Source: an uncultured Trueperaceae bacterium
Lineage (GTDB): Bacteria; Deinococcota; Deinococci; Deinococcales; Trueperaceae
Direction of reading: 5' to 3'
Assembly (NCBI GenBank): GCA_937873495.1
Contig: CALMXZ010000011.1
Span: 344,808 to 408,807 of the forward strand
DNA length: 64,000 bases
Shown: positions 1 to 64,000 of the stretch, piece after piece
Layout of the letters: every line of letters begins with the position of its first letter
How positions within the stretch are numbered: position 1 is the first letter of the stretch
Translations under genes and position numbers: made by a program
Notes under the pieces: generated by a model
What the model saw: the letters and a program-made list of their open reading frames with translations, nothing else
What the model was told of the DNA's origin: nothing
Databases searched by the model: none

Positions 1-3000
1 CCCCCACCGCACGCAGAGCTCCTCGACGGACCGCATGGCGGCGCTCGCTCGCTCCGCGGGCGCGGCGCCCGCCAGGACGGCCCACGACTGGGCTATCGAG
101 TCTATGCGCCACTCCGACGCCGCGGCGGTGCCAAGGGGCGTGCCGTCGTCGTAGAAGGCGCGTAGGTACCACCGGCCGTCCCAGGCGGACTCCTCACACG
201 CGCGCGCGTAGGCGTCGGCGCGCGCGGCCCAGCGCTCCGCCTCCGCGTCGCTCCCCCCGGCGTGGCCGAGGAGCCGGGTGAAGCGCCGGATGACGTCGAC
301 CAGGAACCAGGCCAGCCACACCGACTCGCCCTTGCCGGCCGCCCCGACGCGGTTCATACCGTCGTTCCAATCACCGGTGCCCATCAGCGGCAGGCCGTGC
401 CTGCCGAGCGTCGCGCCCTTCTCCAACGCCCTGCAACAGTGCTCGAGCAAGGTGCCAGACTCCTGCCCGGGCGCGTACGCGTCATACCGGTCCTCGGCGT
501 CCGGCGCGAGCGGGCGGCCGGTGAGGAACGGCACGACCTCCCCCAACACCCCGCTCTCACCCGTCGTCGTGACGTAGCGTTCGGTGGCGTAGACGAGCCA
601 GAGGAGGTCGTCGCTGATGCGGGTACGCACGCCGCGACCAGTGGGCGGGTGCCACCAGTGCAGGACGTCGCCCTCCTCGAACTGGTGCGCCGCGGCACGT
701 AGGAGCTGCGCGCGCGCCAGCTCCGGCGCGGCGTGCAAGAGCGCGACCACGTCCTGCAGCTGGTCCCTGAAGCCGTAGGCGCCGCCCGGCTGGTAGAACG
801 CCGTCCGCCCGAAGTAGCGGCTGGCGAGCGTCTGGTAGAGGAGCCAGCGGTTCGTCATGAGGTCAAGGGCCGGGTCGGGCGTGCTCACGCGCACCTTGTC
901 GAGCCTGGCGTCCCACACCGCCTCCGCCGCCGCCAGCTCCGCGGCGTAGGCCTCCAGGTCGCGGTAGCGCTCGGCAAGGTCGAGGGCGGTGGCGCGGTCC
1001 TCGGCTTGGCCGAGCGCGAAGAGGACCTCCTCAGAGCCGCCGACGGCTAGGTCCAGGTGCAGCTGCATGGCCGCGCACGGGTCGGTCCCTGGCGCGATAG
1101 TGCCGCCGAGGCCCACGCGCCGCAGCCCGTCCGGCATGGCGGGCGAGCCACGCCGACCGAGGAACTCGCGCCGGTCCGTCGTCACGCCGTGCGGGGGCCT
1201 GCTGCCGGCGAGGAACGCCACGCGCTCCCCGAAGTCGCTCGAGTAAGGGTTGCGGGCCAGTAGCACGTACCGTTCCGGCACGTAGTCGGGGAGCAGGTGG
1301 TGGCTCGTGCTCTGGCGGTCGACGCCGAGGACCCACTCGGCGTAGTAGGTGACGGTCACGCGCCGCGGCCGGTCGGACAGGTTCCTCACGCTCAAGCGCA
1401 CGAGCTTGACGGGGTCATGGGTGGCGACCGACACCTCGAGCGCCTGCTCGAGGCCGTGGCTCACGTGAGCGTAGGTCGTGCGACCCGCGCCGTGGCGCAC
1501 CTCGAACGGCTCCTCTCCCCCTGCCGGGTGCGGCGTCGCCGACCAGACTTCCGTCGTCTCCTCGTCGCGCAGGTAGACGGCCTCCGCGCTTGGATCGGTC
1601 ACCGGGTCGTTGCTCCACGGCGTGAGACGGTTCTCGCCGCTGTTCACGGCCCACGTGACGCTCAGGCCGGCCTCGGTCGTCAGGCAGCCGAGCGCCTCGT
1701 TGGCGATGACGTTCGACCATGGCGCCGGCGGCAGGGCGCCGCGGCGCGCGCGGATCACGTACTCGCGCCCGTCCTCGGTGAACCCGCCCCAGCCGTTGTC
1801 GTACCTGAGGTTCACCGCCTCCCCGCCCTCCGCCGCGCCCTGTTGGCGTTCCATGACAGGGGTTAGCAGCGGCAACCCTGGTCGGGGCGGCAGGTCAAGC
1901 GGCCGGAGCTGCTCGGCCAACGAGCCGCGCTCCCCGTCGAGGACGACCCGCGCGGCGCTCTCGAGCAACACGAGGTCCGCCGGGGCGAGCTGGTCGCGCC
2001 GCAGGAGGTAGATGCCACCTGGCACGGCAAGCCACGCGTCGCTGCCGAGCCTGACGAGCTGAGCGCGCAGGCGCCCGTGGAGGGTCTGGTCGTAGGCCGT
2101 GTCCTGCGTGTTCAGCACGACGACGTCCACCTTCACCCCGCGGCGGCGCCAGTAGGCGTGGGCGCGCAGCGTCTCGACCACCAGGGGTAGCCGCTCCGCG
2201 GAGTCGAGCCGGACGAGGACGATGGGCAGGTCGCCCGAGATACCCTGCCCCCACAAGGAGGGCTGGCCGAGCGTGTTGGCCGCCAACGTCGCGGCGGGAG
2301 CCCTGAGCTCCGGCAGTGGGTAGACGACGGCCGAGTAGAGCCGCTGGTAGGTCTCCACCGCCGCGGGGGTCAGGTCGTGCTCCTGCAGCTCGACGCGGCT
2401 ACGCAAGCGCGCGAGGTCGAACTCGCGCGCCACCATGCCGGGCTTGCGCAGCTCGTCGAGGAGGTCGGTGAGCTCGCGGGCGCTCGCGCCGCCGGCCGTC
2501 ACGAACGTGATCTCCTCCTGCGAGTGCGGCGCCAGCTCGAGCCGCACGGCCAAGGCCATGACCGGGTCGAGCGTGGCGTCCGGCCCCGCCGCACCCGCAC
2601 GCTCGGCGGCGCCGGCCCCACCTAGCGGCCCGCGCGGCCCGACGGCCGTCGTGACGTCGTTGCCGCGCCCGAGGAACGCCGCCCGGTCCGTCTCGTACTC
2701 GCACGGTGCGGAGTCATCGCGGCCGACGACGGCGTGGGCGGCGAAGAGCGCAGCCTCGTCCGCCGAGCGGGGCCGGCGGCGGAACAGGATGGCCGACCGG
2801 CCGGCCAGGAAGCTGCTCTCCACGAAGAGCTTGCTGAAAGCGGGGTGGCGGGCGTCGGCGGCCGCGGAGCCGAGCACGACCTCGGCGTAGGAGGTCACGT
2901 GCAAGACGCGGCTGGTCGCGCCACGGTTGACGACGGTCAGGCGCCGGAGCTCGGCCGCGCCCTTGGCCACCACGACCTCAAGGCGCGTCAGGATGCCGTC

Positions 3001-6000
3001 GAACTCCCGCTGGTACTCGACCTTGTAGGGGTAGAACACGACCCTGTCGTCCTGGACGCGCGTAGGCAGCGGACCAGGGGTCGCGGACCACACGGACCCG
3101 TCCCGGTCGTCGCGTACGAAGATCCAGGTGCCGTCGGCGTCGCGGGTCCCGTCCGGTCGCCAGCGCGTGATCGCGACGTCCCCCAGCGCCGACCAGCCGC
3201 CCCCCGCCTCGCTGAGCAGGACCGTGTACGCGCCGTTCGACAGCAGGTGGGTGGCGGGCGTGGCGGTGTCGACCGGCACGGGCCACGGCTCGTCGAGCGT
3301 TGCTACGTCGATAGGCGCGCTCGGGCTCTCGTCCTGCCGCAGGTCGTCGACCACGGGCACGTCGAGCGGGATGCGCTCCTGCAGCAAGTACTCGACGGTG
3401 GCCACCCGTGGGTCGGCGTGGAAACGTTCGACCATGGCGTCGTCCGTCAACGCGTTCGCCACGGCCAGCAAGACCATGCCCTGGTGGTGCGCCATGTGCG
3501 AGCGCACGAGCGCGCGGTCCTCCCCGAGCGGGCGGCGCTCGGGCGTGTAGTCGAGGGCCTCGAAGAAGCCGTGCGGCCCGAGGGCGCCGGCCTCGGCCAG
3601 GCGCACGGCGTTCTCGAGCACCGCCCCCGGCCTGCGCCTCAACGCCAGCATGCTCGCGTAGGGTGCGATCACGAGGTCGCTCGAGTACGAGCGGTTCAGC
3701 GCCAGCTCCGGCACGCCGAACGCGTGGTACTGGTAGTTCCCCGCGGCGTCCACGCGCGCGTAACCCGACTCGCTCACGCCCCACGGCACGCCGTTACGCT
3801 TGGCGAACGCCATCTGCACGTCGACGGCCGCCGCGCAGCTCTGGTCGAGCAGCGTCGCCCCGTACCGCCGCGTGAGCAGCTCGGGCATGAGGTACTCGAA
3901 CATCGTCCCGCTCCACGAGAGGAGCGCCGCCCGCCCGCCGAGGTCGCTCAAGGGGCGGTTGAGATGGACCCAGTGGCTGAGCGGCACGTCGTTCTTCGCC
4001 ACGGCCACCAGGCTGGCGAGGCGCGCCTCGGAGGCCAGCAGGTCGTAATGGTTCGAATCGAGCTGCTCGGTATCCACGTTGTAGCCGATATGCAGGAGCT
4101 GCCTATCGGGGTCGAAGAGGAAGGCGAAGTCGGTCGCGTCGATCTCGGCCTCGCTGAGCTCCGCCAGCTTCTCGAAGACCCGCGTCAACCCGGCGGCGGC
4201 GCTGCGGGCCGAGGCCAAGCGCGTCGCTAGGTCGTCGCACCAGGCGCGGCCGGCGGGGGCTACGGCCAGCTCATCGCCCAGCGCGGCCCGGAGCGAGCGC
4301 AACGCTTCGAGCGCCTTCTCCGCCCAAGCGCCCACCTCCCGCAGCGGCGGCTCGTGCGCCAAGGCGCCGACGACCGCCTGCCAAGCGGTGTGAGCAGGCG
4401 AACCCGGCTGGAGTCCGTCCGTCCAGGCGCGCGCCTCCCAGACGGCGCGTACCCAAGGAGCCAGAGAGGCGATCTCACCGAGCGTGACCTTGATCCCGTG
4501 CCGCACGCGCCCCGACCAGAGCCGCACGGCGTCGAGGTCGGGCCCGGTCAGGTCGCCGCCATGCATGGCGGCGACTATGACCTCCTCGACTGTCGGCCAG
4601 GCGTCCCCCTCGAGGAAGGCGATGGTGCTCGGCCACAGCTCGCGCTCGAGCGCGGCCGACTCGACGCGCTCGCGCAAGGCGGCGACGGCCGCGACGGCGG
4701 TGGGTCGCTCCGGCATGGCGGCGAAGAGGGCGTCCTCCAGGACGGCCAGCGCGTCCGTCAGGCCGCTGAAGAAGGCGGCCACGTCAACCGGGCGCTCGAG
4801 CAGCTGCGAGCACCCTTGCCGCAGCGCCACCAGCGCGGCAGCGAAGTTGCCCGAGTCGACGCTCGACACGTAGCGCGGGCGCAGGGGTTCGAGGCTCCGC
4901 GTGTCGTACCAGTTCAAGAGGTGGCCCCGGTAGCGCTCCATGCGCCCCAGGACGTCGAACGTCTGGCGCAAACGCACCGAGAGGTCGACGAGGCCAAGGT
5001 AGCCGAGGTCGTGGGCGGCGAGCGTCGAGAGGAGCATGAGCCCGACGTTCGTCGGGGAGGTGCGGTGGGCCGTGACCGTGCCGGCGCCGAGCTGCACGTT
5101 GTCGGGCGGCAGCCAGTTGTCCTCGGGCCCGACGAAGCGCTCGAAGTAGAGCCAGGTGCGGCGCGCCAGGCCGTGGAGCTCGCGGCGCTCGGCGTCCGTG
5201 AGCTCGCGCGGCGCGCCGTCCGTGGCGAGTGAGAGGAGGTGCGCACTCAGCGGGGCGAGGAGCCAGACGACGAGCGGGACGGCGGCGGCCATGAGGGCCT
5301 CTGGCCTCACAAGCGCGACCGCCAGCGCGGTGAGCGCGCTCAGCGCGAGCGCCCACCCCATGCGGCTGACGTTCCCGGCGAGCGTGGGCGGCGGCTCGCG
5401 GTTCGTGAGCGCGGCCGTGCGCCACTCCAGCAGGTTCCTACGCGTGACGAACAGGCGGTAGAGGGTCACGGCGACGCTCCGCACCACCATGCCGGCCTCG
5501 TAAGGCACGAACGACAGCGTGATCGCGAAGCGTCCGAAGGCTTGGCTCAACGGCTGCCACGGTGTCAACCTCCGCCGCCCGGGCACCGTGTAGTTCTCGA
5601 TCAGGCCGTCAAGGTAGGCGATGACCGCGCCGGCGAGCAGCGGCGCGGCCAAGGTGGAGAGGGCTATCAGGGTCCAGACGCCGGGCGAACCGGGCAGGAC
5701 GAGCCAACCGGCCACGAAGAGCGCGAGGAGCGCCGGGGCGACGAGGCTGCGCCGCAGGTTGTCCGCGACCTTCCACGCACCCGCCGGCCCGAGGCGCTCC
5801 CCCCTGCTGCGCGCGCCGACCAGCGTCGCGAGCAGCCACGGGAGGAGCTGCCAGTCGCCTCGGATCCACCGCTGGGCGCGCCTGACCTGCGCCAGGTAGG
5901 TGGGCGGGTACTCCTCGAACAGGACGACGTCGCTCACGAGGGCAACGCCGCCGTAGATGCCCTCGAGCAGGTCGTGGCTCAGGAGGCTGTTCTCCGGCAC

Positions 6001-7968
6001 GTGGTCGGCGAGCGCACGCTCGAAGTCGTCGACCCGGTAAAGGCCCTTGCCGACGAAGATCGCGGCGCCGAACAGGTCCTGGTAGACGTCGGAGACGGCG
6101 TGGGTGTAGAGGTCGAGCCCGTTCTCGCCGACGAACAGGCGGCTGAAGCGCGAGGCGTTGGCGCTCTCGGGCAGCACGTCGGTGCGCGGCTGGAGCAAGC
6201 TGTAGCCGGCGACGACGCGGCCGTCCTCCCCGAACTCGGCGCGGTTGAGAGGATGCGCGAGCGTGCCTATCAGGCTCACCGCCGCGCCGGGTGGCAGGCG
6301 CGTGTCGGCGTCGAGGGTCAGGACGTACTCGGTTCCTATGAGCTCGGCGACGTCGCCGACGATGAACTCGAACGTCGTGTCGTCCGCACCGCGCAGGAGC
6401 CGGTTGAGTTCCATGAGCTTGCCGCGCTTGCGCTCCCACCCCATCCAAGTGCCCTGGCTCGCGTTCCAGCGCCGGCCGCGGTGCAGGAGGTAGAAACGCC
6501 CCCGCCGGTCGGCGACCCCGTCGGCCACCCCGCCGGCTGGTCCGTACGCGCCGTTCAGGCGCTCCACCCGCCGCCGCGCGTGCGCCAGGAGGTCGGGCTC
6601 GCCAGGCAGCGTGGCCGCCGCGGCGTCGGGGAAGTCGGTCAGCAGCGCGAACGCCAGGCGCGGGTCGGGGTTGCCGAGGTAGTGGCGTTCCAGCTGCCCG
6701 AGCAGGTCGTCGACCTCCTCCCGGCTCGCCACGAGCACGGGCATCACGACGAGCGCGGCGTAGCGGGCGCGCTCGTCGGCCCCTGGGCCAACGCGCGGCG
6801 CGGCAGCCCCCGGGTCCGCGCGCGGCGAGCCGCCGCCGAGGTCGAGGCGCGGCAGGAGCGTCGGGGCGAGGAGACGGTTGAGGGCGTAGTTGACGACCGC
6901 GACCGCCACGGTGAACGCGGGCACGACGAGCAGCGCCGCCGCGAGAGCGACCAGCCATACCGCCGCGCCCGACGCGGCGGCGTACGCGCCGCCCCAGAGG
7001 AGCAGCGTCGCCGCCACGAGCCCGACGCTCCCCAAGTAGACGAAGGTCGGGTGGGCCTTGACCCACGCGCGCGAGCGCTCGCCCATCCGGCGCCGGTAGC
7101 CGAAGGCGTCCTCGAGGAGCGGCGCGCCCCGGTCGATCAAGTAGTAGCCCACGTGCCCGGCCCGCCGGCGCGCCTGGGGCTGCTCCCCGGCGGCGCGCGC
7201 GAGGCGGACGGCCTCGCGGGCCACGGCGACCTCGTCCGTGCCGGTGCGGCGCGCCACCCGCTCGACCACCTTCCGGTAGCGGTCGCGCGTCGCGAACGTC
7301 ATGCGCGCATAGTCGCCGCTCGCGTCCTTACGCAGCTCCCGCTCGCTGTGGCTCGCCGCCTCGAAGAAGACGCGCCAATCGGTGCTCTTGACGGTCCTCA
7401 AGCCGACGATGCAGTCCGCCACGCGCTGCTGGTGGCTCTCGCGCTCGGCGTGGTCGTCCGCCTGGCTCGGGGGCGCCGTGAGCAGCTCGGCGCTCTCCGT
7501 CAACCAGTCGAGGAGAACGAGGCGCAGGAGGCCCGGGAGGGCCCACAGCTCGCCCATGGACAACGGGGCGACGGCCTGGTAGTCCTCCAGCAGGGCACCC
7601 GCCCTGGCGATGTCGAGGCGCCCGCCGCATTCGTCGAGGAGCAGGACGGCGAGGGCCTCCGCGCGCGCGGCCCCGCCGCCTACCGCGCCGTCGGCGAGGC
7701 ATGGCAGACGCCGGTAGAAGTCGGTCGGGAGGTCCTGGGTCGCCTGCCTCACGGACTCCCTGATGAGGTAGTAGTTGTCGAGGAACCACTCGGCGGCGTA
7801 CGAGCCCGTAGTCGTCGTCTCGGCCTCGGCGCCGAAGGCGCGGTGCGCTCGGGCCAGCTTGCGCGTCATCTCGGCGAGGCGCGTGGCCGGGGTCGGCTGA
7901 GCGCGCTTGCTGGGCTCGAGCCCGGCGCCCACGTGCTCTTCCGCCCAGGCGCGCGCCGGACCAGCCAT
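1..7968 (-). CDS. Giant glycosyltransferase, cyclic beta-1,2-glucan synthase-like (GT-2/GT84 domain plus GH94-like C-terminal region). N-terminal roughly 2655 codons; the gene continues beyond the window start. Start codon uncertain (ATG 7966-7968, or GTG 7987-7989).
   Basis: Minus frame with triplets congruent to 1 mod 3 has first-position-of-plus-triplet GC of about 58/60 in a sampled 180 nt, i.e. minus GC3 about 97%, while all plus frames show mixed or low GC3. Hand translation gives MAGPARAWAEEHVGAGL...AEWFLDNYYLIRES..., the DxD motif region VLTLDADTRLPPGA, and the QxxRW motif AQRWIRGDWQ. It continues through ...LPESANASRFSRLFVGENGLDLYTHAVSDVYQDLFGAAIFVGKGLYRVDDFERALADH... with no stop. 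The ORF track lists no minus ORF in this frame between 1 and 8000, consistent with an open frame lacking a stop inside the window. The plus ORFs 262..702, 733..1050, 1297..1866, 2734..4230 and 5239..8109 are its codon-aligned antisense shadows. Confidence 0.6.
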   Translation of the reverse strand, partial: MAGPARAWAEEHVGAGLEPSKRAQPTPATRLAEMTRKLARAHRAFGAEAETTTTGSYAAEWFLDNYYLIRESVRQATQDLPTDFYRRLPCLADGAVGGGAARAEALAVLLLDECGGRLDIARAGALLEDYQAVAPLSMGELWALPGLLRLVLLDWLTESAELLTAPPSQADDHAERESHQQRVADCIVGLRTVKSTDWRVFFEAASHSERELRKDASGDYARMTFATRDRYRKVVERVARRTGTDEVAVAREAVRLARAAGEQPQARRRAGHVGYYLIDRGAPLLEDAFGYRRRMGERSRAWVKAHPTFVYLGSVGLVAATLLLWGGAYAAASGAAVWLVALAAALLVVPAFTVAVAVVNYALNRLLAPTLLPRLDLGGGSPRADPGAAAPRVGPGADERARYAALVVMPVLVASREEVDDLLGQLERHYLGNPDPRLAFALLTDFPDAAAATLPGEPDLLAHARRRVERLNGAYGPAGGVADGVADRRGRFYLLHRGRRWNASQGTWMGWERKRGKLMELNRLLRGADDTTFEFIVGDVAELIGTEYVLTLDADTRLPPGAAVSLIGTLAHPLNRAEFGEDGRVVAGYSLLQPRTDVLPESANASRFSRLFVGENGLDLYTHAVSDVYQDLFGAAIFVGKGLYRVDDFERALADHVPENSLLSHDLLEGIYGGVALVSDVVLFEEYPPTYLAQVRRAQRWIRGDWQLLPWLLATLVGARSRGERLGPAGAWKVADNLRRSLVAPALLALFVAGWLVLPGSPGVWTLIALSTLAAPLLAGAVIAYLDGLIENYTVPGRRRLTPWQPLSQAFGRFAITLSFVPYEAGMVVRSVAVTLYRLFVTRRNLLEWRTAALTNREPPPTLAGNVSRMGWALALSALTALAVALVRPEALMAAAVPLVVWLLAPLSAHLLSLATDGAPRELTDAERRELHGLARRTWLYFERFVGPEDNWLPPDNVQLGAGTVTAHRTSPTNVGLMLLSTLAAHDLGYLGLVDLSVRLRQTFDVLGRMERYRGHLLNWYDTRSLEPLRPRYVSSVDSGNFAAALVALRQGCSQLLERPVDVAAFFSGLTDALAVLEDALFAAMPERPTAVAAVAALRERVESAALERELWPSTIAFLEGDAWPTVEEVIVAAMHGGDLTGPDLDAVRLWSGRVRHGIKVTLGEIASLAPWVRAVWEARAWTDGLQPGSPAHTAWQAVVGALAHEPPLREVGAWAEKALEALRSLRAALGDELAVAPAGRAWCDDLATRLASARSAAAGLTRVFEKLAELSEAEIDATDFAFLFDPDRQLLHIGYNVDTEQLDSNHYDLLASEARLASLVAVAKNDVPLSHWVHLNRPLSDLGGRAALLSWSGTMFEYLMPELLTRRYGATLLDQSCAAAVDVQMAFAKRNGVPWGVSESGYARVDAAGNYQYHAFGVPELALNRSYSSDLVIAPYASMLALRRRPGAVLENAVRLAEAGALGPHGFFEALDYTPERRPLGEDRALVRSHMAHHQGMVLLAVANALTDDAMVERFHADPRVATVEYLLQERIPLDVPVVDDLRQDESPSAPIDVATLDEPWPVPVDTATPATHLLSNGAYTVLLSEAGGGWSALGDVAITRWRPDGTRDADGTWIFVRDDRDGSVWSATPGPLPTRVQDDRVVFYPYKVEYQREFDGILTRLEVVVAKGAAELRRLTVVNRGATSRVLHVTSYAEVVLGSAAADARHPAFSKLFVESSFLAGRSAILFRRRPRSADEAALFAAHAVVGRDDSAPCEYETDRAAFLGRGNDVTTAVGPRGPLGGAGAAERAGAAGPDATLDPVMALAVRLELAPHSQEEITFVTAGGASARELTDLLDELRKPGMVAREFDLARLRSRVELQEHDLTPAAVETYQRLYSAVVYPLPELRAPAATLAANTLGQPSLWGQGISGDLPIVLVRLDSAERLPLVVETLRAHAYWRRRGVKVDVVVLNTQDTAYDQTLHGRLRAQLVRLGSDAWLAVPGGIYLLRRDQLAPADLVLLESAARVVLDGERGSLAEQLRPLDLPPRPGLPLLTPVMERQQGAAEGGEAVNLRYDNGWGGFTEDGREYVIRARRGALPPAPWSNVIANEALGCLTTEAGLSVTWAVNSGENRLTPWSNDPVTDPSAEAVYLRDEETTEVWSATPHPAGGEEPFEVRHGAGRTTYAHVSHGLEQALEVSVATHDPVKLVRLSVRNLSDRPRRVTVTYYAEWVLGVDRQSTSHHLLPDYVPERYVLLARNPYSSDFGERVAFLAGSRPPHGVTTDRREFLGRRGSPAMPDGLRRVGLGGTIAPGTDPCAAMQLHLDLAVGGSEEVLFALGQAEDRATALDLAERYRDLEAYAAELAAAEAVWDARLDKVRVSTPDPALDLMTNRWLLYQTLASRYFGRTAFYQPGGAYGFRDQLQDVVALLHAAPELARAQLLRAAAHQFEEGDVLHWWHPPTGRGVRTRISDDLLWLVYATERYVTTTGESGVLGEVVPFLTGRPLAPDAEDRYDAYAPGQESGTLLEHCCRALEKGATLGRHGLPLMGTGDWNDGMNRVGAAGKGESVWLAWFLVDVIRRFTRLLGHAGGSDAEAERWAARADAYARACEESAWDGRWYLRAFYDDGTPLGTAAASEWRIDSIAQSWAVLAGAAPAERASAAMRSVEELCVRWG

Positions 7969-8012
7969 GTCTCGGTCGTCGTCGGGCACCGTTGCAGGCG
8001 CGTCCGCGCCGG

Positions 8013-8936
8013 TCACCCGCCCCACGTCGCTTCCGTCGCGTCGCCCGGGCGGGCGGCGCGCTCCTGCCATGGCAAGTCGTGGATCACCAGGAGGGGCGTC
8101 GGCACGTAGTCGATGAGGTTGGTCGTCACCTCCCCGAACGGCCATGTGTGGTCGCCGCCGAAGCCGTGGGCGCTCATGACGACGAGGTCGGGTGCGCACT
8201 CGCGCACGAGGTCGTGAAGCGCGGGCGCCGCTCGGCGCCCGGCCACCAGGCGCGCTTCGGCGCCGCGGCCGAGGCCGGCGGCAAGGTCGGTCAGGTACTG
8301 CTTGGCGGCGGCCGTGTTGAGCTCGACGAGCCGCGCGGAGAGCTGCCGCTCCTCGGCGGCGGCCGGCACAGGGCGGGGCACGGCCGGCTCCTCCACCACG
8401 TGCGTCAGGATCACGTGCGCCCCGAACCGCTCGGCCAGGAACCGCACGACGGGCAGCACGCACTCGGCGCGCTGGGAGCCGTCGAGCGCCACCATGACCG
8501 TCTCGTAAGGGCCGGCTCGCTCGGTCGTTTCACCCCTGACGAGCAGCGTTGAGATGAACGACCGCCAGAGGACGCGCCCGCCGACCGCCCCGAAGTGGGC
8601 ACCACCCGCGGCGCCCGTCGGCATGACCAGGAGGTCGGCGCCCTGGTGGGCGCGGCGCACGATGTTCTCCGCGACCTGGCCCTCGGGCAGGTAGTGGGTG
8701 ACCGAGAGCCCGACGCCCGCGAGTAGCGCGCTCACGTGCTCGAGGTAGGCCTGGGCGGCCAGGCGCCGCGCATGCCATTCGACGGCGTCCACTGCTTGGG
8801 ACTCCCCGGCGGGAGCTTCGAGGACGTGCAGCAACTCCACGGTGGCGCCGGAGCCGAGCGCCAGGTCGCGGGCGTGCGCGATGGCTGGTCGGTCGAGGTC
8901 GGTGCCGGTCAACGGCAGCAAGAGATGGTTGAACAT
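8013..8936 (-). CDS. Universal stress protein, tandem UspA domains
   Basis: 307 aa with two UspA-like halves (…VELLHVLE…LLVMPT… and …HVILTHVVE…LVVMSAHGF…). AG-rich RBS GGAAGGAGGAG upstream. Confidence 0.7.
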   Translation of the reverse strand: MFNHLLLPLTGTDLDRPAIAHARDLALGSGATVELLHVLEAPAGESQAVDAVEWHARRLAAQAYLEHVSALLAGVGLSVTHYLPEGQVAENIVRRAHQGADLLVMPTGAAGGAHFGAVGGRVLWRSFISTLLVRGETTERAGPYETVMVALDGSQRAECVLPVVRFLAERFGAHVILTHVVEEPAVPRPVPAAAEERQLSARLVELNTAAAKQYLTDLAAGLGRGAEARLVAGRRAAPALHDLVRECAPDLVVMSAHGFGGDHTWPFGEVTTNLIDYVPTPLLVIHDLPWQERAARPGDATEATWGG

Positions 8937-9135
8937 GCTCGAACTCCTCCTTCCGTAAGACAGCAGCCCCGTACGGGGCTAAGAGCGCGGTGGTGGACGG
9001 TAGGGCGAGCCGCGTGGCGACAGTGTAGGCCCGCCCCCGCAGTGGGCCCGGGTCAGGGCTCACCGCAGGCGCTGCCGGTCCGCCCGACACGCGCGCGCAC
9101 GGAGCGTGAGCCGACCGGGACGCGGTGGCGGCGCC

Positions 9136-10125
9136 TCAGCGGCGCAACAGGTCGATGAGGTGAAGCAAGTTGGCGAACGCCCCGCCCGCAGCGGCGTCGG
9201 CGTGCGGCAGCGGGGAGGTCGTCAGGGCGCCGGTGGCGACGAGGAGCGCGGCGAGCAGCGCGGCCTCGAGGCGCAGGGCGCTGCGCAGCGGCGCGACGGG
9301 GCCGCCGGCGAGGAAGCGCGGCAGGTAGCGGAAGCGGTTGAGGGCGGCCGCCACCACCACGAGCGCGAAGAGGCCGAGTTTCACCCAGAGCGCCACCCCG
9401 TACGCCGAGCGGGCGAAGGCGGCCGGCTCCGTCATGTGGCCGAGGGCGGTGTAGGCGCCGGTGGCCGCAAGGACCACCACCGCCAGCGCGCCGACGGTCG
9501 ACAGGCGCTTGACGGCCGCGGCCAACGCCGAGCGTCCGTCCTCGCCAGGGGCCAGGAGCGCCAGGTAGCCGAGCGGGCCTGCCCACACGCCTGCAGCAAG
9601 CAGATGGATGAAGTCGGCTCCGAGGGGCACGCCGCCTCCCATGGCGGCGGCATGGCTCAGGCGCGCGAAACCGTACATGAGCGCCACCGACGCGCAGGCA
9701 GCCACCGCGCCGAGCGCCGCCCGGGCGGACGCAGGCAGTCGACGCCGCCCGGGCCAAAGCACGAGCGCCACGGTCGCGACCGCCACCAGCCCGGCCAACC
9801 ACCACCGCTCGCGTACGACCCGACCGTGCAACGTCGAGGTGAGGTAGCGGCGCACGAGGTCGGCGTCCACCCGACCGAGGACCTCGCGCAGCGTGGTGGC
9901 GACCTCTAGGAGAGAAGCCGCGACGAGGACGACGGCGCCAAGCAGGACCAGGGCGCCGAACGCCAGGCGCGTCCGCCGCCCGGCGGCGCCGGCTGGGCCG
10001 TCAGGCGGAGCGCCGCGGTCGCCCCCCACCAGGGTCGGGGCGAGCCACATGGCGCAGACGGCGCCGCCGACGAGCAGCATCGTGCCGAGGTAGGCCGAGG
10101 CCTTGAGCGCGGCGGCGAGCGTCAT
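9136..10125 (-). CDS. CopD-family-like polytopic membrane protein (putative copper resistance protein D)
   Basis: 329 aa starting MTLAAALKASAYLG, with about 8 hydrophobic helices. The upstream part of the listed 630-aa ORF overlaps tdh and is rejected. Confidence 0.4.
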   Translation of the reverse strand: MTLAAALKASAYLGTMLLVGGAVCAMWLAPTLVGGDRGAPPDGPAGAAGRRTRLAFGALVLLGAVVLVAASLLEVATTLREVLGRVDADLVRRYLTSTLHGRVVRERWWLAGLVAVATVALVLWPGRRRLPASARAALGAVAACASVALMYGFARLSHAAAMGGGVPLGADFIHLLAAGVWAGPLGYLALLAPGEDGRSALAAAVKRLSTVGALAVVVLAATGAYTALGHMTEPAAFARSAYGVALWVKLGLFALVVVAAALNRFRYLPRFLAGGPVAPLRSALRLEAALLAALLVATGALTTSPLPHADAAAGGAFANLLHLIDLLRR

Positions 10126-10187
10126 CAGCGCCCGGAGCGCCTCGGAGCCGCGCTCGCTACCCCGGTCCGCGCTCCGCCCCGCACCCC

Positions 10188-11219
10188 TCAGCTCCAGTCG
10201 AGGATGACTTTGCCGGCTTCGCCAGAGCGCATGACGTCGAACGCCTGCTGGAACTCCTCGGCCGCGAAGCGGTGGGTGATCACCGGCGTCACGTCGAGCC
10301 CGGCCTGCAGCAGGTTGCTCATCTTGTACCAGGTCTCGAACATCTGCCGACCGTAGATCCCCTGCAGGTTCAGGCCCTTGAAGATGACCTTGTTCCAGTC
10401 GATGGCGATGTCGCGCGAGGGGATCCCGAGGAGCGCGACCTTGCCGCCGTGGATGACGGTGTCGAGGATCTGGCCGTACGCCGGCGCGGCGCCCGACATC
10501 TCCAGCGCGACGTCGAAGCCCTCCCGCATGCCCAGCCCCGCCATGACGTCGTGCAGGTCGGTGGTCGGGTCGGACACGTCGACGCCGACGGTCGCCCCCA
10601 GCCTCTGCGCCATGGCGAGGCGGCCGGGCTTGACGTCGGTGATGACGATGTTGCGCGCGCCAACGAACCGCGCCACCGCGGCCGCCATGAGGCCGATCGG
10701 CCCGGCGCCCGTGATGAGCACGTCCTCGCCGACGAGATCGTAGGTCAGGGCCGTGTGGACGGCGTTGCCGAGGGGGTCGAGGATGGCGCCGATGTCGTCC
10801 GGGATGGCGTCCGGCAGCTTGAAGGCGTTGAACGCCGGCAGCACGAAGTAGTCGGCGAAGGCCCCCTGGCGCTGCACACCGACCCCGACGGTGTTGCGGC
10901 ATAGGTGCCTGCGGCCGGCACGGCAGTTGCGGCAGTGACCGCACGTGATGTGCCCCTCGCCGCTGACGCGGTCGCCAACGGCGAAGCCGCTCACCTCGGA
11001 CCCGACGCCGGCGACGACGCCGACCCATTCGTGGCCGGTGACTAGTGGGACCGGCACGGTCCGCTGCGACCAGGCGTCCCAGTTGTAGATGTGGACGTCC
11101 GTGCCGCAGAGGCTCGTCTTGGTGATGCGGACCAGCAGGTCGTTCGGTCCGGGCACGGGCTCCGGCACCTCGACACGCCAGATACCCTCACGCGGCTCGA
11201 GCTTGGAGAGCGCTCTCAT
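10188..11219 (-). CDS. tdh: L-threonine 3-dehydrogenase (Zn-dependent MDR family)
   Basis: 343 aa. Zn-ADH motifs (CGTDVH, GHEWVG, GHCRNC) and strong similarity to bacterial Tdh. GGGAGG RBS. Confidence 0.9.
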
Positions 11220-11394
11220 CTGTCCTAGGTTCCTCCCACCTTCGGCGTGCTCGGCACGCCGTCGGCCTGCTGCCGGCCGCGGCCGCCATCATCGCACGCG
11301 CCGTGGCCCGAAGCGCGCCCACTCCGACCCGTGAAGGGCGACCGCGCCGGGGCCGGTCCGCGTAGCGGTGCGGCTCGGCCCCGGGTCACTCTGC

Positions 11395-12621
11395 TCAGAC
11401 GAGCCCGAGCTCCTTGCCGGCCTGGACGAAGGCGGCGACCGCGTGCTCCAACTGCGCGCGCGTGTGGGCGGCCGACATCTGGGTGCGGATGCGCGCCTGG
11501 CCGCGCGGCACGACCGGGAACGAGAAGCCGACGACGTACACGCCGAGCTCCAACATGCGCTCGGCCAGGCGGGTGGCGAGCGCGGCGTCACCGATCATCA
11601 CGGGGATGATGGGGTGCCCTTCGCCCGCCAGGGTGAACCCGGCGTCCGTCATGGCGCCCCGGAAGTAGGCGGCGTTGTCGCGCAGCCGCTCGCGCAGCTC
11701 GGCGCCGCCCTCGAGCAGGTCCAGGACCTTGAGCGAGGCAGCCACCACGCTCGGCGCGAGCGAGTTGGAGAAGAGGTACGGCCTGCTGCGCTGCCTAAGC
11801 CACTCGACGATCTGCCGCCGGCCGCTCGTGTAGCCGCCGGAAGCGCCCCCAAGGGCCTTTCCGAGGGTGCCTGTGAGGATGTCGACGCGGCCCTCGACGC
11901 CGCGCGCCTCGAACGAGCCCCGACCGTTCTCGCCCGTGAAGCCCGTCGCGTGGCTGTCGTCGACCATGACGAGGGCGTCGAAGCGGTCCGCCAGGTCGCA
12001 GACGCCCGCCAGGTCGGCGATGACGCCGTCCATCGAGAACACGCCGTCGGTGGCGATGAGCTTGACGCGCGCGCCGGCGGCGTCCGCGGCACGGAGCTGC
12101 CTCTCCAGGTCCGCCATGTCGTTGTTGTTGTACCTGAAGCGCTTCGCTTTCGACAGGCGCACGCCGTCGATGATGCTGGCGTGGTTGAGGGCGTCGGAGA
12201 CGATGGCGTCCTCCTCGCCGAGGAGCGTCTCGAAGAGGCCGCCGTTCGCGTCGAAGCAGCTCGAGTAGAGGATCGTGTCGTCGGTGCCGAGGAAGGCGCT
12301 GAGGCGCCCCTCGAGCTCCTTGTGGATGTCCTGCGTGCCGCAGATGAAGCGCACGGAGGCGACCCCGAAGCCCCGCTCGTCGAGGCCGCGTTGGGCCGCC
12401 GCGATGACCTCCGGGTGGTTGGCCAGCCCGAGGTAGTTGTTGGCGCAGAGGTTGAGGACCTCGCGCTCCACGCCGCCGTCGCTCACCGTCACGCGCGCCT
12501 GTTGCTGCGATGAGATCACGCGTTCGGACTTGTAGAGGCCCTCGGCGCGCAGACCGGCGAGCCGGCTCTCCAGGTCCGTGAGGAACGCGGCGCGAACGGC
12601 GCCGGGACGATCACTCGCCAT
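11395..12621 (-). CDS. kbl: 2-amino-3-ketobutyrate CoA ligase (glycine C-acetyltransferase), PLP-dependent
   Basis: 408 aa. Class-II aminotransferase fold with lysine motif DSHATGF…TLGKALGG. Classic kbl-tdh order. Confidence 0.9.
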
Positions 12622-15028
12622 ACGGCACCCACACGTTCTTGACCCGGGTGGCGCGGCGGAGGAACTCGGGGCCCGCCGCCTGCGCGTCGTCGTACCAGTC
12701 GCGCGCCCTGCCCGAGTTCACCCACGTCGCCTTCAGGTTGCCCGCGCTCTCGCGCTCCACCATGGCGCTCCCTTCGGCCGAGCCCACGTACCAGATGGCC
12801 TCGACGGCGTCGTGCTGAGCGAGGACCTTGGCGAGCTCGTCGCGCACGCCCGTCACGATGTTGATGGCCCCGCCCGGCACGTCGGACGTATCGAACACCT
12901 GATAGAGGTCGGTGACCGGCAGCGGCCAGCGCGCGCTCGGCACGGCGACCACGCGGTTGCCCATGGCGAGCGCGGGCGCGACGAGCGAGACGAAGGCGAG
13001 GAGCGGCGCCTCGTCGGGGCACACGACGGCGAGGACGTCGTACGGCTCGTTCATGGCAAGCGTCACGTTGCGCATGGGGGTCGGATGCACGCGCCCGTCG
13101 TACTTGTCGGCGTAGGCGGCGGCGGAGAACAAGCGGTCGACGCTCTTCTCGACCTCGCGGCCCGCCGCCTTGCGCGTGCCGCCCACCAGGCTGCGCAGGC
13201 GCTCCTCGAACTCCGGCGCGCGCGCGGACAGGTTCTCGGCCACGTAGTAGAGGACCTGGGCGCGCGCATGCGCGGTCGCCTGGGTCCAGGCGCCGGACTT
13301 CACGGCTGCCTCGACGGCGTCGCGCACGTCCTTGCGGTTGCCTAAGGGGGCGTCGCCGACCCGCGCTCCCGCGGCGCTGAGCACCGGGTAGGAGTAGTTG
13401 CCGTCGGGGCGCTTCTGCTTGCCGCCGATGTAGAGCTTCGGCGTGCGGTCGATCGGGGCGAACGCCACGGCCCCCCCATGACCGCCATCGAGGCCGGCTC
13501 CGAGGTCGGAGGCGGCCGCCGGCGGCGCCAGGTCGCCGCTCGAGTAGCGCGCCAGGCGCGCCTCGAAGCGGGGCTTGAGGTACTCGAACATCCCTTCCCT
13601 GCCTCCCTCGCGCCCGAAGCCGCTCTCGCGGTAGCCGCCGAAGCCGGCCGCCGCGTCGAACTGGTTGGTGCAGTTCACCCACACGACGCCGGCCTTGAGC
13701 TTGGGCGCGACGTCTAGGGCCAGGTTGATGTTCTCCGTCCATACGCTCGCGGCGAGGCCGTAGCGCGTGTCGTTCGCCAGCTCGACCGCCTCGGCGGGGG
13801 TGCGGAACGTGAGGCTCACGATCACCGGGCCGAAGATCTCTTCCTGCGCGATGGCGGCGGCCGGGGAGACCTCGGTGAACAGGGTCGGCGGGTAGTACCA
13901 GCCGTCCTTCGGCGCGCTCCAGCTCGGCTGGTAGCACCGCGCGCCCTCGGCCCTGCCCTGCTCGACGAGGCGCTCGATCTTGGAGAGCTGGACGGGCGCG
14001 ATGATCGCGCCGATGTCTATCCCCTTGTCGAGCGACGGACCCTCGCGCAACGTCTCCATGCGCGCGACGAGCTTGGCCTCCATGCGCCTCGCGACGCTCT
14101 CCTGCACGAGCAGGCGGCTGCCGGCGCAGCAGACCTGGCCCTGGTTGAACCAGATCGCGTCGACGACGCCCTCGACGGCGCTGTCCAGGTCGGCGTCGTC
14201 GAAGACGATGAACGGCGACTTGCCGCCCAGCTCGAGGGAGAGCTTCACGCCGCGCCCCGCCGTGGCGCGGCGGATGATGCGCCCCACCTCGGTGGAGCCC
14301 GTGAACGCCACCTTGTCGATGCCGTCGGCATCAACGAGCGCGGCGCCCGTGAGCCCGTCGCCCGTAACGACGTTGAAGACGCCGGCCGGGAGGCCGACCT
14401 CGTTGGCGAGCTCGGCGAAGAGCAGGGCCGTGAGGGGCGTGAACTCGGCCGGCTTCAGCACTACCGTGTTGCCGGCGGCCAAGGCCGGGGCTACCTTCCA
14501 AGCGAGCATGAGCAGCGGGAAGTTCCACGGGATGATCTGGGCGCAGACGCCCACGCCCTCGTAGTCGGGGAACTCCTTGTCGAGCAGTTGTGCCCAGCCC
14601 GCGTGGTGGTAGAAGTGGCGCGCCACCAATGGCACGTCGAGGTCGCGGGTCTCGCGGATGGGCTTGCCGTTGTCGAGCGCCTCGAGGACCGCCAGCAACC
14701 GGGCGTGCTTCTGCACGTGCCGGGCGAGGGCGTACAGGTAGCGGGCCCGGCCGGGGCCGCCCAGATCGCGCCAAGCCGGCAGCGCGGCCCGGGCCGCCTT
14801 GACGGCCTTCGCCACGTCGCGCTCGTCGCCCTGCGCCACCTGGGCCAGCTCCTTGCCGTCACCGGGGTGGTAGGTGGCGAAGGTCTCGCCGGCGGCCGGC
14901 TTTACGAAGCGCCCACCGATGAAGTGTCCGAAACGCCTGCCGTGGCGTTCGAGCCACGCCACCGCGACGTCGGCCGCCTCGGGGGCGGGGCCGTACTCCA
15001 TCGTCTCGAAGATCTCCTTCACGCTCAT
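12611..15028 (-). CDS. Aldehyde dehydrogenase family protein with a second, degenerate ALDH-like C-terminal domain (805 aa)
   Basis: N-terminal domain has the ALDH catalytic motifs ELGGKSP and [15 protein letters not shown]. The C-terminal roughly 315 aa is ALDH-like but lacks the Cys and Glu motifs. Overlaps the kbl start by 11 nt. Confidence 0.8.
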
Positions 15029-15102
15029 CTCTCACAGACTCCTTAAGCCGGTGGACGAGCCGGCCGAGCGACCGGCCTCGCATGGCGACGGGGCCCCGGC
15101 CA

Positions 15103-16110
15103 TCAGCCGAGCGGGTGGCGGTAGGTTGCCGAGTAGCGGCCCGTGACGTGGTGCTCGAGCTGCCGTTCGATGTCGGCCAGCAGCGAGCTGGCGCCGATCC
15201 TGAAGAGGTCGGGTTCCAACCAGCGGCGCCCCAGCTCCTCCTTCATGAGGACGAGCCATGCGAGCGCGTCCTTGGCCGTGCGCAGCCCGCCCGCCGGCTT
15301 GAAGCCGACGGCGCTGCCAGTGCGCTCGAAGTACTCGCGTATAGCGCGCGCCATGACGAGGCTGACGGGCAGCGTGGCGTTGACCGGCTCCTTGCCCGTC
15401 GACGTCTTGATGAAGTCGGAGCCGGCCATCATGGCGACCAGGCTCGCCTTGTAGACGTTGCGCAGGGTGCCGAGCTCGCCGGTCGCGAGGATGGCCTTCA
15501 TGTGCGCGGGGCCGCACGCCTGCCTGAACAGCCTGAGTTCCTCGTACAGCGCTTCCCAGTCGTGGGTGAGGGCGTGGCGCCGCGAGATGACGATGTCGAT
15601 CTCGTCGGCGCCGGCGGCGACCGATTGACGGATCTCCTCGATGCGGGTCTCGAGCGGCGAGAGGCCCGCCGGGAAACCGGTCGAGACGGCAGCGACCGGG
15701 ACCCCGGAACCGCGCAAGGCCGCGACGGCGGCAGGCACCATGTCGTGATAGACGCATACCGCGCCGGTGGTGATGCGCAGGTCGCCGACGCCGAGGGCGT
15801 CGAGCAGGTCCTGGCGCACGGGGTGCATGGCCTTGGCGCACAGGCGCCGCACGCGGCCCGGGGTGTCGTCGCCCGCCAGGGTCGTCAGGTCGATGAGCGT
15901 GACGGCCTTGAGGAGCCAGGCGGCCTGCCAGTCCTTCTTGACGCTGCGGCGCGTCGTGAGGGTGGCGGCGCGGCGCTCGACGGCGCTGAGGTTGACGCGC
16001 ACCCCCTCCACCCAGTCGAGCTCGAGGGCCATGCCGTCGTTGCGCGGCAGCGGCGCGGCGTGGGCGGCGGCCTGCTCCAGCCTGAGGTCTACTTCACGCG
16101 ACATGGTCAT
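15103..16110 (-). CDS. deoC: Deoxyribose-phosphate aldolase, long form (335 aa)
   Basis: Internal Met start MTMSREV… preceded by a GGAGAG RBS. DERA TIM-barrel motifs (IDLTTL…, FIKTSTGK Schiff-base lysine region). The upstream 228 codons of the listed ORF are an antisense shadow. Confidence 0.8.
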   Translation of the reverse strand: MTMSREVDLRLEQAAAHAAPLPRNDGMALELDWVEGVRVNLSAVERRAATLTTRRSVKKDWQAAWLLKAVTLIDLTTLAGDDTPGRVRRLCAKAMHPVRQDLLDALGVGDLRITTGAVCVYHDMVPAAVAALRGSGVPVAAVSTGFPAGLSPLETRIEEIRQSVAAGADEIDIVISRRHALTHDWEALYEELRLFRQACGPAHMKAILATGELGTLRNVYKASLVAMMAGSDFIKTSTGKEPVNATLPVSLVMARAIREYFERTGSAVGFKPAGGLRTAKDALAWLVLMKEELGRRWLEPDLFRIGASSLLADIERQLEHHVTGRYSATYRHPLG

Positions 16111-16200
16111 GCCTTCTCTCCTATCGCTGGAGCATACACTGGCGTCTGGGTCGGGCTTTGCGGCGCTGCCACCAGGCCGCGACCCCAATGGAGGCGAACC

Positions 16201-17199
16201 GTGCAACTGACCAACTTCCCGCGCCGCCGCTACACGGCGGGCGCCACCCCGCTCGAGCCGCTCCCACGGCTGAGCGCCCATCTTGGCGGGCCGAACCTCT
16301 GGATCAAACGCGACGACCTGCTCGGGCTCGCCGCCGGCGGGAACAAGACGCGCAAGCTCGAGTTCCTGGTCGCCGACGCGATCGAGAAGGGCGCCGACAC
16401 GCTCGTGACGACGGGCGCCGTGCAGTCGAACCACTGCCGCCTCACGCTCGCGGCGGCCGTGCGCGAAGGCCTCGCCTGCCGCCTCGTGCTCGAAGAGCGC
16501 GTCGCGAACAGCTACTCGGTCGGCGCGAGCGGCAACAACTTCCTCTTCGGTCTCCTCGGCGTCGAGGCCGTGACCGTCGTGCCGGCCGGCACCGACCTCA
16601 TGGCCGAGATGAACAAGGTCGCCGCCGAGCTGGCCGCCCAGGGGCGCTCGGCCTACGTCATCCCTGGCGGCGGCTCCAACACCCTCGGCGCGCTCGGCTA
16701 CGTGAGCTGCGCACAGGAGCTGATGCAGCAGGCCTTCGAGATGGGGCTCGACATCGACCACCTCGTGACGGCGAGCGGCAGCGGCGGCACCCACGCCGGG
16801 GTCGTCGCGGGCCTGACGGGCACCAGCGCCGGCGTGCCGGTCACGGGCATCAGCGTGCGGGCACCCAAGGCGCCCCAGGAGGAGAAGATCCTCGGGTTGG
16901 CGCGGGCCACCGCGGAGCTGGCCGGCTCGCAGCGACTGCCGACGGCGGAGGACGTCGTCGTGCTAGACGACTACGTCGGCGCCGGTTACTCCCTGCCTAC
17001 GGACGGCATGATCGAGGCGGTCAAGCTCTTCGCGCGGCTGGACGGTGTGCTCCTCGACCCCGTGTACACGGGCAAGGCGGCGGCCGGTCTGATCGACATG
17101 GTGCGGCGCGGGACGTTCGGGCGTCACGACGACGTCGTCTTCCTCCACACGGGAGGCAGCCCGGCGCTCTACGCCTACCAGGACGTCCTCGCCGGCTGA
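16201..17199 (+). CDS. PLP-dependent ACC deaminase / D-cysteine desulfhydrase family lyase (DcyD/CuyA-like)
   Basis: GTG start after a GGAGG RBS. 333 aa with KRDDL…GGNKTRKLEF PLP-lysine motif and glycine loops, typical of the ACCD/DcyD/CuyA family. Confidence 0.75.
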   Translation: MQLTNFPRRRYTAGATPLEPLPRLSAHLGGPNLWIKRDDLLGLAAGGNKTRKLEFLVADAIEKGADTLVTTGAVQSNHCRLTLAAAVREGLACRLVLEERVANSYSVGASGNNFLFGLLGVEAVTVVPAGTDLMAEMNKVAAELAAQGRSAYVIPGGGSNTLGALGYVSCAQELMQQAFEMGLDIDHLVTASGSGGTHAGVVAGLTGTSAGVPVTGISVRAPKAPQEEKILGLARATAELAGSQRLPTAEDVVVLDDYVGAGYSLPTDGMIEAVKLFARLDGVLLDPVYTGKAAAGLIDMVRRGTFGRHDDVVFLHTGGSPALYAYQDVLAG

Positions 17200-17912
17200 T
17201 GGATAGGCGGCGGGTCATCGGCGTGCTCGGCGGGCTCGGGCCGGCCGCCACGGTGGACTTCTACGCCAAGCTCGTGGCGGCCACCCCGGCGCGGCGCGAC
17301 CAGGACCACATCCACGTGATCATCGACGCCGACCCGAGCGCGCCGAACCGCAACGACGCCGTGGCGGGCGTCGGTCCGAGCCCCGAACCGCAGCTCGTCG
17401 GCATGGCGACCCGCTTGGCGGCGGCCGGGGCCGAGGCGCTGTTCATGGTGTGCAACACGGCGCACGCCTACGCGCCGGCCATCCGCGCGGCGGTCGCCAC
17501 GCCGCTCGTGAGCATCATCGAGGAGACCGTGGCCGCGACGTTGGCGGCCGCGCCCGGGGTCGACCGCGTCGGCGTCCTCGCCGCGGCGGGCGCCCAGGAC
17601 GCCAGGCTCTACCCGACCGAGTTCGCTCGGCACGGCGTGAGCGTGGTCGAGCCGCGCGGCGAGCTCCGCGAACGGTTCATGGCGCTCCTCTACCGCATCA
17701 AGGCGGGCGACACGGGGCAGGAGGTCAGGGCCGGCATGCGCGCCATCGCGCTCGAGCTCGTCGAGCTCGGTGCGCAGGCCGTGGTCGCCGGCTGCACGGA
17801 GGTCCCGCTCGTCCTGGCTCAGGCCGACATCGGAGCGATCCCGCTCGTCTCATCGACGGACGCGCTGGTGAGCGCGGCCGTTGCCATCGGGACGGGCGTG
17901 CGGCCGCTGTGA
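17198..17912 (+). CDS. Aspartate/glutamate/hydantoin racemase family protein
   Basis: 238 aa. VIGVLGGLGPAAT… and …FMVCNTAH… two-Cys racemase motifs. Start overlaps the dcyD-like stop (ATGA). Confidence 0.75.
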
Positions 17913-18034
17913 CCACGGGGGCGTAGGCCCGGACCACCGTGCTAAGCTTCCCCCGCGAAGGCGTCAACGCGGGACCGCGACGGGCATGCCCGCGGACCGG
18001 GTTGGGCCTCGAACACCATCTTCGGAGGCGATAC

Positions 18035-18916
18035 GTGAAGCGACTCATCTCCACCTCGATCGCGCTCGTCCTGGCCGTCACGCTCTTCTCGGGCATGGCC
18101 GCCGCGCAGGGCGACATCCCGAGCAAGCTCGTGCTCGGCATGGTCCCGAGCCGAGAGGCCAACGCCATCGTCGACAGCCTCGACCCGATCGCCGCCATGC
18201 TGTCCGAGCGCCTCGTCATCCCCGTCGAGACCTTCGTGTCGACGAACTTCGTCGGCCTCGTCGAAGCCGTCGGCACCGGCCGCGTCGACATCGGCCTCTT
18301 CGGCCCCGCCGCGCTCGTCCAGGCCATCGACAACTACGGCGCCGAGGTCATCCTTGCCTCCGTGCGCCAAGGCGCCACCTCCTACCGCGCGCAGTTCAAC
18401 GTGCGGTGTGACAGCGGCATCACGACCTTCGAGCAGCTCCGCGGCAAGACGATCGCCTTCGTCGACCCCGGCTCCGCCTCCGGCTACCAGTTCCCGTTCG
18501 TGACCCTCAAGAACACGTACGGCATCGACCCGAACACCGAGATGACCTCCATCTTCGCCGGCTCGCACGACGCCGCCGCCCTGGCCGTCTACAACGGCGA
18601 CGTCGACGTGTCCGTCACGTTCGGCGGCTCGCCCGGCTCTGACGGCCGCGAGACCATCGAGAAGGACTACCCGGACGTCAAGGACGTCGTGTGCATCCTC
18701 GGCTACTCCGACTACATCCCGAACGACGGCGCCGTCGTCCGGAAGGGCCTCGACCCGGTGCTCGTCGGCCAGATCGCCCAGGCCCTCATCGACATCGCGA
18801 ACACGCCCGAGGGCAAGGAACTCACCAGGACCCTCTTCAACGTGACGGAGTTCGCGCCCGTCGACGCGTCCGCGTACGACATCGTGCGCGAGGTCTCGAA
18901 GGCCTTCCAGCGCTGA
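18035..18916 (+). CDS. ABC transporter substrate-binding protein, PhnD/SsuA-like (phosphonate/phosphite/sulfonate-type) with signal peptide
   Basis: GTG start after GGAGG. Signal peptide LISTSIALVLAVTLFSGMAAAQG. PhnD-like periplasmic binding fold. Confidence 0.75.
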   Translation: MKRLISTSIALVLAVTLFSGMAAAQGDIPSKLVLGMVPSREANAIVDSLDPIAAMLSERLVIPVETFVSTNFVGLVEAVGTGRVDIGLFGPAALVQAIDNYGAEVILASVRQGATSYRAQFNVRCDSGITTFEQLRGKTIAFVDPGSASGYQFPFVTLKNTYGIDPNTEMTSIFAGSHDAAALAVYNGDVDVSVTFGGSPGSDGRETIEKDYPDVKDVVCILGYSDYIPNDGAVVRKGLDPVLVGQIAQALIDIANTPEGKELTRTLFNVTEFAPVDASAYDIVREVSKAFQR

Positions 18917-18999
18917 GTTCGACCTAGAGCACGCTGACCAAGCGCGCCCAAGGACGGGCGGCCGGGGATAGACCCGGCCGCCCGTTTCCGTGTAGCGTT

Positions 19000-19803
19000 G
19001 TGGCCGTCGTGACAGATACCGTGGGACCTGCCGTGGGACATATCGCGTTCGAGAACGTCGAGGTCGTCTACAAGACCGGACTGAAGGCCTTGAAGGGCGT
19101 CACGCTCGCCATCCCGAGAGGCCAGTTCGTCGTCGTGGTCGGCCTTTCCGGTGCGGGCAAGTCGACCTTGATCCGCACGGTCAACAACCTGGTCGTGCCG
19201 TCGTCCGGGCGCGTCGTCGTCGACGGCGTCGACGTGACCAACGCGCGCGGGCAGGCGCTCAGGGCCGCGAGGTCCGACATCGGCATGATCTTCCAGACCT
19301 TCAACCTCGTGAAGCGCTCGAGCGTCATCCGCAACGTCCTGTCCGGCCGCCTCGGCGACCTGCCGGCCTGGCGCGGCGTGCTGAGCGCCTTCCCCAAGGC
19401 CGACCAGGCTTACGCGCACGACTGCCTCGCCCGCGTCGGCATCCCGGAGAAGGCCTACGTGCGCGCCGACGCCCTCTCCGGCGGCCAACAGCAGCGGGTC
19501 GGCATCGCCAGGGCACTGGCCCAGCGCCCGAGCGTGATGCTGGCCGACGAGCCGGTCGCGAGCCTCGACCCGCCCACGTCCCACGCTGTCATGTCGGACC
19601 TCAAGCGCATCGCGCGGGAGGACGGCATCACTACCATCGTGAACCTCCACTTCATCGACATGGCCCGCGACTACGCCGATCGCATCATCGGTATGCGCGA
19701 CGGCGTCGTCGTCTTCGACGGCACGTCCGCGGAGGCGACGGACAGCGCCTTCGAGGAGATCTACGGCCGCCCGATCGACGACAAGGACCTGCGCGGTGCC
19801 TGA
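19000..19803 (+). CDS. phnC: ABC transporter ATP-binding protein, PhnC-like
   Basis: Walker A GLSGAGKST, signature LSGGQQQRV, Walker B MLADEP. Confidence 0.85.
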   Translation: MAVVTDTVGPAVGHIAFENVEVVYKTGLKALKGVTLAIPRGQFVVVVGLSGAGKSTLIRTVNNLVVPSSGRVVVDGVDVTNARGQALRAARSDIGMIFQTFNLVKRSSVIRNVLSGRLGDLPAWRGVLSAFPKADQAYAHDCLARVGIPEKAYVRADALSGGQQQRVGIARALAQRPSVMLADEPVASLDPPTSHAVMSDLKRIAREDGITTIVNLHFIDMARDYADRIIGMRDGVVVFDGTSAEATDSAFEEIYGRPIDDKDLRGA

Positions 19804-20581
19804 CCGGGCGGTCGCGCTCCCGCGCGCCACGGGTCGCGTCAAGTCGTTCGTGACGCTCGCGCTGGTGGCCGCCCTGTTCATCGTGGCCTTCGGCCAGACG
19901 AAGTTCAACCTCGGAGCGCTGTTCACGGGCGCCTCGGACTTCTTCCGTTTCTTCGGCCGCCTGACGCCCGACCTGACGGCGTTGCCGCAAATCTGGCCGC
20001 CGCTCCTCCAGACCATCCAGATCGCGTACGTCGCCACGATCATCGGGGCCGTCATCGCGATACCGCTCGTGTTCCTCTCGTCGGCCAACACGGCCGTCGA
20101 CCCCGTGTCCATGTGGATAGCGCGCACGCTCCTTACCGTGCTGCGCAGCATCCCCGACCTGCTGTGGGCCGCCCTGTTCGTGGCCGTGCTCGGCCTGGGC
20201 GCCCTCCCCGGCGTCGTCGCGCTCACGCTCTTCTCGGTGGGCGTGCTCGCCAAGCTCGGCTCGGAGACGGTCGAGTCCATCGACCCCGGCCCGCTGGAGG
20301 CGCTCAAGGCCGTCGGCGCCGGCCGCAACCGCACCATCGTCTTCGCCGTCGTGCCGCAGATCGCGGCGACCATGGTCTCCTACATGCTCTACGTGTTCGA
20401 GATCAACGTGCGCGCCAGCGTCGTGATCGGCTTCGTCGGCGCGGGCGGCATCGGGGTCCTCCTACAGACCTACATGAACTTCTTCGACTACCCGGGCCTC
20501 GGCGCCCTCATCCTGGTCATCTTCATCGTCGTCCTCGCCATCGACGGGCTCAGCGTCTGGGCCAGGTCGCGGCTCATCTAG
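19796..20581 (+). CDS. phnE: ABC transporter permease, PhnE-like
   Basis: 261 aa, 6 TM permease typical of PhnE. Overlaps the phnC stop. Confidence 0.8.
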   Translation: MPDRAVALPRATGRVKSFVTLALVAALFIVAFGQTKFNLGALFTGASDFFRFFGRLTPDLTALPQIWPPLLQTIQIAYVATIIGAVIAIPLVFLSSANTAVDPVSMWIARTLLTVLRSIPDLLWAALFVAVLGLGALPGVVALTLFSVGVLAKLGSETVESIDPGPLEALKAVGAGRNRTIVFAVVPQIAATMVSYMLYVFEINVRASVVIGFVGAGGIGVLLQTYMNFFDYPGLGALILVIFIVVLAIDGLSVWARSRLI

Positions 20582-20589
20582 GGGCGTAA

Positions 20590-21408
20590 GTGAACGCGAC
20601 TCGTCCGCTCCCAACCCATGTGCCGCCCGCTCCGGCGCACGTGCGCCGGAACCGCACCCTGCTCATCGCCGGCGTCGTGGTCCTCGTTGCGCTCTTCGTC
20701 CTCGCCATCGCCACCATGAGCCTGCCGACCTGGTCGCGCGTCGTCAGCGGCCTGCAGCGCAACGCCCTGCCGCTCCTGCGCGGGCTCGTGCGGCCGGAGA
20801 CCAAGGTCTTCGAACTGGCGTGGAACTCGATGGTCGTCACCTTCTTCATGGCCATCCTCGGCACGGCGCTCGGCGCCTTGCTCGCCTTCCCCCTCTCGTT
20901 CATCGCGGCGGGCAACCTCCTCGGCGGCACGCGCTGGGCGCTGCCGGGCAAGGCGCTGCTCGTGGCGGTGAGGACGTTCCCTGAGATCGTCCTGGCCGTC
21001 ATCTTCGTGGCCGCCGCCGGCCCCGGCCCCACGGCAGGCATCATGGCCATGGGCATCCACTCGATCGGCTACCTCGGCAAGGTCTTCTCGGACGTCATCG
21101 AGGGGATCGACCAGGGTCCGATGGAGGCGATCCGCGCCGCCGGGGGCAACCAGCTCCACACGTTCCTCTTCGCCGTGGTGCCGCAGGTGCTGCCGGAGTT
21201 CGCCTCCAACGTGCTCTACCGCTTCGAGATCAACCTGCGCTCGGCCGCCGTCCTCGGCATGGTCGGCGCCGGCGGCATCGGCCTGCCGCTCATCCAACGC
21301 CTGCAGTTCCGCCGTTGGGCGGAGGTGTCGATGTTCCTCATCGTCATCGTCGTGTTCATCATCGTGGTCGACGCGCTCAGCTCGCGGGTCCGCCGCCGGC
21401 TCGTCTAG
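20590..21408 (+). CDS. phnE: ABC transporter permease, second PhnE-like
   Basis: 272 aa paralogous permease immediately downstream. Confidence 0.8.
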   Translation: MNATRPLPTHVPPAPAHVRRNRTLLIAGVVVLVALFVLAIATMSLPTWSRVVSGLQRNALPLLRGLVRPETKVFELAWNSMVVTFFMAILGTALGALLAFPLSFIAAGNLLGGTRWALPGKALLVAVRTFPEIVLAVIFVAAAGPGPTAGIMAMGIHSIGYLGKVFSDVIEGIDQGPMEAIRAAGGNQLHTFLFAVVPQVLPEFASNVLYRFEINLRSAAVLGMVGAGGIGLPLIQRLQFRRWAEVSMFLIVIVVFIIVVDALSSRVRRRLV

Positions 21409-21440
21409 CGCGCGCCGCCCATCCAAGCGCGCGGCGTGGC

Positions 21441-21887
21441 ATGATCGCTTGGATGAGCGACTACCCACCAGCCACGCGCGCCCGCCTGCTCGACGCGGCG
21501 GCGGAGGTCCTCCTGGCCACCGTCGCGGCCGACCGCACGGGCGTGATCGCCTACTACCGCGAGGTGATGGCCGCCGGCCGCTACCTCTACGACGCCCAGC
21601 GCAAGTACGCCCACAACGCGCTCATCGCGGCCCTCTTCGAGCACACCTACTCGGACGAGGAGCGCGAGGGCGACGACGAACCGCTCACCAAGGAGCGCCT
21701 GCTCGCGCGGCTAGCCGAGGTCGGTGAGGCCCTCCACGACGACGAGGAAGGCGCCGAGTTCAAGACGTTCCTCTTCGAGCTGGCCGAGCGCGTCGCCAAG
21801 GCTTCCGGCGGCTTCTGGGGCGGCATCAGCCCGGACGAGGCCGCGTTCCTGGCGGAGCTGAGGCGCCTCCTCAAGCTGCAGGGCTGA
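21441..21887 (+). CDS. Hypothetical soluble acidic protein (149 aa)
   Basis: ATG start MIAWMSDYPP…. High GC3, no recognised domain. Confidence 0.4.
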   Translation: MIAWMSDYPPATRARLLDAAAEVLLATVAADRTGVIAYYREVMAAGRYLYDAQRKYAHNALIAALFEHTYSDEEREGDDEPLTKERLLARLAEVGEALHDDEEGAEFKTFLFELAERVAKASGGFWGGISPDEAAFLAELRRLLKLQG

Positions 21888-21892
21888 GGAGC

Positions 21893-23137
21893 GTGACGGG
21901 TCGCTGGGTCTGGGGCCTGGCGCTCGGCTGCTTCGTGCTGGCGGCCGGTACCGGCGCGTACTACCGCTTCAAGCTCGTCTATGCGTTGCCCGGCGTGCTC
22001 GAGTACGTCAGGCACGCCCATTCGCACCTGATGTTCTTCTCGTGGGTGACGCCCGTCCTGGTGCTGCTCGTGGGGGCGTACCTGGCGCGCGAGGGCTTGA
22101 GACCGCGGCTCTTCGGCTTCACGGCCGCCCTCGCCGCCTTCAGCGGGCTCGCGACCTACCTGCCGTTCCTGAAGAGCGGCTACCACCTGATGGTCGTCGG
22201 CTCCAAGGCCCTGCCGATCTCGATGATGATCTCGGGCGCCAACGGCGTGGCGTGGTACCTGTTCGTCGCCGCGTACCTGGTCGCGACGTGGCGCGTCGAG
22301 CGCCGGCCCGTGCTCCGGCTGCTCGACGGCGCCGTGGCGATGATCGTGGTCAGCACGGTCGCGATAGCCGGGCTCGCCTACCTCGGCATGAGCGGCCAGG
22401 TGGCGCGGCCGCTCATGCTCGCGCTCGTCGACTGGTTCCTCACGTGCTTCGCCGACGGTTGGTTCGGCCTCGCCGTGCTGGCGTTGGCTGCCAGGCACGC
22501 GCTGCGGGCCGGGCTGAGCCGCGCGCCCGTCGGACTGGCGGCCTGGTCGCTCGTGGCCGCCATCGGCGTGCGCAGCGCCGCCCGCTTCGCGACCGACGGG
22601 CTCGGCTGGCCGTGGCCGGCGGGGGTCGACGCCGTCGCGAGCGCGGTCGCCGCCCTCGCCTGGCTCGTGCTCGTGCGCGCCGTGTGGCCCGTCGACCCGG
22701 AAGCCGGGTTGAGGGGAAGCACGTTGTGGCTCCGGCAGCTCGCCCTGGCGCTCCTCGGGCTCAAGGGGGTGGTCGAGCTCGCGGGCGCGCTGCCGGTGGT
22801 GCGCGCGGAGCTGATGGCCGCGCCGTTCCACGTCTTCTTCCTCCACGCGTTCCTGCTCGGCGCGGTGAGCTTCTCGCTCCTGTACGGCGTCCGCACGGCC
22901 ATCGCGCCGACGGCCTTCAAGGGGGCGACCGCCTTCATCGTCGCGGTGGGGGTGATGGTCGGCGCGCTGGTGACCCTGACGCCGGTCTGGCCGAGCGCCA
23001 TGGCCGGCCCCTGGGTGCTCTACGCGACGGCGGTCACGAGCCTCGGGCCGCTGCTCGTGGCATTGCAGGCGCTGCTCAGGCTCGACCTCGGGTCCGGCTC
23101 CAGAGCCACACGACCGCCAGCAGCAGCGCGAAGGTGA
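21893..23137 (+). CDS. Polytopic membrane protein, possibly NnrS-family-like
   Basis: 414 aa with about 12 TM segments. His-rich segment YVRHAHSHLMFFSW. GTG start after GAGGAG. The 3' end overlaps the convergent MFS gene by about 60 nt. Confidence 0.45.
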   Translation: MTGRWVWGLALGCFVLAAGTGAYYRFKLVYALPGVLEYVRHAHSHLMFFSWVTPVLVLLVGAYLAREGLRPRLFGFTAALAAFSGLATYLPFLKSGYHLMVVGSKALPISMMISGANGVAWYLFVAAYLVATWRVERRPVLRLLDGAVAMIVVSTVAIAGLAYLGMSGQVARPLMLALVDWFLTCFADGWFGLAVLALAARHALRAGLSRAPVGLAAWSLVAAIGVRSAARFATDGLGWPWPAGVDAVASAVAALAWLVLVRAVWPVDPEAGLRGSTLWLRQLALALLGLKGVVELAGALPVVRAELMAAPFHVFFLHAFLLGAVSFSLLYGVRTAIAPTAFKGATAFIVAVGVMVGALVTLTPVWPSAMAGPWVLYATAVTSLGPLLVALQALLRLDLGSGSRATRPPAAARR

Positions 23138-24233
23138 GGACGGACAGGGCGCTTGGCACCACCCGCACCCCCCACGCGTTCACCACGGCACCGATGATGG
23201 GCGCGCTCAAGGCGGGGCCGAAGTTGGCGGCCGCCACCACGACGGGCGTGACCTGCTCGGCGCGCTGCGGGAAGACCTCCGTGAGCCACGCCAGCGCGGT
23301 CGGGAAGATGGGCGCGAGGCTGAGGCCGACGAGCACGTAAGCGATGGGCGCGCTCTCGACGCGGTGCGCGGCCACCATGAACACGAGCGTGGCGGCGCTC
23401 GCGACCAGCACGAAGTGGTGCGTCCGGATCCGGGCGGAGAGCGGCGCGGCCAGCAGGCGCCCGGCCGTTATGGCGAGCCAGTAGAGCGACGTGAACGCCC
23501 CTGCCCTCGCGCCGAAGGCGGGCGTGAGGTACTCCGTCTCCCACGACGTGACGCCGACCTCGGCCGAGACGTAGAAGACGTAGAGGAGCACGAACCCGAC
23601 CAGGCTGCCCCAGGCGACCGGAGCCGCGCCACGTTCTGGCAGCGTCACGTCCGGCACGCCCAGGCGACCGAACCACGGCAACAGCAGGACGGCGACCAGG
23701 GCGGTGGCAGCGAACGCCCAGCCGTAGTGCGGCTCCATGAACGTGACGAGGAGCGGGCCTGCCACGGCCCCGACACCGAAGGCGGCGTTGATGATGTTCA
23801 ACGCCGGCGCCGCCTTCGGGCGGAACACGACCGCGATCATCAGGTTGCCGCTCACGTTCAGGAGCCCGGCCCCCGCCCCGGCCAGCACGGCGCCGCCGAG
23901 GACGGCCAGCCAGACGGGGGCGACGGCCACGACGCCCACGCCGAGGGCGAGGGTGACGCAGGCGGCGAGGAGCACGCGGCGGTAGCCGAGCGCCCTCAGC
24001 AGCAGCCCGGACAGGATGATGCCGAGGAAGGCCCCGAGGAACTGGGCGCTCACGACCATGCTCACCTGCTCGAGGCCGATGCCGAAGCGCTCCCTGAGGA
24101 GCGGGAAGGCCGGGCCGTACAGGGCCTGGACCGCCCCGATGAGGAAGAAGGCCGCGACGGCCGCCCAGAGGACGGCTTGGCGAGTGGGGGGCAGGGAGGT
24201 GGCGGGCTTGAGCGCCCCGAGCTGGCTAGACAT
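23076..24233 (-). CDS. MFS transporter
   Basis: 385 aa, 12 TM major-facilitator pattern. Confidence 0.75.
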   Translation of the reverse strand: MSSQLGALKPATSLPPTRQAVLWAAVAAFFLIGAVQALYGPAFPLLRERFGIGLEQVSMVVSAQFLGAFLGIILSGLLLRALGYRRVLLAACVTLALGVGVVAVAPVWLAVLGGAVLAGAGAGLLNVSGNLMIAVVFRPKAAPALNIINAAFGVGAVAGPLLVTFMEPHYGWAFAATALVAVLLLPWFGRLGVPDVTLPERGAAPVAWGSLVGFVLLYVFYVSAEVGVTSWETEYLTPAFGARAGAFTSLYWLAITAGRLLAAPLSARIRTHHFVLVASAATLVFMVAAHRVESAPIAYVLVGLSLAPIFPTALAWLTEVFPQRAEQVTPVVVAAANFGPALSAPIIGAVVNAWGVRVVPSALSVLTFALLLAVVWLWSRTRGRA

Positions 24234-24333
24234 GTCCAGCGAATCTACCGCGCCGGAGAGTAACGGCGTCGCCTTCCGATGATGCCGAGTCGGGCGGGTA
24301 TACTTACCACTCGGTTACTCTCGGAGGCACCTC

Positions 24334-27051
24334 GTGGTGAACGGCATCCAACAGATCAACGAACTGCGCGAGAAGTACCTGCGCTTCTTCCAGGACCGCG
24401 GGCACCTCGTCCACCCGTCCGCGTCGCTGAAGAGCGACGATCCGACCCTCATGTTCACGAGCGCCGGCATGGTGCAGTTCAAGCCGTACTTCCTCGGCGC
24501 CACCCCCAAGTTCGCGGGCGTGAGCGGCACGTGGCACCGCGTGACGACCGCGCAGAAGTGTCTTCGCATCAACGACATAGAGAACGTCGGGCGCACCCTG
24601 CGCCACCATTCGTTCTTCGAGATGATGGGCAACTTCTCGTTCGGCGACTACTTCAAGGCGGAGGCGGCCGCCTGGGCGTGGGAGTTCGCGACCTCGAGCG
24701 AGTACCTTGGGCTCGACCCGGAGCGGCTGTACGTCACGGTCTACCAGGACGACGACGAGGCGTTCCGCATCTGGAGCGAGCAGGTCGGCGTGCCGGCTGC
24801 GCGCATCTCGCGCTGGGGCGAGGACGACAACTTCTGGCCCGCCAACGCCGTCAGCAAAGGCCCCAACGGCCCGTGCGGGCCATGTTCCGAGATCTTCTAC
24901 GACCGGGGCCCCGGCTTCGGCTCCGAGGGCGAGTCCGGGCCGAACACGGGCTCGGGCGATCGCTACATCGAGTTCTGGAACCTCGTCTTCACGCAGTTCG
25001 ACCGGCGCGACGGCGGCCACCTCGAGCAGCTGCCCCAGAAGAACATCGACACGGGCCTCGGCTTCGAGCGCCTCGTCGCGGTCATGACCGGGCTGGAGGA
25101 CGCGTACGCCACCGAGCTGTTCCAGCCGACCATCCGGCGCGTCGCCGCCCTCTCCGGCGTGCCGTACGCCGGCAAGACCTCCGTCTCGCACCGCGTGATC
25201 GCCGACCACCTGCGCGCGGTTACGTTCGCTATCACCGACGGCGTGCTGCCCGCCAACGACGGAGCCGGCTACGTCGTGAAGATGCTCGTGCGCAGGGCGT
25301 CGCGCCACGCCTGGCTGCTCGGCCTCCGCGAGAGCGTCCTCCACACGCTCGTCGACCAGGTCGTCGAGGCGATGGGCGAGCCGTACCCGGAGCTGAAGGA
25401 CGGCGCCCGGCGCGTGGCAGGCATCATCCAGGCCGAGGAGGAGCAGTTCCTTCGCACCCTCGAGGCGGGCATCCAGCGGGTCGGCGTGCTCCTCGACGAC
25501 CTCCATGGCTCCGTCCTGCCGGGCGACGTGGCGTTCGACCTGTGGCAGACCTACGGCTTCCCGCTCGACCTGACGAGCGAGATGGCGGCCGAGCGCGGCG
25601 TCGAGGTCGACGCCGACGGCTACGAGGCCGCCCGCGAGCGCGCGCGCGAGCTGTCACGCGGCGGCACGGTGGGCCGCGAGCTCTTCGCCGCGACGTCGGA
25701 CGCTCTCGGCAAGGTGGCCGAACGCGTCGGCGAGACGGAGTTCCTCGGCTATGGGCAGACGGAGGGCGAGGCGACCGTCGTCGCACTGGTGACCCCTGGC
25801 GACGCCGCCGAGGAGACGGACGCTCTGCACGAAGGCGCGACCGGCACGGTGATCTTAGGCCGCACGCCCTTCTACCCGGAGGGCGGCGGGCAGGTCGGCG
25901 ACGCCGGCGTGCTCGAGTGGGAGGGCGGCAAGGCCGTCGTGAGCGGCACGAGCAAGTCGCGCCACGGGCTCACCCTCCACCACGCCCGCGTCGCGCGCGG
26001 CACCCTGACGCGGGGTCAAGGCGTCGTCGCGCGCGTCGACCCGGCGCGCCGCGAGACGGAGAAGCACCACTCCGCCACCCACCTCCTGCATGCGGCCTTG
26101 CGCAGCGTGCTCGGCGCCCACGTGGCGCAGGCGGGCTCGCTCGTGGCGGCCGACAGGTTGCGCTTCGACTTCTCGCACCCGCACGCCGTGAGCTCGAGCG
26201 AACAGCGCCGGGTCGAGGAGTTGGTGAACCAGTGGATCCAGGCGGACGTGCCCGTCGAGTGGCGCGTGGTGCCTATCGCGGAGGCCCGTGCCGCGGGGGC
26301 CATGATGCTCTTCGGCGAAAAGTACGGCGAGAACGTGCGCATGGTGAGCATGGGCTCGCCGTCTCACGCGGTATCGCGCGAGCTGTGCGGCGGCACCCAC
26401 GTCGCGCGGACCGGCCAGATCGGACCGTTCGTCATCGTCGCCGAGGAGGCGGTGTCCTCCGGGGTTAGGCGCGTCGAAGCGCGGGTCGGGGCGTCCGCGC
26501 TGCGCTACCTGCAGGAGCTGCGCGACACCCAGGGGCGCCTCGCCGCGCACCTTGGCGGACGCCCGTCCGAACTGGAAGAGCGCCTGACGAAGCTTCAGTC
26601 CGATCACAAGGAAGCGTTGAAGGAGGCGGCGCGCCTGCGCGATCGCCTGGCCGCCGCGCAGACGAGCGCGGGCGGGGCGGGCAGCGAGACGCGGGAGGCC
26701 GGCGGGTACAAGTACCTGACGGCGCTGCTCGACGGCCTTGACGCGAACGCCCTACGCAACGCAGCCGATGCGCTCCTCACGAAGAGCGGGGCCGACGTGG
26801 TCGCGGTTGCGTCTGGCAACGCGCTCGTCGTGAAGGTCTCCCCCGCCGCGCAGGGGCGCGGCGCCGACGCGGGTCGCATCGCACGGGCGGCGGCAGCCAG
26901 CGTCGGGGGCAGCGGCGGCGGCCGCGCCGACATGGCGCAGGCCGGCGTCAAGGACGCGGGCCGCTTGGGCGAGGCCCTGGCCGCGGTCGGTCTAGCGCTC
27001 GCCGAGAGCGCCGGGCCGAGCGCAGCCGCGAGCCGGGCCAAGGGCGCCTGA
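24334..27051 (+). CDS. alaS: Alanine--tRNA ligase
   Basis: 905 aa. Class II aaRS motifs plus the HxxxH / CxxxH editing domain (HSATHLL…CGGTHV). GGAGG RBS. Confidence 0.95.
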   Translation: MVNGIQQINELREKYLRFFQDRGHLVHPSASLKSDDPTLMFTSAGMVQFKPYFLGATPKFAGVSGTWHRVTTAQKCLRINDIENVGRTLRHHSFFEMMGNFSFGDYFKAEAAAWAWEFATSSEYLGLDPERLYVTVYQDDDEAFRIWSEQVGVPAARISRWGEDDNFWPANAVSKGPNGPCGPCSEIFYDRGPGFGSEGESGPNTGSGDRYIEFWNLVFTQFDRRDGGHLEQLPQKNIDTGLGFERLVAVMTGLEDAYATELFQPTIRRVAALSGVPYAGKTSVSHRVIADHLRAVTFAITDGVLPANDGAGYVVKMLVRRASRHAWLLGLRESVLHTLVDQVVEAMGEPYPELKDGARRVAGIIQAEEEQFLRTLEAGIQRVGVLLDDLHGSVLPGDVAFDLWQTYGFPLDLTSEMAAERGVEVDADGYEAARERARELSRGGTVGRELFAATSDALGKVAERVGETEFLGYGQTEGEATVVALVTPGDAAEETDALHEGATGTVILGRTPFYPEGGGQVGDAGVLEWEGGKAVVSGTSKSRHGLTLHHARVARGTLTRGQGVVARVDPARRETEKHHSATHLLHAALRSVLGAHVAQAGSLVAADRLRFDFSHPHAVSSSEQRRVEELVNQWIQADVPVEWRVVPIAEARAAGAMMLFGEKYGENVRMVSMGSPSHAVSRELCGGTHVARTGQIGPFVIVAEEAVSSGVRRVEARVGASALRYLQELRDTQGRLAAHLGGRPSELEERLTKLQSDHKEALKEAARLRDRLAAAQTSAGGAGSETREAGGYKYLTALLDGLDANALRNAADALLTKSGADVVAVASGNALVVKVSPAAQGRGADAGRIARAAAASVGGSGGGRADMAQAGVKDAGRLGEALAAVGLALAESAGPSAAASRAKGA

Positions 27052-27066
27052 GCCGCCGGCGGCAGC

Positions 27067-27927
27067 ATGCTTGACCCAGCGCCGTTCACCGGCTCACCAC
27101 CCCGACTGCCTTCGGGCGCGCCGTTGCCGCGGCTGATCGCATGCGACATGGACGGCACGCTGCTCGACCCCGACGGCAGGGTGAGCGAGCGCACTGCGGC
27201 GGCCCTGCGCGCGGCGCGGGCGCGCGGCGCACATGTGGTCCTAGCGACGGGCAGGCCGATCCGCACCTCGGTGCCGATCGCCTCCGAGCTCGGCATCGGC
27301 GACACCGTCGTGGCGTACAACGGGGCCGCCATGCTCTGGCGCGGCGAGTTCAAGCTCGTCCGCGAGCTCGATACCCTCGCAGCCACCGGCGCCCTCGCCC
27401 GGATGCGCGCCTTCGCGCCGGACGCCAGCCTGGCGCTCGAGACGGCGGACGGCTGGTTCCTCGAACCGGCGACCGGCGTAGACGCGGTGCGGCCGACGGG
27501 GAAGCTCGCCCACCTCTACCGCGGCGGCCCGCCCCTGGCGGTCGGGCCCCTCGAGGCGTTCTTCGGCGGCGGGCTCATCAAGCTGAACGTGGTGCACGAG
27601 GAGCTCCACCCGTCGCGCCTCGCGGCCGAGCTGGCGGGCCTCGACCTGGTCGGGATGTGGAGCCTCCCGTTCCTCCTCGAGGTCCACGACAGGCAGGTCG
27701 ACAAGAGCGTGGCGTTGGCATGGCTTTGCGACGAACTCGGCATCGCCCCGGGGGAGGTCGCGGCGTTCGGCGATCAGCAGAACGACAGCGGCATGCTCGC
27801 CTGGGCGGGCGTCGGTGTGGCCATGGGCAACGCCGAGCGGGAGGCGCTCGAGGTGGCCGACGTGCTCGGGCCGCCCAACTCCGAGGACGGGCTAGCGCAG
27901 GTCGTGGAGAGCTGGCTGCGTGCCTGA
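27067..27927 (+). CDS. Cof-type HAD-IIB family hydrolase
   Basis: DMDGTLL motif I, the GRP… motif, and GDQQND motif IV. Confidence 0.8.
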   Translation: MLDPAPFTGSPPRLPSGAPLPRLIACDMDGTLLDPDGRVSERTAAALRAARARGAHVVLATGRPIRTSVPIASELGIGDTVVAYNGAAMLWRGEFKLVRELDTLAATGALARMRAFAPDASLALETADGWFLEPATGVDAVRPTGKLAHLYRGGPPLAVGPLEAFFGGGLIKLNVVHEELHPSRLAAELAGLDLVGMWSLPFLLEVHDRQVDKSVALAWLCDELGIAPGEVAAFGDQQNDSGMLAWAGVGVAMGNAEREALEVADVLGPPNSEDGLAQVVESWLRA

Positions 27928-28417
27928 CGCGCAGGACCGACCGCTCGGGCCGGCGGACCCGGCGGACCGGCTTCCGGTCGGCGCAAGGCTGATAGCCCTC
28001 GACGTCGGCGACGCGCGCATCGGCGTCGCTGCCGGGACCGTCGGCTCGCTCCTCGCGTTCGGCAAGGGCGCGCTGGACCGCCAGGGGACCCGCAAGGACG
28101 TCCCGGCCGTGCTGGCGAGGGCGGCCGAGGAAGGGGCGGCTGCCGTAGTGGTCGGCATGCCAGTAAGGCTCGACGGCAGCGAGTCGCCCCAGACGGAGCG
28201 GGTGCGGCGGTTCGCCGCCGCGCTGAGCGAGGCCGGGGCCACCGTGGTCTTCGAAGACGAGCGCCTCACCACACGCATCGCGCAGCGGCAGGTGAGCGGC
28301 TCCGAGCTGCCGCGGTCGCGCAGGCAGGTGAAGGGGCTTCTGGACGAGGCCGCCGCGGTGCAGATCCTCGAGTCGTACCTGAAGCGCGTTGGCGGCTCCG
28401 GCGCGGGACCGGCGTGA
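27920..28417 (+). CDS. ruvX: Holliday junction resolvase-like / pre-16S rRNA nuclease YqgF
   Basis: LIALDVGDARIGVA motif. Conserved alaS-ruvX-mltG arrangement. Confidence 0.85.
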   Translation: MPDAQDRPLGPADPADRLPVGARLIALDVGDARIGVAAGTVGSLLAFGKGALDRQGTRKDVPAVLARAAEEGAAAVVVGMPVRLDGSESPQTERVRRFAAALSEAGATVVFEDERLTTRIAQRQVSGSELPRSRRQVKGLLDEAAAVQILESYLKRVGGSGAGPA

Positions 28418-29505
28418 GCGACCGCGGCGCAGAAGATACCGCCAAGGCCGCGGGGCCACCCTCCCGTAAGCGCCGCGGCCGCGGGCTGGCGCTCACCCTG
28501 CTGATCGTCGTCGTGCTCGGCGCGCTCGGGTTGAGCGCCGTGCGCTTCGTGCTCTCGCCCGTCAGCGCGACGACCGCGACCGTGGAGTTCGAGGTCCTGC
28601 CCGGCTGGGGCGGGGCGCGGATCGCCGACGCGCTGGAGGCGGCCGGGCTCGTGCGCTCCGCGCTGGCGTTCGAGGTCCTCCTGCGCCTCACCGAGCTGGA
28701 CCGCAAGATGGGCGAGGGTCTCTACGACCTCGCGCCCGCCATGAGCAGTCGCGAGATCGCGGCCGCGTTGGCCGCGGGCGGGCGGCCGCGCACGGTGCGC
28801 ATCGTGATCCCGGAGGGCTGGCGCGCCGCCGCCGTTGTCGCGCGCCTCGCGGCCAACGGCCTCGGCGAGGAGCCCGAGCTCGCCGCTCTCGTGCGCTCGC
28901 CCGGGGAGCTGGCGCCGCCGGGGTTGCCGGAGGGCGCCTCGCTCGAGGGGTACCTCTTCCCCGCCAGCTACGACCTGCCCGTGCGTACGAGCGCGTCGCA
29001 GGCACTCGCCGCGCTGGTCGCCCGCTTCGAGGACGAGCTGACGGGCGACGTCGTGGCCGACCTCGCCGCCAGCGGGCTGCGGGTGCACGAGTGGGTGACG
29101 CTCGCGAGCATGGTCCAGGCAGAGGCGGCGTCGGTCGAGGAGATGCCGATCATCGCCGGGGTGTTCCGTAACCGCCTCGACGACGAGATGCTGCTGCAGT
29201 CCGACCCGACCGTGGCGTACGGGCTGGGCAAGGCGCTCCCCGAGCTCGACGCCCTGGCGGGCGACCTGCGCAAGGACACGCCGTGGAACACCTACACGCG
29301 GCCGGGCCTGCCCGAGGGCCCGATCGGCAACCCGGGGCGCGAGGCGCTGCTGGCCGTGCTGGAGCCGCAGCGCCTCGACCCGAACGGGGTGCCGTACCTC
29401 TACTTCCTCCACGGAACGGACGCCGGCCAGCCCGTCTTCCGCCCCAACACGAACCTGCAGGCCCACAACCGCGACGTCGACCGCTACCTGCGCAACCGGC
29501 AGTAG
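28414..29505 (+). CDS. mltG: Endolytic murein transglycosylase MltG (YceG family)
   Basis: N-terminal TM anchor then YceG domain (…IPEGW…, EGYLFPASY, QSDPTVAYG). Confidence 0.85.
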   Translation: MSDRGAEDTAKAAGPPSRKRRGRGLALTLLIVVVLGALGLSAVRFVLSPVSATTATVEFEVLPGWGGARIADALEAAGLVRSALAFEVLLRLTELDRKMGEGLYDLAPAMSSREIAAALAAGGRPRTVRIVIPEGWRAAAVVARLAANGLGEEPELAALVRSPGELAPPGLPEGASLEGYLFPASYDLPVRTSASQALAALVARFEDELTGDVVADLAASGLRVHEWVTLASMVQAEAASVEEMPIIAGVFRNRLDDEMLLQSDPTVAYGLGKALPELDALAGDLRKDTPWNTYTRPGLPEGPIGNPGREALLAVLEPQRLDPNGVPYLYFLHGTDAGQPVFRPNTNLQAHNRDVDRYLRNRQ

Positions 29506-29526
29506 CCGGCCCGGGCGCCCGCGCCG

Positions 29527-29727
29527 CTAAGGGTCCTCGCGCTCGGGGCCTTGCGCGCCGACGGCCTGCGGCGGTTCCGGCTTGTAGCGACCGGCGCGCT
29601 TCACCGCCTCGGCCAGCAGGTACTCGATCTGCGCGTTGAGACTGCGCAGGTCGTCGGCCGCCCACTTCTCCACGGCCGCGTGCACCTTCGGGTCGAGCCG
29701 CAGGAGGAAGCGGCGCTTCTCGGGCAC
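29527..29727 (-). CDS. Arc/MetJ-type ribbon-helix-helix DNA-binding protein (66 aa)
   Basis: RRFLLRLDPKVHAAVEKWAADDLRSLNAQIEYLLAEAVKRAG matches the Arc-like RHH pattern. Last gene of the SPFH operon. Confidence 0.5.
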   Translation of the reverse strand: MPEKRRFLLRLDPKVHAAVEKWAADDLRSLNAQIEYLLAEAVKRAGRYKPEPPQAVGAQGPEREDP

Positions 29728-29738
29728 CTAAGCCTGCC

Positions 29739-31556
29739 TCACCTGCCGGGCCGCAGGTTGCCGGCCAGGTAGGTGGCGATGACCTGGACGAGCGTCGGCG
29801 AGACCTGCGCCCCTGGTCCTGGCAGCGGCATGGCCAGCGCCGGCCCCGCGGTGTCGACGAGGTTGTGCGTCAGGTCCGGGAACAGGAAGAGGTCGGCCCG
29901 CTGCGCGGCCGCCGCGATGGCCTCGGCATCCCCCACGCCGATCTGGATGTCCTTCTCCCCTTGCAACACCGCGACGGGCGCGCTCACGCGCACCGCCAGC
30001 GCCGTCGGGTCCTCGGCGAACTCGCTGCGCAGCAACCCGGCGGCGTTGGCGAAGAGCGGCACGAGCGGGTTGGCCTGCAGCTCAGGGGTGAGCTCGAGCG
30101 CGACGCCGGTCGAGGCGCGGACGGCCGCAACGAGCTCGTCCACCTGGGCCGCCAGCCCGGCCAACTGCTCTTGGGTCGCCCCGGCCTCGGCGTTGCGCGC
30201 CAGGATCTGCTCCTTCAGGATCGCGTCTAGGGGCCTGCCGGGGCTGGCGAGCAGCACGACGGCCGCCGGCGAGACGTAACCCTCGGCCACTGCGTACAGG
30301 GCGACGAGCCCGCCTTCCGAGTGCCCCATGACGCCGAGGCGCGCCGCGTCGACCCCCGGCTGGTCGGCCAGGAAGGCGAACCAGTCGGCCAGGTTCTGGG
30401 CGTAGGTGGCTATGGTGACGGCGTTCCCGTCGCCTGTCGACGGCGCGATCCCTAGCTTGGAAGCGCGCAGCACCCCGTAGCCGCGGCAGGCGAGCGCGTA
30501 GGCGAGCTGCTTGTAGCCGCTGTTGAGGAGCACCGGCGGCGTGTTGCCATCGAGGTCGACCGGTCCGGAACCGGGGAGCAGGACGAGCGTCGGCGCGCTT
30601 CGCCCCCCGTCGGCGGCGGACAGCGGCAGCGTGAGCTTGCCTACCAGCTCGGCCCCCGTGCTGACGATGTTCACGTCGCGCTCGACTAGGCACGCGGTCT
30701 GCTCCGAGAGGAGGGCGGCGAGCGCGTCCTGCTGCGCGGCGAGCGTCGCGGCGGCGCCGGTCGGCTGCCCGGCACCCGCGGCAGTGGCCGCGTCCTGTGC
30801 ACCCCCCGGTCGCCGCTCGAAGCGCGCCGCGCCGGGGTCGGACGTCAGCACCAGGATGTCACCGGCCTCGTCGAGGTAGGCGACGAGCGTGGCCGTCTGC
30901 GGGCCGACGCTCATCGCGGCGTCGACCCGCCGGGCCTCGACCTCGGCGCCCCCGTACAGGACGGTCGCCGCCACGGGCGCCGCGACGCTCATGCGGCCGA
31001 GGACGACCGCCTGAGGCACGATGACGTCGACCTCGAGGCCCCCACCGACCGCCACGGCCCGGTCGACGATGAACTGCATGCCGTCCAGGAAGTTGTTGTC
31101 CATGACGTAGACGTCGCCTGGCAGCGGGAGGCTCAGCTGCTGCTTTTGGCCGGCCTGCTCGATCGTGAAGGCGGCGGCGTCCGGCGCGAAGGCCACCTCT
31201 ATCGAGATCGCCACGCCCTGGAACGTGCCCGTCAACTCGTAGCTGCGCGCGGCGCCGTTCTCGGCGGTGACGAGGTGGTCCGTGAGGTCGAAGGCGCCCG
31301 GCACCTGGAGGTGCGAGCGCGCCTCGCCCGTAGCTCCCTCCATGGCCCTAGTGAGCGTGACGCCAAGCTCACCGACCACGGCGCCGCCGACGGACAGGTC
31401 GTAGGCGACGGTGGGGGCGGGCTCACCGGCGCCGGCGGTGCCTTGGGCCGTGGCGAAGGGGGCGAAGGAGGCTAGGAGGCCGGTGAGCCCCGCCACGCAC
31501 TTGGTGCGCAGCGCCGGCCGGCGGTACGCCAACGTCGGTTCGCGGTTCATCGTCAC
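29739..31556 (-). CDS. Secreted two-domain protein: unknown N-terminal domain plus C-terminal alpha/beta-hydrolase (serine hydrolase)
   Basis: Signal peptide. C-terminal region with nucleophile elbow VMGHSEGGLVAL and a downstream Asp/His (…DLTHN…). Confidence 0.6.
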   Translation of the reverse strand: MTMNREPTLAYRRPALRTKCVAGLTGLLASFAPFATAQGTAGAGEPAPTVAYDLSVGGAVVGELGVTLTRAMEGATGEARSHLQVPGAFDLTDHLVTAENGAARSYELTGTFQGVAISIEVAFAPDAAAFTIEQAGQKQQLSLPLPGDVYVMDNNFLDGMQFIVDRAVAVGGGLEVDVIVPQAVVLGRMSVAAPVAATVLYGGAEVEARRVDAAMSVGPQTATLVAYLDEAGDILVLTSDPGAARFERRPGGAQDAATAAGAGQPTGAAATLAAQQDALAALLSEQTACLVERDVNIVSTGAELVGKLTLPLSAADGGRSAPTLVLLPGSGPVDLDGNTPPVLLNSGYKQLAYALACRGYGVLRASKLGIAPSTGDGNAVTIATYAQNLADWFAFLADQPGVDAARLGVMGHSEGGLVALYAVAEGYVSPAAVVLLASPGRPLDAILKEQILARNAEAGATQEQLAGLAAQVDELVAAVRASTGVALELTPELQANPLVPLFANAAGLLRSEFAEDPTALAVRVSAPVAVLQGEKDIQIGVGDAEAIAAAAQRADLFLFPDLTHNLVDTAGPALAMPLPGPGAQVSPTLVQVIATYLAGNLRPGR

Positions 31557-31561
31557 TGCTC

Positions 31562-32440
31562 CTAACCGCCGTACAACGTGCCGGCGTTCACGACGGGCGA
31601 GACGGACTGCTCGCTCGTCAACGCGACCATGAGGTTGTTGGCCATGGCCGCGCGCTTGTCGTCGTCCAGGTCGACCACGCCACGCTCGGAGAGGCCCCTG
31701 AGCGCGTCCTCGACCATGCCGACGGCCGCCTCGACGATGAGGCGCCTGGCGGAGACCACGGCCTGCGCCTGCTGCCTGCGCAGCATGGCCTGGGCGATCT
31801 CAGGCGCGTAGGCGAGGTGGGTGAGGCGCGCCTCGATGACGTCGACCCCGGCGACCTGGAGGCGCTCCTCCAGCTCGAGCCGCAACGCGTTGGCGAGCTC
31901 CTCGGGGTTCTCGCGCAGCGACGGGCGCTCCTCGCCGGCCGAGTCGTACGGGTAGCGCGTGGCGAGGCCGCGTAGGGCCGTCTCGGCCTGGATGCCGACG
32001 AACTGCTCGTAGTCGTCGACATCGAAGACGGCCTTGGCCGACTCCGCCACGCGCCACACGACCACGGCCGCGATCTCCACCGGGTTGCCGTCCGCGTCGT
32101 TGACCTTGATGCGTTCGCTCGTGAAGTTGCGGACGCGCAGGCTGACGTTCCTCTTGGCGGTGAACGGGTTCACGTACCAGAAGCCGGAGCGGCGGACTGA
32201 ACCGGCGTACGAGCCGAAGAAGGTGAGGACCCGCGCCTGGTTGGGCTGGACGGCCACGAGGCCGTTCGCCGCCACCACGCCAAGGATGATGAGCAGCACC
32301 CCGACCGCGAAGACGGCCCACGCCTCGTGGTAGATGCCGAGGACGAACATGGCACCGCCGCCGAGGACGGCAGCCACCATGAGGGCGAGCCCGGCGAACC
32401 CATTGACGACCCTGGCTTCCTTCTCCACTACTTGGTTCAC
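31562..32440 (-). CDS. SPFH/band-7 (stomatin-like) membrane protein
   Basis: N-terminal TM segment, then SPFH domain and coiled-coil C-terminus. Confidence 0.8.
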   Translation of the reverse strand: MNQVVEKEARVVNGFAGLALMVAAVLGGGAMFVLGIYHEAWAVFAVGVLLIILGVVAANGLVAVQPNQARVLTFFGSYAGSVRRSGFWYVNPFTAKRNVSLRVRNFTSERIKVNDADGNPVEIAAVVVWRVAESAKAVFDVDDYEQFVGIQAETALRGLATRYPYDSAGEERPSLRENPEELANALRLELEERLQVAGVDVIEARLTHLAYAPEIAQAMLRRQQAQAVVSARRLIVEAAVGMVEDALRGLSERGVVDLDDDKRAAMANNLMVALTSEQSVSPVVNAGTLYGG

Positions 32441-32556
32441 TTCTCCTCCACCCGAGGGCTCATGTTCGGCCCTCTTAGTATCAGGATGATATCACGTCGA
32501 TATCGCGCCGGCGTAAAGGCCTCGGGGTTCGTCGCGCCACGCTCGGCGTTGGTAGA

Positions 32557-33114
32557 GTGCCGAACGTGAGCATCAGGCCGGACAAGTGGATAAGGGAGCG
32601 CGCGCTCGAGGGCATGATCACCCCCTTCGAGGAGAGCCTCGTGCGCGAAGGCGTCATCAGTTACGGCTTGTCGAGCTTCGGCTACGACCTGCGGGCGGCC
32701 CCGGAGTGGCGCATCTTCGTCAACGCGTTCAACACGGTGGTCGACCCGAAGGAGTTCGACACCCGCAGCCTCGTGGAGTTCGAGGGCGACACTTGCATCA
32801 TCCCGCCCAACTCGTTCGTGCTGACCAGATCGGTTGAGTATTTGCGAATACCAGATGATACTATGGTAATTGCACTAGGCAAATCTTCGTACGCCAGGTG
32901 CGGTATAGTGGCAAATGTAACTCCCCTAGAACCAGGCTGGCAAGGACATGTCACGCTCGAACTGAGTAACACCACCCCGCTCCCCGCCAAGGTCTACGCC
33001 AACGAGGGCATCGTGCAGCTGCTCTTCTTCCAGGGCGAACGCCCGGAGCGAACCTACGCCGACAGGCAGGGGAAGTACCAGGGGCAGACGGGCGTCACGC
33101 TGCCCAAGCTCTAG
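32557..33114 (+). CDS. dcd: dCTP deaminase
   Basis: 185 aa. …[10 protein letters not shown]…, [15 protein letters not shown] motifs. Start may be GTG 32557 or GTG 32566. Confidence 0.9.
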
Positions 33115-33188
33115 GCGCCCCGGCCGGCGCGGGCGCACCCTCCACCCGGCTCAAGAGTCCTGGGCCTTGCTCGGCGGTGGCCCGGCGG

Positions 33189-34541
33189 TCACTCGTCCTC
33201 CCCGGCGTCCGCCAACGGCAGGCGCACCCGGAAGACGGTTGCGCCCGGCCGGCTCTCCACCGCGATAGCCCCGGCGTGGTGCTCGGCGACCTGCCGAGCG
33301 ATGGCGAGGCCGAGGCCCGAGCCGCCGCCCGCGCCCTTGTAGAACTTCTCGAAGATCCTCTGCAGCAGCTCGGGCGCGATGCCAGGGCCATCGTCGCTGA
33401 CGCTCACCGTGGCGTAGCCGTCCGCCGCCTCGAGCCCCAGCGTCACCGCGTCAGGCCCGGACGCCGCGCGCACCGCGTTGGCCGTGAGGTTGCGCACCAT
33501 CTGCGTGAGCCGCAGCGGGTCGCCGAGCACCAGGGCCGGCTGCCCCGATGCGACCCTGACCCCGGGGAACTCGCCGGCCACGAGCCCGAGGACGTCGGAG
33601 CGGAGTTCGACGAGGTGCGGGTTGGGGTCGACGACGAGCTGGCCACGCGAGAGCTGGAGGAGGTCCTCTACGAGGCGCGTCATGCTGCCGGCCACGCGCT
33701 GGGCGTCGGCCAGGTCGTCGCGCACCTCGGGTTTGGCGCGTCTCACGGCGCGGTCGAGGAAGCCGCGGAGGCTCGTCAGCGGGGTGCGCAGCTCGTGGCT
33801 CGTCTCGGCGAGGAACACGCGCTGGGCGTCCAGCGCCTGGCGCAGCCTCTCGACCAGGCCGTTGAGCGCGGCGGTCAAGCGCCCGATCTCGTCGCGCGGG
33901 CCGTCGTACTGGATGGGCTCGAGGTGCTCGGGGCCGAGCGTGCCGGCCAGGCGCGCGAGCCGGACGAGGGGCCTGAGCGAGGCGGCGGCGACGACGTACC
34001 CGACGAGCAGGCTGACGACGACGAGGAGCACGGCCGCGATCAGGAGGTTCCGCGACAGGTCGGCGAGCACGGCCCCGATGTACGCGGGGTCGGTCAACAC
34101 GACCACGACGCCGAGCTCGAACGGCGCCAACGCGGCCTCCATGGGCCTGCCGTCGACCGAGCCGCTCCAGGTCGTGGGGACGCCACGGCCGGCCACCACG
34201 TCGGCGGGCGGGAGCGCGGCGGCCGCGAGTTCGAACTCGGGCCGGCTGGCCACGAGGAGGTTGCCGGCGGGATCGTACACCTGCAGCACCACGCCGCCCG
34301 TCGCGCCCGTCAGGCTCGTGCGCGCGCTGCCCTCGCCCGCGTTGTAGAGCGCGGCCACGACGCTCGCGTCTTCCTTGAGCGTGCGGCGCAGCTCCTGGTA
34401 GAGCCCGGCGCGCACGACCTGGTAGGTAACGACCATGGTCAGGCCGGCGAGCAGGGCGATGGCGGTACTCGCGAGCAGCGCCACGCGCCAGGTGAGGGCC
34501 AGGCGCGGCGTGGTGAGGCGCAACACGGGCAGGCGCTTCAC
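33189..34541 (-). CDS. Sensor histidine kinase (two TM, HAMP, HisKA, HATPase)
   Basis: H-box ETSHELRTPL. G-boxes DDGPGI…GGSGLGLAI. Confidence 0.85.
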   Translation of the reverse strand: MKRLPVLRLTTPRLALTWRVALLASTAIALLAGLTMVVTYQVVRAGLYQELRRTLKEDASVVAALYNAGEGSARTSLTGATGGVVLQVYDPAGNLLVASRPEFELAAAALPPADVVAGRGVPTTWSGSVDGRPMEAALAPFELGVVVVLTDPAYIGAVLADLSRNLLIAAVLLVVVSLLVGYVVAAASLRPLVRLARLAGTLGPEHLEPIQYDGPRDEIGRLTAALNGLVERLRQALDAQRVFLAETSHELRTPLTSLRGFLDRAVRRAKPEVRDDLADAQRVAGSMTRLVEDLLQLSRGQLVVDPNPHLVELRSDVLGLVAGEFPGVRVASGQPALVLGDPLRLTQMVRNLTANAVRAASGPDAVTLGLEAADGYATVSVSDDGPGIAPELLQRIFEKFYKGAGGGSGLGLAIARQVAEHHAGAIAVESRPGATVFRVRLPLADAGEDE

Positions 34542-34560
34542 CGTGGCGCCACTCCGACCG

Positions 34561-35229
34561 TCAGGACTTCAGGGCGTAACCGACGCCGCGCACGGTGCGG
34601 ATCACGCCGAAGCCGCCCGCGTCGCGGAGCTTGCCTCGGATGTTGGCGATATGCACGTCCACGACGTTCGACGACGGCGGGAGCTCCTCCCCCCAGACGT
34701 TGTGCTCGATCTCCTTGCGGCTGTAGACCCGGCCCGGCTGGCCGGCCAAGTAGTGCAGGAGCTCGTACTCGCGGGGGCTGAAGCGCACCTCCTCCGCAGC
34801 CCAGAAGACCTGCCTGCGCGCCGGATCGATCGTCAGCTCGCCGATCTTCTGGGTGACGCCAAGGGTGCGCTTGCGCAGCTGCACGTTGACCCTGGCGAGG
34901 AGCTCCTCCACGTGGAACGGCTTCGCAAGGTAGTCGTCTGCCCCCGCGTTGAGCATCTCCACCTTGGTGCCGACCTCGTCGGCGGCCGTGAGGATGATGA
35001 TCGGGATGTTGCCGGTGTGGCGCAGCCGTCGGGCGATCTCCTGACCGCTGATGTCCGGCAGGCCGAGGTCGAGGATGACGAGGTCGGGGCTGGATTCGCG
35101 TACCGCGGACAGGCCGCGCATGCCGCTGTCGAACGCCATGACCTCGAAGCCGGCGTCCTCGAGCTCGCGGCTGAGCAACCGGAGGATGTCGACGTCGTCT
35201 TCGACTATGAGGATACGTTTGGCGGACAT
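34561..35229 (-). CDS. OmpR-family response regulator
   Basis: Receiver domain (DD…D…K) plus winged-helix output domain. Confidence 0.9.
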   Translation of the reverse strand: MSAKRILIVEDDVDILRLLSRELEDAGFEVMAFDSGMRGLSAVRESSPDLVILDLGLPDISGQEIARRLRHTGNIPIIILTAADEVGTKVEMLNAGADDYLAKPFHVEELLARVNVQLRKRTLGVTQKIGELTIDPARRQVFWAAEEVRFSPREYELLHYLAGQPGRVYSRKEIEHNVWGEELPPSSNVVDVHIANIRGKLRDAGGFGVIRTVRGVGYALKS

Positions 35230-35232
35230 GCC

Positions 35233-35613
35233 TTAGAGGCCCCTTCCTATCGGTAGGTCGAGCCAGATCTCGCGCTCCTCGAGGAGGATCTCGCGTAATG
35301 ACAAGGGTCGGGACCGCCCTTCGACGCTCAACTGCACGTCGGTGCCGCCCTGCGTGACCGCGCCCCTGTAGGCGGTCGCGCCCGCGAGCTGCGCCGCCTT
35401 GGAGCGTACGTCGTCGTCGGGGGGGAAGATGAGCACTCGTACCTCGGTGCCGGGGGGAGGGAACTCGCCGAACACGAGGTGCCCGTCGACGACCTTGGCC
35501 GAGGCGTACACGGTCAGGAGGTCGACGGAGACGATACGGACCTCCGTCCCCTCGGGCATGGCCGGAAGCTGGAAGACCGCCTGGCCGAGCATCAGGAAGA
35601 ACGCGATGCTCAT
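35233..35613 (-). CDS. Small secreted/periplasmic hypothetical protein (about 126 aa), first gene of the two-component operon
   Basis: Start at internal Met MSIAFFLMLGQAVFQLPA (signal-like). Stop TAA lies 3 nt before the RR start codon. Confidence 0.4.
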   Translation of the reverse strand: MSIAFFLMLGQAVFQLPAMPEGTEVRIVSVDLLTVYASAKVVDGHLVFGEFPPPGTEVRVLIFPPDDDVRSKAAQLAGATAYRGAVTQGGTDVQLSVEGRSRPLSLREILLEEREIWLDLPIGRGL

Positions 35614-35923
35614 GCTCGTACCGGGCCGCTGCAGCGCCCATGTGCAGCGCACGTCATGAGAAGATGCTATCAGCGGGGCGTGAACCGCCTGCCGGAGCCG
35701 GCTTCAGGGAACCTTAACCGCCTCCGGCCGGCCGGGCGCGAGCAGGACGTGTCGGCGGTCGGCCGCGCCGCGCCGCGCCGACAGGCTGATCGCACCCGCG
35801 TTGATGCGCCACCAGGCGTGCAGCGCGCGTGGCGCGGAGCGAGTGAACGAAGTAACCTCTTCGAGGCGGTCGTCCGCTGCATGATGGGGCCGGGCTAGAC
35901 ATCGACTAGCGGGAAGGGAACGC

Positions 35924-37564
35924 ATGTCAGGCAACCGGGGAGCCGCACTCGTGAGTATGCGGTCGCGCACCTTGGCGCTGCTCGTCGCCATCCTCGCGTT
36001 GACCGCGGGCGTTACGCACGCGCAGGGGTTCGACGAGAACCGTTACTACCAGCAATGCCTTCGCTTCGAGGCGGGTGGCGACCTCGAGACGGCCAGGCAG
36101 GCCTGTCTCAACGCCATCCAGATCCGCCCCGACTTCGCGGCGGCCGAGTTGGCCCTCGCTCGCATCGAGCTGGGCCTTGGCGAGGTGGCGAGCGCCGAGA
36201 ACCGCCTGCGCCGCGTGCGCAACCGGATCGACACGGCCGAGCCGATCGTGCTCCTGGCCGAGGCCGCCCTCGCCAGCCACCGGCCGGGCGACGCCGAAGC
36301 CTTGCTGCAGGAGGCGAAAGGCCGCCTGGCGACGCAGGGGAACGTCGAGTTGCAGGGGCGGGTCGCGTTCCTGCAGGGCCGCATCATGCAGAGCCAAGGC
36401 CGGTTCGGCGAGGCGCTCGACTCTTACGCCGACGCGATCCTCGGCAACCCACTCGACGTCGGTTACCGCCTGGCGGACGCCCGGCTCAGGCTGCGCCTCG
36501 GCGAGCCGGCCTCGGCTGAGCAGCAGCTGCAGAGCTACGTCAACCTCACCGGCGACGACCGCAACCCGGAAGTGCGCTCGCTGATGGGCCGCGCGCAGTG
36601 GGCGAACGGGGAGCTCGAGGCCGCCAACGGCAACATCGCCACCGCGCACCAGCTCCGCGGGGTGCGCAACGTCTCGGCCCAGGCGAACGACCTGCGCGCG
36701 CTGGCCATGATCGCCTACGCCCAGGGCGACGTCGACGCCGGGGGGCTCGCCCTGCGCGAGTCCTTGAAGCGCGAGAACCTCACGTCGTTCCTGCGCGGCA
36801 ACTCGCTCATCTGGCTCCTCCTGCTCGTGCTCCTCGTCGGGGCGCATCTCATCGGCGAGAGCCGCATCGCGTCGTCCTCCACCCTCGAGGTGGTCGACGG
36901 CCCGCGGAACTGGAGCGTCGGCCAGGTCTACACGACGCTGTTCGCCGCCCTGCTGCTCGCGCTCCTCGTGACGGTCGTCTACGGGCTCATGCGGTACGAC
37001 AACTCGTTGGCCATCGTCACGCCGCCGCTGCGGAGCGAGACGCACGCCATCTTCGTGACGGTGTTCGCCGTGCTGCTCGCGCTGCTCGCGTGGCGCCGGG
37101 TGCAGAGCAACGGCTTCGACGCCATGGAGACGCTCCTCGGCAGCTCGCGCTTCGCCGGTTACGGGATCGGCTGGGGGGCGCTCTTCCTCGCCGCCACCCT
37201 CGCCTACCTGCACTACTTCGACGGCGGCCTCGGCCGGTTCTACCTCGATTTCGTGCGCACCTCACCCTTCGTGGTGGCCGCGGCCTTCCTCGTGCCGTTG
37301 GCGGAGATCTACTTCCGGCCGTTCGTGATGACGCCGCTCACCCGCAGGTACGACGGGGCCATCGCCGCCCTCGCTTCGGCCTGCCTCTCCGCCATCGCCT
37401 TCGGCACGCCCACCCTCCTGCTGGTCGTCATGGGCCTGCTCCTCGCCGACGCCTACCGGCGCCGCAGGAGCGGCTGGGAAGTGCTCGTCGCGCAGCTCAC
37501 CATGCACCTTGGGCTGCTGGCCGCGGCGCTCCTCAGCCCCTGGGTCAGGGCACTCTTCTACTAG
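35924..37564 (+). CDS. TPR-repeat periplasmic domain fused to a CPBP (CAAX protease/Abi) family intramembrane metalloprotease domain
   Basis: Signal peptide, then TPR-like repeats (residues about 40-280), then multiple TM helices with the CPBP motif LAEIYFRPF (EExxxR) and later His/Asn motifs. GGGAAGGGA RBS. Confidence 0.6.
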   Translation: MSGNRGAALVSMRSRTLALLVAILALTAGVTHAQGFDENRYYQQCLRFEAGGDLETARQACLNAIQIRPDFAAAELALARIELGLGEVASAENRLRRVRNRIDTAEPIVLLAEAALASHRPGDAEALLQEAKGRLATQGNVELQGRVAFLQGRIMQSQGRFGEALDSYADAILGNPLDVGYRLADARLRLRLGEPASAEQQLQSYVNLTGDDRNPEVRSLMGRAQWANGELEAANGNIATAHQLRGVRNVSAQANDLRALAMIAYAQGDVDAGGLALRESLKRENLTSFLRGNSLIWLLLLVLLVGAHLIGESRIASSSTLEVVDGPRNWSVGQVYTTLFAALLLALLVTVVYGLMRYDNSLAIVTPPLRSETHAIFVTVFAVLLALLAWRRVQSNGFDAMETLLGSSRFAGYGIGWGALFLAATLAYLHYFDGGLGRFYLDFVRTSPFVVAAAFLVPLAEIYFRPFVMTPLTRRYDGAIAALASACLSAIAFGTPTLLLVVMGLLLADAYRRRRSGWEVLVAQLTMHLGLLAAALLSPWVRALFY

Positions 37565-37590
37565 CCGGTGCCAGGCCCCCTGCGCAGCTA

Positions 37591-38523
37591 GTGCCCGTCC
37601 ACCCCGTCGACAAGCCGCTCGGCTTGAGTTCCCACGACGTCGTCGCCCGCGCCCGCCGCCTGCTCGGCACGCGGCGGGTCGGCCACGCCGGGACGCTCGA
37701 CCCGCTGGCCACGGGCGTGCTCGTGCTCCTCTCCGAGGAGGCCACGAAGCTGTCGCCGTTCCTCACCGCCGGCGACAAGGAGTACTTGGCCTGGGTGGCC
37801 TTCGGGCTGGGCACGCCGACGCTCGACGCCGAGCCGCCCGATGACCAGGCCTTGCTGACCCGCGCGGCGCCGGAGGCGGTGGCGGCGCTGACGCGCGAAG
37901 GTGTCGCGGCCGCGGCGCGCGCTTTCCTCGGCGTGACCGAACAGCGCCCGCCCGCCTTCTCCGCCGTCAAGCAGGGTGGTACGCGGAGCTACGCCGCGGC
38001 GCGGCGCGGTGAGGCGACCGAGCCGCCCGCGCGGCCCGTCGCCTACCGCGACGTCGAGGTCGTGGCTTTCGCGCCAACGCGGGGGGAGCTGCCAGGCGAC
38101 CGCGGTTTCGACCTACCCGCTGAGCTCGCCGAGCTGCCGTGCGCGCTCGTGTCGGTCACCGTCGCGGCCGGCACGTATGTGCGCTCGTTCGCGCGCGACC
38201 TCGGTGCGCGCCTCGGCGTGCCGGCCCACCTCGCCGGCCTGGTGAGGGTGAGGGCCGGCAAGGTCGGCCTGGCGGACTGCTCGCCGCTCGACGCCGTCGC
38301 CTCGGCGGCGCCCCTCGACCCCGTGGCACTCCTGCCCTACCCGCGCACGACACTCGACGACCGCGTGGCGACCGCGGTCCGGCAAGGCAAGCAGGTGGAG
38401 CTCGGCCTGACCGGCACCACGGCGCTCGTAGACGAGGACGGGAACCTCGCCGCCATCGTCGAGCCGGGCCCGGACGGGCGCGTGCGCTACTTGCGCGTAT
38501 GGCAACGCGGCATGACGCCCTGA
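37591..38523 (+). CDS. truB: tRNA pseudouridine(55) synthase
   Basis: GTG start. GHAGTLDPLATGVL catalytic Asp motif. PUA-like C-terminus. Confidence 0.85.
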   Translation: MPVHPVDKPLGLSSHDVVARARRLLGTRRVGHAGTLDPLATGVLVLLSEEATKLSPFLTAGDKEYLAWVAFGLGTPTLDAEPPDDQALLTRAAPEAVAALTREGVAAAARAFLGVTEQRPPAFSAVKQGGTRSYAAARRGEATEPPARPVAYRDVEVVAFAPTRGELPGDRGFDLPAELAELPCALVSVTVAAGTYVRSFARDLGARLGVPAHLAGLVRVRAGKVGLADCSPLDAVASAAPLDPVALLPYPRTTLDDRVATAVRQGKQVELGLTGTTALVDEDGNLAAIVEPGPDGRVRYLRVWQRGMTP

Positions 38524-38654
38524 CGCCGGCCCCGTGTCACGACCTGAGCTACTTGCCACTCCGAAGAGGGCATCGGGCTGGGTAGACTCGTGAGGTTGTC
38601 TCTCAAGAACCACGCGGGGGCCGCTTCAGCGTCGCCCCCACAGGGAGCTGGAAG

Positions 38655-39779
38655 ATGAACATCGGGATCCCCAAAGAGATCAAGCCGCAGGAGTACCGGG
38701 TGGCCGCCACGCCCGGCGCCGTCCACGCCCTCACGAGCGCCGGCCACCGCGTCGTCGTCGAGACGGGCGCGGGGCTGGGCTCCAGCTTCCCTGACGAGGA
38801 GTACGTGGCCGCCGGCGCCGAACTCGGCAGCGTCGCCGACGCCTGGGGCCAACAACTCGTCCTGAAGGTCAAGGAGCCCATCGAGCGCGAGTACGGCTAC
38901 CTGCGCCCCGGCCTGCTGCTCTTCACGTACCTGCACCTCGCCGCCGACCGCCCCCTCACGGACGCCCTTGTGACCAGCCGCACCACCGCGGTGGCATACG
39001 AGACCGTGCAACTCCCCAACGGCACCCTGCCCCTCCTCACCCCCATGAGCGAGGTGGCCGGCAGGATGGCGCCCCAGGTCGGCGCGCACTTCCTTGAGCG
39101 CGCGCACGGCGGCAAGGGCGTGCTGCTGGCCGGCGTCCCCGGCGTGCAGACGGGCGTGGTGACGATCATCGGCGCCGGCGTCGTCGGCACCAACGCCGCC
39201 AAGATCTCGCTCGGCCTCGGCGCGCGCGTCAACCTCCTCGACGTCAGCCACGCTCGCCTGCAGTACCTGGACGACGTCTTCGGCGGCCGCGTCCAGACGA
39301 TGGCGAGCAACCTCGGCAACCTGCGCGAGCTCCTGCCCGTCACCGACCTGCTCATCGGCGCCGTGCTCATCCCCGGCGCCCGCGCCCCGCGGCTCGTCAC
39401 GCGCGACATGCTCGCGCTGATGAAGCCGGGCAGCGTCATCGTCGACGTGGCCGTCGACCAGGGCGGCTGCATCGAGACGATCCACGCCACCACCCACGAA
39501 AGCCCGACCTACGTCGTCGACGGCGTCGTGCATTACGGGGTCGCCAACATGCCGGGCGCCGTGCCGAACACGAGCACCCGCGCCCTCTCGAACCAGACGC
39601 TGCCTTATGCGCTGCGCCTCGCCGCCAAGGGCCTGAGCGCCCTGCAGGACGACCCGGCGTTCCTCAAGGGCCTCAACACCCACGCCGGCGCCATCACGTA
39701 CGGCGCGGTCGGGCAGACGTTCGGCTTGGACGTCGTCGACCCGGCGGCCGCGCTGCGGACGGGCGGCGTACCGGCCTGA
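38655..39779 (+). CDS. ald: Alanine dehydrogenase
   Basis: MNIGIPKEIK N-terminus. NAD Rossmann GAGVVG. Full AlaDH/PNT family length. Confidence 0.9.
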   Translation: MNIGIPKEIKPQEYRVAATPGAVHALTSAGHRVVVETGAGLGSSFPDEEYVAAGAELGSVADAWGQQLVLKVKEPIEREYGYLRPGLLLFTYLHLAADRPLTDALVTSRTTAVAYETVQLPNGTLPLLTPMSEVAGRMAPQVGAHFLERAHGGKGVLLAGVPGVQTGVVTIIGAGVVGTNAAKISLGLGARVNLLDVSHARLQYLDDVFGGRVQTMASNLGNLRELLPVTDLLIGAVLIPGARAPRLVTRDMLALMKPGSVIVDVAVDQGGCIETIHATTHESPTYVVDGVVHYGVANMPGAVPNTSTRALSNQTLPYALRLAAKGLSALQDDPAFLKGLNTHAGAITYGAVGQTFGLDVVDPAAALRTGGVPA

Positions 39780-39826
39780 GCGTACGGGCCGGCGCGGCCT
39801 AGACGGCTTCATCATTCGGTAGAACC

Positions 39827-39862
39827 CGAGGCCCCTCGCCTGAACCTGGGCGAGGGGCCTCG
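39827..39862. terminator. Bidirectional intrinsic-terminator-like hairpin between convergent ald and ruvA
   Basis: Perfect 13-bp inverted repeat GAGGCCCCTCGCC…GGCGAGGGGCCTC with an 8-nt loop, placed between the two convergent stop codons. No U-tract. Confidence 0.55.
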
Positions 39863-39868
39863 CTTACG

Positions 39869-40474
39869 TCAGCGCAGCTGAGCGAGCGCCTTGCGGATGA
39901 GCGCCTCGGCGGCGTCGGCCGGTGCCTTGGCCACCAGCTCCGCGACGGCGGTCCGCACCTGACCCTCGCGGTACCCGAGCGCGAGCAGGGCGGCCACCGC
40001 GTCCTCTGCCGCCGCGCTCAGGCCCGCCTTGCCGCCCGGCACGGCCTTGCCGTCGGCCGCGAGCGCGACGAGCTCGTCCGAGAGCCGCCCCTTGAGCTCG
40101 AGGACGATGCGCTCGGCCGTGCGCTTACCCACCCCCGGCGCGCTCGTCAGCAGGCCGGGATCGCCGTTCAGGACGGCGGTCACGATCAGGTGAGCGTTCA
40201 GGCTCGAGAGGATCGCGAGCGCGAGCTTCGGGCCGATGCCGCCCACCTCGAGCAGGCGTTTGAACAGGGCGAGCTGCTCGGTCTGGTGGAAGCCGTAGAG
40301 GCTGGGTTGCTCTTCCCTGACGACCAGGTGGGTGCGCAGGCGCACTTCGCGCCCGACGACGCACTTGGCCAAGGTGGAGCTGGGAGCCATGACCTCCAGC
40401 CCGATGCCACCCAAGGCCACGACGACGCTCGCTTCCCCGACCGCGGCCACGACCCCTTCGACGAAAGCGATCAC
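39869..40474 (-). CDS. ruvA: Holliday junction branch migration complex subunit RuvA
   Basis: 201 aa. HhH motifs GIGPKLA and GVGKRTAERI. Confidence 0.85.
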   Translation of the reverse strand: MIAFVEGVVAAVGEASVVVALGGIGLEVMAPSSTLAKCVVGREVRLRTHLVVREEQPSLYGFHQTEQLALFKRLLEVGGIGPKLALAILSSLNAHLIVTAVLNGDPGLLTSAPGVGKRTAERIVLELKGRLSDELVALAADGKAVPGGKAGLSAAAEDAVAALLALGYREGQVRTAVAELVAKAPADAAEALIRKALAQLR

Positions 40475-41250
40475 GGCTCCTCAAAGGCGGGGGCGAAGAG
40501 GAGGTCGTAACCGATGTCGCCCAGGTTGGCGCAGGCCGTGAGCCGCATGGCGTACGCGAGCTCCGTCGCGATGTCGACCGGGTCGCGGTCGCCGTCCACG
40601 ACGACGACCTCGGCCCCGACGGCCAGGTACCGCAGGACGTCGACCCCGTCGCGGACCGGGCCGCCCGCCGCGATGGTGAGCATGCCGCCGGCGGCGTCGA
40701 CCACCTCCGGAAGCAGCTCGATCACGGGCGGGGCCGCCAAGCGCACTCCGAGCGCGCCGCTCACGACCACCGCGTCGGCGCCGGCCTCGGCCGCCACCTC
40801 GGCGTCCGCGGCGGAGGCGACCCCGAACAGCCATAGGGGGCAGCCGGCGGCAGCCCGGAGCTCTGCGAGGTCCTCCCGGCTGCGGGGGCGCCACTCCTCG
40901 GCTCCGAACGGGGCCGCTTCGGCGAGGGGCGCCAGGTCGAGGCCGACGGCGGCCACGCCGCGTGCGGCCAGGCGCTTCACCTGGCTCACCAGTTCGGACA
41001 TGGCGCGGGGCGGCAGCACCGCCACCGTGTGTTCGGCCGGGTGCCGCTCCGCCCCGCCGAGCACCGCCTCGGCCGGCAACGCGGTCAGCTGGCCGCTCGC
41101 CACCGCGTCGCCACGGCGGCGGCGCGGCACGATGGGAGCGGCGAGCGTGAGCCCGAGGACGACGGCCGTCGTGTCGGTGGTGGTGACGTCGTGCAGCGCC
41201 CGCGGCAGGAGCTGGTACGCGTCCAACGCGGCTAACTCGCGCTGTGTCAC
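40471..41250 (-). CDS. FMN-dependent alpha-hydroxy-acid dehydrogenase-like protein, apparently N-terminally truncated (about 259 aa); possible gene remnant
   Basis: The C-terminal half of the glycolate-oxidase/LldD TIM barrel is recognisable (…DAVVVSGALG…, MLTIAAGGPVRDGVDVLRYLAVGAEVVVV). The remaining upstream ORF sequence overlaps the divergent ABC gene and is rejected. No good RBS before GTG 41250. Confidence 0.45.
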   Translation of the reverse strand: MTQRELAALDAYQLLPRALHDVTTTDTTAVVLGLTLAAPIVPRRRRGDAVASGQLTALPAEAVLGGAERHPAEHTVAVLPPRAMSELVSQVKRLAARGVAAVGLDLAPLAEAAPFGAEEWRPRSREDLAELRAAAGCPLWLFGVASAADAEVAAEAGADAVVVSGALGVRLAAPPVIELLPEVVDAAGGMLTIAAGGPVRDGVDVLRYLAVGAEVVVVDGDRDPVDIATELAYAMRLTACANLGDIGYDLLFAPAFEEP

Positions 41251-41391
41251 ACCCGGATGATAGCAAGGCCCGACGGGCGCCGGCTCGCCGCCCTCGCGAC
41301 GGCCGGGGCACGCGCCGCGTTGGGCGGGGCCGGGCGACTGGTCGCCGACCGGCGTCCGGCCCACACCGAACCGTCTGTTAACATCGCGGCT

Positions 41392-42144
41392 GTGAACGAG
41401 CTCGTCTCCGCCCACAGCCTCAGCAAGTCCTTCGGCTCCGTCAAGGCAGTCGACGACCTGAGCTTCGACGTCAAGGCATCGGAAGTGTTCGGCGTGCTTG
41501 GGCCCAACGGGGCCGGCAAGACCACCACGCTGAGGATCCTCGCCACCCTGCTCGCGCCCGACTCCGGCACGGCCACCGTCGCCGGTCACGACATCATCAA
41601 GGACGCCGAGCGCGTGCGCGCGGCCATCGGCGTGGTGAACGGCGGCATGGGCCTCTACGACCGGCTCACGGGCCGCGAGATCCTCCATTACTTCGGCGGG
41701 CTCTACGGCATGCGCGGCGCGGCCATCGAGGCGCGCATCGCGGAGCTCGACCAGCTCCTCCAGCTCGGCGACACCCTGTCGCGCCGGGCCGGCGGCTTCT
41801 CCACCGGCATGAAGCAGAAGGTGGTCATCGCGCGCGCCGTCTTGCACGACCCGCAGGTCATCTTCTTCGACGAGGCGACCAGCGGCCTCGACGTCGTCGC
41901 GCGCCGCGCCGTCATCGACTTCGTCAAGGCCTACCCGAGCGCCGGCCGGGCCGTCGTCTACTCGACCCACGTCATGAGCGAGGTCGAGGAGCTCTGCGAC
42001 CGCGCGTGCATCATCTACCGCGGCCGCAAGATCGCCGAGGGCACCATCACCGAGCTCGCGGCGCAAGGCGACGGCAAGGGCCTCGAAGAGGCCTTCTTCC
42101 GCCTCGTCAACCGCTACGACACGGCGCGGGGGGTGGCGGCATGA
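41392..42144 (+). CDS. ABC transporter ATP-binding protein (NatA/ABC-2 type)
   Basis: GTG start. Walker A GPNGAGKTT, Walker B IFFDEATSGLD. Confidence 0.8.
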   Translation: MNELVSAHSLSKSFGSVKAVDDLSFDVKASEVFGVLGPNGAGKTTTLRILATLLAPDSGTATVAGHDIIKDAERVRAAIGVVNGGMGLYDRLTGREILHYFGGLYGMRGAAIEARIAELDQLLQLGDTLSRRAGGFSTGMKQKVVIARAVLHDPQVIFFDEATSGLDVVARRAVIDFVKAYPSAGRAVVYSTHVMSEVEELCDRACIIYRGRKIAEGTITELAAQGDGKGLEEAFFRLVNRYDTARGVAA

Positions 42145-43367
42145 GGCCGGGCGTCATCCTGCGCCTCGCGCGCAAGGAGATCGTCTCCACGCTGCGCGAC
42201 ACGCGGGCCATCGTCTCCAACCTGGTCATCCCGCTCGTGCTCGTGCCCGTGATGATGATCGGCATGCCGCTCCTGCTCGGCAGCCTCTTCGAGCGTGAGC
42301 AGGTCACGGTGACGGCCGTCGGCGTGGTCGGCGACGCCAACGTGCCGGTCGACCTGCGCTCGGCCTTCACGTCCGCCAACCTGGCCCTCCAACCCGTGGC
42401 GGACGCCGACCAGGCCGTGAGGGACGGCACCGTCGACGTCGCGGTCGTCGTGCCGGCCGGCTTCGAGGCCGCGCTCGCGGACGGTGGCAGCGCCGCGGTG
42501 CAGGTGCACAGCAAGGTCGGTAACATGAAGAGCGAGCTGAACGCGTCGAAGGTCCAGCAGGCCTTCGCGACCTACCAGGCGGGCGTCGTCGCCGCCCGGC
42601 TCGGCGCGGCCGGGCTCGACGCGAGCATCCTGCAACCCGTGACGGTGCAGACGGTCGACGCGAGCAGCCAGGCGGAACGCAGCAGCGGGCAGCTCTCGTG
42701 GCTCATCCCGTTCTTCATCGCCATCTGGACCTTGACGGGTGGGCAGATGACGGCCATCGACGCCACGGCCGGCGAGAAGGAGCGCGGCACCCTCGAGGTG
42801 CTGCTCGTGGCGCCCGTACGCCGCGCCGAGGTCGTGGCAGGCAAGTTCATCGCGACCATGACCTTCGGGCTCAGCGCGGCGCTGATGGCCATCCTCGGCA
42901 TCATCATCGGCGGCGCCGTGATGGGCAGACTGATCGTGCCGCGCCTCGGCGAGGGCGCGAGCGGCATGGTCAACGTCATGGGTGGCAGCATCGCCCTGAC
43001 GCCGACCATCGTCCTCGCGCTCATCGTGAGCGCCCTGCTCCTCTCGGCCTTCGTCTCGGCGTTGCTCCTAGGCATCGCGATGTTCGCGCGCTCGTTCAAG
43101 GAGGCGCAGAGCTACGTGGCGCCGCTCTCGTTCCTGTTCGTCATCCCCGCCGTCGCCCTGCAGTTCAAGGACCTGATCGGCCTGTCCGACTCGGTGTTCT
43201 ACGTGCCCGTCCTCAACGTCCTGATCCTGATGGACAACGTGGTGCGGGGAGTGGGCACCGGCAGGGAAGCCCTCATCACGTGGGGCGTGATGCTAGTGGC
43301 CGTCGTGCTCCTGCTGCGCTTCGCCTTGCGCAACTTCAAGCGCGAGTCCGTCATCTTCAGGAGCTAG
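42141..43367 (+). CDS. ABC-2 family transporter permease (NatB-like)
   Basis: ATG overlapping the ATPase stop. 6 TM helices with a large periplasmic loop. Confidence 0.7.
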   Translation: MRPGVILRLARKEIVSTLRDTRAIVSNLVIPLVLVPVMMIGMPLLLGSLFEREQVTVTAVGVVGDANVPVDLRSAFTSANLALQPVADADQAVRDGTVDVAVVVPAGFEAALADGGSAAVQVHSKVGNMKSELNASKVQQAFATYQAGVVAARLGAAGLDASILQPVTVQTVDASSQAERSSGQLSWLIPFFIAIWTLTGGQMTAIDATAGEKERGTLEVLLVAPVRRAEVVAGKFIATMTFGLSAALMAILGIIIGGAVMGRLIVPRLGEGASGMVNVMGGSIALTPTIVLALIVSALLLSAFVSALLLGIAMFARSFKEAQSYVAPLSFLFVIPAVALQFKDLIGLSDSVFYVPVLNVLILMDNVVRGVGTGREALITWGVMLVAVVLLLRFALRNFKRESVIFRS

Positions 43368-43373
43368 CCGGGT

Positions 43374-44933
43374 TCAGGAACTGGGCGTGTCGCCCGTCGT
43401 GGACTGGCGGTACGGCGTGTCGGCCGGCCCGCGCCCCGGCAGGCGGCCGAACAGGGCCGCCAGCTCGCGGAGCTGGGGCGCCACCCAGTACGGCACGTCC
43501 TGCCATTCGAACCGCCAGCTCCAGTTGCCGGTCGCGACGCCGGGGGTGTTCATGCGCGCCTCGCCGCCGAGGCCGAGCACGTCCTGGAGCGTGGCGACGG
43601 CGGTCGTCGCCACCGACGCCTGAGCCAACCGCAGGAGGGCCCACGGCACCGCCCCGTCGTCGCACGCCAGGTAGCGCCTCACCAGGTCGCGCTCGGCGTC
43701 CGGCGCGGCGGCGAACCAGCCCGCCGTCGTGTCGTTGTCGTGTGTGCCCGTGTAGACGACGCAGTTCGCGTCGTAGTTGTGGGGCAGGTACGGGTCGTCG
43801 GCGTCGCCTGCGAACGCGAACTGCAGGACCTTCATGCCGGGCAGGCCGTTGGCGCTGCGCAACGCGTCGACGTCGGGCGTTATGACCCCGAGGTCCTCCG
43901 CCACCAGCGGCAACGCGCCGAGAGCCGTTCTGAGGGCGTCGAAGAGCGCCTGGCCGGGTCCCGCGACCCATCGGCCCTTCACGGCCGTCGGTTCCGACGC
44001 CGGGATCTCCCAGTAGGCGGCGAAGCCGCGGAAGTGGTCGATACGCACCATGTCGACCAGGCCGAGGGTGGCGCGTACGCGCTCGACCCACCAGGCGTAG
44101 CCGTCCTTGACCATGGCGTCCCAGCGGTAGAGCGGGTTGCCCCAGCGTTGGCCAGTGGCCGAGAAGTAGTCGGGGGGCACGCCGGCCACCACGGTGGGCC
44201 TGCCGGTGGCGTCGAGGTGGAACTGGTCGGGGCGCGCCCACGTGTCGGCCGAGTCGTGCGCGACGAAGATCGGGATGTCGCCGAGGATGACGATGTCGCG
44301 GGCGGCCGCGTAGGCGTGGAGCGCGTCCCACTGCCTGCGGAACCAGTACTGCCAGACGGTGTGCTTGGCGACGACGGGGGCCAGGTCGGTCCTGGCCCGC
44401 TCCAAGGCTTCCGAGTCGCGGTCGCGCAAGGGCGCGGGCCACTCGTTCCACGCCCTGCCCTCGTTCGCCTCCTTGAGTGCCATGAACAGGGCGTAGTCGG
44501 GCAGCCACGCCTCGTTCGCGCGCGCGAACTCCGCCAGGGCGCCGCGCTCGGCCTGGCCGGCGGCTGTGAGGAGGCGCTCGGCCGCCTTACCGAGGAGCGC
44601 GAGCTTCAGCGGGATGACCTTGCCGAAGTCCACGCCGTCCTGCGGCAACGCGCGCAGGCCCGCCAGCTCGGCGGCGCTCAGGAGGCCGCCGCGCTCTAGC
44701 TCCCCGAGGTCGACGAGGTAGTGGTTGCCCGCGAAGGCGCTGAAGCACTGGTACGGGCTGTCGCCGTAGCCGGTCGGCCCGAGGGGCATGACCTGCCAGA
44801 GGCGCTGCCCGGCCGCTTCGAGGAAGTCGAGCCACGCGTACGCCTCGCGCCCGAGCTCGCCGACGCCGTGGGGGCCGGGCAGCGACGTCGGGTGCAGCAG
44901 GATGCCCGAGCGGCGAGACGGCGACGCGCTCAT
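43374..44933 (-). CDS. malQ: 4-alpha-glucanotransferase (amylomaltase, GH77)
   Basis: 519 aa from internal Met MSASPSRRSGILLHPTSLPG. GH77 motifs …DHFRGF…, …VAEDLG…, …YTGTHDNDT…. The upstream 342 codons of the listed ORF are antisense to the permease gene. Confidence 0.85.
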   Translation of the reverse strand: MSASPSRRSGILLHPTSLPGPHGVGELGREAYAWLDFLEAAGQRLWQVMPLGPTGYGDSPYQCFSAFAGNHYLVDLGELERGGLLSAAELAGLRALPQDGVDFGKVIPLKLALLGKAAERLLTAAGQAERGALAEFARANEAWLPDYALFMALKEANEGRAWNEWPAPLRDRDSEALERARTDLAPVVAKHTVWQYWFRRQWDALHAYAAARDIVILGDIPIFVAHDSADTWARPDQFHLDATGRPTVVAGVPPDYFSATGQRWGNPLYRWDAMVKDGYAWWVERVRATLGLVDMVRIDHFRGFAAYWEIPASEPTAVKGRWVAGPGQALFDALRTALGALPLVAEDLGVITPDVDALRSANGLPGMKVLQFAFAGDADDPYLPHNYDANCVVYTGTHDNDTTAGWFAAAPDAERDLVRRYLACDDGAVPWALLRLAQASVATTAVATLQDVLGLGGEARMNTPGVATGNWSWRFEWQDVPYWVAPQLRELAALFGRLPGRGPADTPYRQSTTGDTPSS

Positions 44934-45868
44934 TCGTTCCACGCCTTGCCGATGCCCTTGGGCGCCACCGAGCGCCCGACGAAGCCCGCCAGAACGAGCA
45001 TGGTCAGGATGTAAGGGAGGCTCTGCACCACCGTCGGGGGCAGGAGCTTGCCGCCGCCGAGAAGGACCTCGGTGGCCTGGAACGCGCCGAACAGGAGCGT
45101 GGCGCCGAGCACGCCGAGGGGGTGCCACTTCCCGAAGATGAGGGCCGCCAGCGCGATGAAGCCGCGCCCGCCCGACATCTCGCTGATGAACTGGTTGAGG
45201 TTGCCGATCGAGAGGTAGGCCCCGCCCAGCCCGGCCAGCACGCCCGAGAGCATGACGCCCGTGTAGCGCATGCGCGTGACGCTGATGCCGAGCGAGTCGG
45301 CCGCCTCGGGGTGCTCGCCGACGGCCCTCAGCCGGAGGCCGAAAGGTGTGCGGAACACGACGAACCACACCACCGGCACGAGGAGGAAGGCGACGTACAC
45401 GAGGACGTTGAAGCTCAGGCCCGGGATGCCGAAGAACGAGATCTCGGGCAAGCGCGAGCGGATGGGGTCGCTGATCGAGGTGTTGTGGTAGAGCCCGGCG
45501 AGGACGACGGCGGGGATGCCGAGGCCCATGAGGTTGATGGCGGTGCCGGAGATGATCTGATCGGCCTTGTAGCGGATGGACACGAGTGCGTGGACGCCAG
45601 CGACGAGGGCGCCGAGGACCATGGCGGCGAGCAGGCCGAGCCACGGCGCGAACCAGACCCTCGCGGTCGGGTCGGCGCGCAGGTAGGGCGCCTCGACGAG
45701 CTGGGTCGTGACGGCGGCCGCCATGGCGCCGAAGAGGATGATGCCTTCGAGCGCGATGTTGACGACGCCGGAGCGCTCCGAGAAGAGCCCGCCGAGGGCG
45801 GCGAACAGGAGCGGCGTGGTGGCGCGCAGCATCGAGGAGGCGAGGGCGAGCAGGATGACGGTGTCCAC
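44930..45868 (-). CDS. ABC transporter permease, inner-membrane translocator (BPD_transp_2) family
   Basis: 312 aa, 8-10 TM. Similar to sugar/nucleoside (RbsC/YufQ-type) permeases. The stop overlaps the malQ start. Confidence 0.75.
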   Translation of the reverse strand: MDTVILLALASSMLRATTPLLFAALGGLFSERSGVVNIALEGIILFGAMAAAVTTQLVEAPYLRADPTARVWFAPWLGLLAAMVLGALVAGVHALVSIRYKADQIISGTAINLMGLGIPAVVLAGLYHNTSISDPIRSRLPEISFFGIPGLSFNVLVYVAFLLVPVVWFVVFRTPFGLRLRAVGEHPEAADSLGISVTRMRYTGVMLSGVLAGLGGAYLSIGNLNQFISEMSGGRGFIALAALIFGKWHPLGVLGATLLFGAFQATEVLLGGGKLLPPTVVQSLPYILTMLVLAGFVGRSVAPKGIGKAWNE

Positions 45869-45871
45869 GGT

Positions 45872-48142
45872 TCAGCCCTCCCCTGCGCGGTCGGTCGGGC
45901 CGGCTTGCGCCGCGGTCGCCGCCGCGGGCTCTGCCGCCGGTTCCTGCCTCGCGCCCCACTTGAGCGGGTTCGTTAGGCGCTCCGGTAGGAAACCCTTGGC
46001 GGCTATGAACAGCACGACGAGCGCCAGGATCATGCTCACGACGTCGCGGGTGAGGTCGGGGAACGTGATGTTCAGGACCGAGCCGCCGTATTTGAGGACG
46101 CCGAAGAGGAACGCGGAAGCGACGATGAACGCTGGTTGGTTGGCGCCGAGGAGCGCCACCGCGATGCCGTCGAAGCCGTCGCTGGTCGGGATGGACTGAC
46201 GCAACGCGTAGTCCTCGAGGGCGCCTCCCAGGACGTAGTGGGTGGCCGTGAGGCCCGCCAGCGCTCCGCTGATGGCCATGGCCATGATCGTGTTACGACC
46301 GATGCGCGCCCCGCCGTACTCGGCGGCGCGCGGTGAGAACCCGACGGCGCGCAGCTCGTAGCCCCAGCGCGTCTTGAACAGGAACACCTGCACGAACACC
46401 GCCATGAGGAGGGCGATGAGGAAAGAGAGGTTGAGTTTCGTCGGCGGGATGGCGGTAGCGACGCCGGTGAGGCCGACGAGGGCGCCAAGCCCGTAGAGGA
46501 CGCCGCCGACGCCGAGCGCCCCGACGAGGCGGGCGACCCAACCCTTCAGGCGCCCGATGCGGCCGAGCCGGAACGCGGCCACCACCGCGCCGAGCAGCGC
46601 CACGAGGCCGGCGTAGTCGATGCGCACGACGTTGACCCCGCCGCGCGTCACGCCGAGCATGGCCGGGAGCTGCGGTAGCCGCGCGCCCGCGTTGAGCGGC
46701 CGCGACTTCGGCTCGTTGCCTGGCACCTTGAAGGGCATGTTCACCGTGACGGGCTGGTCGCCGGTGCGCGGCAGGCCGGCCACGACGCAACCGGCCAGCA
46801 GCACTACCGCCCCGACGGCGAAGGCGGCGCGCGGCGCGCGCTTGGCTCCGCGCCGGACGGCGGGGACGAGGAACGCGACGCTCAGCAAGACGAGGAAGGC
46901 ACCGATGGCCAGGAAGATCCGCACCGCGGCCGCGGCGAACACGTTGCCGGCGGAGAGGATGAAGAGCAGGACGGACGCGGCCACGAAGTTCAGGAGGATC
47001 GTGTTGATGACCTCGTTGGCGCCGAACCGCGCCTTCAGCCAGCCGGGGAGCGCGCCCCAGAGGCCACCGCCGAGCGCGGCGAACAGGACGGCTACGGGCA
47101 GCACCACGAAGCGCGGCCCGGGCATGTAGATCCCGGCGAGCATGGCGAAGATGGCCCCCATGACCATCTGGCCGGGGGCGCCGATGTTGAAGAGCCCGGC
47201 CTGGAAGCCGAACGCCACCGCCAGCCCCGTGAAGATGAGCGGCGTCGCGAACTTGAGCGACTCGGCGAAGCCGTTCACGGTGCCGAGCGAATCGTGGAAC
47301 ATGGAGTAGTAGGCGTACCAGAGCGTGTCGAGGCGCCCGACGAGCGCGTTGAAGGCGCCGCTCACTTGGGCGCCGGCGCCGACGGGCGTGCCCTGCAGGG
47401 CGAGGATGACGACCGCGGCAGCTAGCAGTGCCAGGAGGATGGCGGTGGCCGGCACGGCCGCCGCGCGCAGCAGCCGGTCTATCACTTGCCCGGCGCCGCG
47501 GAAGACCCTGGCGCCGAAGAGGAGCGCGAAGGCGCCCGTGACGACGGCCAGGAACGCGCTGAAGCCAACACCTGCGTTCGTGTACGGCAGGCGCCTGACG
47601 ACGAGCCCGGCGGCGTCAGCCTCGGCCAGCCCCTCGGTGAGGTTGCGTTCGCTGTCGGGCTGCTCGGCGGCGGCGAGCAGCGCCTCGAGCTTCTCGACGT
47701 CGTAGGCGGGCCGCGGCCTCTCGATGGCGCCGCGCACCTCGCCGAGGAACGCGTCGTAGCGGGCGCCCTCGACGGCGCCGGTCAACCGCCCCATGCCCCA
47801 GGCCGTGCCGACGACGAGCACGAGCCCGCCCGCCAACCACGCGAAGCGCCGCGCCTTCGCAGGCAGCGCGCCGCCTCCCGCCACGAGCGCCAGGCCAACG
47901 AGCGTGAGCACGAGGACCGCGCCTTGCTGCGGGAGTTCGATGGGTTGGGTGCGGCCCGTGAAGTCCACGTACCGCTCGGGGAGCAGGACGACGGCGCTGC
48001 GCGCGCCGGTCTCGCGGTTGATGGCGGCCCACGGAGCGAAGACGACCGCCAGCGCCGTCACCAACGCCAGCACGATCAGTGCCATACGCTCGTTCACGCT
48101 GGCCATCATACGTAGTGTCGGCCTTGGCACTGGCCGCGTCAT
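45872..48142 (-). CDS. ABC transporter permease, BPD_transp_2 family, unusually long (756 aa) with a large N-terminal extension
   Basis: C-terminal roughly 350 aa is a typical RbsC/YufP-like permease. N-terminal roughly 400 aa has additional TM segments and a soluble insert. Start codon uncertain. Confidence 0.65.
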   Translation of the reverse strand: MTRPVPRPTLRMMASVNERMALIVLALVTALAVVFAPWAAINRETGARSAVVLLPERYVDFTGRTQPIELPQQGAVLVLTLVGLALVAGGGALPAKARRFAWLAGGLVLVVGTAWGMGRLTGAVEGARYDAFLGEVRGAIERPRPAYDVEKLEALLAAAEQPDSERNLTEGLAEADAAGLVVRRLPYTNAGVGFSAFLAVVTGAFALLFGARVFRGAGQVIDRLLRAAAVPATAILLALLAAAVVILALQGTPVGAGAQVSGAFNALVGRLDTLWYAYYSMFHDSLGTVNGFAESLKFATPLIFTGLAVAFGFQAGLFNIGAPGQMVMGAIFAMLAGIYMPGPRFVVLPVAVLFAALGGGLWGALPGWLKARFGANEVINTILLNFVAASVLLFILSAGNVFAAAAVRIFLAIGAFLVLLSVAFLVPAVRRGAKRAPRAAFAVGAVVLLAGCVVAGLPRTGDQPVTVNMPFKVPGNEPKSRPLNAGARLPQLPAMLGVTRGGVNVVRIDYAGLVALLGAVVAAFRLGRIGRLKGWVARLVGALGVGGVLYGLGALVGLTGVATAIPPTKLNLSFLIALLMAVFVQVFLFKTRWGYELRAVGFSPRAAEYGGARIGRNTIMAMAISGALAGLTATHYVLGGALEDYALRQSIPTSDGFDGIAVALLGANQPAFIVASAFLFGVLKYGGSVLNITFPDLTRDVVSMILALVVLFIAAKGFLPERLTNPLKWGARQEPAAEPAAATAAQAGPTDRAGEG

Positions 48143-48239
48143 CGTTGGAGCACGGTGCTGGGTTGGGCGCCCTGCCGCCCCCGGGGGTCGTCGGACGCGG
48201 CGACGACGGGGCTTCGACGCAGGCCCTCTAGGCCGACCA

Positions 48240-48653
48240 CTACTGCATCAGTGCAGATCTAACGTCTGTCAGCGCGAAGTCGGCGCCAACGTAGAGGAGC
48301 GGGGCCGAACGGCGTTTGGCGAGGGCGTAGGCGAAGCTATCGCCGAAGTTCAGGCCACCGCGCGTCCCGAAGCCCTTGCCGTAGTCCAGGCGTGCCTTCA
48401 ACGCGGCACGCGCCAGACTCTCGTCGATCGGGTCGATGCCGATGCGGAAGTCGGACAGAAACGCATCCAGATCGGCGATCGCTTCGCCACGGTCAGCGCT
48501 CTTGATCCTGCCCGCCAGAACGGTCCCGGCCTCGACGTAGTTCACTGCCGATATGAGGCGCGAAGCGTCCTTCTGGAGAGCGGCCATGCAGTCCGACGCT
48601 TCCGCCTCCTCGAACATGATCGCGATGATGGCGGACGCATCGACGATCACCAT
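48240..48653 (-). CDS. vapC: Type II toxin VapC (PIN-domain ribonuclease)
   Basis: 137 aa. [12 protein letters not shown]… with PIN acidic residues. Overlaps the vapB stop by 7 nt. Confidence 0.8.
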
Positions 48654-48919
48654 CGGGGGTGATCAAGCTCTTCCGGCGTGTCGCCTACGGCTTCATCCCA
48701 TTCCTGTGTCGTGACCGGGCGGCGGTCATAGCGTAGTCTGCGCTCGCTGACGAACGCCTTCATTCGGGAAACGTAGTCCCCCTCCTCCTGCTCGGCGCGC
48801 AGCCGTTCCAACCTCTCACGCATGGCCTGCGTGATGGCTTCGGTCATGGTCTCGCCGGTCAGGCGGGACAGTTCCCGCGCTAGCCGGTCCGCCTCATCGG
48901 TTTTGATACTCAAGGCCAT
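48647..48919 (-). CDS. vapB: Type II antitoxin VapB-family (90 aa)
   Basis: Small acidic/basic protein immediately upstream of, and overlapping, vapC. AGGAGG RBS. Lower local GC. Confidence 0.6.
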
Positions 48920-48930
48920 GCCAGCCTCCT

Positions 48931-48951
48931 TCTAGATACACAATCTAGATA
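48931..48951. promoter_or_regulatory. Putative vapBC operator: two TCTAGATA palindromic sites 13 bp apart, abutting the vapB RBS
   Basis: Sequence tTCTAGATAcacaaTCTAGATAg immediately upstream of the AGGAGG RBS. The second copy sits in an 8-bp perfect palindrome ATCTAGAT. Confidence 0.45.
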
Positions 48952-48993
48952 GCATCTCCAGCTGCTACTTTCTGTACCGGGCGTCACGATCGC

Positions 48994-49905
48994 TTAGCGC
49001 TTGACGAGAAGCCCGAGCTTGATGAGTTCCGTAAGGGCTGTTCGCTCGGCGGAAGAGGTGCCCGAGGTACCCAGGGCAGCAGCGGGGTCGGCCCCGACCG
49101 TCGGCGCCGTCAGCAACTGGTGACGGTACCCGGCGCGCAGGATGGCCTCGCGCGTACGTCTCACGTGGTCACGGACCTCATCACGGTAGGTGAGCGCCTC
49201 GTCCGGGCCAACCGGCAGCTTCTCGCCGGACTCGACGTCGTGCAGCTCGAGGAGGCCGGGGGGCGGATCCAACTCGTCGCGAGAGAGGGCCTGCAGGAAC
49301 CCGACGTCGACGCCTCGGGAGCGCAGCGCGGCCAACCCCGGCTCGATGGAGGCGTCCTCGAGGAGGTCCGAGACGACGATGACGAGCGACCGACCGCGCG
49401 CGCTTGGCAGGCCCATGGCGAACGGCACCAAGCCCGTGAGTGGCCCTCGAGACCCTGCGGCTCCGCCCGTGGCGAGCGGCGCTTCATCTATGAAGCGCCA
49501 GGTCTCGAGCATGCCCCCGCGCCCACGCAGGCGGGGGGTGGCGCCGCCGAAGAGCAGGTGGACCTGCGTGGGCGCGTCGCGCTGCGCGACGTAGCTCAGC
49601 AGTCGCACGACGGTGCGCGCGTGGTCGAACTTGCCGCCCAATCCCATGCTCGCGCTGTTGTCGAGGACGAGGTGCAGCTCGACGGCCCGCTCGGCCTGGT
49701 AGAGCCGCGTGTAGAGCCGGCCAGTGCGGGCGTACACGCGCCAGTCGACGTACCTGAGCTCGTCGCCTGGCTGGTAAGGCCTGAAGTCGTGGAACTCGAC
49801 GCTCTGCCCCGCCTCGACGGCGCTCCGGTCGCCACCGACGCGCGCGAGGGCGCGGGACGCGATGGCGTAGCGGTCGAGCAACGCTCGCGTGCCGGAGGCG
49901 AGCAC
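48994..49905 (-). CDS. DUF58 domain protein (vWA-like, MoxR partner)
   Basis: 303 aa. MIDAS-like LVLDNSASMG. Directly downstream of MoxR with a 1-nt gap. Confidence 0.75.
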   Translation of the reverse strand: MLASGTRALLDRYAIASRALARVGGDRSAVEAGQSVEFHDFRPYQPGDELRYVDWRVYARTGRLYTRLYQAERAVELHLVLDNSASMGLGGKFDHARTVVRLLSYVAQRDAPTQVHLLFGGATPRLRGRGGMLETWRFIDEAPLATGGAAGSRGPLTGLVPFAMGLPSARGRSLVIVVSDLLEDASIEPGLAALRSRGVDVGFLQALSRDELDPPPGLLELHDVESGEKLPVGPDEALTYRDEVRDHVRRTREAILRAGYRHQLLTAPTVGADPAAALGTSGTSSAERTALTELIKLGLLVKR

Positions 49906-49906
49906 G

Positions 49907-50896
<990 letters not shown>

Positions 50897-51097
50897 CTTG
50901 CACCTCTGGCCTTGGCGGGCGCGCCGTAGGTGGCGCTTGGGAGTAGGGGGAGTATAGCCGGGGGCCGGAAACCCGGAGGCTCGATCCGCGGCTAATCCCT
51001 AGTGCTCCTGGGCCGGAGTGGCCACCTTAATGCTGGCCGCCGTGACGACGAACGCGCCAAGAGCATGCACTAGATTCTCGCGCATTCCCGACTAACC

Positions 51098-51571
51098 TTA
51101 GGCGTATATCACGACCACTTGATCTACCACCTCGGTACGGAACGTCTCTACCTGCACGGTTTCGACTGCAACATCGAAGGTCTTCACCCTGCATGTGGCC
51201 GGGTCGAACAGAGACCTGCCCGTAGTAAGATCGAACTCCCATGCATGCCAGGGACATCTAAGTATCTGTCCCTGACGACCAAGTTGGTACTCACCCGGGC
51301 GCGAAGGGAGCGTCGTGCCCATCACCCTCCCCTCGCATAGTGGCGCCTGCTGGTGGGGACATGTGTTGCGCAAGGCAAAGTACTGGCCGCCAACATTGAA
51401 CACCCCAATCGAGCGGTTGCCAACCGTCACGATCTTCCTGCCCCCCACAGGTATCTCGTCAACCGCGGCGACGATGTGCCGAGACGCGACACGGGCCCCT
51501 GGCACGTCCACATCAAGTCGATCACTCATGGTGAAGGGGCCAAACCGCAGACCAGCAAGCGACCGCTGCAC
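51098..51571 (-). CDS. Rieske [2Fe-2S] domain protein (small ferredoxin-like)
   Basis: CPHQ…(17 residues)…CPWHAWEF gives CxH…CxxH. True start may be the internal Met MSDRLDV (51529). Region GC is clearly below the window average. Confidence 0.75.
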   Translation of the reverse strand: MQRSLAGLRFGPFTMSDRLDVDVPGARVASRHIVAAVDEIPVGGRKIVTVGNRSIGVFNVGGQYFALRNTCPHQQAPLCEGRVMGTTLPSRPGEYQLGRQGQILRCPWHAWEFDLTTGRSLFDPATCRVKTFDVAVETVQVETFRTEVVDQVVVIYA

Positions 51572-51923
51572 AGCCTCTCGATATGAGTGGCCTTCGGGGC
51601 CGACGGTCCCCCAGTGATGGGGCTTCGATGCAGCCGGCCGCGATCACCGAGCATCCCCTTGTCAGCCACGATCCAGCCAAGGCTCCAGGGCAAGCGTGAC
51701 AACACGGCATATCGCCTGGACGAGTCGACGACGAGACATACGCGTACTTCTCGGCCAGGGCGTTCGCAAGCTTTACGACCGATCGAGTGCGCCACGCGCT
51801 AGCGACCTCCGAACACAATTGTGGTACTATGCTAGAACATTGTGATAGACTTGTCAACGAGCCCAACGCGTCAGCGGTCTTCGCCCGATCAAGAGTTCAT
51901 TTCTACTCCGCAGGAGGCTTGAA

Positions 51924-53066
51924 GTGTCAGGCGCCACCAAGGACCCGTCGAATACGAAGGCTCACGCCGAAGGTGCCCAACGAGCCATTGGCTCGCAGTC
52001 GGACGTCGGTACGCCGGCCGCACGGGTAGACGCAGACGTCCACCAAGGTATCGATAACGCGTTCTGGGAGAGGCTGCCTATGCCCTGGCGGAAGATGCGT
52101 CCAGGGAGCGCCGTGTCCTGGCCGGCCTCGGTGTTGGGCCACACCGGATACCGATCGGATGTCCATACGGAAGAAGGCGAGTTGCACGATCGCACGGCCA
52201 CAGACGTAACCAAGCGACTGCTGGACGCCTACAAGGTGGACTTCGCCATCCTTACGGGCAACGCGGGCCTGCTCGGAGTAGCCGCTCACCCGAACTCTCG
52301 CTTCGGCGTCTCATTCGCGCAGGCATACAACGAATGGCTCATCGAAGACTGGCTGAACGTCGAGCCCCGCTTCAAGGGATCGATGATGGTCTCGCAGTTG
52401 GACATGGCAGCCGCGGTAGCCGAAGTCGAGCGGGTCGGGCACCACAAGGACATCGTCCAAGTCATCCTCCCTTCCAGCTCCGGGCGGCTCTACGGTGACA
52501 GGTTCTACTGGCCCCTATACGAAGCCGCGGCAGCTCATGGTCTTCCGGTCGCCATCCACCCCTCCGGTTACACGGTCCTCCCACCGACCTCGGCCGGCTG
52601 GCCAACCACTTATCTAGAAGCCCACACCATGATCGCCACGGAGTACCTCAATCACATGATCAGCCTGGCCAGCCAGGGTCCCTTCGAGGAGTTCCCCGGG
52701 CTTAGGTTCGTGTTCATCGAAGGCGGCGTCGCTACTTTCGCGCCCATGCTCTGGCGCCTCGAGAAGAACTGGAAGGCAGTCAGGGCGGAGGTGCCGTGGC
52801 TGACCACCTCACCGCGCGAGTACCTTAGGACCAACTTCAGATTCACGACGCAACCGATCGAAGAGCCGGAGGACCCGGAATTGCTCCGCCGTATCTTCAC
52901 GGACCTGCGTGCAGAACGATCCGTGATGTTCGCCTCGGATTGGCCCCACTGGGACTTCGATGATCCAGAGGCCGCCCTCCGCCCCTTGCCCATCGCCCTC
53001 AGGAACAGGATCCTCGGAGAGAACGCACTAGACCTGTACGGTCTGCGAGGCGCGGCGCCTTCCTGA
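51924..53066 (+). CDS. Amidohydrolase_2 family metal-dependent hydrolase/decarboxylase (ACMSD/LigW-like)
   Basis: GTG after GGAGG. TIM-barrel amidohydrolase-2 pattern (…VDADVH…, …HPSGY…, …FASDWPHWD…). Has a roughly 40-aa N-terminal extension. Lower-GC codon usage. Confidence 0.7.
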   Translation: MSGATKDPSNTKAHAEGAQRAIGSQSDVGTPAARVDADVHQGIDNAFWERLPMPWRKMRPGSAVSWPASVLGHTGYRSDVHTEEGELHDRTATDVTKRLLDAYKVDFAILTGNAGLLGVAAHPNSRFGVSFAQAYNEWLIEDWLNVEPRFKGSMMVSQLDMAAAVAEVERVGHHKDIVQVILPSSSGRLYGDRFYWPLYEAAAAHGLPVAIHPSGYTVLPPTSAGWPTTYLEAHTMIATEYLNHMISLASQGPFEEFPGLRFVFIEGGVATFAPMLWRLEKNWKAVRAEVPWLTTSPREYLRTNFRFTTQPIEEPEDPELLRRIFTDLRAERSVMFASDWPHWDFDDPEAALRPLPIALRNRILGENALDLYGLRGAAPS

Positions 53067-53249
53067 CCGGAGCGGCCGAGCCGACACGCAGCACGAACCG
53101 CAAGACTCCTAACTCACAGCCGATCTGGTAGAGGCGTGGCTACCCCCGCTGATCGGGACTGCGGAGCTCGAGAGTCGGAATACCGGTTTGTCGGGATTGA
53201 GGGAAGCTTCGTCTCATGCGCGTTGGGGGCTATGTACACTTAGGCCCGT

Positions 53250-53900
53250 ATGAGACCGGCCTACGGGCGCGTGACGCTGCGGCCGCTGGAGGAGTTCTCC
53301 GACGCCGACTGGCGCCGTTTGCAGAGCCACTTCCGCGACCCGGAGATCGCCTACTTGAACGGCACCCCGCCGAACCGGATGCCGCTGTGGCTGCTGAAGC
53401 GCCTGCTCAAGACGGACTCCAAGCGCTCGGACAGGGCTACCTTCGGCATCTTCGACGAATGCGACGACTTCATCGGCACGACCGAGCTGTACGACGTGCG
53501 CGGCGAGGTCGGCACGCTCGGCATCATCATCGGGGAGCGCACCCATTGGGCCGGTGGCTACGGGCCGGAGGCCATGCACGCCCTCCTCGGCTACGCGTTC
53601 GACGTCCTCGGCCTGCGCACCATCAAGCTCAACACCTTCGGCGACAACCTGCGCGCCCAGCGCGCCTTCCGCAAGGTTGGCTTCCACGAGGTGGACAGGC
53701 GGCCGGACGCGGAGGGGCGCATGGACGTGCGGATGGAACTCCTGCGCGCCGAGTGGCACCCGGGCCCGAGCAGCCGCCTAGGGTCGGCGCCCACCCCGAC
53801 CCCCTTCGGCACCCCGGCCGACGCGTTGCCCACCGCGCACGACGACGCGACCACCGACCCGGCCATCGCCCGCCGTCAGTCGTCCGACCCCTCGAAGTAG
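53250..53900 (+). CDS. GNAT family N-acetyltransferase
   Basis: 216 aa. …GIIIGERTHWAGGYGPEAMHALLGYAF… acetyl-CoA-binding region. 3' end overlaps convergent uvrC by about 25 nt. Confidence 0.6.
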   Translation: MRPAYGRVTLRPLEEFSDADWRRLQSHFRDPEIAYLNGTPPNRMPLWLLKRLLKTDSKRSDRATFGIFDECDDFIGTTELYDVRGEVGTLGIIIGERTHWAGGYGPEAMHALLGYAFDVLGLRTIKLNTFGDNLRAQRAFRKVGFHEVDRRPDAEGRMDVRMELLRAEWHPGPSSRLGSAPTPTPFGTPADALPTAHDDATTDPAIARRQSSDPSK

Positions 53901-55669
53901 CTCTTGACCGCCTGCGCGGCGGCCTGCCCAACGCCCGGGATGGCGGCCAGCACGCCGACCTCGGCGCCCTTCAACTCCTCGAGGCTCGAGAAGTGGGCGA
54001 GCAGCGCGTCGCGCCTCTTCGGGCCGATGCCCGGCACGTCGTCGAGCAGCGAGCGCGTCGCCGACTTGCCGCGCCGCTGCCGGTTGTAACCGACGGCCGT
54101 GCGGTGCGCCTCGTCGCGCACGTTGATGAGCAGGCGCAGGGCCGGGTGGCTGTGCGGCACCAGCACCTCCTCGCCACGCTCGGTTATGAGCGTCTCCTGC
54201 TTCTTGGCGAGGCCGACCAGCGGCACCACGATGCCGGCCTCCTCGAGCGCGCGCTTGGCGGCGCTCATCTGACCCTTGCCGCCGTCGATCAGGAGCAGGT
54301 CAGGGTGGGGCAGCCTGTCGGCCAGCGCGCCGGTGAAGCGCCGGTAGACGACCTGGTGCATGCTGTAGAAGTCGTCCGGCTTGTCGAGCTCCCGCACGCG
54401 CACGCGCCGGTAGTCGCTCCGCTTGGCCCTGCCGCCCTCGAAGGACACGATGCTGGCGACGGTGTGCGTGCCCATCAGGTTCGAGATGTCGTAACCCTCG
54501 ATGCGCCAGGGCGGGTTGTCGAGCCCCAACAGGCGCTGCAGCTCTCCGACGCCCGGCGCCTCGCCGCGGCGCTCGAGGAGCGCGATCTCGGCCTCGACAC
54601 CCGAGACGGCGTTGCGCTTGGCCAGCTCGAGCAGCTCGACCTTGTCGCCCCGCAGCGGCGTGCGCACCTCCACCTTGCGGCCTGAGCGCGCCGTCAGGAA
54701 CCGCTGCCACACGTCCTGGTCCAGCTCCGTCTGGGGTACGAGGACGAGCGGCGGCAGTTGCGTGGCGAGCCCGTAGTACTCGCTCATGAAGCGCTCGAGC
54801 ACCTCCCCGTCCGAGGCGCTCTCGGCGTTCGTCATCAGGCGCTTGTCGCGCCCGACGACGCGGCCAGAGCGCATCTGGAAGAGCTGCACCATGGCGTGGT
54901 CGCCCGCTTTCGCCAAACCGAGGAAGTCGAGGTCGTCTGTGCCGGCCATCACGACGCTGCTGTCGTAACCGGTGAGGCGCTTGAGGGCATCCAGGCGGTC
55001 GCGGTACGTGGCGGCCAACTCGAAGTCGCGGCGCACGGCCGCCTCGCGCATCTGCGCCTCGAGCTTCTCGACGATCTCCGCCACCCGCCCCTCGAGGAAC
55101 GCCTTCACGTCTGCCACGACGTCGGCGTACTCCGCCTTATCGGCCCACCCGACACAGGGGGCGAGGCACCGGCCCATGTGGTAGCGCAGGCACGGTTTCT
55201 TGCGCGTCTCCATCGGCACGCCGCTGTTCTTCCTTAGCTTGAAGACGCTGTACACGAGCTCCAGCACGCGCCGGACGGCCCCGGCGTTCGGGTACGGACC
55301 GTAGTACGTGCCACCGTCCTTGACGACGCGCCGCGTGAAGACCAGCGTCGGGTACTCCTCGTTCGTGAGCTTGAGGAAGGGGTAGCTCTTGTCGTCCTTC
55401 AGGAGGACGTTGTAGTGCGGCTGGTGCCGCTTGATGAGGTTGGACTCGAGGATCAACGCCTCGACCTCGTCCTGGGTGACGATGAAGTCGAGGTGGTGCG
55501 CCGCGGCGGTGAGGAGCCGCGCCTTGTGACCCGCCTGGCGACCGAAGTAGCTGCCCACGCGGCTGCGGAGGTTGACCGCCTTGCCGACGTAGAGGACGGT
55601 GTCGTCCTCGCCGTGGAACAGGTAGCACCCGCTCTGCGTCGGGATGACTGGCAGGTCGCCGCGCTTCAC
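53876..55669 (-). CDS. uvrC: Excinuclease ABC subunit C
   Basis: 597 aa. GIY-YIG (GCYLFHG…YVGKA), UvrBC-interacting region, RNase H-like endonuclease domain and (HhH)2. Confidence 0.95.
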   Translation of the reverse strand: MKRGDLPVIPTQSGCYLFHGEDDTVLYVGKAVNLRSRVGSYFGRQAGHKARLLTAAAHHLDFIVTQDEVEALILESNLIKRHQPHYNVLLKDDKSYPFLKLTNEEYPTLVFTRRVVKDGGTYYGPYPNAGAVRRVLELVYSVFKLRKNSGVPMETRKKPCLRYHMGRCLAPCVGWADKAEYADVVADVKAFLEGRVAEIVEKLEAQMREAAVRRDFELAATYRDRLDALKRLTGYDSSVVMAGTDDLDFLGLAKAGDHAMVQLFQMRSGRVVGRDKRLMTNAESASDGEVLERFMSEYYGLATQLPPLVLVPQTELDQDVWQRFLTARSGRKVEVRTPLRGDKVELLELAKRNAVSGVEAEIALLERRGEAPGVGELQRLLGLDNPPWRIEGYDISNLMGTHTVASIVSFEGGRAKRSDYRRVRVRELDKPDDFYSMHQVVYRRFTGALADRLPHPDLLLIDGGKGQMSAAKRALEEAGIVVPLVGLAKKQETLITERGEEVLVPHSHPALRLLINVRDEAHRTAVGYNRQRRGKSATRSLLDDVPGIGPKRRDALLAHFSSLEELKGAEVGVLAAIPGVGQAAAQAVKSYFEGSDD

Positions 55670-55727
55670 GCCGGAGATTGTACGGCGGGGCGGGGCGTTC
55701 GCCCGTTCCGGGGGCGCCGGCGGAGCG

Positions 55728-57227
55728 CTACCGCTGCAGGTCGAGCAGCAGCGCCACCGGGTTCTCGAGCAGCCCGATGACCCTGGAGGTGAACAGCGCG
55801 CCTTCCGCGCCGTCGACGAGCCGGTGGTCGAAGGAGAGGCTCAGGTAGAGCATCTGCCGCGCCCTGATGCTGTCGTCGGCCAGCACGACCGGCCGCTTCT
55901 TGATGGAGTGGACGCCGAGGATGGCCGCCTCCGGCGTGTTGATGATGGGGAACGAGAAGAGGCCGCCGAGGCTGCCGATGTTGGTGACGGAGAACGTGCC
56001 GCCCTTGAGCTCGTCCGGCGCGAGCTTGCCGCTGCGCGCCAGCTCGGCCAGGCGCCCCACCTCGGCCGCTATCTCCATGACACTGCGCGTGTCCACGTCC
56101 CTGATGACGGGCACGACCAGACCGGCGTCCGTGGCGGTCGCCATGCCGATGTTGTAGTAGCGCTTCGTGACGATCTCGCCCTTCGCCTCGTCGAGGCTCG
56201 AGTTGAGCGCCGGGAACTCGGCGAGGGCCACCGCGACGGCCTTGATCACGAACGGCAGATACGAGAGCCGCACGCCCTTGGCGGCGAAGCCGGGCTTGAG
56301 CTTTTCGCGCAGGGCGACGAGGTCCGTTACGTCCGCCTCGTCGACATGGAGCGCGCGCACCGTGTGCAGGTGCGAGGTGACCATCTGGTTGGCGATGAGC
56401 CGGCGCAGGCCCCGCATGGGCGCGCGCTCCTCGCGCCCCTCGTAGCCGGCGGGGCTCTTGTACGCGAGGGGGCTGCCTTGCGACGCCTGGTGAGCCTGGC
56501 CGGTGGCGGGGGCGGCGTGCTCCCTCACGTCGTCGACGCGCACCCGACCGTGCGGGCCGCTGCCGAGCACCTGCTCGATGCTCACGCCTAGCTCCCGCGC
56601 GAGCCGCCGCGCCGCCGGAACGGCCAACACCCGGCCGAACGCCCCACGCGCCGGTTCCCGGTGCGCCTGGGCGACGGCCGCCGACGCGGCGGCGGCCGGG
56701 CCGGTCGCGGCCGAGTCGGTCGCGGTCGCCCGCGGCTGGGCTCCGGCAGGCTGTGCGGGAGCGGGACGGGCCGACGACCGTTCACCCGGTCGCCTGACCT
56801 GCGGCAGCGCTTCCGCCTCCGCGCCGGCCGACGGCTTGAACAGGCTGAGCTTGTCACCGTCATCGCCGTTCTCGCCCGCCGGTGCGGGCGGGGCGACGGT
56901 CGTCTGCTCGGCCGGACTCGCCGCCGGGGTCGGACCGCCGGCAACGCTACCCGCCGCGGCGGCGCCCGCCGCCGTGCCTGCGACGGCGGCGGCCTCCTCG
57001 ATGAGCGCGATCACGGCGTTCACCTGCACGATGTCGCCTTCCGCGGCGAGGTGTTTGACGAGCCTACCGGCGAACGGGCTCGGGAGCTCGACGGTCGCCT
57101 TGTCAGTGAGGACCTCGGCGACGGGCTGGTCGAGCGCCACGCTGTCGCCTTCCGCGACGAGCCAACGGATGATCTCGCCCTCGACGACGGACTCGGCCAG
57201 TTCAGGTAGGCGTAGCTCTCGCGCCAT
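55728..57227 (-). CDS. Dihydrolipoamide acyltransferase (E2) of a 2-oxoacid dehydrogenase complex
   Basis: Lipoyl domain with the TDKATVEL motif, Ala/Pro linker, E1/E3-binding domain, and catalytic domain with DHRLVDG. Confidence 0.9.
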   Translation of the reverse strand: MARELRLPELAESVVEGEIIRWLVAEGDSVALDQPVAEVLTDKATVELPSPFAGRLVKHLAAEGDIVQVNAVIALIEEAAAVAGTAAGAAAAGSVAGGPTPAASPAEQTTVAPPAPAGENGDDGDKLSLFKPSAGAEAEALPQVRRPGERSSARPAPAQPAGAQPRATATDSAATGPAAAASAAVAQAHREPARGAFGRVLAVPAARRLARELGVSIEQVLGSGPHGRVRVDDVREHAAPATGQAHQASQGSPLAYKSPAGYEGREERAPMRGLRRLIANQMVTSHLHTVRALHVDEADVTDLVALREKLKPGFAAKGVRLSYLPFVIKAVAVALAEFPALNSSLDEAKGEIVTKRYYNIGMATATDAGLVVPVIRDVDTRSVMEIAAEVGRLAELARSGKLAPDELKGGTFSVTNIGSLGGLFSFPIINTPEAAILGVHSIKKRPVVLADDSIRARQMLYLSLSFDHRLVDGAEGALFTSRVIGLLENPVALLLDLQR

Positions 57228-57314
57228 CACTCCAGCTCCTTAACGTGCGCCATGCGCCATGCCACGGCGAGGCTTCCGCCTCGCAGCCCGGCGCAGCTGG
57301 GCGACGATCGACAC

Positions 57315-58292
57315 TCAGTAATCGAGCACGCGCTGCACGGCCCGCATTATGCGAGCGGGGCCGGGCAGGTACTCGCGGTCTTGCGCGTACGGGTAAGGGG
57401 TATCGAAACCGCTTACCCTCAGGGGCGGCGCCAGCAGCTGATCGAGCAACTCCTCCGCGATGGTCGCGGCGACCTCGCTCATCACGCTCGCGCTCTTCGG
57501 CGCCTCGCTCACGAGCACCACGCGGCCGACCCGGGCGACGGCCTCGAGCACCGTCTCCTCGTCCCACGGCGCCAGCGAGCGCAGGTCGATGACGTGGGGC
57601 GAGAGACCCTGCTCGACGAGCGCGTCCGCCGCCCGCGTCGTCTCGGCCATCGAGCCGCCGTAGCTGACGAGCACGACGTCGTCGCCCACGCGCCTCACGG
57701 CCGCCTTGCCGATCGGGACGAGCGCGTCGAGGTCGTCTGGCAGTTCCTCCTTGACGGCGCGGTAGAGCCGCTTCGGCTCCATGAACACGACGGGGTCGTC
57801 GTCGCGGATGGCGCTCTTCAGAAGCCCGCGCGCGTCGGCCGGCGTGCTCGGGAACACGACCTTGAGGCCGGCCGTGTGCACGAAGTGCGCCTCGGGGCTC
57901 TGGGAGTGATGATGCCCGCCCTTCACGCCCCCGCCGGCCGGCATGCGCACCACGAGCGGGGCCGTGAACTGCCCACCCGAGCGGTAGCGGAGCTTGGCGA
58001 CCTGCGACACGAGCTGATCGAAGCCGGGGTAGACGTAGTCGGCGAACTGGATCTCCGCGACGGGACGCAACCCGTGCGCGGCCATGCCGACCGCGGCTCC
58101 GATGATGGCGGCCTCGGAGAGCGGCGAGTCGATGACCCGGTCGGGGCCGTACTTGTCGAAGAGCTTCTCGGTGGCGAGGAACACCCCGCCGCGCTTGCCG
58201 ACGTCCTCGCCCAGCACGACGACCCGGTCGTCGCGCGCCATCTCCTCGTCGAGCGTGCGCGCGATGGTCTGCACCATCGTCAGGGCGCTCAT
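57315..58292 (-). CDS. 2-oxoacid dehydrogenase E1 component beta subunit (transketolase-like)
   Basis: 325 aa. Typical E1beta conservation (…VLGEDVG…, …DSPLSEAAI…). Confidence 0.9.
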
Positions 58293-58305
58293 GCGGTCCG
58301 CCCTG

Positions 58306-59403
58306 TCATCCTAGGAGCTCCGAGCGCTGCTTGACGAGGCGCTCAGGGACCTCGGCGAGGACGTCCTCGAACATCGTCTCGAGGGCGACGTCGCCGGCCG
58401 CCTGGGCCTGCGCGATGGCGTCATCGACTTGGGCCTTGACGACGGCCTCCGCTTCCCGCTCGGCGGCTTCGTCCCAAAGGCCCTTGCGGGTCAGGAAGCG
58501 GCGCAGCCTGGCGATCGGGTCGCGCTTGCGCCACGCCTCGACTTCCGCGCGGGGGCGGTAGCGCGAGTCGTCGTCGGCGGTCGAGTGCCCACCGTAGCGG
58601 TACACGAGGAGCTCGACCAGGGCGGGGCCGAAGCCGTCGCGCGCGCGCTGGACGGCCTCCCGCATCACGTAGTAGGAGGCGAGCGCGTCCATGCCGTCGA
58701 CGAAGTAGCCGGGCATGCCGTAGGCGTGAGCCTTCGTGTAGATGCTGTCCGACCCCGTCTGCTTCTCGAACCCCACGCTGATGGCGTAGCGGTTGTTCTG
58801 GCAGGCGAAGACGATGGGCGCGCCCTGCGCGCCGGCGAAGTTGACGCCCGCGTGCCAGTCGCCTTCGCTCGTTGAGCCGTCGCCGAACGTGCAGACGGTC
58901 ACCTGGTCGGTGCCGCGCAGCTTCATGCTTATCGCGCAACCCGCCGCGGGCGGGATGTGCGACGCGATGGGCGAGGCGGCCGAGAAGATGTTGAGTGCCT
59001 TGGAGGAAGGGTGGTACGGCATCTGCCTGGCGCGGCTCGGATCGGCGGCCGTGCCCATGGCCTGCGCGACGAACTCGACGACCGGCACGCCGATGGCCAG
59101 CGGCAGCGTGACGTCGCGGTAGTAGGGGAAGAGCCAGTCGTGGCCGGCGCGCATGGCGTGCGCGATCCCGACCTGAGCGCCCTCGTGCCCGCCGGAGGGG
59201 GCCGCGAAGCTCACCTTGCCTTGGCGCTGGAGGCGCCCCATGCGCTCGTCGACCGCTCGGCCGAGGAGCATGTCCTGATACATGCGGCGCAGTTCGTCCG
59301 GACCGAGGTCGAGTTCGAACGGGGCGATCCACTCGCCCGACTCGCTCGTCACGGCGATGGGTTCGTCCGTGAACGGCTGGAAGAGTTGCGACTCTAGGAT
59401 CAC
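58306..59403 (-). CDS. 2-oxoacid dehydrogenase E1 component alpha subunit (TPP-dependent)
   Basis: GTG start [11 protein letters not shown] after a GGGAGG RBS. TPP motif [17 protein letters not shown]. Confidence 0.85.
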
Positions 59404-59880
59404 GCTGGCCTCCCTTCGTTCGCACGTTGCGTTCTGAACGGGGTGTCGTGTGTTCGAGCACGCTCGGTACACCACAGACCGACGCCCCGGTGCGTTACGA
59501 CCGGGGCGCCCGAGTTACGCGGTCGGCCGGAGCCGATCGACGCGACTAGCGAGACAGGTAGTAGCGGAGCCGAGCCTAGCGGAGCGCCGTCGCCACGCCC
59601 TGACGCACGGCCCGGGCGGCCGCGGCCTGGCGGGACCGGCGGCACCCGGTACCGGGGCCGCGCGGCTCGCTGCTGCTCGGATGTGGCTAGGCTCTTAACC
59701 ATGGCTGGCCGGTAAGCTCGACCGGATCGTCGGCTGCTCGGACCCGTTCACCGCGGACCGGCATGAACGCCCCGGTCGTCCCTTCGAGCGTTGGCAGCAG
59801 GATAGCACTTGGCCGTATGAGGAGCCGTAGCGTATTCCCCACCGTCTGCGGCGGGCGCGGTGGTATGAGATGGTCCGATC

Positions 59881-60312
59881 GTGGCGACCCTGACTCGTGT
59901 CCTCCTCGCGCTTCTGACGCTGGCCGCGCTGCTCCTGCTGGCCGCGTCGGTGGCGAGCAAGGCGTGGCTCTGGCTCCTATGCGCGGCGGTCGTCTTCCTG
60001 TTCGTGTACGCCCGCAACGGCACGTACGCCACCCTCATGCTCGGGGCGCTCCTGGCAGGCGCCGCCGTCGGTAGCCTGCTCGAGGTGGCGCTGCGGTGGC
60101 AGGGGGCGTTCCTCATGAGCATCGGCGCTGCGGCCATCACGGTCGAGGCCATCGAGGAGCGGCCGGGCAACTGGGCGTTCGTGTTTGGCGTCGCGTTCGT
60201 CGGGATCGGCACGGCGGTCGCGCTGGCGAGCGCAGGCACGCGCGGCTACCTCGCGTTCGTCCTCCTCGTCGCCGTTGGAGCGGCCGTGGCGGCGCTGCGG
60301 CACCGCCGCTGA
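59881..60312 (+). CDS. Small hydrophobic membrane protein (143 aa, about 4 TM)
   Basis: GTG start. Almost entirely Ala/Leu/Val/Gly TM helices. High GC3. Confidence 0.4.
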   Translation: MATLTRVLLALLTLAALLLLAASVASKAWLWLLCAAVVFLFVYARNGTYATLMLGALLAGAAVGSLLEVALRWQGAFLMSIGAAAITVEAIEERPGNWAFVFGVAFVGIGTAVALASAGTRGYLAFVLLVAVGAAVAALRHRR

Positions 60313-60638
60313 GGGCGGCCCCCGGCCGACGAGCTCGCCTGCGAGCAGCCGCGCGATGCGTTCGCCCGCTCGGTCCCATCGACGTGGGCGCCGCGAGTCG
60401 CCGCCGGGTAGACTGGACGCCGACTTGAGACCGCGGTAGCGGTCGAGCCGCGCGCAGGGCAGCACCACGCGCTTGGCACGAGGTAGCCAGGCCTGGCCCC
60501 GCCGCGATCACGGAGTTGAGCGGTTCCCGGGAAGCTGAGAGCAGCATCCGCGTCCACGCCAGCACCGTCACGCCGCCGCGCACCCTGTGAGGAAGCGAAC
60601 CGCGGGCCCACGCCTCGCGGTGGACACGCGGAGGATTC

Positions 60639-61781
60639 ATGGATCAGACGATCAACCGAGGCTTGGATGGCGTCTACATCGACACGAGCGCCATCTCGTT
60701 CATCGACGGCGGCAAGGGCCAGCTCGTCTATCGCGGCTACGACATCACGGAGCTCGCCGACAAGGCCAGCTACGAGGAGGTCGTCTACCTCCTGTGGAAC
60801 GGCAGCCTGCCCAACGCCAGGCAGTTGGCGGAGTTCCGGGCCGAGATCGCCCCGCACTACGCCGTGCCGGACACCGTGTACGACCTCTACCGCAACCTGC
60901 CCCACGGGCACTCGCCGATGCACGCCATCCGCACGGCCGCCTCGATGCTCGGCGCCTACGACGACGACCCCGACGGGGTGGACCTGCCCAACGTCCGCCG
61001 CATCGGCCTCAAGCTCCTCGCCCAGTTCCAGACCATCACCGCGGCCTACGAGCGCATCCGCCGCGGCCTCGAACCGATCGCTCCGCGCCCCGACCTCAGC
61101 CTGGCAGGCAACTTCCTCTACGCCCTCACGGGCGAGGTCCCGTCAGAGGCGGCCACGCGCGTCATGGACGTGGCGCTGGTGCTGCACGCCGAGCACGGCT
61201 CCAACGCGAGCACGTTCGTGGCCCGCGCCACCGCCTCTACCCTCACGGACGTCTACAGCGCCATCACCGCCGCCATCGGCGCCTTGAAGGGCCCTTTGCA
61301 CGGCGGCGCCAACACGGCCGTCATGCAAGCGCTCGAAGGGATCGGCGACGTGGCGGGCGTCGAGCCGTACGTGCTCGGCGTGCTCGCAAAGCCGGGCGGC
61401 CGCGTCATGGGCTTCGGTCACCGCGTCTACAAGGTCCTCGACCCGCGCGCCCAGGTGCTCAAGGAAGTCAGCCGCAAGCTCGCGCAGGAGTCGGGCGACT
61501 CCAAATGGTTCGACATGAGCCTCGAGATGGAGCGCGTGATGGACCGCGAGATGGCCAAGAAGGGCAAGGAGGTCAAGCCCAACGTGGACTTCTTCTCCGC
61601 CTCCGTCTACCGCATGCTCGGCTTCCCCTCCGACATGTACACGCCCATCTTCGCCGTGGCCCGCATCAGCGGCTGGATGGCGCACCTCTTCGAGCAGTAC
61701 GCCGACAACCGTCTCATGCGGCCCCGCCTCGCGTACTCGGGCACCATGGGGCTCGAGTTCGTGCCGCTCGAGCGGCGCTGA
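60639..61781 (+). CDS. gltA: Citrate synthase (type I, about 380 aa)
   Basis: Catalytic motifs GFGHRVYK and …HAEH…. GGAGG RBS. Confidence 0.9.
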   Translation: MDQTINRGLDGVYIDTSAISFIDGGKGQLVYRGYDITELADKASYEEVVYLLWNGSLPNARQLAEFRAEIAPHYAVPDTVYDLYRNLPHGHSPMHAIRTAASMLGAYDDDPDGVDLPNVRRIGLKLLAQFQTITAAYERIRRGLEPIAPRPDLSLAGNFLYALTGEVPSEAATRVMDVALVLHAEHGSNASTFVARATASTLTDVYSAITAAIGALKGPLHGGANTAVMQALEGIGDVAGVEPYVLGVLAKPGGRVMGFGHRVYKVLDPRAQVLKEVSRKLAQESGDSKWFDMSLEMERVMDREMAKKGKEVKPNVDFFSASVYRMLGFPSDMYTPIFAVARISGWMAHLFEQYADNRLMRPRLAYSGTMGLEFVPLERR

Positions 61782-61785
61782 GGCC

Positions 61786-63045
61786 TCAGTCGGCCGAGGC
61801 GCGCACCTGCAACCCCGCGAAGAACTCGCGCAGCCAGAGCGCGTAGCGCGCGGGGTCGTGGTTCCACGCCTCCACGTGCTCGACGCCGGGCAGGCGCAAG
61901 TACGTGAGCGGGGCTCGCACGGCGGCGGCGAAGGCGTCGACGGCGGCGATGGGCACCGTCGAGTCGTCCTCGCCCGCGATGAGTAGCACGGGCACGCCGA
62001 TGCTCGGCGCGTAGCTCGCCTGCTCAAGGCCCGCGAAGTCGGTGCCCGTGCGCAGCTGCGCCACCAGTAGCGCCAGGCGCGTGAGCGTGGCAGGCATGGG
62101 CATGCCGGCCTTAACCGCTCCGAGCTCGACGACCGCGGAGACGCTCACGAGCGGCGAATCGAGTACCAAGGCGACCACCTCTGGCGCCGCCTGCGGCCAG
62201 CGCTCGAGCGCCTCGAGGGCGACGGCCCCGCCCATCGATAGCCCGTAGAGGATCACCCGCTCGTGCCCCCGCCTGGCCAGCTCGAGGGCGCCGACCAAGG
62301 CGTCCTGCCACTCGCTGGCGCCGTAGTGGTAGAGGCCGTCCGGGCTTGGGTCGCTCGCGTCGTGGTTGCGGTACGCCAACGCCAGCACGGGCAGCCCGGC
62401 GTCGTGGAGCGCCTGGGTGAACCGCAGGGTCTCGATCAGCTCGCCGCGCCGCCGCCCGTGGAGGAGGAGAACGGCCGTGCGCTGCTCGCCGGGCACGTAC
62501 CAGGCGCGCAGGTCGCCGACCGGTCCCCGCAACGTCAGGTCCTCGAACGGCAGGCCCAGGTCGGTCTCAGGGTCGTGGCGGTAGTAGAAGTTGTCCATCC
62601 GCGCAGGCGCACCCGCCGTGGGCGGCGCGCCGCCCAGCAGCTCGACCGCGCGGGTCACCACGCCCCCGGCGTCGGAGAGCGTAGCGCCGAGGCTCCCGTA
62701 ACCCCCGTCCCACAGGACCGCGTAGGTGCCTTGCAACCGCGGGTCGGCGTGCTGCGCGGGCTGGCCCCCCGGTTGGCGGGCGCTGCCGCTCGCGCCGCCG
62801 CCCGCGGCGCCGCCCGTGGCGGCGCTACCGGCGCCAGGCTGCGCGCCCGGTTCGGGCGCCGGGAGCCCGACGGCGTAACGTCCGCCGCCGAGGTCATCGA
62901 CGCTCGCGAGCTCGAACTCCGGCATGAGCCCGTACGGGCTGGGTACGAGCACCCGGTTGGAGAGGACCCAGCCGACGGCCGCCACGGCGACGACGGCCAG
63001 GAGGAAGAGCGCTAGCGACGACCAGAGGAGCACCGCGCGCCTCAC
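61786..63045 (-). CDS. Membrane-anchored alpha/beta-hydrolase family protein
   Basis: N-terminal TM segment and Gly/Ala-rich linker. Nucleophile elbow YGLSMGGAVAL and a downstream D…H. Confidence 0.6.
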   Translation of the reverse strand: MRRAVLLWSSLALFLLAVVAVAAVGWVLSNRVLVPSPYGLMPEFELASVDDLGGGRYAVGLPAPEPGAQPGAGSAATGGAAGGGASGSARQPGGQPAQHADPRLQGTYAVLWDGGYGSLGATLSDAGGVVTRAVELLGGAPPTAGAPARMDNFYYRHDPETDLGLPFEDLTLRGPVGDLRAWYVPGEQRTAVLLLHGRRRGELIETLRFTQALHDAGLPVLALAYRNHDASDPSPDGLYHYGASEWQDALVGALELARRGHERVILYGLSMGGAVALEALERWPQAAPEVVALVLDSPLVSVSAVVELGAVKAGMPMPATLTRLALLVAQLRTGTDFAGLEQASYAPSIGVPVLLIAGEDDSTVPIAAVDAFAAAVRAPLTYLRLPGVEHVEAWNHDPARYALWLREFFAGLQVRASAD

Positions 63046-64000
63046 CAGGCCACGGCGCCGTAGGTGTCCTCACGGTCGGGGCTCGTGGAGAAGATGCTCA
63101 CCGGCACGCCGGTGCGCTCCTCGATGAGGGCGAGGTAGTCGAGGACCTCGCGAGGCAGGGCCGCGCGGCTGCCGAGCCCGCGCAGCTCGCCCCAGCCGGG
63201 CAGGTCCTCGTAGACGGGGCCGTCGGGGCCATGCTCAACGGCGACCCGCACCGTGTCGAGGCCGGAGAGGACGTCGAGCTTGGTCACGACCAGGCCGTCG
63301 AAGCCGTTGATCGCGCAGGCGTACTCGAGCTGCGGCAGGTCCAGCCAGCCGACGCGGCGGGGGCGGCCCGTCGTAGTGCCGTACTCGTCCCACTGGTTGC
63401 TGCCGCTGCCGCGCAAGCGCAGCGCCATGGCGGCCTCGGTGATCTCGGTCGGGAACGGCCCGTGGCCCACGCGGCTCGTGAACGCCTTCACGACGCCGTA
63501 GACGGCCCCGAGCGCCTTGTGGCTCACGCCGGCGCCGACGAGGATGCCGCCGACGCTTGGGTGGCTGGAGGTCACGTACGGGTACGTGCCGTAGGAGAGG
63601 TCGAGCATCGTGCCCTGGCCGCCCTCGAAGAGCACGCGCTCGCCCCGCCGCAGCGCGGACCGGACTAGCGCGCCCGTGTCGGCCACGAGGGGCGTCAGGC
63701 GCTCGCGCACGCCGGCGAGCTCGGCCATGGCGTCCGCCACGTTCGACCAGCCGACGCGGGCCGTGGAGTTCGGCTTGGCCTCGATGAGGCGCGCGAGGCG
63801 CTCGCGCAGGAGCTCGTCGTCGAGCAGGTCGCCGGCCCTGACCCCGATGCGCCTGGCCTTGTCCGAGTAGGCGGGGCCGATGCCCCGGCCGGTCGTGCCG
63901 ACGAAGCCGCCGCCCTCGTCGTTCTTCTTGTGGTGAGGGAGCACGAGGTGCGCCTCGGTGGAGACGAGCACGCGGCCGGGGTCGCGGCGCGCGCTCAGGG
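63042..64000 (-). CDS. purA: Adenylosuccinate synthetase, C-terminal part (gene continues beyond the window end)
   Basis: …GTTGRGIGPAY…, …GGQGTMLD…, …TTGRPRRVGWLD… motifs. No start codon within the window. Confidence 0.9.
   Translation of the reverse strand, partial: LSARRDPGRVLVSTEAHLVLPHHKKNDEGGGFVGTTGRGIGPAYSDKARRIGVRAGDLLDDELLRERLARLIEAKPNSTARVGWSNVADAMAELAGVRERLTPLVADTGALVRSALRRGERVLFEGGQGTMLDLSYGTYPYVTSSHPSVGGILVGAGVSHKALGAVYGVVKAFTSRVGHGPFPTEITEAAMALRLRGSGSNQWDEYGTTTGRPRRVGWLDLPQLEYACAINGFDGLVVTKLDVLSGLDTVRVAVEHGPDGPVYEDLPGWGELRGLGSRAALPREVLDYLALIEERTGVPVSIFSTSPDREDTYGAVAW

Follow-up and report, generated by a model that had tools for sequence, protein, structure and literature searches.

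A very large minus-strand gene, truncated at the window edge and predicted to encode a synthase of cyclic beta-1,2-glucan, in a Trueperaceae lineage

The stretch of DNA analysed here, 64 kb in length and called the window below, raises a simple question at its left end: which gene occupies the first 8 kb? The ORF list offers two long ORFs on the plus strand, each with a start codon, and it lacks a minus-strand frame that stays open across the whole region, because the listing program omits ORFs that run off an end. The initial annotation had read this minus frame as an uncalled giant gene for a Cgs-like glycosyltransferase. We show here that the seemingly gene-free 8 kb belong to a single gene, ordinary but very large, which the window edge truncates; this correction is the chief value of the analysis. 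Judged by homology, the best explanation of its product, in which we place high confidence, is a synthase of cyclic beta-1,2-glucan (Cgs), and the gene is termed cgs. The features of the locus are collected in Table 1.

Table 1. Features of the cgs locus (nucleotide positions in the window; residues numbered as in P0001; Atu, A. tumefaciens; Ti, T. italicus)
Feature	Position	Strand	Basis or counterpart
cgs CDS (part within window)	1..8016	-	open frame, GC3 0.94
Tandem universal-stress-protein gene, 307 aa, two Usp domains	8013..8936	-	Pfam
Cytoplasmic N-terminal scaffold domain (NTD)	7051..8016	-	alignment to A. tumefaciens Cgs
Predicted TM helices 1-2	6877..7050	-	Kyte-Doolittle; 341-362, 362-398
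Predicted GT84 glycosyltransferase, modified GT-2 fold	5761..6783	-	phmmer to 8rf0, 540 bits
Putative UDP-binding D479	GT84		aligned to Atu D527
R547	GT84		mapped by 8rf0 alignment; Atu set includes R586
DxD, D587/D589	6312-6304	-	aligned to Atu D624/D626
Candidate primer tyrosine Y655	6108-6106	-	aligned to Atu Y694
Putative catalytic base D700	5973-5971	-	aligned to Atu D739
QxxRW, R734/W735	5871-5866	-	aligned to Atu R773/W774
R737	GT84		mapped by 8rf0 alignment; Atu set includes R776
Predicted TM helices 3-6	5221..5751	-	hydropathy; 774-795, 797-820, 903-922, 923-950
Predicted GH189 cyclization (beta-1,2-glucanotransferase) domain	3337..5202	-	match to 8wy1
S1069/D1072	GH189		mapped; Atu set S1101, D1104
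Putative acid/base E1348	4029-4027	-	Atu E1300 = Ti E1356
E1392	GH189		Ti set includes E1400
Putative nucleophile E1434	3771-3769	-	Ti nucleophile E1442
H1528/H1529	GH189		Ti set H1536/H1537
GH94 region: two supersandwich modules and catalytic (alpha/alpha)6 domain	1..3336	-	Pfam
D2436	765-763	-	aligned to Atu D2393
Putative catalytic acid D2570 in GDWND	363-361	-	aligned to Atu D2528
Plus-strand ORF, 498 aa	2734..4230	+	ORF list, start codon present
Plus-strand ORF, 956 aa	5239..8109	+	ORF list, start codon present

The minus-strand frame and its limits

Translation of the reverse complement from 7968 down to 1 gives 2,656 codons without a single stop, in line with the at least 2650 codons claimed before, and the frame leaves the window at its left edge before a stop is reached. 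The other five frames of 1..7968 carry between 9 and 67 stops each. GC content by codon position in the minus frame is 0.741/0.511/0.938, the customary pattern for a genuine gene in a genome of 71% GC, and a recount of the block 6001-6180 that the initial annotation had sampled returns exactly its 58/60 G or C. The two plus-strand ORFs had been regarded as antisense shadows, and both codon-position GC and stop counts agree. The first codon position of these ORFs is the third position of the minus frame, and their frame accordingly mirrors the coding pattern (0.94/0.51/0.74). Their length and start codons could suggest that they are the real genes and that the minus frame lacks stops merely because the DNA happens to be GC-rich. 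Against this stand the mirror-image GC, 9 stops across the region versus none in the minus frame, and more than 1,400 homologues of the minus-strand product across many phyla, including other Trueperaceae, together with its end-to-end match to solved structures; the chance that the plus strand is the coding one is close to nil. Ruled out by codon-position GC, stop counts, Pfam matches and homologues, the plus-strand ORFs over cgs are to be discarded.

A public contig of 100% identity (L081) completes cgs with a normal C-terminus and a stop 184 codons past the left edge of the window; the C-terminal 184 residues are visible only there. No stop or frameshift interrupts the 8.6 kb of window and L081 together. 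The gene is thus uncalled in the ORF list, but not in public records, since NCBI, ENA and Logan hold an identical predicted protein of 2,874 aa (P0001), the model of which starts at ATG 8070. Upstream of cgs an in-frame stop lies at 8532-8530, and the available in-frame starts are ATG 7968, GTG 7989, GTG 8016, GTG 8025 and ATG 8070. The preferred start is probably GTG 8016-8014, favoured by the N-termini of relatives and by a conserved 4-nt overlap with the stop of the upstream Usp gene. Both ATG 7968, from which the gene had initially been translated, and the public ATG 8070 fit these two features less well. Full length would be 2,856 aa from GTG 8016, 2,840 aa from ATG 7968 and 2,874 aa from ATG 8070.

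Domain architecture and active sites of the predicted synthase

The best match among solved structures is A. tumefaciens Cgs (8rf0/8rf9), which is collinear over nearly the full length, scoring 1,568 bits with the part in the window and 1,760 bits with the complete sequence, in three stretches spanning P0001 67-2836. Both proteins share the domain order NTD, two TM helices, GT84, four TM helices, cyclase and GH94, and they are similar in length (about 2,856 aa here; solved chains of 2,799 and 2,818 residues). Identity is about 40-45%, as gauged from proteobacterial homologues (Xanthomonas 42-43%). Pfam profiles for the GH94 supersandwich, the GH94 catalytic domain, PF10091 and Glyco_trans_2_3 were all matched; a scan of the product against NCBIfam matched no family. 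The Cgs-like GT84 and GH94 architecture that had been proposed is present and its HMM matches are strong, but a third catalytic domain, the GH189 cyclase in the PF10091 region, had been overlooked.

Residue roles were mapped from the A. tumefaciens enzyme (PMC10901819, the numbering of which is that of 8rf0) and the T. italicus enzyme (PMC10834661). All 18 mapped residues, which are function-tested or structure-assigned there, are conserved, and their positions are invariant or near-invariant in 123 full-length homologues. The NTD matches A. tumefaciens Cgs residues 64-185 and then 273 onward, the intervening stretch being absent; this domain is about 55-70 residues shorter here. Six helices are predicted, two before and four after the GT domain, the same number as in the A. 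tumefaciens TM domain (PMC10901819). Within the GT domain, the Pfam profile Glyco_trans_2_3 gives a marginal match (28.6 bits; cut-off 27), and hence it is the direct homology with the GT84 domain of A. tumefaciens that carries the GT84 assignment. The motifs LTLDADT and QRWIRGDWQ named before are indeed present (LDADT at residue 552, QRWIRGDWQ at residue 699, numbered from ATG 7968). Among the 123 homologues D479 and D589 are near-invariant, and D587, D700, R734 and W735 are invariant. Y655, located in GLDLYTH, pairs with A. tumefaciens Y694 in GIDPYVF of the IF1-homology loop, and the column holds a tyrosine in 123/123 homologues; from this alignment, Y655 is a candidate autoglucosylated primer tyrosine. 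The processive membrane GT-2 enzyme BcsA has a similar arrangement, with a GT-A fold and the D, DxD, D, QxxRW residues beneath a TM bundle (PMC10901819). Compared to BcsA, A. tumefaciens Cgs is without PilZ domain and trans-membrane export channel, and a loop carrying the primer tyrosine replaces the IF1 helix (PMC10901819). A Pfam scan of the cgs product found no PilZ domain either.

The cyclase domain matches the crystal structure of the Thermoanaerobacter italicus CGS cyclization domain (8wy1; PMC10834661) with E about 1e-123 over both domain halves, and Pfam Glycoamylase (PF10091) with 62 bits. The T. italicus nucleophile E1442, acid/base E1356, E1400 and H1536/H1537 are conserved, and all mapped GH189 residues are invariant in the 123 homologues. 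The T. italicus structure is that of an isolated domain, whereas the domain here is embedded in a full synthase. The domain carries a variable helical insert (about P0001 1137-1309), which is longer than that of 8wy1 and unrelated to it in sequence, and which does not align with A. tumefaciens 1170-1261. The GH94 region contains two copies of the supersandwich (PF06165, 447 bits) and a catalytic domain (PF17167, 241 bits). The latter is matched only over profile positions 2-299 of 420 because the window edge cuts it. Alignment to 8rf0 residues 2342-2793 gives 498 bits, and D2436 and D2570 are invariant in the 123 homologues. Stand-alone GH94 enzymes (1,2-beta-oligoglucan, cellobiose and chitobiose phosphorylases; 1v7v, 3qde) share the supersandwich and (alpha/alpha)6 fold and the Asp of DWND, a likeness that covers the C-terminal ~800 residues of the cgs product. 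These phosphorylases are soluble proteins of ~800 aa; in contrast, GH94 is here a part-duplicated module joined in one chain with a membrane GT and a cyclase, where it makes up the C-terminal third of some 2,856 aa of membrane protein, and a stand-alone phosphorylase was therefore rejected.

A very large gene in a MAG-type genome, moreover with a deletion in the NTD, might be a decayed or inactive relic of Cgs, either a pseudogene or a scaffold-only protein. We regard this as very improbable: the frame is uninterrupted into L081, every catalytic residue is intact, and length and synteny are kept down to 54% identity in Trueperaceae, which argues for purifying selection. For an active Cgs, the homologous enzymes of A. 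tumefaciens and T. italicus suggest the following mechanism. The GT84 domain, under its six-helix membrane anchor, would glucosylate its own loop tyrosine Y655 from UDP-glucose and then elongate a beta-1,2-glucan chain on this primer. The C-terminal GH94 domain would trim the chain with phosphate, yielding glucose-1-phosphate and setting the chain length, and may also be a glucan-binding scaffold. Finally, the central GH189 domain, with E1434 as nucleophile and E1348 as acid/base, would cut the chain and join its ends by transglycosylation, releasing a glucan ring of some 17-25 residues.

A tandem Usp gene upstream and the Usp-linked clade

Unlike A. tumefaciens cgs, the gene described here is preceded by a probably translationally coupled gene for a tandem universal stress protein, in which Pfam Usp scores 107 bits over two stretches. 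Its TGA (8015-8013) overlaps the GTG start of cgs, and the two genes are probably co-translated. A tandem Usp gene lies directly upstream and on the same strand in 15/15 members of one Cgs clade, and all 15 loci with this arrangement form that exclusive clade in a neighbour-joining tree (calculated without bootstrap values). The clade spans about five phyla, with hosts from Trueperaceae and Chloroflexota and single lineages of Planctomycetota, Myxococcota and Spirochaetota; overlapping Usp stop and cgs start codons are seen in its Trueperaceae members. Specific to the clade is a deletion of ~55 NTD residues relative to most Cgs, which falls after P0001 residues 198 and 206, and nine diagnostic substitutions are also common to its members.

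The probable coupling to Usp suggests a stress-linked control, for example by osmotic stress. The gene pairing, the exclusive clade and the NTD deletion are observed; a functional partnership of Usp and Cgs is our inference. We put it forward tentatively, and hold it to be rather doubtful, as a Usp-linked Cgs subfamily, not described in the papers searched, in which Usp would act as physical or regulatory partner and gate glucan synthesis according to stress or nucleotide status. The gap in the NTD might be its docking site. A literature search for a link between Usp and Cgs returned incidental mentions only. The conserved pair is a lead on cyclic-glucan regulation outside Proteobacteria.

Neighbourhood, exporter search and relatives

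Close relatives were identified by protein search and contig look-ups; a scan of genome contigs gave no very close relatives among the matches listed. Trueperaceae relatives with 88%, 67% and 54% identity at the protein level keep the chromosomal neighbourhood. This neighbourhood includes Usp genes and a two-component pair just downstream of cgs and, about 3 kb downstream, a phosphoglucomutase gene, the product of which could recycle the glucose-1-phosphate released by GH94. Another difference from A. tumefaciens may lie in the exporter: neither the 64-kb window nor the 10 kb past its left edge yielded a fused ABC exporter of the Cgt/ChvA/NdvA type. Among 20 window genes analysed with Pfam, ABC systems were of importer type only, besides an ABC-2 permease, and no fused exporter was seen. 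A pattern scan of the window and all 87 loci, which asked for Walker A together with LSGGQ in an open frame of 450 aa or more, picked out L011 and L025 alone, plus a 466-aa frame in L086 lying over ABC ATPase genes; with that frame set aside, the window and the Trueperaceae loci showed no fused TMD-NBD ABC exporter. An exporter-type gene is nearby in only 2/80 other loci, and hence its absence beside cgs says little.

The lack of a dedicated exporter nearby nonetheless bears on the idea that this Cgs-family enzyme has a product or role unlike the classical periplasmic cyclic beta-1,2-glucan, and that the Usp-linked clade is functionally distinct. Examples would be another ring size, a cytoplasmic compatible solute or reserve, or Usp-gated synthesis. 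The exclusive clade of the 15 tandem-Usp loci, its NTD deletion and nine substitutions, and the further Usp genes and two-component pair conserved downstream in Trueperaceae are in line with such a divergence. However, the tree lacks bootstrap support, exporter genes are seldom adjacent even in Proteobacteria-type loci, and neither the primer tyrosine nor any of the three catalytic centres departs from the classical enzymes, all being intact, so that unchanged chemistry is the default. We therefore consider a variant product or role unlikely.

Scans of the whole window for tRNAs and, at gathering threshold, for Rfam families found nothing. Most work on Cgs concerns Alphaproteobacteria, in which it has been studied as a factor in symbiosis, virulence and adaptation to hypo-osmotic conditions, while the host here is a Trueperaceae-like member of the Deinococcota and not an alphaproteobacterial symbiont or pathogen. 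The expectation that such an enzyme would be notable in Deinococcota is weakly founded, as several Trueperaceae lineages carry cgs at a conserved chromosomal position and very many phyla have members of the family. On cyclic beta-1,2-glucan in Deinococcota, the literature searched gave incidental mentions only. Cgs gains a further host lineage here, from the Deinococcota (Trueperaceae), but with hundreds of environmental lineages already carrying it the addition is incremental. Relatives are under-described in public records, where they appear as 'hypothetical protein', 'cellobiose phosphorylase' or 'GH36-type glycosyl hydrolase domain-containing protein'.

The cgs gene and its product

The left end of the window carries a minus-strand gene for Cgs, a synthase of cyclic beta-1,2-glucan, as the initial annotation had proposed from an open frame; the gene is real and this first reading was essentially right. 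Reverse-complement translation of 1-7968 yields 2,656 sense codons and 0 stops in the minus frame, and the remaining five frames contain 9, 63, 63, 67 and 19 stops. GC at codon positions 1/2/3 of this frame is 0.741/0.511/0.938, the signature expected of a real gene at the window GC of 71.2%, and the earlier count of 58 G or C among 60 positions in 6001-6180 was reproduced exactly. Two plus-strand ORFs on the ORF list were rejected as antisense shadows, in line with the initial annotation, because their first codon position coincides with the third position of the minus frame. The cgs frame is itself missing from that list because ORFs running off the source end go unlisted, as had been supposed.

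Pfam families matched by the window product comprise the GH94 supersandwich (PF06165, 447 bits, two copies), the GH94 catalytic domain (PF17167, 241 bits), the 'putative glucoamylase' PF10091 (62 bits) and Glyco_trans_2_3 (28.6 bits, cut-off 27), covering the anticipated GH94, glycoamylase-like and GT-2 types. The PF17167 match extends over profile positions 2-299 of 420, hence this domain is cut by the window edge. The best structural matches, 8rf0/8rf9 of A. tumefaciens Cgs, align in three collinear stretches and reach 1,760 bits with the full protein and 1,568 bits with the part inside the window. The next is 8wy1, a crystal structure solved for the cyclization domain of T. italicus CGS (E about 1e-123), and stand-alone GH94 phosphorylases follow, matching the C-terminal part. 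Both modules of the architecture first suggested, the GT84 glycosyltransferase and the GH94 phosphorylase, are present, but a third module, the GH189 cyclase, had been overlooked. Hydropathy predicts six hydrophobic helices, two ahead of the GT domain and four behind, in agreement with the six-helix membrane anchor of A. tumefaciens Cgs (PMC10901819).

We mapped all residues for which mutations or structural assignments indicate a function (PMC10901819; PMC10834661) onto P0001, a public protein identical to the cgs product. The 8rf0 chain follows the numbering of PMC10901819, as checked by D624 and D626 landing on LDADT, and positions in 8wy1 differ from T. italicus numbering by 1,003. Across 123 full-length homologues aligned with MAFFT, 15 of the 18 mapped columns never vary and conservation in the remaining three is at least 98%; at each of the 18 the window protein carries the consensus residue. 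With these residues kept and the domains matched, it has every feature of a Cgs that can be tested in sequence.

Functional residues of A. tumefaciens (Atu) and T. italicus (Ti) Cgs and their counterparts in P0001
Module	Reference residue	P0001	Role
GT84	Atu D527	D479	
GT84	Atu R586	R547	
GT84	Atu D624/D626	D587/D589	
GT84	Atu Y694	Y655	autoglucosylated primer
GT84	Atu D739	D700	
GT84	Atu R773/W774/R776	R734/W735/R737	
Cyclase	Atu S1101/D1104	S1069/D1072	
Cyclase	Atu E1300 = Ti E1356	E1348	acid/base
Cyclase	Ti E1400	E1392	
Cyclase	Ti E1442	E1434	nucleophile
Cyclase	Ti H1536/H1537	H1528/H1529	
GH94	Atu D2393	D2436	
GH94	Atu D2528	D2570	catalytic acid in GDWND

Extent, start codon and distribution

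The gene had been described as uncalled, which holds for the ORF list but not for public databases: P0001 (2,874 aa, 100% identity) is already in NCBI, ENA and Logan, unnamed and with the same Pfam domains precomputed. On the ENA contig ERZ27240675:k141_201600 (L081), which agrees with the window at every one of the 18,070 bases compared, cgs continues for 184 codons past the left edge and then reaches a stop, confirming that it runs off the window. Three start codons compete in an ambiguous region (7966-8072, minus strand). The ATG at 7968 chosen initially leaves only 4 residues ahead of the first conserved motif, where relatives have 20-30, and is disfavoured; ATG 8070 would leave 38 and GTG 8016 leaves 20. 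The GTG is favoured on comparative grounds: this spacing, a called cgs ATG that shares 4 nt with the upstream stop (ATGA) in the relatives at 88% and 67%, and the N-terminus of the relative P0002 (MTGAGAAP...), which matches the VTGADAP... translated from GTG 8016. Counted from there, the complete protein would have 2,856 aa.

Coordinates of features in the window and, for the last row, on contig L081
Feature	Position	Strand	Remark
ORF, 498 aa	2734..4230	+	ORF list
ORF, 956 aa	5239..8109	+	ORF list
NTD deletions	about 7450-7480	-	Usp-linked clade
Start candidate ATG	7968	-	initial annotation
Start candidate GTG	8016-8014	-	overlaps upstream TGA (8015-8013) as GTGA
Start candidate ATG	8070	-	P0001 model; would overlap upstream Usp gene by 58 nt
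Tandem Usp gene, 307 aa	8013-8936	-	directly upstream of cgs (Pfam)
Double Aldedh protein, 805 aa	12611-15028	-	
ORF, 414 aa	21893-23137	+	GC3 0.95
ORF, 756 aa	45872-48142	-	BPD_transp_2
Downstream block	L081 18675-27168		past the window's left edge

A protein search found at least 1,416 homologues (E <=1e-10), and nearly all of the best 120 are ~2,800-3,000 aa long with the same three core Pfam domains. Among the matches listed from GTDB species representatives, Cgs loci occur in Chloroflexota, Acidobacteriota, Planctomycetota, Verrucomicrobiota, Myxococcota, Nitrospirota, Spirochaetota, clostridial lineages (Bacillota), Gemmatimonadales, Elusimicrobiota, Proteobacteria including Xanthomonas, and a second Trueperaceae lineage. 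Given this spread, it is no surprise that Trueperaceae have a Cgs, and the initial view that it would be notable in a Deinococcota-like context is not sustained; the paper library searched had nothing on cyclic glucans in Deinococcota. The window gene, truncated at the edge and predicted before, belongs to an enzyme family that is well characterised and very widespread. Many JGI entries of the family already bear the name 'cyclic beta-1,2-glucan synthetase', close relatives go under 'hypothetical protein', 'cellobiose phosphorylase' or 'GH36-type glycosyl hydrolase domain-containing protein', and an NCBIfam scan of the product found no model matching the 2,850-aa family. These mixed labels and the missing model constitute an annotation gap.

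A Usp-linked Cgs clade

Directly upstream of cgs, 12 of the 80 listed loci of species representatives and every Trueperaceae relative carry a same-strand homologue of the tandem universal stress protein (Usp) gene (L001-L005, L008-L010, L047, L058, L059, L076, L081-L087). In Trueperaceae loci the Usp stop overlaps the cgs start, as GTGA or ATGA, or by 13 nt in L086/L087. In a neighbour-joining tree built from 73 full-length Cgs (2,653 well-occupied columns, without bootstrap), the 15 Usp-linked loci all group in a single clade that contains nothing else and spans about five phyla: Trueperaceae (L076, L081, L083, L084, L086), Chloroflexota (L001, L002, L004, L008, L009, L047, L058), Sphaerochaeta (L003), Polyangiaceae (L005) and Planctomycetaceae (L010). 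A sixteenth locus, L059 (labelled delta proteobacterium), was left out of the tree.

In the N-terminal scaffold domain (NTD), 12 + 43 alignment columns that more than 70% of other Cgs keep are absent from the clade. The deletions fall after P0001 residues 198 and 206 and are the same gap seen when the window protein is aligned to A. tumefaciens Cgs. Nine diagnostic substitutions, e.g. W1649 and S1752, are common to the clade. A Usp-linked Cgs subfamily with an altered NTD survives as a reading. As the two genes stay side by side and their stop and start codons overlap, Usp and Cgs may be functionally coupled; a literature search for such a link returned nothing beyond incidental omics lists.

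Chromosomal neighbourhood

The nearest named relatives among the matches listed are 'hypothetical proteins' from Trueperaceae MAGs (e.g. MBX3140942.1, 88% identity), and in GCA_019637515.1 cgs lies within a 28-kb region with nearly the gene order of the window, an extra 139-aa gene being the sole difference; the early 'Deinococcota-like' guess was therefore reasonable. Downstream of cgs, a block conserved in Trueperaceae (also in L083 and L084) encodes a ferredoxin, an H+-pyrophosphatase, a 580-aa phosphoglucomutase, three more Usp genes and a HisKA_3/GerE two-component pair. This block may represent a neighbourhood for stress and sugar-nucleotide supply, in which the phosphoglucomutase could link Glc-1-P released by GH94 back to UDP-glucose supply.

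Otherwise the window consists of ordinary chromosomal sequence, which includes a phosphonate-type ABC importer, alaS, a HAD hydrolase, ruvX, a YceG-family gene, a two-component pair, uvrC and a 2-oxoacid dehydrogenase E2; in gene-dense 1-64000, neither tRNA genes nor Rfam matches at gathering threshold were found. The 805-aa protein is a fusion of two aldehyde-dehydrogenase domains, kept beside aminotransferase, ADH and DeoC genes in all Trueperaceae relatives examined. The 414-aa ORF combines a strong coding signature with no Pfam match at E <=1e-4. BPD_transp_2 is a branched-chain amino-acid permease family; the 756-aa ORF, with two stretches matching it (best at residues 561-710), is unusually long for this family and may be a fusion or have an over-extended start.

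Follow-up and report, generated by a model that had tools for sequence, protein, structure and literature searches.

Dedicated sulfonate uptake systems usually appear as TauABC or SsuABC. Dissimilation of cysteate by the racemase CuyB and the sulfo-lyase CuyA has been described in Bilophila wadsworthia and Ruegeria (Silicibacter) pomeroyi (Liu et al., J Biol Chem 2024, PMC11193023). PhnCDE of E. coli (PhnD, 3P7I) is an ABC importer of 2-aminoethylphosphonate and phosphonates, the phosphite importer PtxABC with the binding protein PtxB is known from P. stutzeri and Trichodesmium (PMC5700983), and picocyanobacterial PhnD1 was proposed as a constitutive phosphate importer (PMC10284923). Homologs of both the cysteate enzymes and the Phn-type transporters lie side by side in a metagenome-assembled genome of Trueperaceae (Deinococcota).

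The initial annotation had reported a co-directional set of six genes, for a lyase, a racemase, a PhnD-like protein, PhnC and two PhnE proteins, in the window (the whole 64-kb stretch of DNA that was analysed). All six open reading frames were confirmed in place on the plus strand, with family matches far beyond chance: Pfam E-values were 3.5e-51 for the lyase (PALP), 6.2e-37 for the racemase (Asp_Glu_race), 3.5e-58 for the binding protein (Phosphonate-bd), 4.3e-32 for the ATPase (ABC_tran), and 1.2e-16 and 6e-16 for the permeases (BPD_transp_1). The gene cuyA (16201-17199) has a GTG start preceded by GGAGG, and its stop codon shares one base with the ATG of cuyB (ctgATGg), giving a 1-nt overlap; cuyB (17199-17912) encodes a PLP-independent two-cysteine racemase of 237 aa. 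The reading frame of the phnD-like gene opens at 17939, but the true start at 18035 (18035-18916) yields a periplasmic substrate-binding protein of 293 aa with a Sec signal peptide, which matches database homologues. PhnC (256 aa, 19033-19803) was given the start found by the gene caller and in the public record within a frame open from 19000. The permeases are encoded at 19796-20581 (261 aa) and 20590-21408 (272 aa). The spacing, described earlier as tight throughout, is so within each module (phnC and the first phnE overlap by 8 nt, and 8 nt separate the two phnE genes), but not between cuyB and phnD (122 nt) or phnD and phnC (116 nt). No C-P lyase genes were present among the surveyed genes of the window, in agreement with the earlier view that a classical phn (C-P lyase) operon, with phnGHIJKLM, is unlikely.

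Two further genes, for a 148-aa protein (21441-21887) and a 414-aa membrane protein (21893-23137), follow on the plus strand, co-directional with the transporter. Neither product could be assigned to a family, with zero Pfam or NCBIfam matches. They are syntenic with phnDCEE in the cuy-linked lineage only, and the 151-aa gene that follows the second phnE at an unlinked locus (L007) is unrelated; whether the two belong to the transporter system is uncertain. From cuyA through the 414-aa protein, all eight predicted proteins are found in public protein collections with identical ends.

Judged from their sequences, the lyase and the racemase are very probably D-cysteate sulfo-lyase CuyA and cysteate racemase CuyB. 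Against the curated NCBIfam equivalogs they scored 527.5 bits (NF052482, sulfolyase_CuyA, cut-off 450) and 256.3 bits (NF052483, racemase_CuyB, cut-off 190). Lyase residues N48, K49, S76, N77, Y289 and T317 correspond to N50, K51, S78, N79, Y287 and T315 of StDcyD, and the only cysteines of the racemase, C85 and C199, are invariant in 28 homologues. In a sample of 80 cuyB-centred loci from Trueperaceae, Caulobacteraceae, Geminicoccaceae, Halieaceae, Woeseiaceae and others, a cuyA homologue adjoins the cuyB homologue in 70, representing several phyla. By analogy with the characterised Bilophila and Ruegeria enzymes, C85 and C199 of CuyB would interconvert L- and D-cysteate, and CuyA would bind PLP as an aldimine on K49, with Y289 taking the alpha-proton and sulfite being eliminated, so that L-cysteate would yield, by way of D-cysteate, pyruvate, ammonium and sulfite.

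The pair resembles that of Bilophila and Ruegeria in both enzyme families, in catalytic residues, in gene adjacency and in predicted chemistry. It differs in its host, which is of aerobic type and neither a sulfite reducer nor a roseobacter, in the gene order cuyA-cuyB with its overlap, in the PhnT-family transporter next door, and in the lack nearby of an SDF transporter, RidA, the CuyR regulator and the CuyZ sulfite exporter; CuyC and HpsN of the D-cysteinolate extension (PMC12814064) are also absent. Since the two-enzyme pathway was published in 2024 (PMC11193023), the enzymatic half of the initial annotation is correct but already known.

The importer belongs to the PhnT/PhnD family (TC 3.A.1.9) and not to the SsuA/TauA sulfonate family. 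PhnC scored 330.4 bits against TIGR02315 (cut-off 266.1), and the first and second permeases 272.1 and 265.5 bits against TIGR01097 (cut-off 216.7). The binding protein matched PF12974 (197 bits) and TIGR01098 (205 bits, cut-off 112), fell below the TIGR03431 PhnD equivalog (180.7 bits, cut-off 261.1), and reached 30 bits against TIGR01728 (SsuA_fam, cut-off 163.5). The top 42 Foldseek matches were all of the PhnT family, with SsuA at TM 0.44-0.50; the nearest solved structures were PtxB, PhnD, ArrX and HtxB, the best being PtxB proteins (E 8.7e-26; Foldseek TM 0.77/0.86 to apo PtxB; 26-27% identity over the Foldseek alignment). The earlier label "PhnD/SsuA-type", coupled with sulfonate binding, conflates two separate families, of which the PhnD/PhnT part stands and the SsuA/TauA part falls. 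With TauABC and SsuABC the system shares a binding-protein-dependent ABC organization, but its binding protein comes from a different family. With E. coli PhnCDE it shares family and architecture (binding protein, ATPase, PhnE permease), but here the PhnE permeases are encoded by two separate genes, no gene for C-P lyase or for phosphonate catabolism of another kind adjoins, and the binding protein is 25% identical to PhnD.

Of the six residues with which E. coli PhnD binds the oxyanion, the pocket retains four (Y93, S127, S129 and H157, equivalent to Y117, S147, S149 and H178), while Y47 and T128 are replaced by F72 and A148. The acidic pair E177/D205, which in the E. coli protein binds the amino group of 2-aminoethylphosphonate, is kept as D203/D231. 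The S-x-S/His head-group motif is common to PtxB, but the phosphite-specific capping tyrosine of that protein (Y203) and its partner D16 are D231 and S39 here. PhnD1 resembles the binding protein in belonging to the PhnT family, in the lack of neighbouring genes for phosphonate or phosphite catabolism, and in a physiological ligand that is uncertain despite annotation; it does carry a capping tyrosine (Y206 in Prochlorococcus), a position occupied by Asp in the present protein. With the oxyanion residues and acidic pair kept and the capping tyrosine lost, the ligand is predicted to be a small oxyanion bearing an amino group two carbons away. The IPND/D203 signature was seen in 53 of the 68 representatives listed from the wider subfamily, and being so common it gives no sign of a new specificity in this clade. 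With such a pocket the ligand may be an amino-sulfonate or an amino-phosphonate, as suggested earlier, and neither of the two is favoured. A ligand resembling 2-aminoethylphosphonate, or another phosphorus compound, is rated slightly better than an even chance; cysteate or another amino-sulfonate is doubtful, and the remainder falls to ligands of neither kind.

An extended -10-like motif, GTGCTAAGCT, lies on the plus strand at 17939-17948 within the cuyB-phnD spacer, about 96 nt upstream of phnD. In 44 of the 55 evaluable loci of the clade a relaxed form precedes the binding-protein gene by 60-142 nt, and it is kept also at loci without cuy genes and upstream of orphan copies; GTGCTANNCT occurs just twice over both strands of the window. 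This motif is a putative promoter. Between phnD and phnC, reading of the plus strand revealed a 13-bp GC-rich hairpin followed by TTTCC (18954-18985), which was not reported by the consensus terminator scan and may be an attenuator or an mRNA-stabilising element. The same scan found no terminator between cuyB and phnD, and read-through co-transcription is therefore possible.

A PhnD-type binding protein was present in only two of the 80 cuyB-centred loci (L008 and L016), one labelled Truepera and the other without a label but syntenic, and was missing from 14 of the 15 loci labelled Trueperaceae, Truepera or Deinococcales; at L090-L092 cuyB is followed by other genes. No transporter predominated among the 89 immediate neighbours of cuyAB at 44 loci, which fell into 105 Pfam families. 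The binding-protein clade is restricted to Trueperaceae, and in its neighbor-joining tree the cuy-linked loci form a single crown group, with sister and basal groups carrying phnDCEE without cuy genes. Throughout the one linked lineage a 12-gene block is syntenic (tdh, kbl, ALDH and deoC upstream; the 414-aa protein, an MFS gene and alaS downstream). As the linked loci share this whole block, conserved adjacency need not reflect function.

The arrangement is best explained, with somewhat more confidence than doubt, as the known cuyAB module juxtaposed in one lineage to an independently transcribed importer, and not as a dedicated cysteate-uptake cassette. The first module would comprise cuyA-cuyB, translationally coupled; the second, phnD-phnC-phnE-phnE, would encode a PhnT-family binding-protein-dependent ABC importer that has a conserved promoter-like element to itself and a hairpin downstream of phnD.

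The strongest alternative, though an unlikely one, is that cysteate or a close amino-sulfonate enters through PhnDCEE, to be racemised by CuyB and desulfonated by CuyA. The genes are adjacent and co-directional without a predicted terminator, so that the possible co-transcription counts against mere juxtaposition, as does the persistence of the gene order: in about 21 distinct linked sequences, including those that lack cuyB, cuyA still lies directly upstream of phnD, although the sequences have diverged considerably, with identities as low as 47% for CuyB and of 71-90% for the binding protein. Charged cysteate needs an importer, and beside cuyAB here nothing is obvious other than phnDCEE save a convergent MFS gene; in the characterised B. 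wadsworthia cluster an importer is also adjacent (PMC11193023). Phosphonate or phosphite catabolic genes were found neither near the approximately 15 transporter loci inspected nor among the surveyed window genes. The pocket retains the amine-binding acidic pair, the X-C-C-N geometry is common to cysteate, taurine and 2-aminoethylphosphonate, and the two lost head-group hydrogen-bond donors, which like the failed PhnD equivalog cut-off count against juxtaposition, might suit a monoanionic sulfonate. At two outgroup loci the neighbouring genes hint at sulfur metabolism (one for a cysK-like enzyme, one for a putative sulfate exporter of the YeiH family), which counts in the same direction. Against the uptake of cysteate, the transporter is linked to cuyAB nowhere outside the Trueperaceae synteny block in the 80 loci sampled; the pocket signature is the same in the unlinked sister lineages, only three trivial columns being group-specific; this signature is typical of a large, widespread subfamily otherwise unlinked to cuy genes; and phnD is preceded, between the modules, by a conserved promoter-like motif of its own. 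Moreover, no characterised family member binds a sulfonate (PMC5700983, PMC12718374, PMC10284923), the binding protein is not of the SsuA/TauA family, and no residue was found to bind the extra alpha-carboxylate of cysteate. The uptake half of the initial annotation finds no support in these comparisons, and its interpretation overall is partly supported.

It is very improbable that cysteate is uninvolved, the lyase being a D-cysteine desulfhydrase or ACC deaminase and the racemase a general Asp/Glu enzyme. Fold and catalytic residues are shared with DcyD, the closest relative of solved structure, 7ysk, is named D-cysteine desulfhydrase in its deposition, and the CuyA enzymes characterised so far act to a minor extent on D-cysteine and D-serine (PMC11193023). 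However, among CuyA, DcyD and AcdS-type references only the CuyA cut-off was exceeded: DcyD models gave 289-310 bits (cut-offs 429-610), the ACC deaminase model 251 bits (cut-off 392), and XcbE also fell short. The MurI and aspartate/glutamate racemase equivalogs gave 19-42 bits on the racemase (cut-offs 146-417), cell-wall genes are absent from the surrounding context, and the lyase-racemase pairing is tight. That the transporter imports phosphite (PtxABC-like) or hypophosphite, as its best solved sequence and structural matches might suggest, is hardly credible with Asp231 in place of the selectivity tyrosine (Ps_PtxB Y203, Te_PtxB Y208), Ser39 in place of that tyrosine's Asp partner, and no ptxD-like dehydrogenase adjoining.

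With juxtaposition of two modules as the preferred reading, import of cysteate by PhnDCEE is an interesting but improbable possibility, unsupported by comparison with relatives. If it were true, a PhnT-family transporter would have been recruited for a sulfonate.

Six co-directional open reading frames had been claimed at 16201-21408, and all were found exactly at the noted positions on the forward strand of this window, which has a G+C content of about 72%. The lyase gene (cuyA, 16201-17199) has a GTG start with GGAGG upstream, and the ATG of the racemase gene (cuyB, 17199-17912) and the stop codon of the lyase gene have one base in common (1-nt overlap). The gene for the PhnD-like binding protein (18035-18916) lies in a frame which opens at 17939, its start being set by 293-aa database homologues, and is followed by phnC (19033-19803) and two phnE permease genes (19796-20581 and 20590-21408). 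The six products match their respective Pfam families (all E ≤ 1e-16), the same protein ends were found for all of them in public protein collections, and the proteins of the window are identical or near-identical to those of Trueperaceae MAGs. The tight spacing reported for these genes holds inside each of the two modules (cuyA-cuyB and phnD-phnC-phnE-phnE) apart from 116 nt between the binding-protein gene and phnC, but not between the modules, where the racemase and binding-protein genes are separated by 122 nt.

NCBIfam equivalog models exist for both of the enzyme activities which had been suggested, and both products passed them. The lyase scored 527.5 bits against the D-cysteate sulfo-lyase CuyA model NF052482 (cut-off 450), and fell below the cut-offs for DcyD (289-310 bits versus 429-610), ACC deaminase (251 bits versus 392) and XcbE (279 bits versus 450). 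Active-site residues have been listed for Salmonella DcyD and two characterised CuyA proteins, with a tyrosine that explains D-selectivity (PMC11193023). In the alignment, N48, K49, S76, N77, Y289 and T317 of the lyase correspond to StDcyD N50, K51, S78, N79, Y287 and T315, so that the PLP lysine and the D-selectivity tyrosine are both retained. The racemase scored 256.3 bits against the cysteate racemase CuyB model NF052483 (cut-off 190), with 19-21 bits against glutamate racemase models (cut-offs 146-328) and 42 bits against PRK10200 (cut-off 417). Its sole cysteines, C85 (VCNTAH) and C199 (GCTEVP), are invariant in 28 homologues. The outcomes that would have spoken against these assignments, a lyase grouping with ACC deaminases or L-cysteine-specific enzymes and a racemase of the MurI type, were not observed. 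Based on these model scores and the conserved catalytic residues, the pair very probably constitutes a CuyA/CuyB cysteate desulfonation module. The enzyme half of the initial annotation is therefore supported, and its pathway is already known: biochemical work from 2024 showed that CuyB converts L-cysteate to D-cysteate and that CuyA splits the latter into pyruvate, NH4+ and sulfite (PMC11193023), and in 2025 the cysteate pathway was extended to D-cysteinolate (PMC12814064).

The transporter was assigned to the PhnT/PhnD importer family (TC 3.A.1.9), since the binding protein, the ATPase and the permeases all pass its thresholds. Scores were 197 bits for the binding protein against PF12974 (threshold 27) and 205 bits against TIGR01098 (cut-off 112), 330 bits for PhnC against TIGR02315 (cut-off 266), and 272 and 265 bits for the PhnE pair against TIGR01097 (cut-off 217). 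The binding protein remained under the cut-off of the E. coli-type PhnD equivalog TIGR03431 (180.7 bits versus 261.1). Its closest solved relatives are PtxB, cyanobacterial PhnD, ArrX, E. coli PhnD and HtxB, and an AlphaFold2 model (pLDDT 76, open form) retrieved PhnT-family binding proteins exclusively as Foldseek PDB matches 1-42. Membership in the SsuA/TauA family was rejected (TIGR01728, 30.4 bits versus 163.5; SsuA ranked 44th or lower, with a TM-score of 0.44-0.50). The label "PhnD/SsuA-type", which had merged two families, consequently stands for PhnD and fails for SsuA on both score and fold.

The association between the two modules was investigated from both sides. With a CuyB alignment as query, a scan limited to one genome per species returned 80 loci spanning Trueperaceae, Caulobacteraceae, Geminicoccaceae, Hyphomicrobiales, Halieaceae, Woeseiaceae and others. 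A CuyA homolog adjoins CuyB in 70 of these, and a PhnD-type protein is present in two, one labelled Truepera and one unlabelled but syntenic (L008 and L016); among the 15 loci with a Trueperaceae, Truepera or Deinococcales label, 14 are without one. In other Deinococcota, what comes after cuyB is a gene for a D-2-hydroxyacid dehydrogenase, an AsnC regulator gene together with genes of an Opp-type transporter, or a NUDIX gene. Among 89 genes flanking cuyAB in 44 loci, 105 Pfam families were identified with no dominant transporter (Na+/alanine symporter 3, MFS 2+2, ABC permease 2). At two loci a D-isomer-specific 2-hydroxyacid dehydrogenase directly follows cuyA-cuyB (L090, 8803-9762; L092, 8777-9748); it is phosphoglycerate-dehydrogenase-like, below all cut-offs, and could connect sulfolactate or sulfopyruvate with cysteate metabolism.

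Seen from the transporter, the binding-protein clade (at least 56% identity) was found in Trueperaceae only. Its 61 loci comprise 28 in which cuyA, cuyB or both immediately precede the binding-protein gene (about 21 distinct sequences), 19 with neither, including six orphan binding-protein genes, and 14 which were not evaluable for cuy linkage. In a neighbor-joining tree of the binding proteins the linked loci form a single crown group, while phnDCEE occurs without cuy genes both in the sister group (L007, L095, L101, L105, L118 and others, which adjoin TRAP transporter genes) and in the basal group. Common to the crown group is an entire syntenic block of tdh, kbl, aldehyde dehydrogenase, deoC, cuyA, (cuyB), phnDCEE, (148 aa), 414-aa protein, MFS and alaS genes; the adjacency of the cuy and phn genes may therefore be inherited synteny, and conserved adjacency within so large a block is weak evidence of functional coupling.

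Divergent from cuyA, on the reverse strand at 12611-16112, are deoC (335 aa, long form) and the gene for an 805-aa aldehyde dehydrogenase that carries a further Aldedh-like region at its C terminus. The deoC/cuyA divergent arrangement is kept in many Trueperaceae and is more widespread than the cuyB-phnD link. A role of the upstream divergent genes as sulfonate enzymes was rejected, the products being an ordinary DeoC, a generic aldehyde dehydrogenase, Kbl and Tdh. Directly after the second phnE, and co-directional with it, genes for a 148-aa acidic protein (21441-21887) and a 414-aa multi-pass membrane protein (21893-23137) were found. Neither protein belongs to a Pfam or NCBIfam family, and their conservation is restricted to the cuy-linked lineage. 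The 148-aa protein was discarded as a conserved transporter partner, the gene in the equivalent position of the unlinked locus L007 being unrelated. Elsewhere in the window, a very large reverse-strand gene (1-8529; >2,800 aa, truncated by the window start) with GH94, glycoamylase and glycosyltransferase domains resembles a cyclic beta-1,2-glucan synthase.

No consensus promoters or terminators were found by scanning. An extended -10-like motif, GTGCTAnnCT, precedes the binding-protein gene by 60-142 nt in 44 of the 55 loci that could be evaluated, unlinked and orphan copies among them; in the window it occupies 17939-17948 within the cuyB-phnD spacer. In its strict form the motif was found just twice in the window, both strands counted, and the motif GAGCATACAC recurs in the deoC/cuyA spacer. 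Because GTGCTAnnCT is kept upstream of phnD with or without cuy genes, its conservation suggests a separate promoter for phnDCEE; transcription may also read through from cuyAB, no terminator having been detected. Across Trueperaceae a leader of 55-130 nt with this motif precedes the phnD-like gene (17939-18034 in the window; L001-L007 and L093-L139 among the comparison loci), and many single-sequence folds pair the GGAGG ribosome-binding site with the 5' end of the leader (CTCC-type). For 18 phnD leaders RNAalifold returned no consensus structure, the leader of the window folds no better than shuffles (z = 0.23), and a search for riboswitches and other known RNAs gave no Rfam match at gathering thresholds in the whole window, and the hits at E ≤ 1 were sub-threshold noise. 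The spacer that separates phnC from the binding-protein gene contains a perfect 13 bp GC hairpin at 18954-18985 (ACGGGCGGCCGGG / CCCGGCCGCCCGT, loop GATAGA, then TTTCC); it was missed by the consensus terminator scan, and Rfam matches there were sub-threshold only. A GC hairpin after the binding-protein gene is a common device raising binding-protein expression.

Published ligand contacts were mapped onto the binding-protein sequence. Four of the six head-group residues of E. coli PhnD (mature numbering) are kept, Y93, S127, S129 and H157 corresponding to Y117, S147, S149 and H178, while Y47 and T128 are replaced by Phe72 and Ala148. In E. coli PhnD the ammonium group of 2-aminoethylphosphonate is bound by E177/D205 (PMC12718374). 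In the alignment this acidic pair corresponds to D203/D231, both invariant in the clade, although the alignment at D203 adjoins a five-residue insertion. The acidic pair together with the oxyanion-site residues therefore predicts a small oxyanion as ligand, its amino group some two carbons away, and by sequence such a description suits 2-aminoethylphosphonate, taurine and cysteate equally. The IPND/D203 signature, present in 53 of the 68 representatives listed from the wider subfamily, is evidently not peculiar to cuy-linked proteins. A shift in specificity among cuy-linked binding proteins was rejected: a comparison of 21 linked sequences with 11 from the sister group showed differences at positions 1, 55 and 59 alone, none of them in the pocket, and a 13-position pocket signature is identical in both groups. 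The pocket leaves both an amino-sulfonate and an amino-phosphonate as candidate ligands and favors neither. The orphan binding-protein genes (L001-L003, L116, L132 and L133), which are without ABC partners or cuy genes, nest inside the crown group and encode Tyr, not Phe, at pocket position 72; their products may be additional binding proteins for the same transporter.

Taken as a PhnT-family importer with an amino-substituted oxyanion as its predicted ligand class, the transporter on balance probably carries 2-aminoethylphosphonate or another phosphorus compound. For cysteate and related amino-sulfonates the probability is rather low, and what is left falls to other compounds. As a cysteate importer, PhnDCEE would be the first sulfonate-specific member of its family: the PhnD-type acidic pair would hold the ammonium group, and the slimmed-down oxyanion site, which lacks two hydrogen-bond donors, would take -SO3-. 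Consistent with such a role, cysteate requires an importer and no other obvious one is present at this locus, cuyA still adjoins phnD even in a lineage without cuyB, and two hydrogen-bond donors are missing from the head-group site. Genes for C-P lyase, PhnWX, PhnA and PhnYZ, and for phosphite catabolism, were not found among the window genes surveyed or in the flanks of about 15 related loci, which likewise counts toward the cysteate reading; the initial annotation had rightly considered a classical phn (C-P lyase) operon unlikely, and this candidate was rejected.

Outgroup binding-protein loci (40-47% identity) likewise showed no phosphonate catabolism genes; the neighbors there, among them a cysK-like enzyme, an aminotransferase, a YeiH-family exporter and HD proteins, gave weak and mixed hints. 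The PhnD-like transporters of three of them (44-47% identity; L141, 7776-8912; L151, 4994-6157 and 10616-11731; L153) adjoin either a PLP enzyme resembling cysteine synthase (below cut-off) or an aminotransferase together with a putative sulfate exporter of the YeiH family, a weak hint that some subfamily members serve sulfur or amino-acid metabolism. Two outgroup loci with a cysK-like enzyme or the putative sulfate exporter beside the transporter also count weakly in favor of cysteate.

Against cysteate, sulfonate binding is not known for any PhnT-family member, and a literature search for PhnD-family proteins with a link to cysteate or taurine found nothing relevant. Among PhnDCE systems that lack catabolic partners there are precedents for phosphorus import (PMC10284923). 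A dedicated cysteate uptake-degradation operon, as first envisaged, is likewise disfavored, the link being confined to one Trueperaceae synteny block, the pocket having no group-specific changes and phnD having its own promoter-like motif. Uptake of glycerol phosphate is not indicated, as GpxB-type binders, unlike this protein with its D203/D231, carry Arg/Thr (R223/T247) at the E177/D205 positions. A PtxB-type phosphite importer was rejected: the capping tyrosine of PtxB, which makes a P-H...pi contact and excludes larger ligands in P. stutzeri and Trichodesmium (PMC5700983), is replaced (Y203 to D231), as is its partner (D16 to S39), and no dehydrogenase gene (ptxD) is found in the cluster.

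With the CuyA/CuyB module, mineralisation of cysteate is now predicted for the Trueperaceae (Deinococcota) as well. Of practical use is the corrected annotation for Trueperaceae relatives, in which these products are still described only as an "amino acid racemase" and a generic PLP enzyme. If the transporter did import cysteate, this would suggest that some PhnDCE systems lacking phosphonate catabolic partners serve the uptake of organosulfur and not of phosphorus.

Follow-up and report, generated by a model that had tools for sequence, protein, structure and literature searches.

A horizontally acquired two-gene island in a Trueperaceae lineage that probably encodes a Mn-type amidohydrolase-related oxygenase and its Rieske ferredoxin

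The amidohydrolase-related dinuclear oxygenases (AROs) were discovered by way of genes for PF04909 proteins that have a gene for a small Rieske ferredoxin no more than three coding regions away, and ARO-Rieske neighbours that share no further genes are common in the family (PMC10811679). AROs are defined by a D-x-H motif on the first beta strand, which provides two ligands of metal site 1, together with a C-terminal D-x-P-H-x-D/E motif that follows after about 200 residues or more, and the characterised PF04909 hydrolases and decarboxylases are all reported to lack both D-x-H and D-x-P-H-x-D (PMC13154177). The metal preference has been tabulated by residue position: in the Mn-dependent row of Table 1, gamma1 is hydrophobic, gamma2 is hydrophilic and neither Phe nor Tyr, and gamma4 is aromatic, while an aromatic or hydrophobic gamma5 is the proposed ferredoxin interface (PMC13154177). 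Among the solved members, D3EI84 (PDB 8SM7), an ARO of 'Geobacillus' sp. Y412MC10, is one of the low-potential enzymes, which form a Mn(III)Fe(III) cofactor, and is encoded next to a Rieske ferredoxin (Liu et al., JACS 2024, PMC10811679; JACS 2026, PMC13154177). SfbO and its ferredoxin SfbR (PDB 8SM6) constitute a cambialistic sulfonate beta-monooxygenase of Litorilinea aerophila. The AibH1H2/AibG/AibF system of Rhodococcus wratislaviensis is a 2-aminoisobutyrate hydroxylase (PMC7782822; PDB 6M1W, 8FUL), in which an amidohydrolase-fold Mn/Fe hydroxylase works with a Rieske ferredoxin to carry out the first step in the catabolism of an unusual amino acid. LigW, ACMSD and gamma-resorcylate decarboxylase share the Pfam family and the TIM-barrel fold with these enzymes, but their Mn/Zn site is mononuclear and made up of other motifs, and they lack both ARO motifs and a Rieske partner.

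We analysed a stretch of 64,000 nucleotides (the window) from an uncultured Trueperaceae bacterium (GCA_937873495.1, CALMXZ010000011.1:344808-408807), in which two divergent genes occupy an island of low GC content. The locus contains the following features:

49907..50896, minus strand: MoxR-type AAA+ ATPase, the left host flank (PF07726, 1.2e-63), which adjoins GNAT in 54 related genomes
50961..53227, no strand: ~2.27-kb insert (the island) separating the divergent MoxR and GNAT genes, boundaries approximate
51098..51529, minus strand: Rieske [2Fe-2S] ferredoxin gene, 143 aa (PF00355, 1.8e-16), with a conserved ATG at 51529
51530..51800, minus strand: spacer or 5' leader of the Rieske transcript, evolving near-neutrally and with no coding remnant detected
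51814..51823, no strand: CACAATTGTG, a perfect, lineage-specific palindrome, the sole copy in the window (0.01 expected by chance)
51820..51831, no strand: TGTGGTACTATG, a decayed copy of the candidate ancestral operator palindrome TGTG(G/C)TAGCACA, overlapping the predicted leftward transcript start
51829..51857, minus strand: leftward sigma-70-type promoter, TTGACA (51857-51852), 17 nt, TAGCAT (51834-51829), agreeing at 10/12 consensus positions
51839..51847, no strand: ATTGTGATA, second copy of a 9-nt direct repeat, within the spacer of the leftward promoter
51912..51917, plus strand: AGGAGG ribosome-binding site, 6 nt upstream of the oxygenase GTG start and kept in the metagenomic contig L002
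51924..53066, plus strand: amidohydrolase-related dinuclear oxygenase (ARO) gene, 380 aa, predicted Mn-type low-potential class, identified by PF04909, motifs and solved relatives
53250..53900, plus strand: GNAT acetyltransferase, the right host flank (PF13302, 4.9e-19; GC3 0.95)

The original prediction described the two genes as a Rieske protein divergent from an ACMSD/LigW-type decarboxylase or hydrolase, and stated that the module lacked an oxygenase alpha subunit or reductase. Both Pfam assignments (Rieske PF00355 and Amidohydro_2 PF04909) were correct, the latter matching residues 84-374 of the rightward gene product at 1.3e-33. Among solved structures, the best relative of this protein is D3EI84 (1e-79 over residues 35-374), followed by SfbO (5e-65) and AibH1/H2 (1e-54 to 1e-45). 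D38-V39-H40 forms the D-x-H motif, aligning to the D-V-H of D3EI84 and SfbO, and no in-frame start codon other than the GTG lies ahead of it; D339-W-P-H342-W343-D344-F345 contains the D-x-P-H-x-D motif and is preceded by 338 residues. H212 (in AIHP) and E266 (in IEGG) align with identical residues in D3EI84 and SfbO, and from the published ligand count these two are likely to be metal ligands as well. By its motifs and similarity, the 'amidohydrolase' is thus an ARO, an ordinary member of this recently described family. The oxygenase is not missing, because the amidohydrolase-fold protein itself carries the ARO motifs and matches the solved AROs; it would be the oxygenase, and the Rieske protein its ferredoxin.

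The residues that bear on metal preference all match the Mn-dependent row: gamma1 is V39, gamma2 is T111 and gamma4 is W343, on which basis the protein is predicted to belong to the Mn-dependent low-potential class (L-ARO), under metal-class rules that are empirical and were derived from 15 proteins. T111 lies in an AILTG sequence that aligns to the AILTG of SfbO, where gamma2 is also Thr, and gamma5 is the aromatic F345, so that the aromatic gamma4/gamma5 pair W341/W343 of SfbO has its counterpart in W343/F345. The D-V-H, ILTG-type, AIHP, (I/V)EGG and D-x-P-H-W-D-F motifs are common to D3EI84 and the protein described here, yet D3EI84 is distant: Paenibacillus-type relatives are 43-45% identical, it comes from another host phylum and another gene neighbourhood, and the Trueperaceae protein has a 33-aa N-terminal extension relative to it. 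SfbO has the same fold and ligand set and is likewise paired with a small Rieske ferredoxin. However, its sulfate-binding residues R232 and R235 are replaced by H and I, which makes a sulfonate an unlikely substrate for the Trueperaceae enzyme. The AibH enzyme differs in being a heterodimer of two PF04909 proteins with the reductase AibF in the operon, whereas the island has one PF04909 gene and no reductase.

The leftward gene product is shorter than 250 aa and has intact cluster ligands (C57-P-H59 and C92-P-W-H95), and among solved structures it comes closest to ferredoxin components of oxygenase systems. We detected no Rieske non-haem iron oxygenase alpha subunit in the island or its flanks, and NdmA-type alpha subunits match the Rieske domain only, at 2e-3. 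The PF04909 gene and the 143-aa Rieske gene lie side by side in divergent orientation, as expected from the way in which the family was discovered, and given this published precedent (PMC10811679) the Rieske protein is probably the ferredoxin of the ARO. In public gene calls the Rieske gene is shortened to 74 aa or its domain goes unrecognised. An alternative upstream GTG start at 51571 would give a protein of 157 aa, and no clear Shine-Dalgarno sequence precedes the conserved ATG. The divergent promoter region, put at 350 bp in the original prediction, accordingly measures 352 bp from the upstream GTG, close to that figure, and 394 bp from the conserved ATG.

The low GC content of the region was confirmed by a sliding-window analysis. 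The interval 50897-53249 has a GC content of 0.618 compared to a mean of 0.712 for the whole window, and of the 1,233 sliding windows of 2,353 bp (mean 0.711, sd 0.022) the one lowest in GC starts at 50901, so the drop described between about 50900 and 53100 is indeed the lowest-GC stretch of the window. GC3 is 0.66 in the Rieske gene and 0.77 in the Amidohydro_2 gene, compared to 0.88 in DUF58, 0.93 in MoxR and 0.95 in both GNAT and UvrC, all in the flanks. The accompanying statement that GC3 exceeds 90% elsewhere is true of most genes, the exceptions being VapBC (48240-48919; 0.75-0.81) and a dCTP-deaminase-like gene (32557-33114; 0.81). A second apparent island at 262-9909, made up of seven ORFs with no hits, was discarded, as these are shadow ORFs opposite a giant minus-strand gene.

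A comparison of synteny among the Trueperaceae supports horizontal acquisition. GNAT and MoxR are found at this locus without the pair in 56 of the 80 Trueperaceae species genomes, in 54 of them no more than 400 bp apart. Insert carriers are limited to the window lineage and one sister lineage; apart from the window itself they are L012, the metagenomic contigs L002-L007, and L096, and together they form a shallow clade with UvrC identities of 94% or more, and the closest species representative, L008 (UvrC 97%), lacks the pair at the same site. At the left edge, homology with the empty sites stops after the conserved GGAGTATAGCC block (50949-50959), and at the right edge, collinearity with L008 stops at 53228, while the GNAT -10-like element TACACT (53235-53240) is common to the window and the empty sites. 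The dS of the ARO gene (0.435) is close to that of the flanks (0.34-0.59), which fits a single ancestral insertion. The empty site in 54 related genomes and the atypical composition thus support the proposed horizontal gain of the ARO-Rieske pair, which would have entered a recent ancestor of this Trueperaceae lineage through the short intergenic region between GNAT and MoxR. We searched the island ends for terminal direct or inverted repeats and for a target duplication and found none, nor was a mobility gene (integrase or transposase) found in or beside the island, or a tRNA target. A possible GGCTA microhomology at both junctions was dropped from consideration, as it is absent from L012.

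Close homologues of the pair, on metagenome contigs and 66-79% identical, lie in a larger gene context. In the complete form, a nine-gene cluster, one strand carries genes for an SBP_bac_5 protein, two permeases, a D-2-hydroxyacid dehydrogenase (2-Hacid_dh), an AstE/AspA-type deacylase, a Peptidase_M19 dipeptidase and the Rieske protein, and the other strand carries the ARO and a GntR protein, divergent from the SBP. This full cluster with the divergent SBP is present in L088, L089, L090, L091/L092 and L095, whose AROs are 66-76% and Rieske proteins 67-71% identical to those described here (the ARO figure is for L088, L089, L090, L091 and L095); L094 (SBP, ARO and GntR) and L093 (SBP start and ARO) offer partial views. 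The window keeps the ARO, the Rieske gene and the shared promoter core only, and lacks the other seven cluster genes, namely the transporter, three downstream enzymes and GntR; no regulator gene adjoins the pair, as had been noted originally. The two genes are 394 bp apart in the window, compared to ~7 kb in the nine-gene cluster. The full clusters also have no reductase gene. In naming the parent cluster, nothing reached the curated NCBIfam cut-offs, the C-terminal domain of the cluster GntR protein had no Pfam match, and a tblastx search of the cluster loci against the whole window returned composition-driven noise besides the ARO. From the shared gene order, the pair appears to be a stripped-down remainder of this GntR-controlled uptake and catabolic cluster.

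The intergenic region retains the promoter core of the full clusters. The leftward promoter, which is the only consensus promoter in 50850-53300, faces the Rieske gene here and an SBP-to-Rieske operon in the full clusters, and its -35 sequence TGTCAAC and the CTA of its -10 element are invariant in all orthologous loci. For the ARO gene, the same interval contained no good consensus promoter directed rightward; the TTGTCA at 51851-51856, near which an operator-like site had been proposed, is not a rightward -35, since its reverse complement is the invariant TTGACA -35 of the leftward promoter. The palindrome CACAATTGTG is perfect and unique in the window, as claimed, but it is not conserved: the closest relative has GCGTAATTTGTG in its place, and the other orthologous promoters, including those of the full clusters, are without the motif, so that it failed the conservation in orthologous promoters by which the prediction itself proposed to judge it. 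The related ACATTGTGAT site lies at 51838-51847. A different palindrome, TGTG(G/C)TAGCACA, is perfect over 12 bp in L091 (TGTGCTAGCACA) and matches at 10-11 of 12 positions in L093, L094, L095 and L002, and it is a candidate operator that would be bound by the GntR protein; the window matches the perfect TGTGCTAGCACA at only 7 of 12 positions. The first copy of the 9-nt direct repeat, ATTGTGGTA, lies at 51818-51826, 21 bp away from the second (two matches compared to 0.03 expected by chance), and CATTGTGATA is largely conserved across the orthologous promoters.

Between this promoter and the Rieske gene, the spacer is 63% identical to that of L002, with 14 gap columns, compared to 83-90% identity for the genes, and its indels break the reading frame. 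A tblastn comparison of the spacer with all cluster proteins and a BLASTP comparison of its 114-aa and 89-aa ORFs with M19 gave nothing above chance, and HMMs for M19 and SBP scored six-frame spacer translations below shuffled controls (300). For structured RNA, the spacer had no Rfam match and a fold z-score of +0.92, no better than shuffles. A third small gene (91 aa, called in L007) was rejected because its frame is not conserved. With no remnant of the deleted genes in the spacer, the deletion is read from the comparison of gene orders only, and it may have occurred in the donor before transfer. In contrast to the spacer, both genes are under purifying selection, with dN/dS values relative to the sister lineage of 0.094 for the ARO and 0.075 for the Rieske gene, similar to those of UvrC (0.076) and MoxR (0.078).

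Taking these data together, we consider it likely that the pair is the two-protein core of a multicomponent monooxygenase, that it was acquired horizontally and is the stripped-down remainder of the GntR-controlled nine-gene cluster. That the rightward gene encodes instead a non-oxidative, ACMSD/LigW-type decarboxylase or hydratase of aromatic acids, beside an orphan Rieske protein whose oxygenase partner is missing, is highly improbable. PF04909 does include LigW, gamma-resorcylate decarboxylase and LigJ, which give weak matches of 1e-14 to 1e-5 (LigW 1e-14; the LigW, ACMSD and gamma-resorcylate decarboxylase group 1e-14 to 1e-9), but the AROs match 30-65 orders of magnitude better, and the protein has both of the motifs that are reported absent from the characterised hydrolases and decarboxylases. 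Nor is the proposed link to aromatic acids indicated by gene context, since the full clusters examined combine the Rieske gene with a peptide-type transporter, a deacylase and a dipeptidase, never with aromatic-ring genes, and the ancestral context looks peptide- or N-acyl-amino-acid-like. An equally slight probability attaches to the proposal that the pair is ancestral at this locus, not an insertion, and was deleted repeatedly in other Trueperaceae. The lack of the pair at this site in L008 indicates that loss or rearrangement does happen here, and neither a mobility gene nor a target duplication was found that would mark an insertion; however, 56 lineages both deeper and shallower lack the pair, and the junction is tight in 54 of these, a pattern that would require many independent and precise deletions, and the GC3 of the pair is 0.16-0.29 below that of the host genes and equal to that of the lower-GC homologue loci L091 and L093.

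It is possible, though doubtful, that this genome never had more of the cluster than the two-gene form, which would be either a minimal cassette that was transferred as such or an ancestral state from which the nine-gene cluster later arose, as would fit the lack of a detectable SBP or M19 remnant in the spacer and the frequency of isolated ARO-Rieske neighbours in the family. Against this, the SBP is divergent from the ARO in every homologue examined at 66-79% identity, the window keeps the promoter core that serves the SBP-to-Rieske operon in those loci, and a CAT and a degenerate ribosome-binding site stand at the position of the SBP start, albeit in a weak alignment. If the pair is a remainder, it might also be a non-functional relic, two genes left from the decayed cluster and on their way to becoming pseudogenes: of the nine cluster genes, seven are absent, among them the regulator, the spacer and island flanks evolve near-neutrally at 63% identity, the candidate operator is decaying, and gene callers shorten the Rieske ORF. 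This is improbable, since both ORFs are intact in the window, L002-L007, L012 and L096, dN/dS has equalled that of the housekeeping neighbours over a dS of ~0.4-0.8, all metal ligands and Rieske ligands are intact, and the promoter hexamers and ribosome-binding site are conserved.

On the preferred reading, a functional monooxygenase core left from the larger cluster, the mechanism can be modelled on SfbO-SfbR. The ARO would hold a two-metal site bridged by carboxylate and histidine, predicted to prefer Mn/Fe as in the low-potential class, and would use O2 to hydroxylate a C-H bond of a small substrate. The Rieske protein would serve as its dedicated ferredoxin, docking at the aromatic W343/F345 surface patch and passing on electrons from an NAD(P)H-ferredoxin reductase that we assume to be encoded elsewhere. 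The divergent promoter core would have survived the reduction while the regulator and operator were lost, and because of this loss expression of the pair is probably constitutive. A further possibility, which we hold only tentatively and regard as rather unlikely, is that the pair has been re-purposed as a self-sufficient, constitutive Mn/Fe hydroxylase whose substrate would be an endogenous metabolite or one that diffuses freely; this is suggested by the strong purifying selection in two diverged Trueperaceae lineages after the loss of the transporter, the enzymes and GntR. The Deinococcota are known for their manganese-rich cytoplasm.

The locus clearly illustrates the misannotation against which the ARO papers caution. 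Relatives of the protein are labelled 'amidohydrolase' or 'TIM-barrel metal-dependent hydrolase' in public sources, and from these labels, together with the shortened Rieske gene, a reader would conclude that an oxygenase is absent. The current understanding of the ARO family is unchanged by this locus, which adds a Deinococcota example to the predicted Mn-type class, and the full clusters supply a defined gene set from which the substrate may be guessed. The reduction also appears to represent a natural experiment, in which a nine-gene cluster was cut to oxygenase and ferredoxin and the reduced pair is still under selection, which points to a minimal functional unit. If the re-purposing were true, it would give the enzyme a new physiological role in these bacteria, unlike the catabolic one of the parent cluster.

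The low-GC stretch singled out by the original prediction is real: 50897-53249 has a GC content of 0.618 vs 0.712 for the window, and a scan of the whole window placed the start of the lowest of 1,233 equal-length sliding windows at 50901. GC3 is 0.66 in the Rieske gene (51098-51529, minus strand) and 0.77 in the Amidohydro_2 gene (51924-53066, plus strand). Two figures need slight correction: the GC3 said to exceed 90% elsewhere reaches 0.95 in the four flanking host genes but falls to 0.88, and the intergenic length is 394 or 352 bp. Both family assignments were backed by Pfam (PF00355, 1.8e-16, and PF04909, 1.3e-33, respectively). The next-lowest dip in GC lies in a 1-kb stretch (0.625) that contains a dCTP-deaminase-like gene (32557-33114, GC3 0.81). 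At the left end, a giant gene of at least 2,800 codons (1-8463, minus strand, exiting the window) encodes GT2, glucoamylase-like and GH94 domains and resembles a cyclic beta-1,2-glucan synthase; opposite it lie open antisense "shadow" ORFs, the longest 956 aa (GC1 0.93, no family match), which are easily taken for novel genes.

The Amidohydro_2 protein had been read as an ACMSD/LigW-type decarboxylase or hydrolase, in a module lacking an oxygenase. A search against all solved structures argues instead that this protein is itself the oxygenase, an amidohydrolase-related dinuclear oxygenase (ARO), with the Rieske protein as its electron donor. The best matches were 8SM7 (D3EI84, 1e-79), 8SM6 (5e-65), the 6M1W/8FUL chains (1e-54 to 1e-45), 8SM8 and 8SM9, whereas LigW trailed at 1e-14. 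8SM6 is SfbO, a sulfonate monooxygenase that prefers Mn/Fe (PMC10811679), and 6M1W/8FUL is AibH1H2, a 2-aminoisobutyrate hydroxylase (PMC7782822). Two motifs define AROs, D-x-H near the N-terminus and D-x-P-H-x-D/E near the C-terminus, and neither is found in any characterised PF04909 hydrolase or decarboxylase (PMC13154177); the window protein carries both, as D38-V39-H40 and D339-W-P-H342-W-D344, and its H212 and E266 align with conserved positions. Following the published metal-class rules based on gamma residues (PMC13154177), its markers fit the Mn class (gamma1 V39 hydrophobic; gamma2 T111 hydrophilic and aligned with a Thr of SfbO; gamma4 W343 aromatic), and it is fairly likely to belong to the Mn-dependent low-potential class. 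Its gamma5 residue is F345, an aromatic at a position proposed to stack on the ferredoxin (PMC13154177). SfbO binds sulfate through arginines that the window protein lacks, which indicates a substrate different from that of SfbO. At the sequence level, the pair showed every feature looked for of the ARO family and its Mn-type class, and lacked those looked for of LigW/ACMSD-type enzymes and of Rieske non-haem oxygenase systems. In a separate scan, back-translated peptide patterns, chiefly of the ARO motif DWPHWDFD, matched more than 600 metagenome stretches, at least 575 of which, mostly from soil, encode relatives at ~30% identity.

The C-x-H and C-x-x-H motifs are both intact in the Rieske protein, whose closest solved relatives are ferredoxin components of oxygenase systems. 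The ARO family came to light through the position of its genes beside small Rieske ferredoxin genes (PMC10811679), and 3,307 ARO-Rieske pairs have been described through gene neighbourhood, together with ~17,000 AROs through the motif (PMC13154177). In public gene calls the Rieske gene is shortened to a 74-aa C-terminal fragment (loci L001 and L002-L006; 51098-51322 in window coordinates), with a weak Pfam match in L001 and none in L002-L006, so automated neighbourhood analyses would miss the association in this lineage. We are reasonably confident that the island encodes an ARO plus its ferredoxin, horizontally acquired.

The insertion was examined by scanning the neighbouring UvrC protein against one genome per species, which gave 80 loci, and mapping the window proteins onto them. 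All 80 were from Trueperaceae or other Deinococcota (top match 97% identical). GNAT and MoxR were present without the ARO and Rieske genes in 56 genomes, and in 54 of these the divergent start codons were separated by at most 400 bp (median about 90 bp). Among species genomes, only L012 (UvrC 94%) has the pair at the same site, as do metagenome contigs L002-L007 and L096. Alignment to the empty sites placed the left edge directly after a conserved GGAGTATAGCC block (50949-50959) and the right edge directly before the -10-like TACACT of GNAT (53235-53240); collinearity with L008, the closest species representative, stops at 53228. These edges give an insert of ~2.27 kb, in which neither terminal repeats nor a mobility gene were found. 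The tight empty sites, the few loci with the pair and the atypical GC3 support the horizontal acquisition that was the main proposal of the original prediction. The window and the sister lineage L002 differ in the ARO gene by a dS of 0.435, matching the flanks (0.34-0.59), which is consistent with a single insertion in an ancestor of both and vertical inheritance thereafter.

Several features of the surroundings were also recorded. Collinearity between L008 (UvrC 97%) and the window runs from 64000 back to the breakpoint, beyond which L008 has unrelated high-GC genes (L008 12434-20252), among them one for an nSTAND1-WD40 protein and one for a trypsin-like peptidase with a fused nSTAND1 NTPase. 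This suggests a hotspot of variable cargo in the intergenic region 5′ of GNAT, though the MAG contig may instead be chimeric. A VapC (PIN) and VapB (Rv0623-like) toxin-antitoxin pair (48240-48919, GC 0.63, GC3 0.75-0.81), restricted to the window lineage, L002-L005 and L012 and absent from other Trueperaceae UvrC loci, is a second small lineage-specific insertion ~2 kb from the island. Many Trueperaceae share a conserved TA(C/G/A)ACT hexamer 7-11 nt before the ATG of GNAT (53235-53249 in the window; empty sites L009-L019), and its position suggests that the GNAT mRNA is leaderless or nearly so. A GGCTATACTCC block is conserved upstream of MoxR.

In the protein database, one cluster at 92% identity to the ARO represents the sister lineage; below it come only metagenomic proteins, at 79% or less, and Paenibacillus and Chloroflexota relatives are at 43-49%. 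Six homologues at 66-79% identity were traced to their metagenome contigs, with one more from the metagenome scan, and the same uncharacterised nine-gene cluster recurs in L088, L089, L090, L091/L092 and L095:

Strand 1: SBP_bac_5, two Opp/Dpp-type permeases, D-2-hydroxyacid dehydrogenase, AstE/AspA-family deacylase, Peptidase_M19 dipeptidase, Rieske
Strand 2: ARO and a 340-aa GntR-family regulator

L090 is an exception in that its Rieske gene follows the GntR gene. L094 shows SBP, ARO and GntR on a contig too short for more, and L093 has an SBP-like start upstream of the ARO gene and different genes downstream. The transporter is of the peptide/opine ABC type and the deacylase is DoeB-like; the C-terminal 250 residues of GntR matched no Pfam family, and no cluster member reached an NCBIfam cut-off. 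Since no full cluster has a reductase gene, its absence is normal for this subgroup. The window Rieske protein is 67-71% identical to those of the clusters, and no other cluster gene lies within the 64-kb window. The simplest history, and a fairly likely one, is that such a cluster was reduced, in the donor or after transfer, by loss of ~6.5 kb between promoter and Rieske gene and of the GntR gene. Remnants of deleted genes were not found in the spacer (51530-51800), where profile scores fell under those of shuffled controls, and the deletion is therefore proposed from gene order. L091 and L093 share the composition of the island (locus GC 0.63-0.64, ARO GC3 0.77-0.79), which would fit a donor with a GC content near 63%.

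The intergenic region contains the following elements:

51857-51852, TTGACA, 17 nt, and 51834-51829, TAGCAT, minus strand: leftward promoter, with no other consensus promoter in the island
51814-51823: 10-bp palindrome CACAATTGTG, 0.01 copies expected by chance
51846-51851, TAGACT: candidate rightward -10, read from sequence
Six bases 5′ of the ARO GTG start, AGGAGG, plus strand: strong ribosome-binding site

The TTGTCA element noted earlier is the reverse complement of the leftward -35. A 45-bp core, TTGTGGTAGCACACTAGARCATTGTGATA-N4-TGTCAAC, can be made out at every orthologous locus, with the -35 and the first -10 bases invariant; in full clusters this promoter drives the SBP-to-Rieske operon, and the predicted Rieske leader in the window is ~290 nt without special structure. 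Nothing convincing as a rightward consensus promoter of the ARO gene turned up in the island. The counterpart of CACAATTGTG in the sister lineage is GCGTAATTTGTG, and the others differ completely in the left half; its proposed role as an operator thus fails on conservation across orthologous promoters, the yardstick that the original prediction had itself chosen. The second proposed site, ACATTGTGAT, lies between the -35 and -10 of the leftward promoter, in its conserved spacer, and forms with the first a direct repeat, ATTGTGRTA, at 21-bp spacing. Conserved next to CACAATTGTG is a different palindrome, TGTG(G/C)TAGCACA, perfect over 12 bp in L091 and matching at 10-11 of 12 positions in L093, L094, L095 and L002. 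It overlies the point where leftward transcription is predicted to start and is the likely site of the cluster GntR regulator. The window copy has decayed to TGTGGTACTATG (7/12), as expected once the regulator was gone.

Comparing the window with L002, the dN/dS values of ARO (0.094) and Rieske (0.075) are at the same level as those of UvrC (0.076) and MoxR (0.078). Identity is 63-74%, with indels, in the spacer and outer island flanks, near what neutrality predicts, and reaches 84% in the promoter core and 90% in the ARO core. These low ratios within near-neutral surroundings indicate that selection has kept both genes from the origin of the reduced form onwards. In the proposed mechanism, electrons from NAD(P)H would pass through a ferredoxin reductase encoded elsewhere to the Rieske [2Fe-2S] protein and from there reach the Mn/Fe (or Fe2) centre of the ARO, which would activate O2 and hydroxylate a C-H bond of a small compound, probably amino-acid- or peptide-derived. 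Somewhat unusual here are the host phylum, the probable reduction to a two-gene core on which selection continues to act, and a putative operator that has visibly decayed after loss of its regulator.
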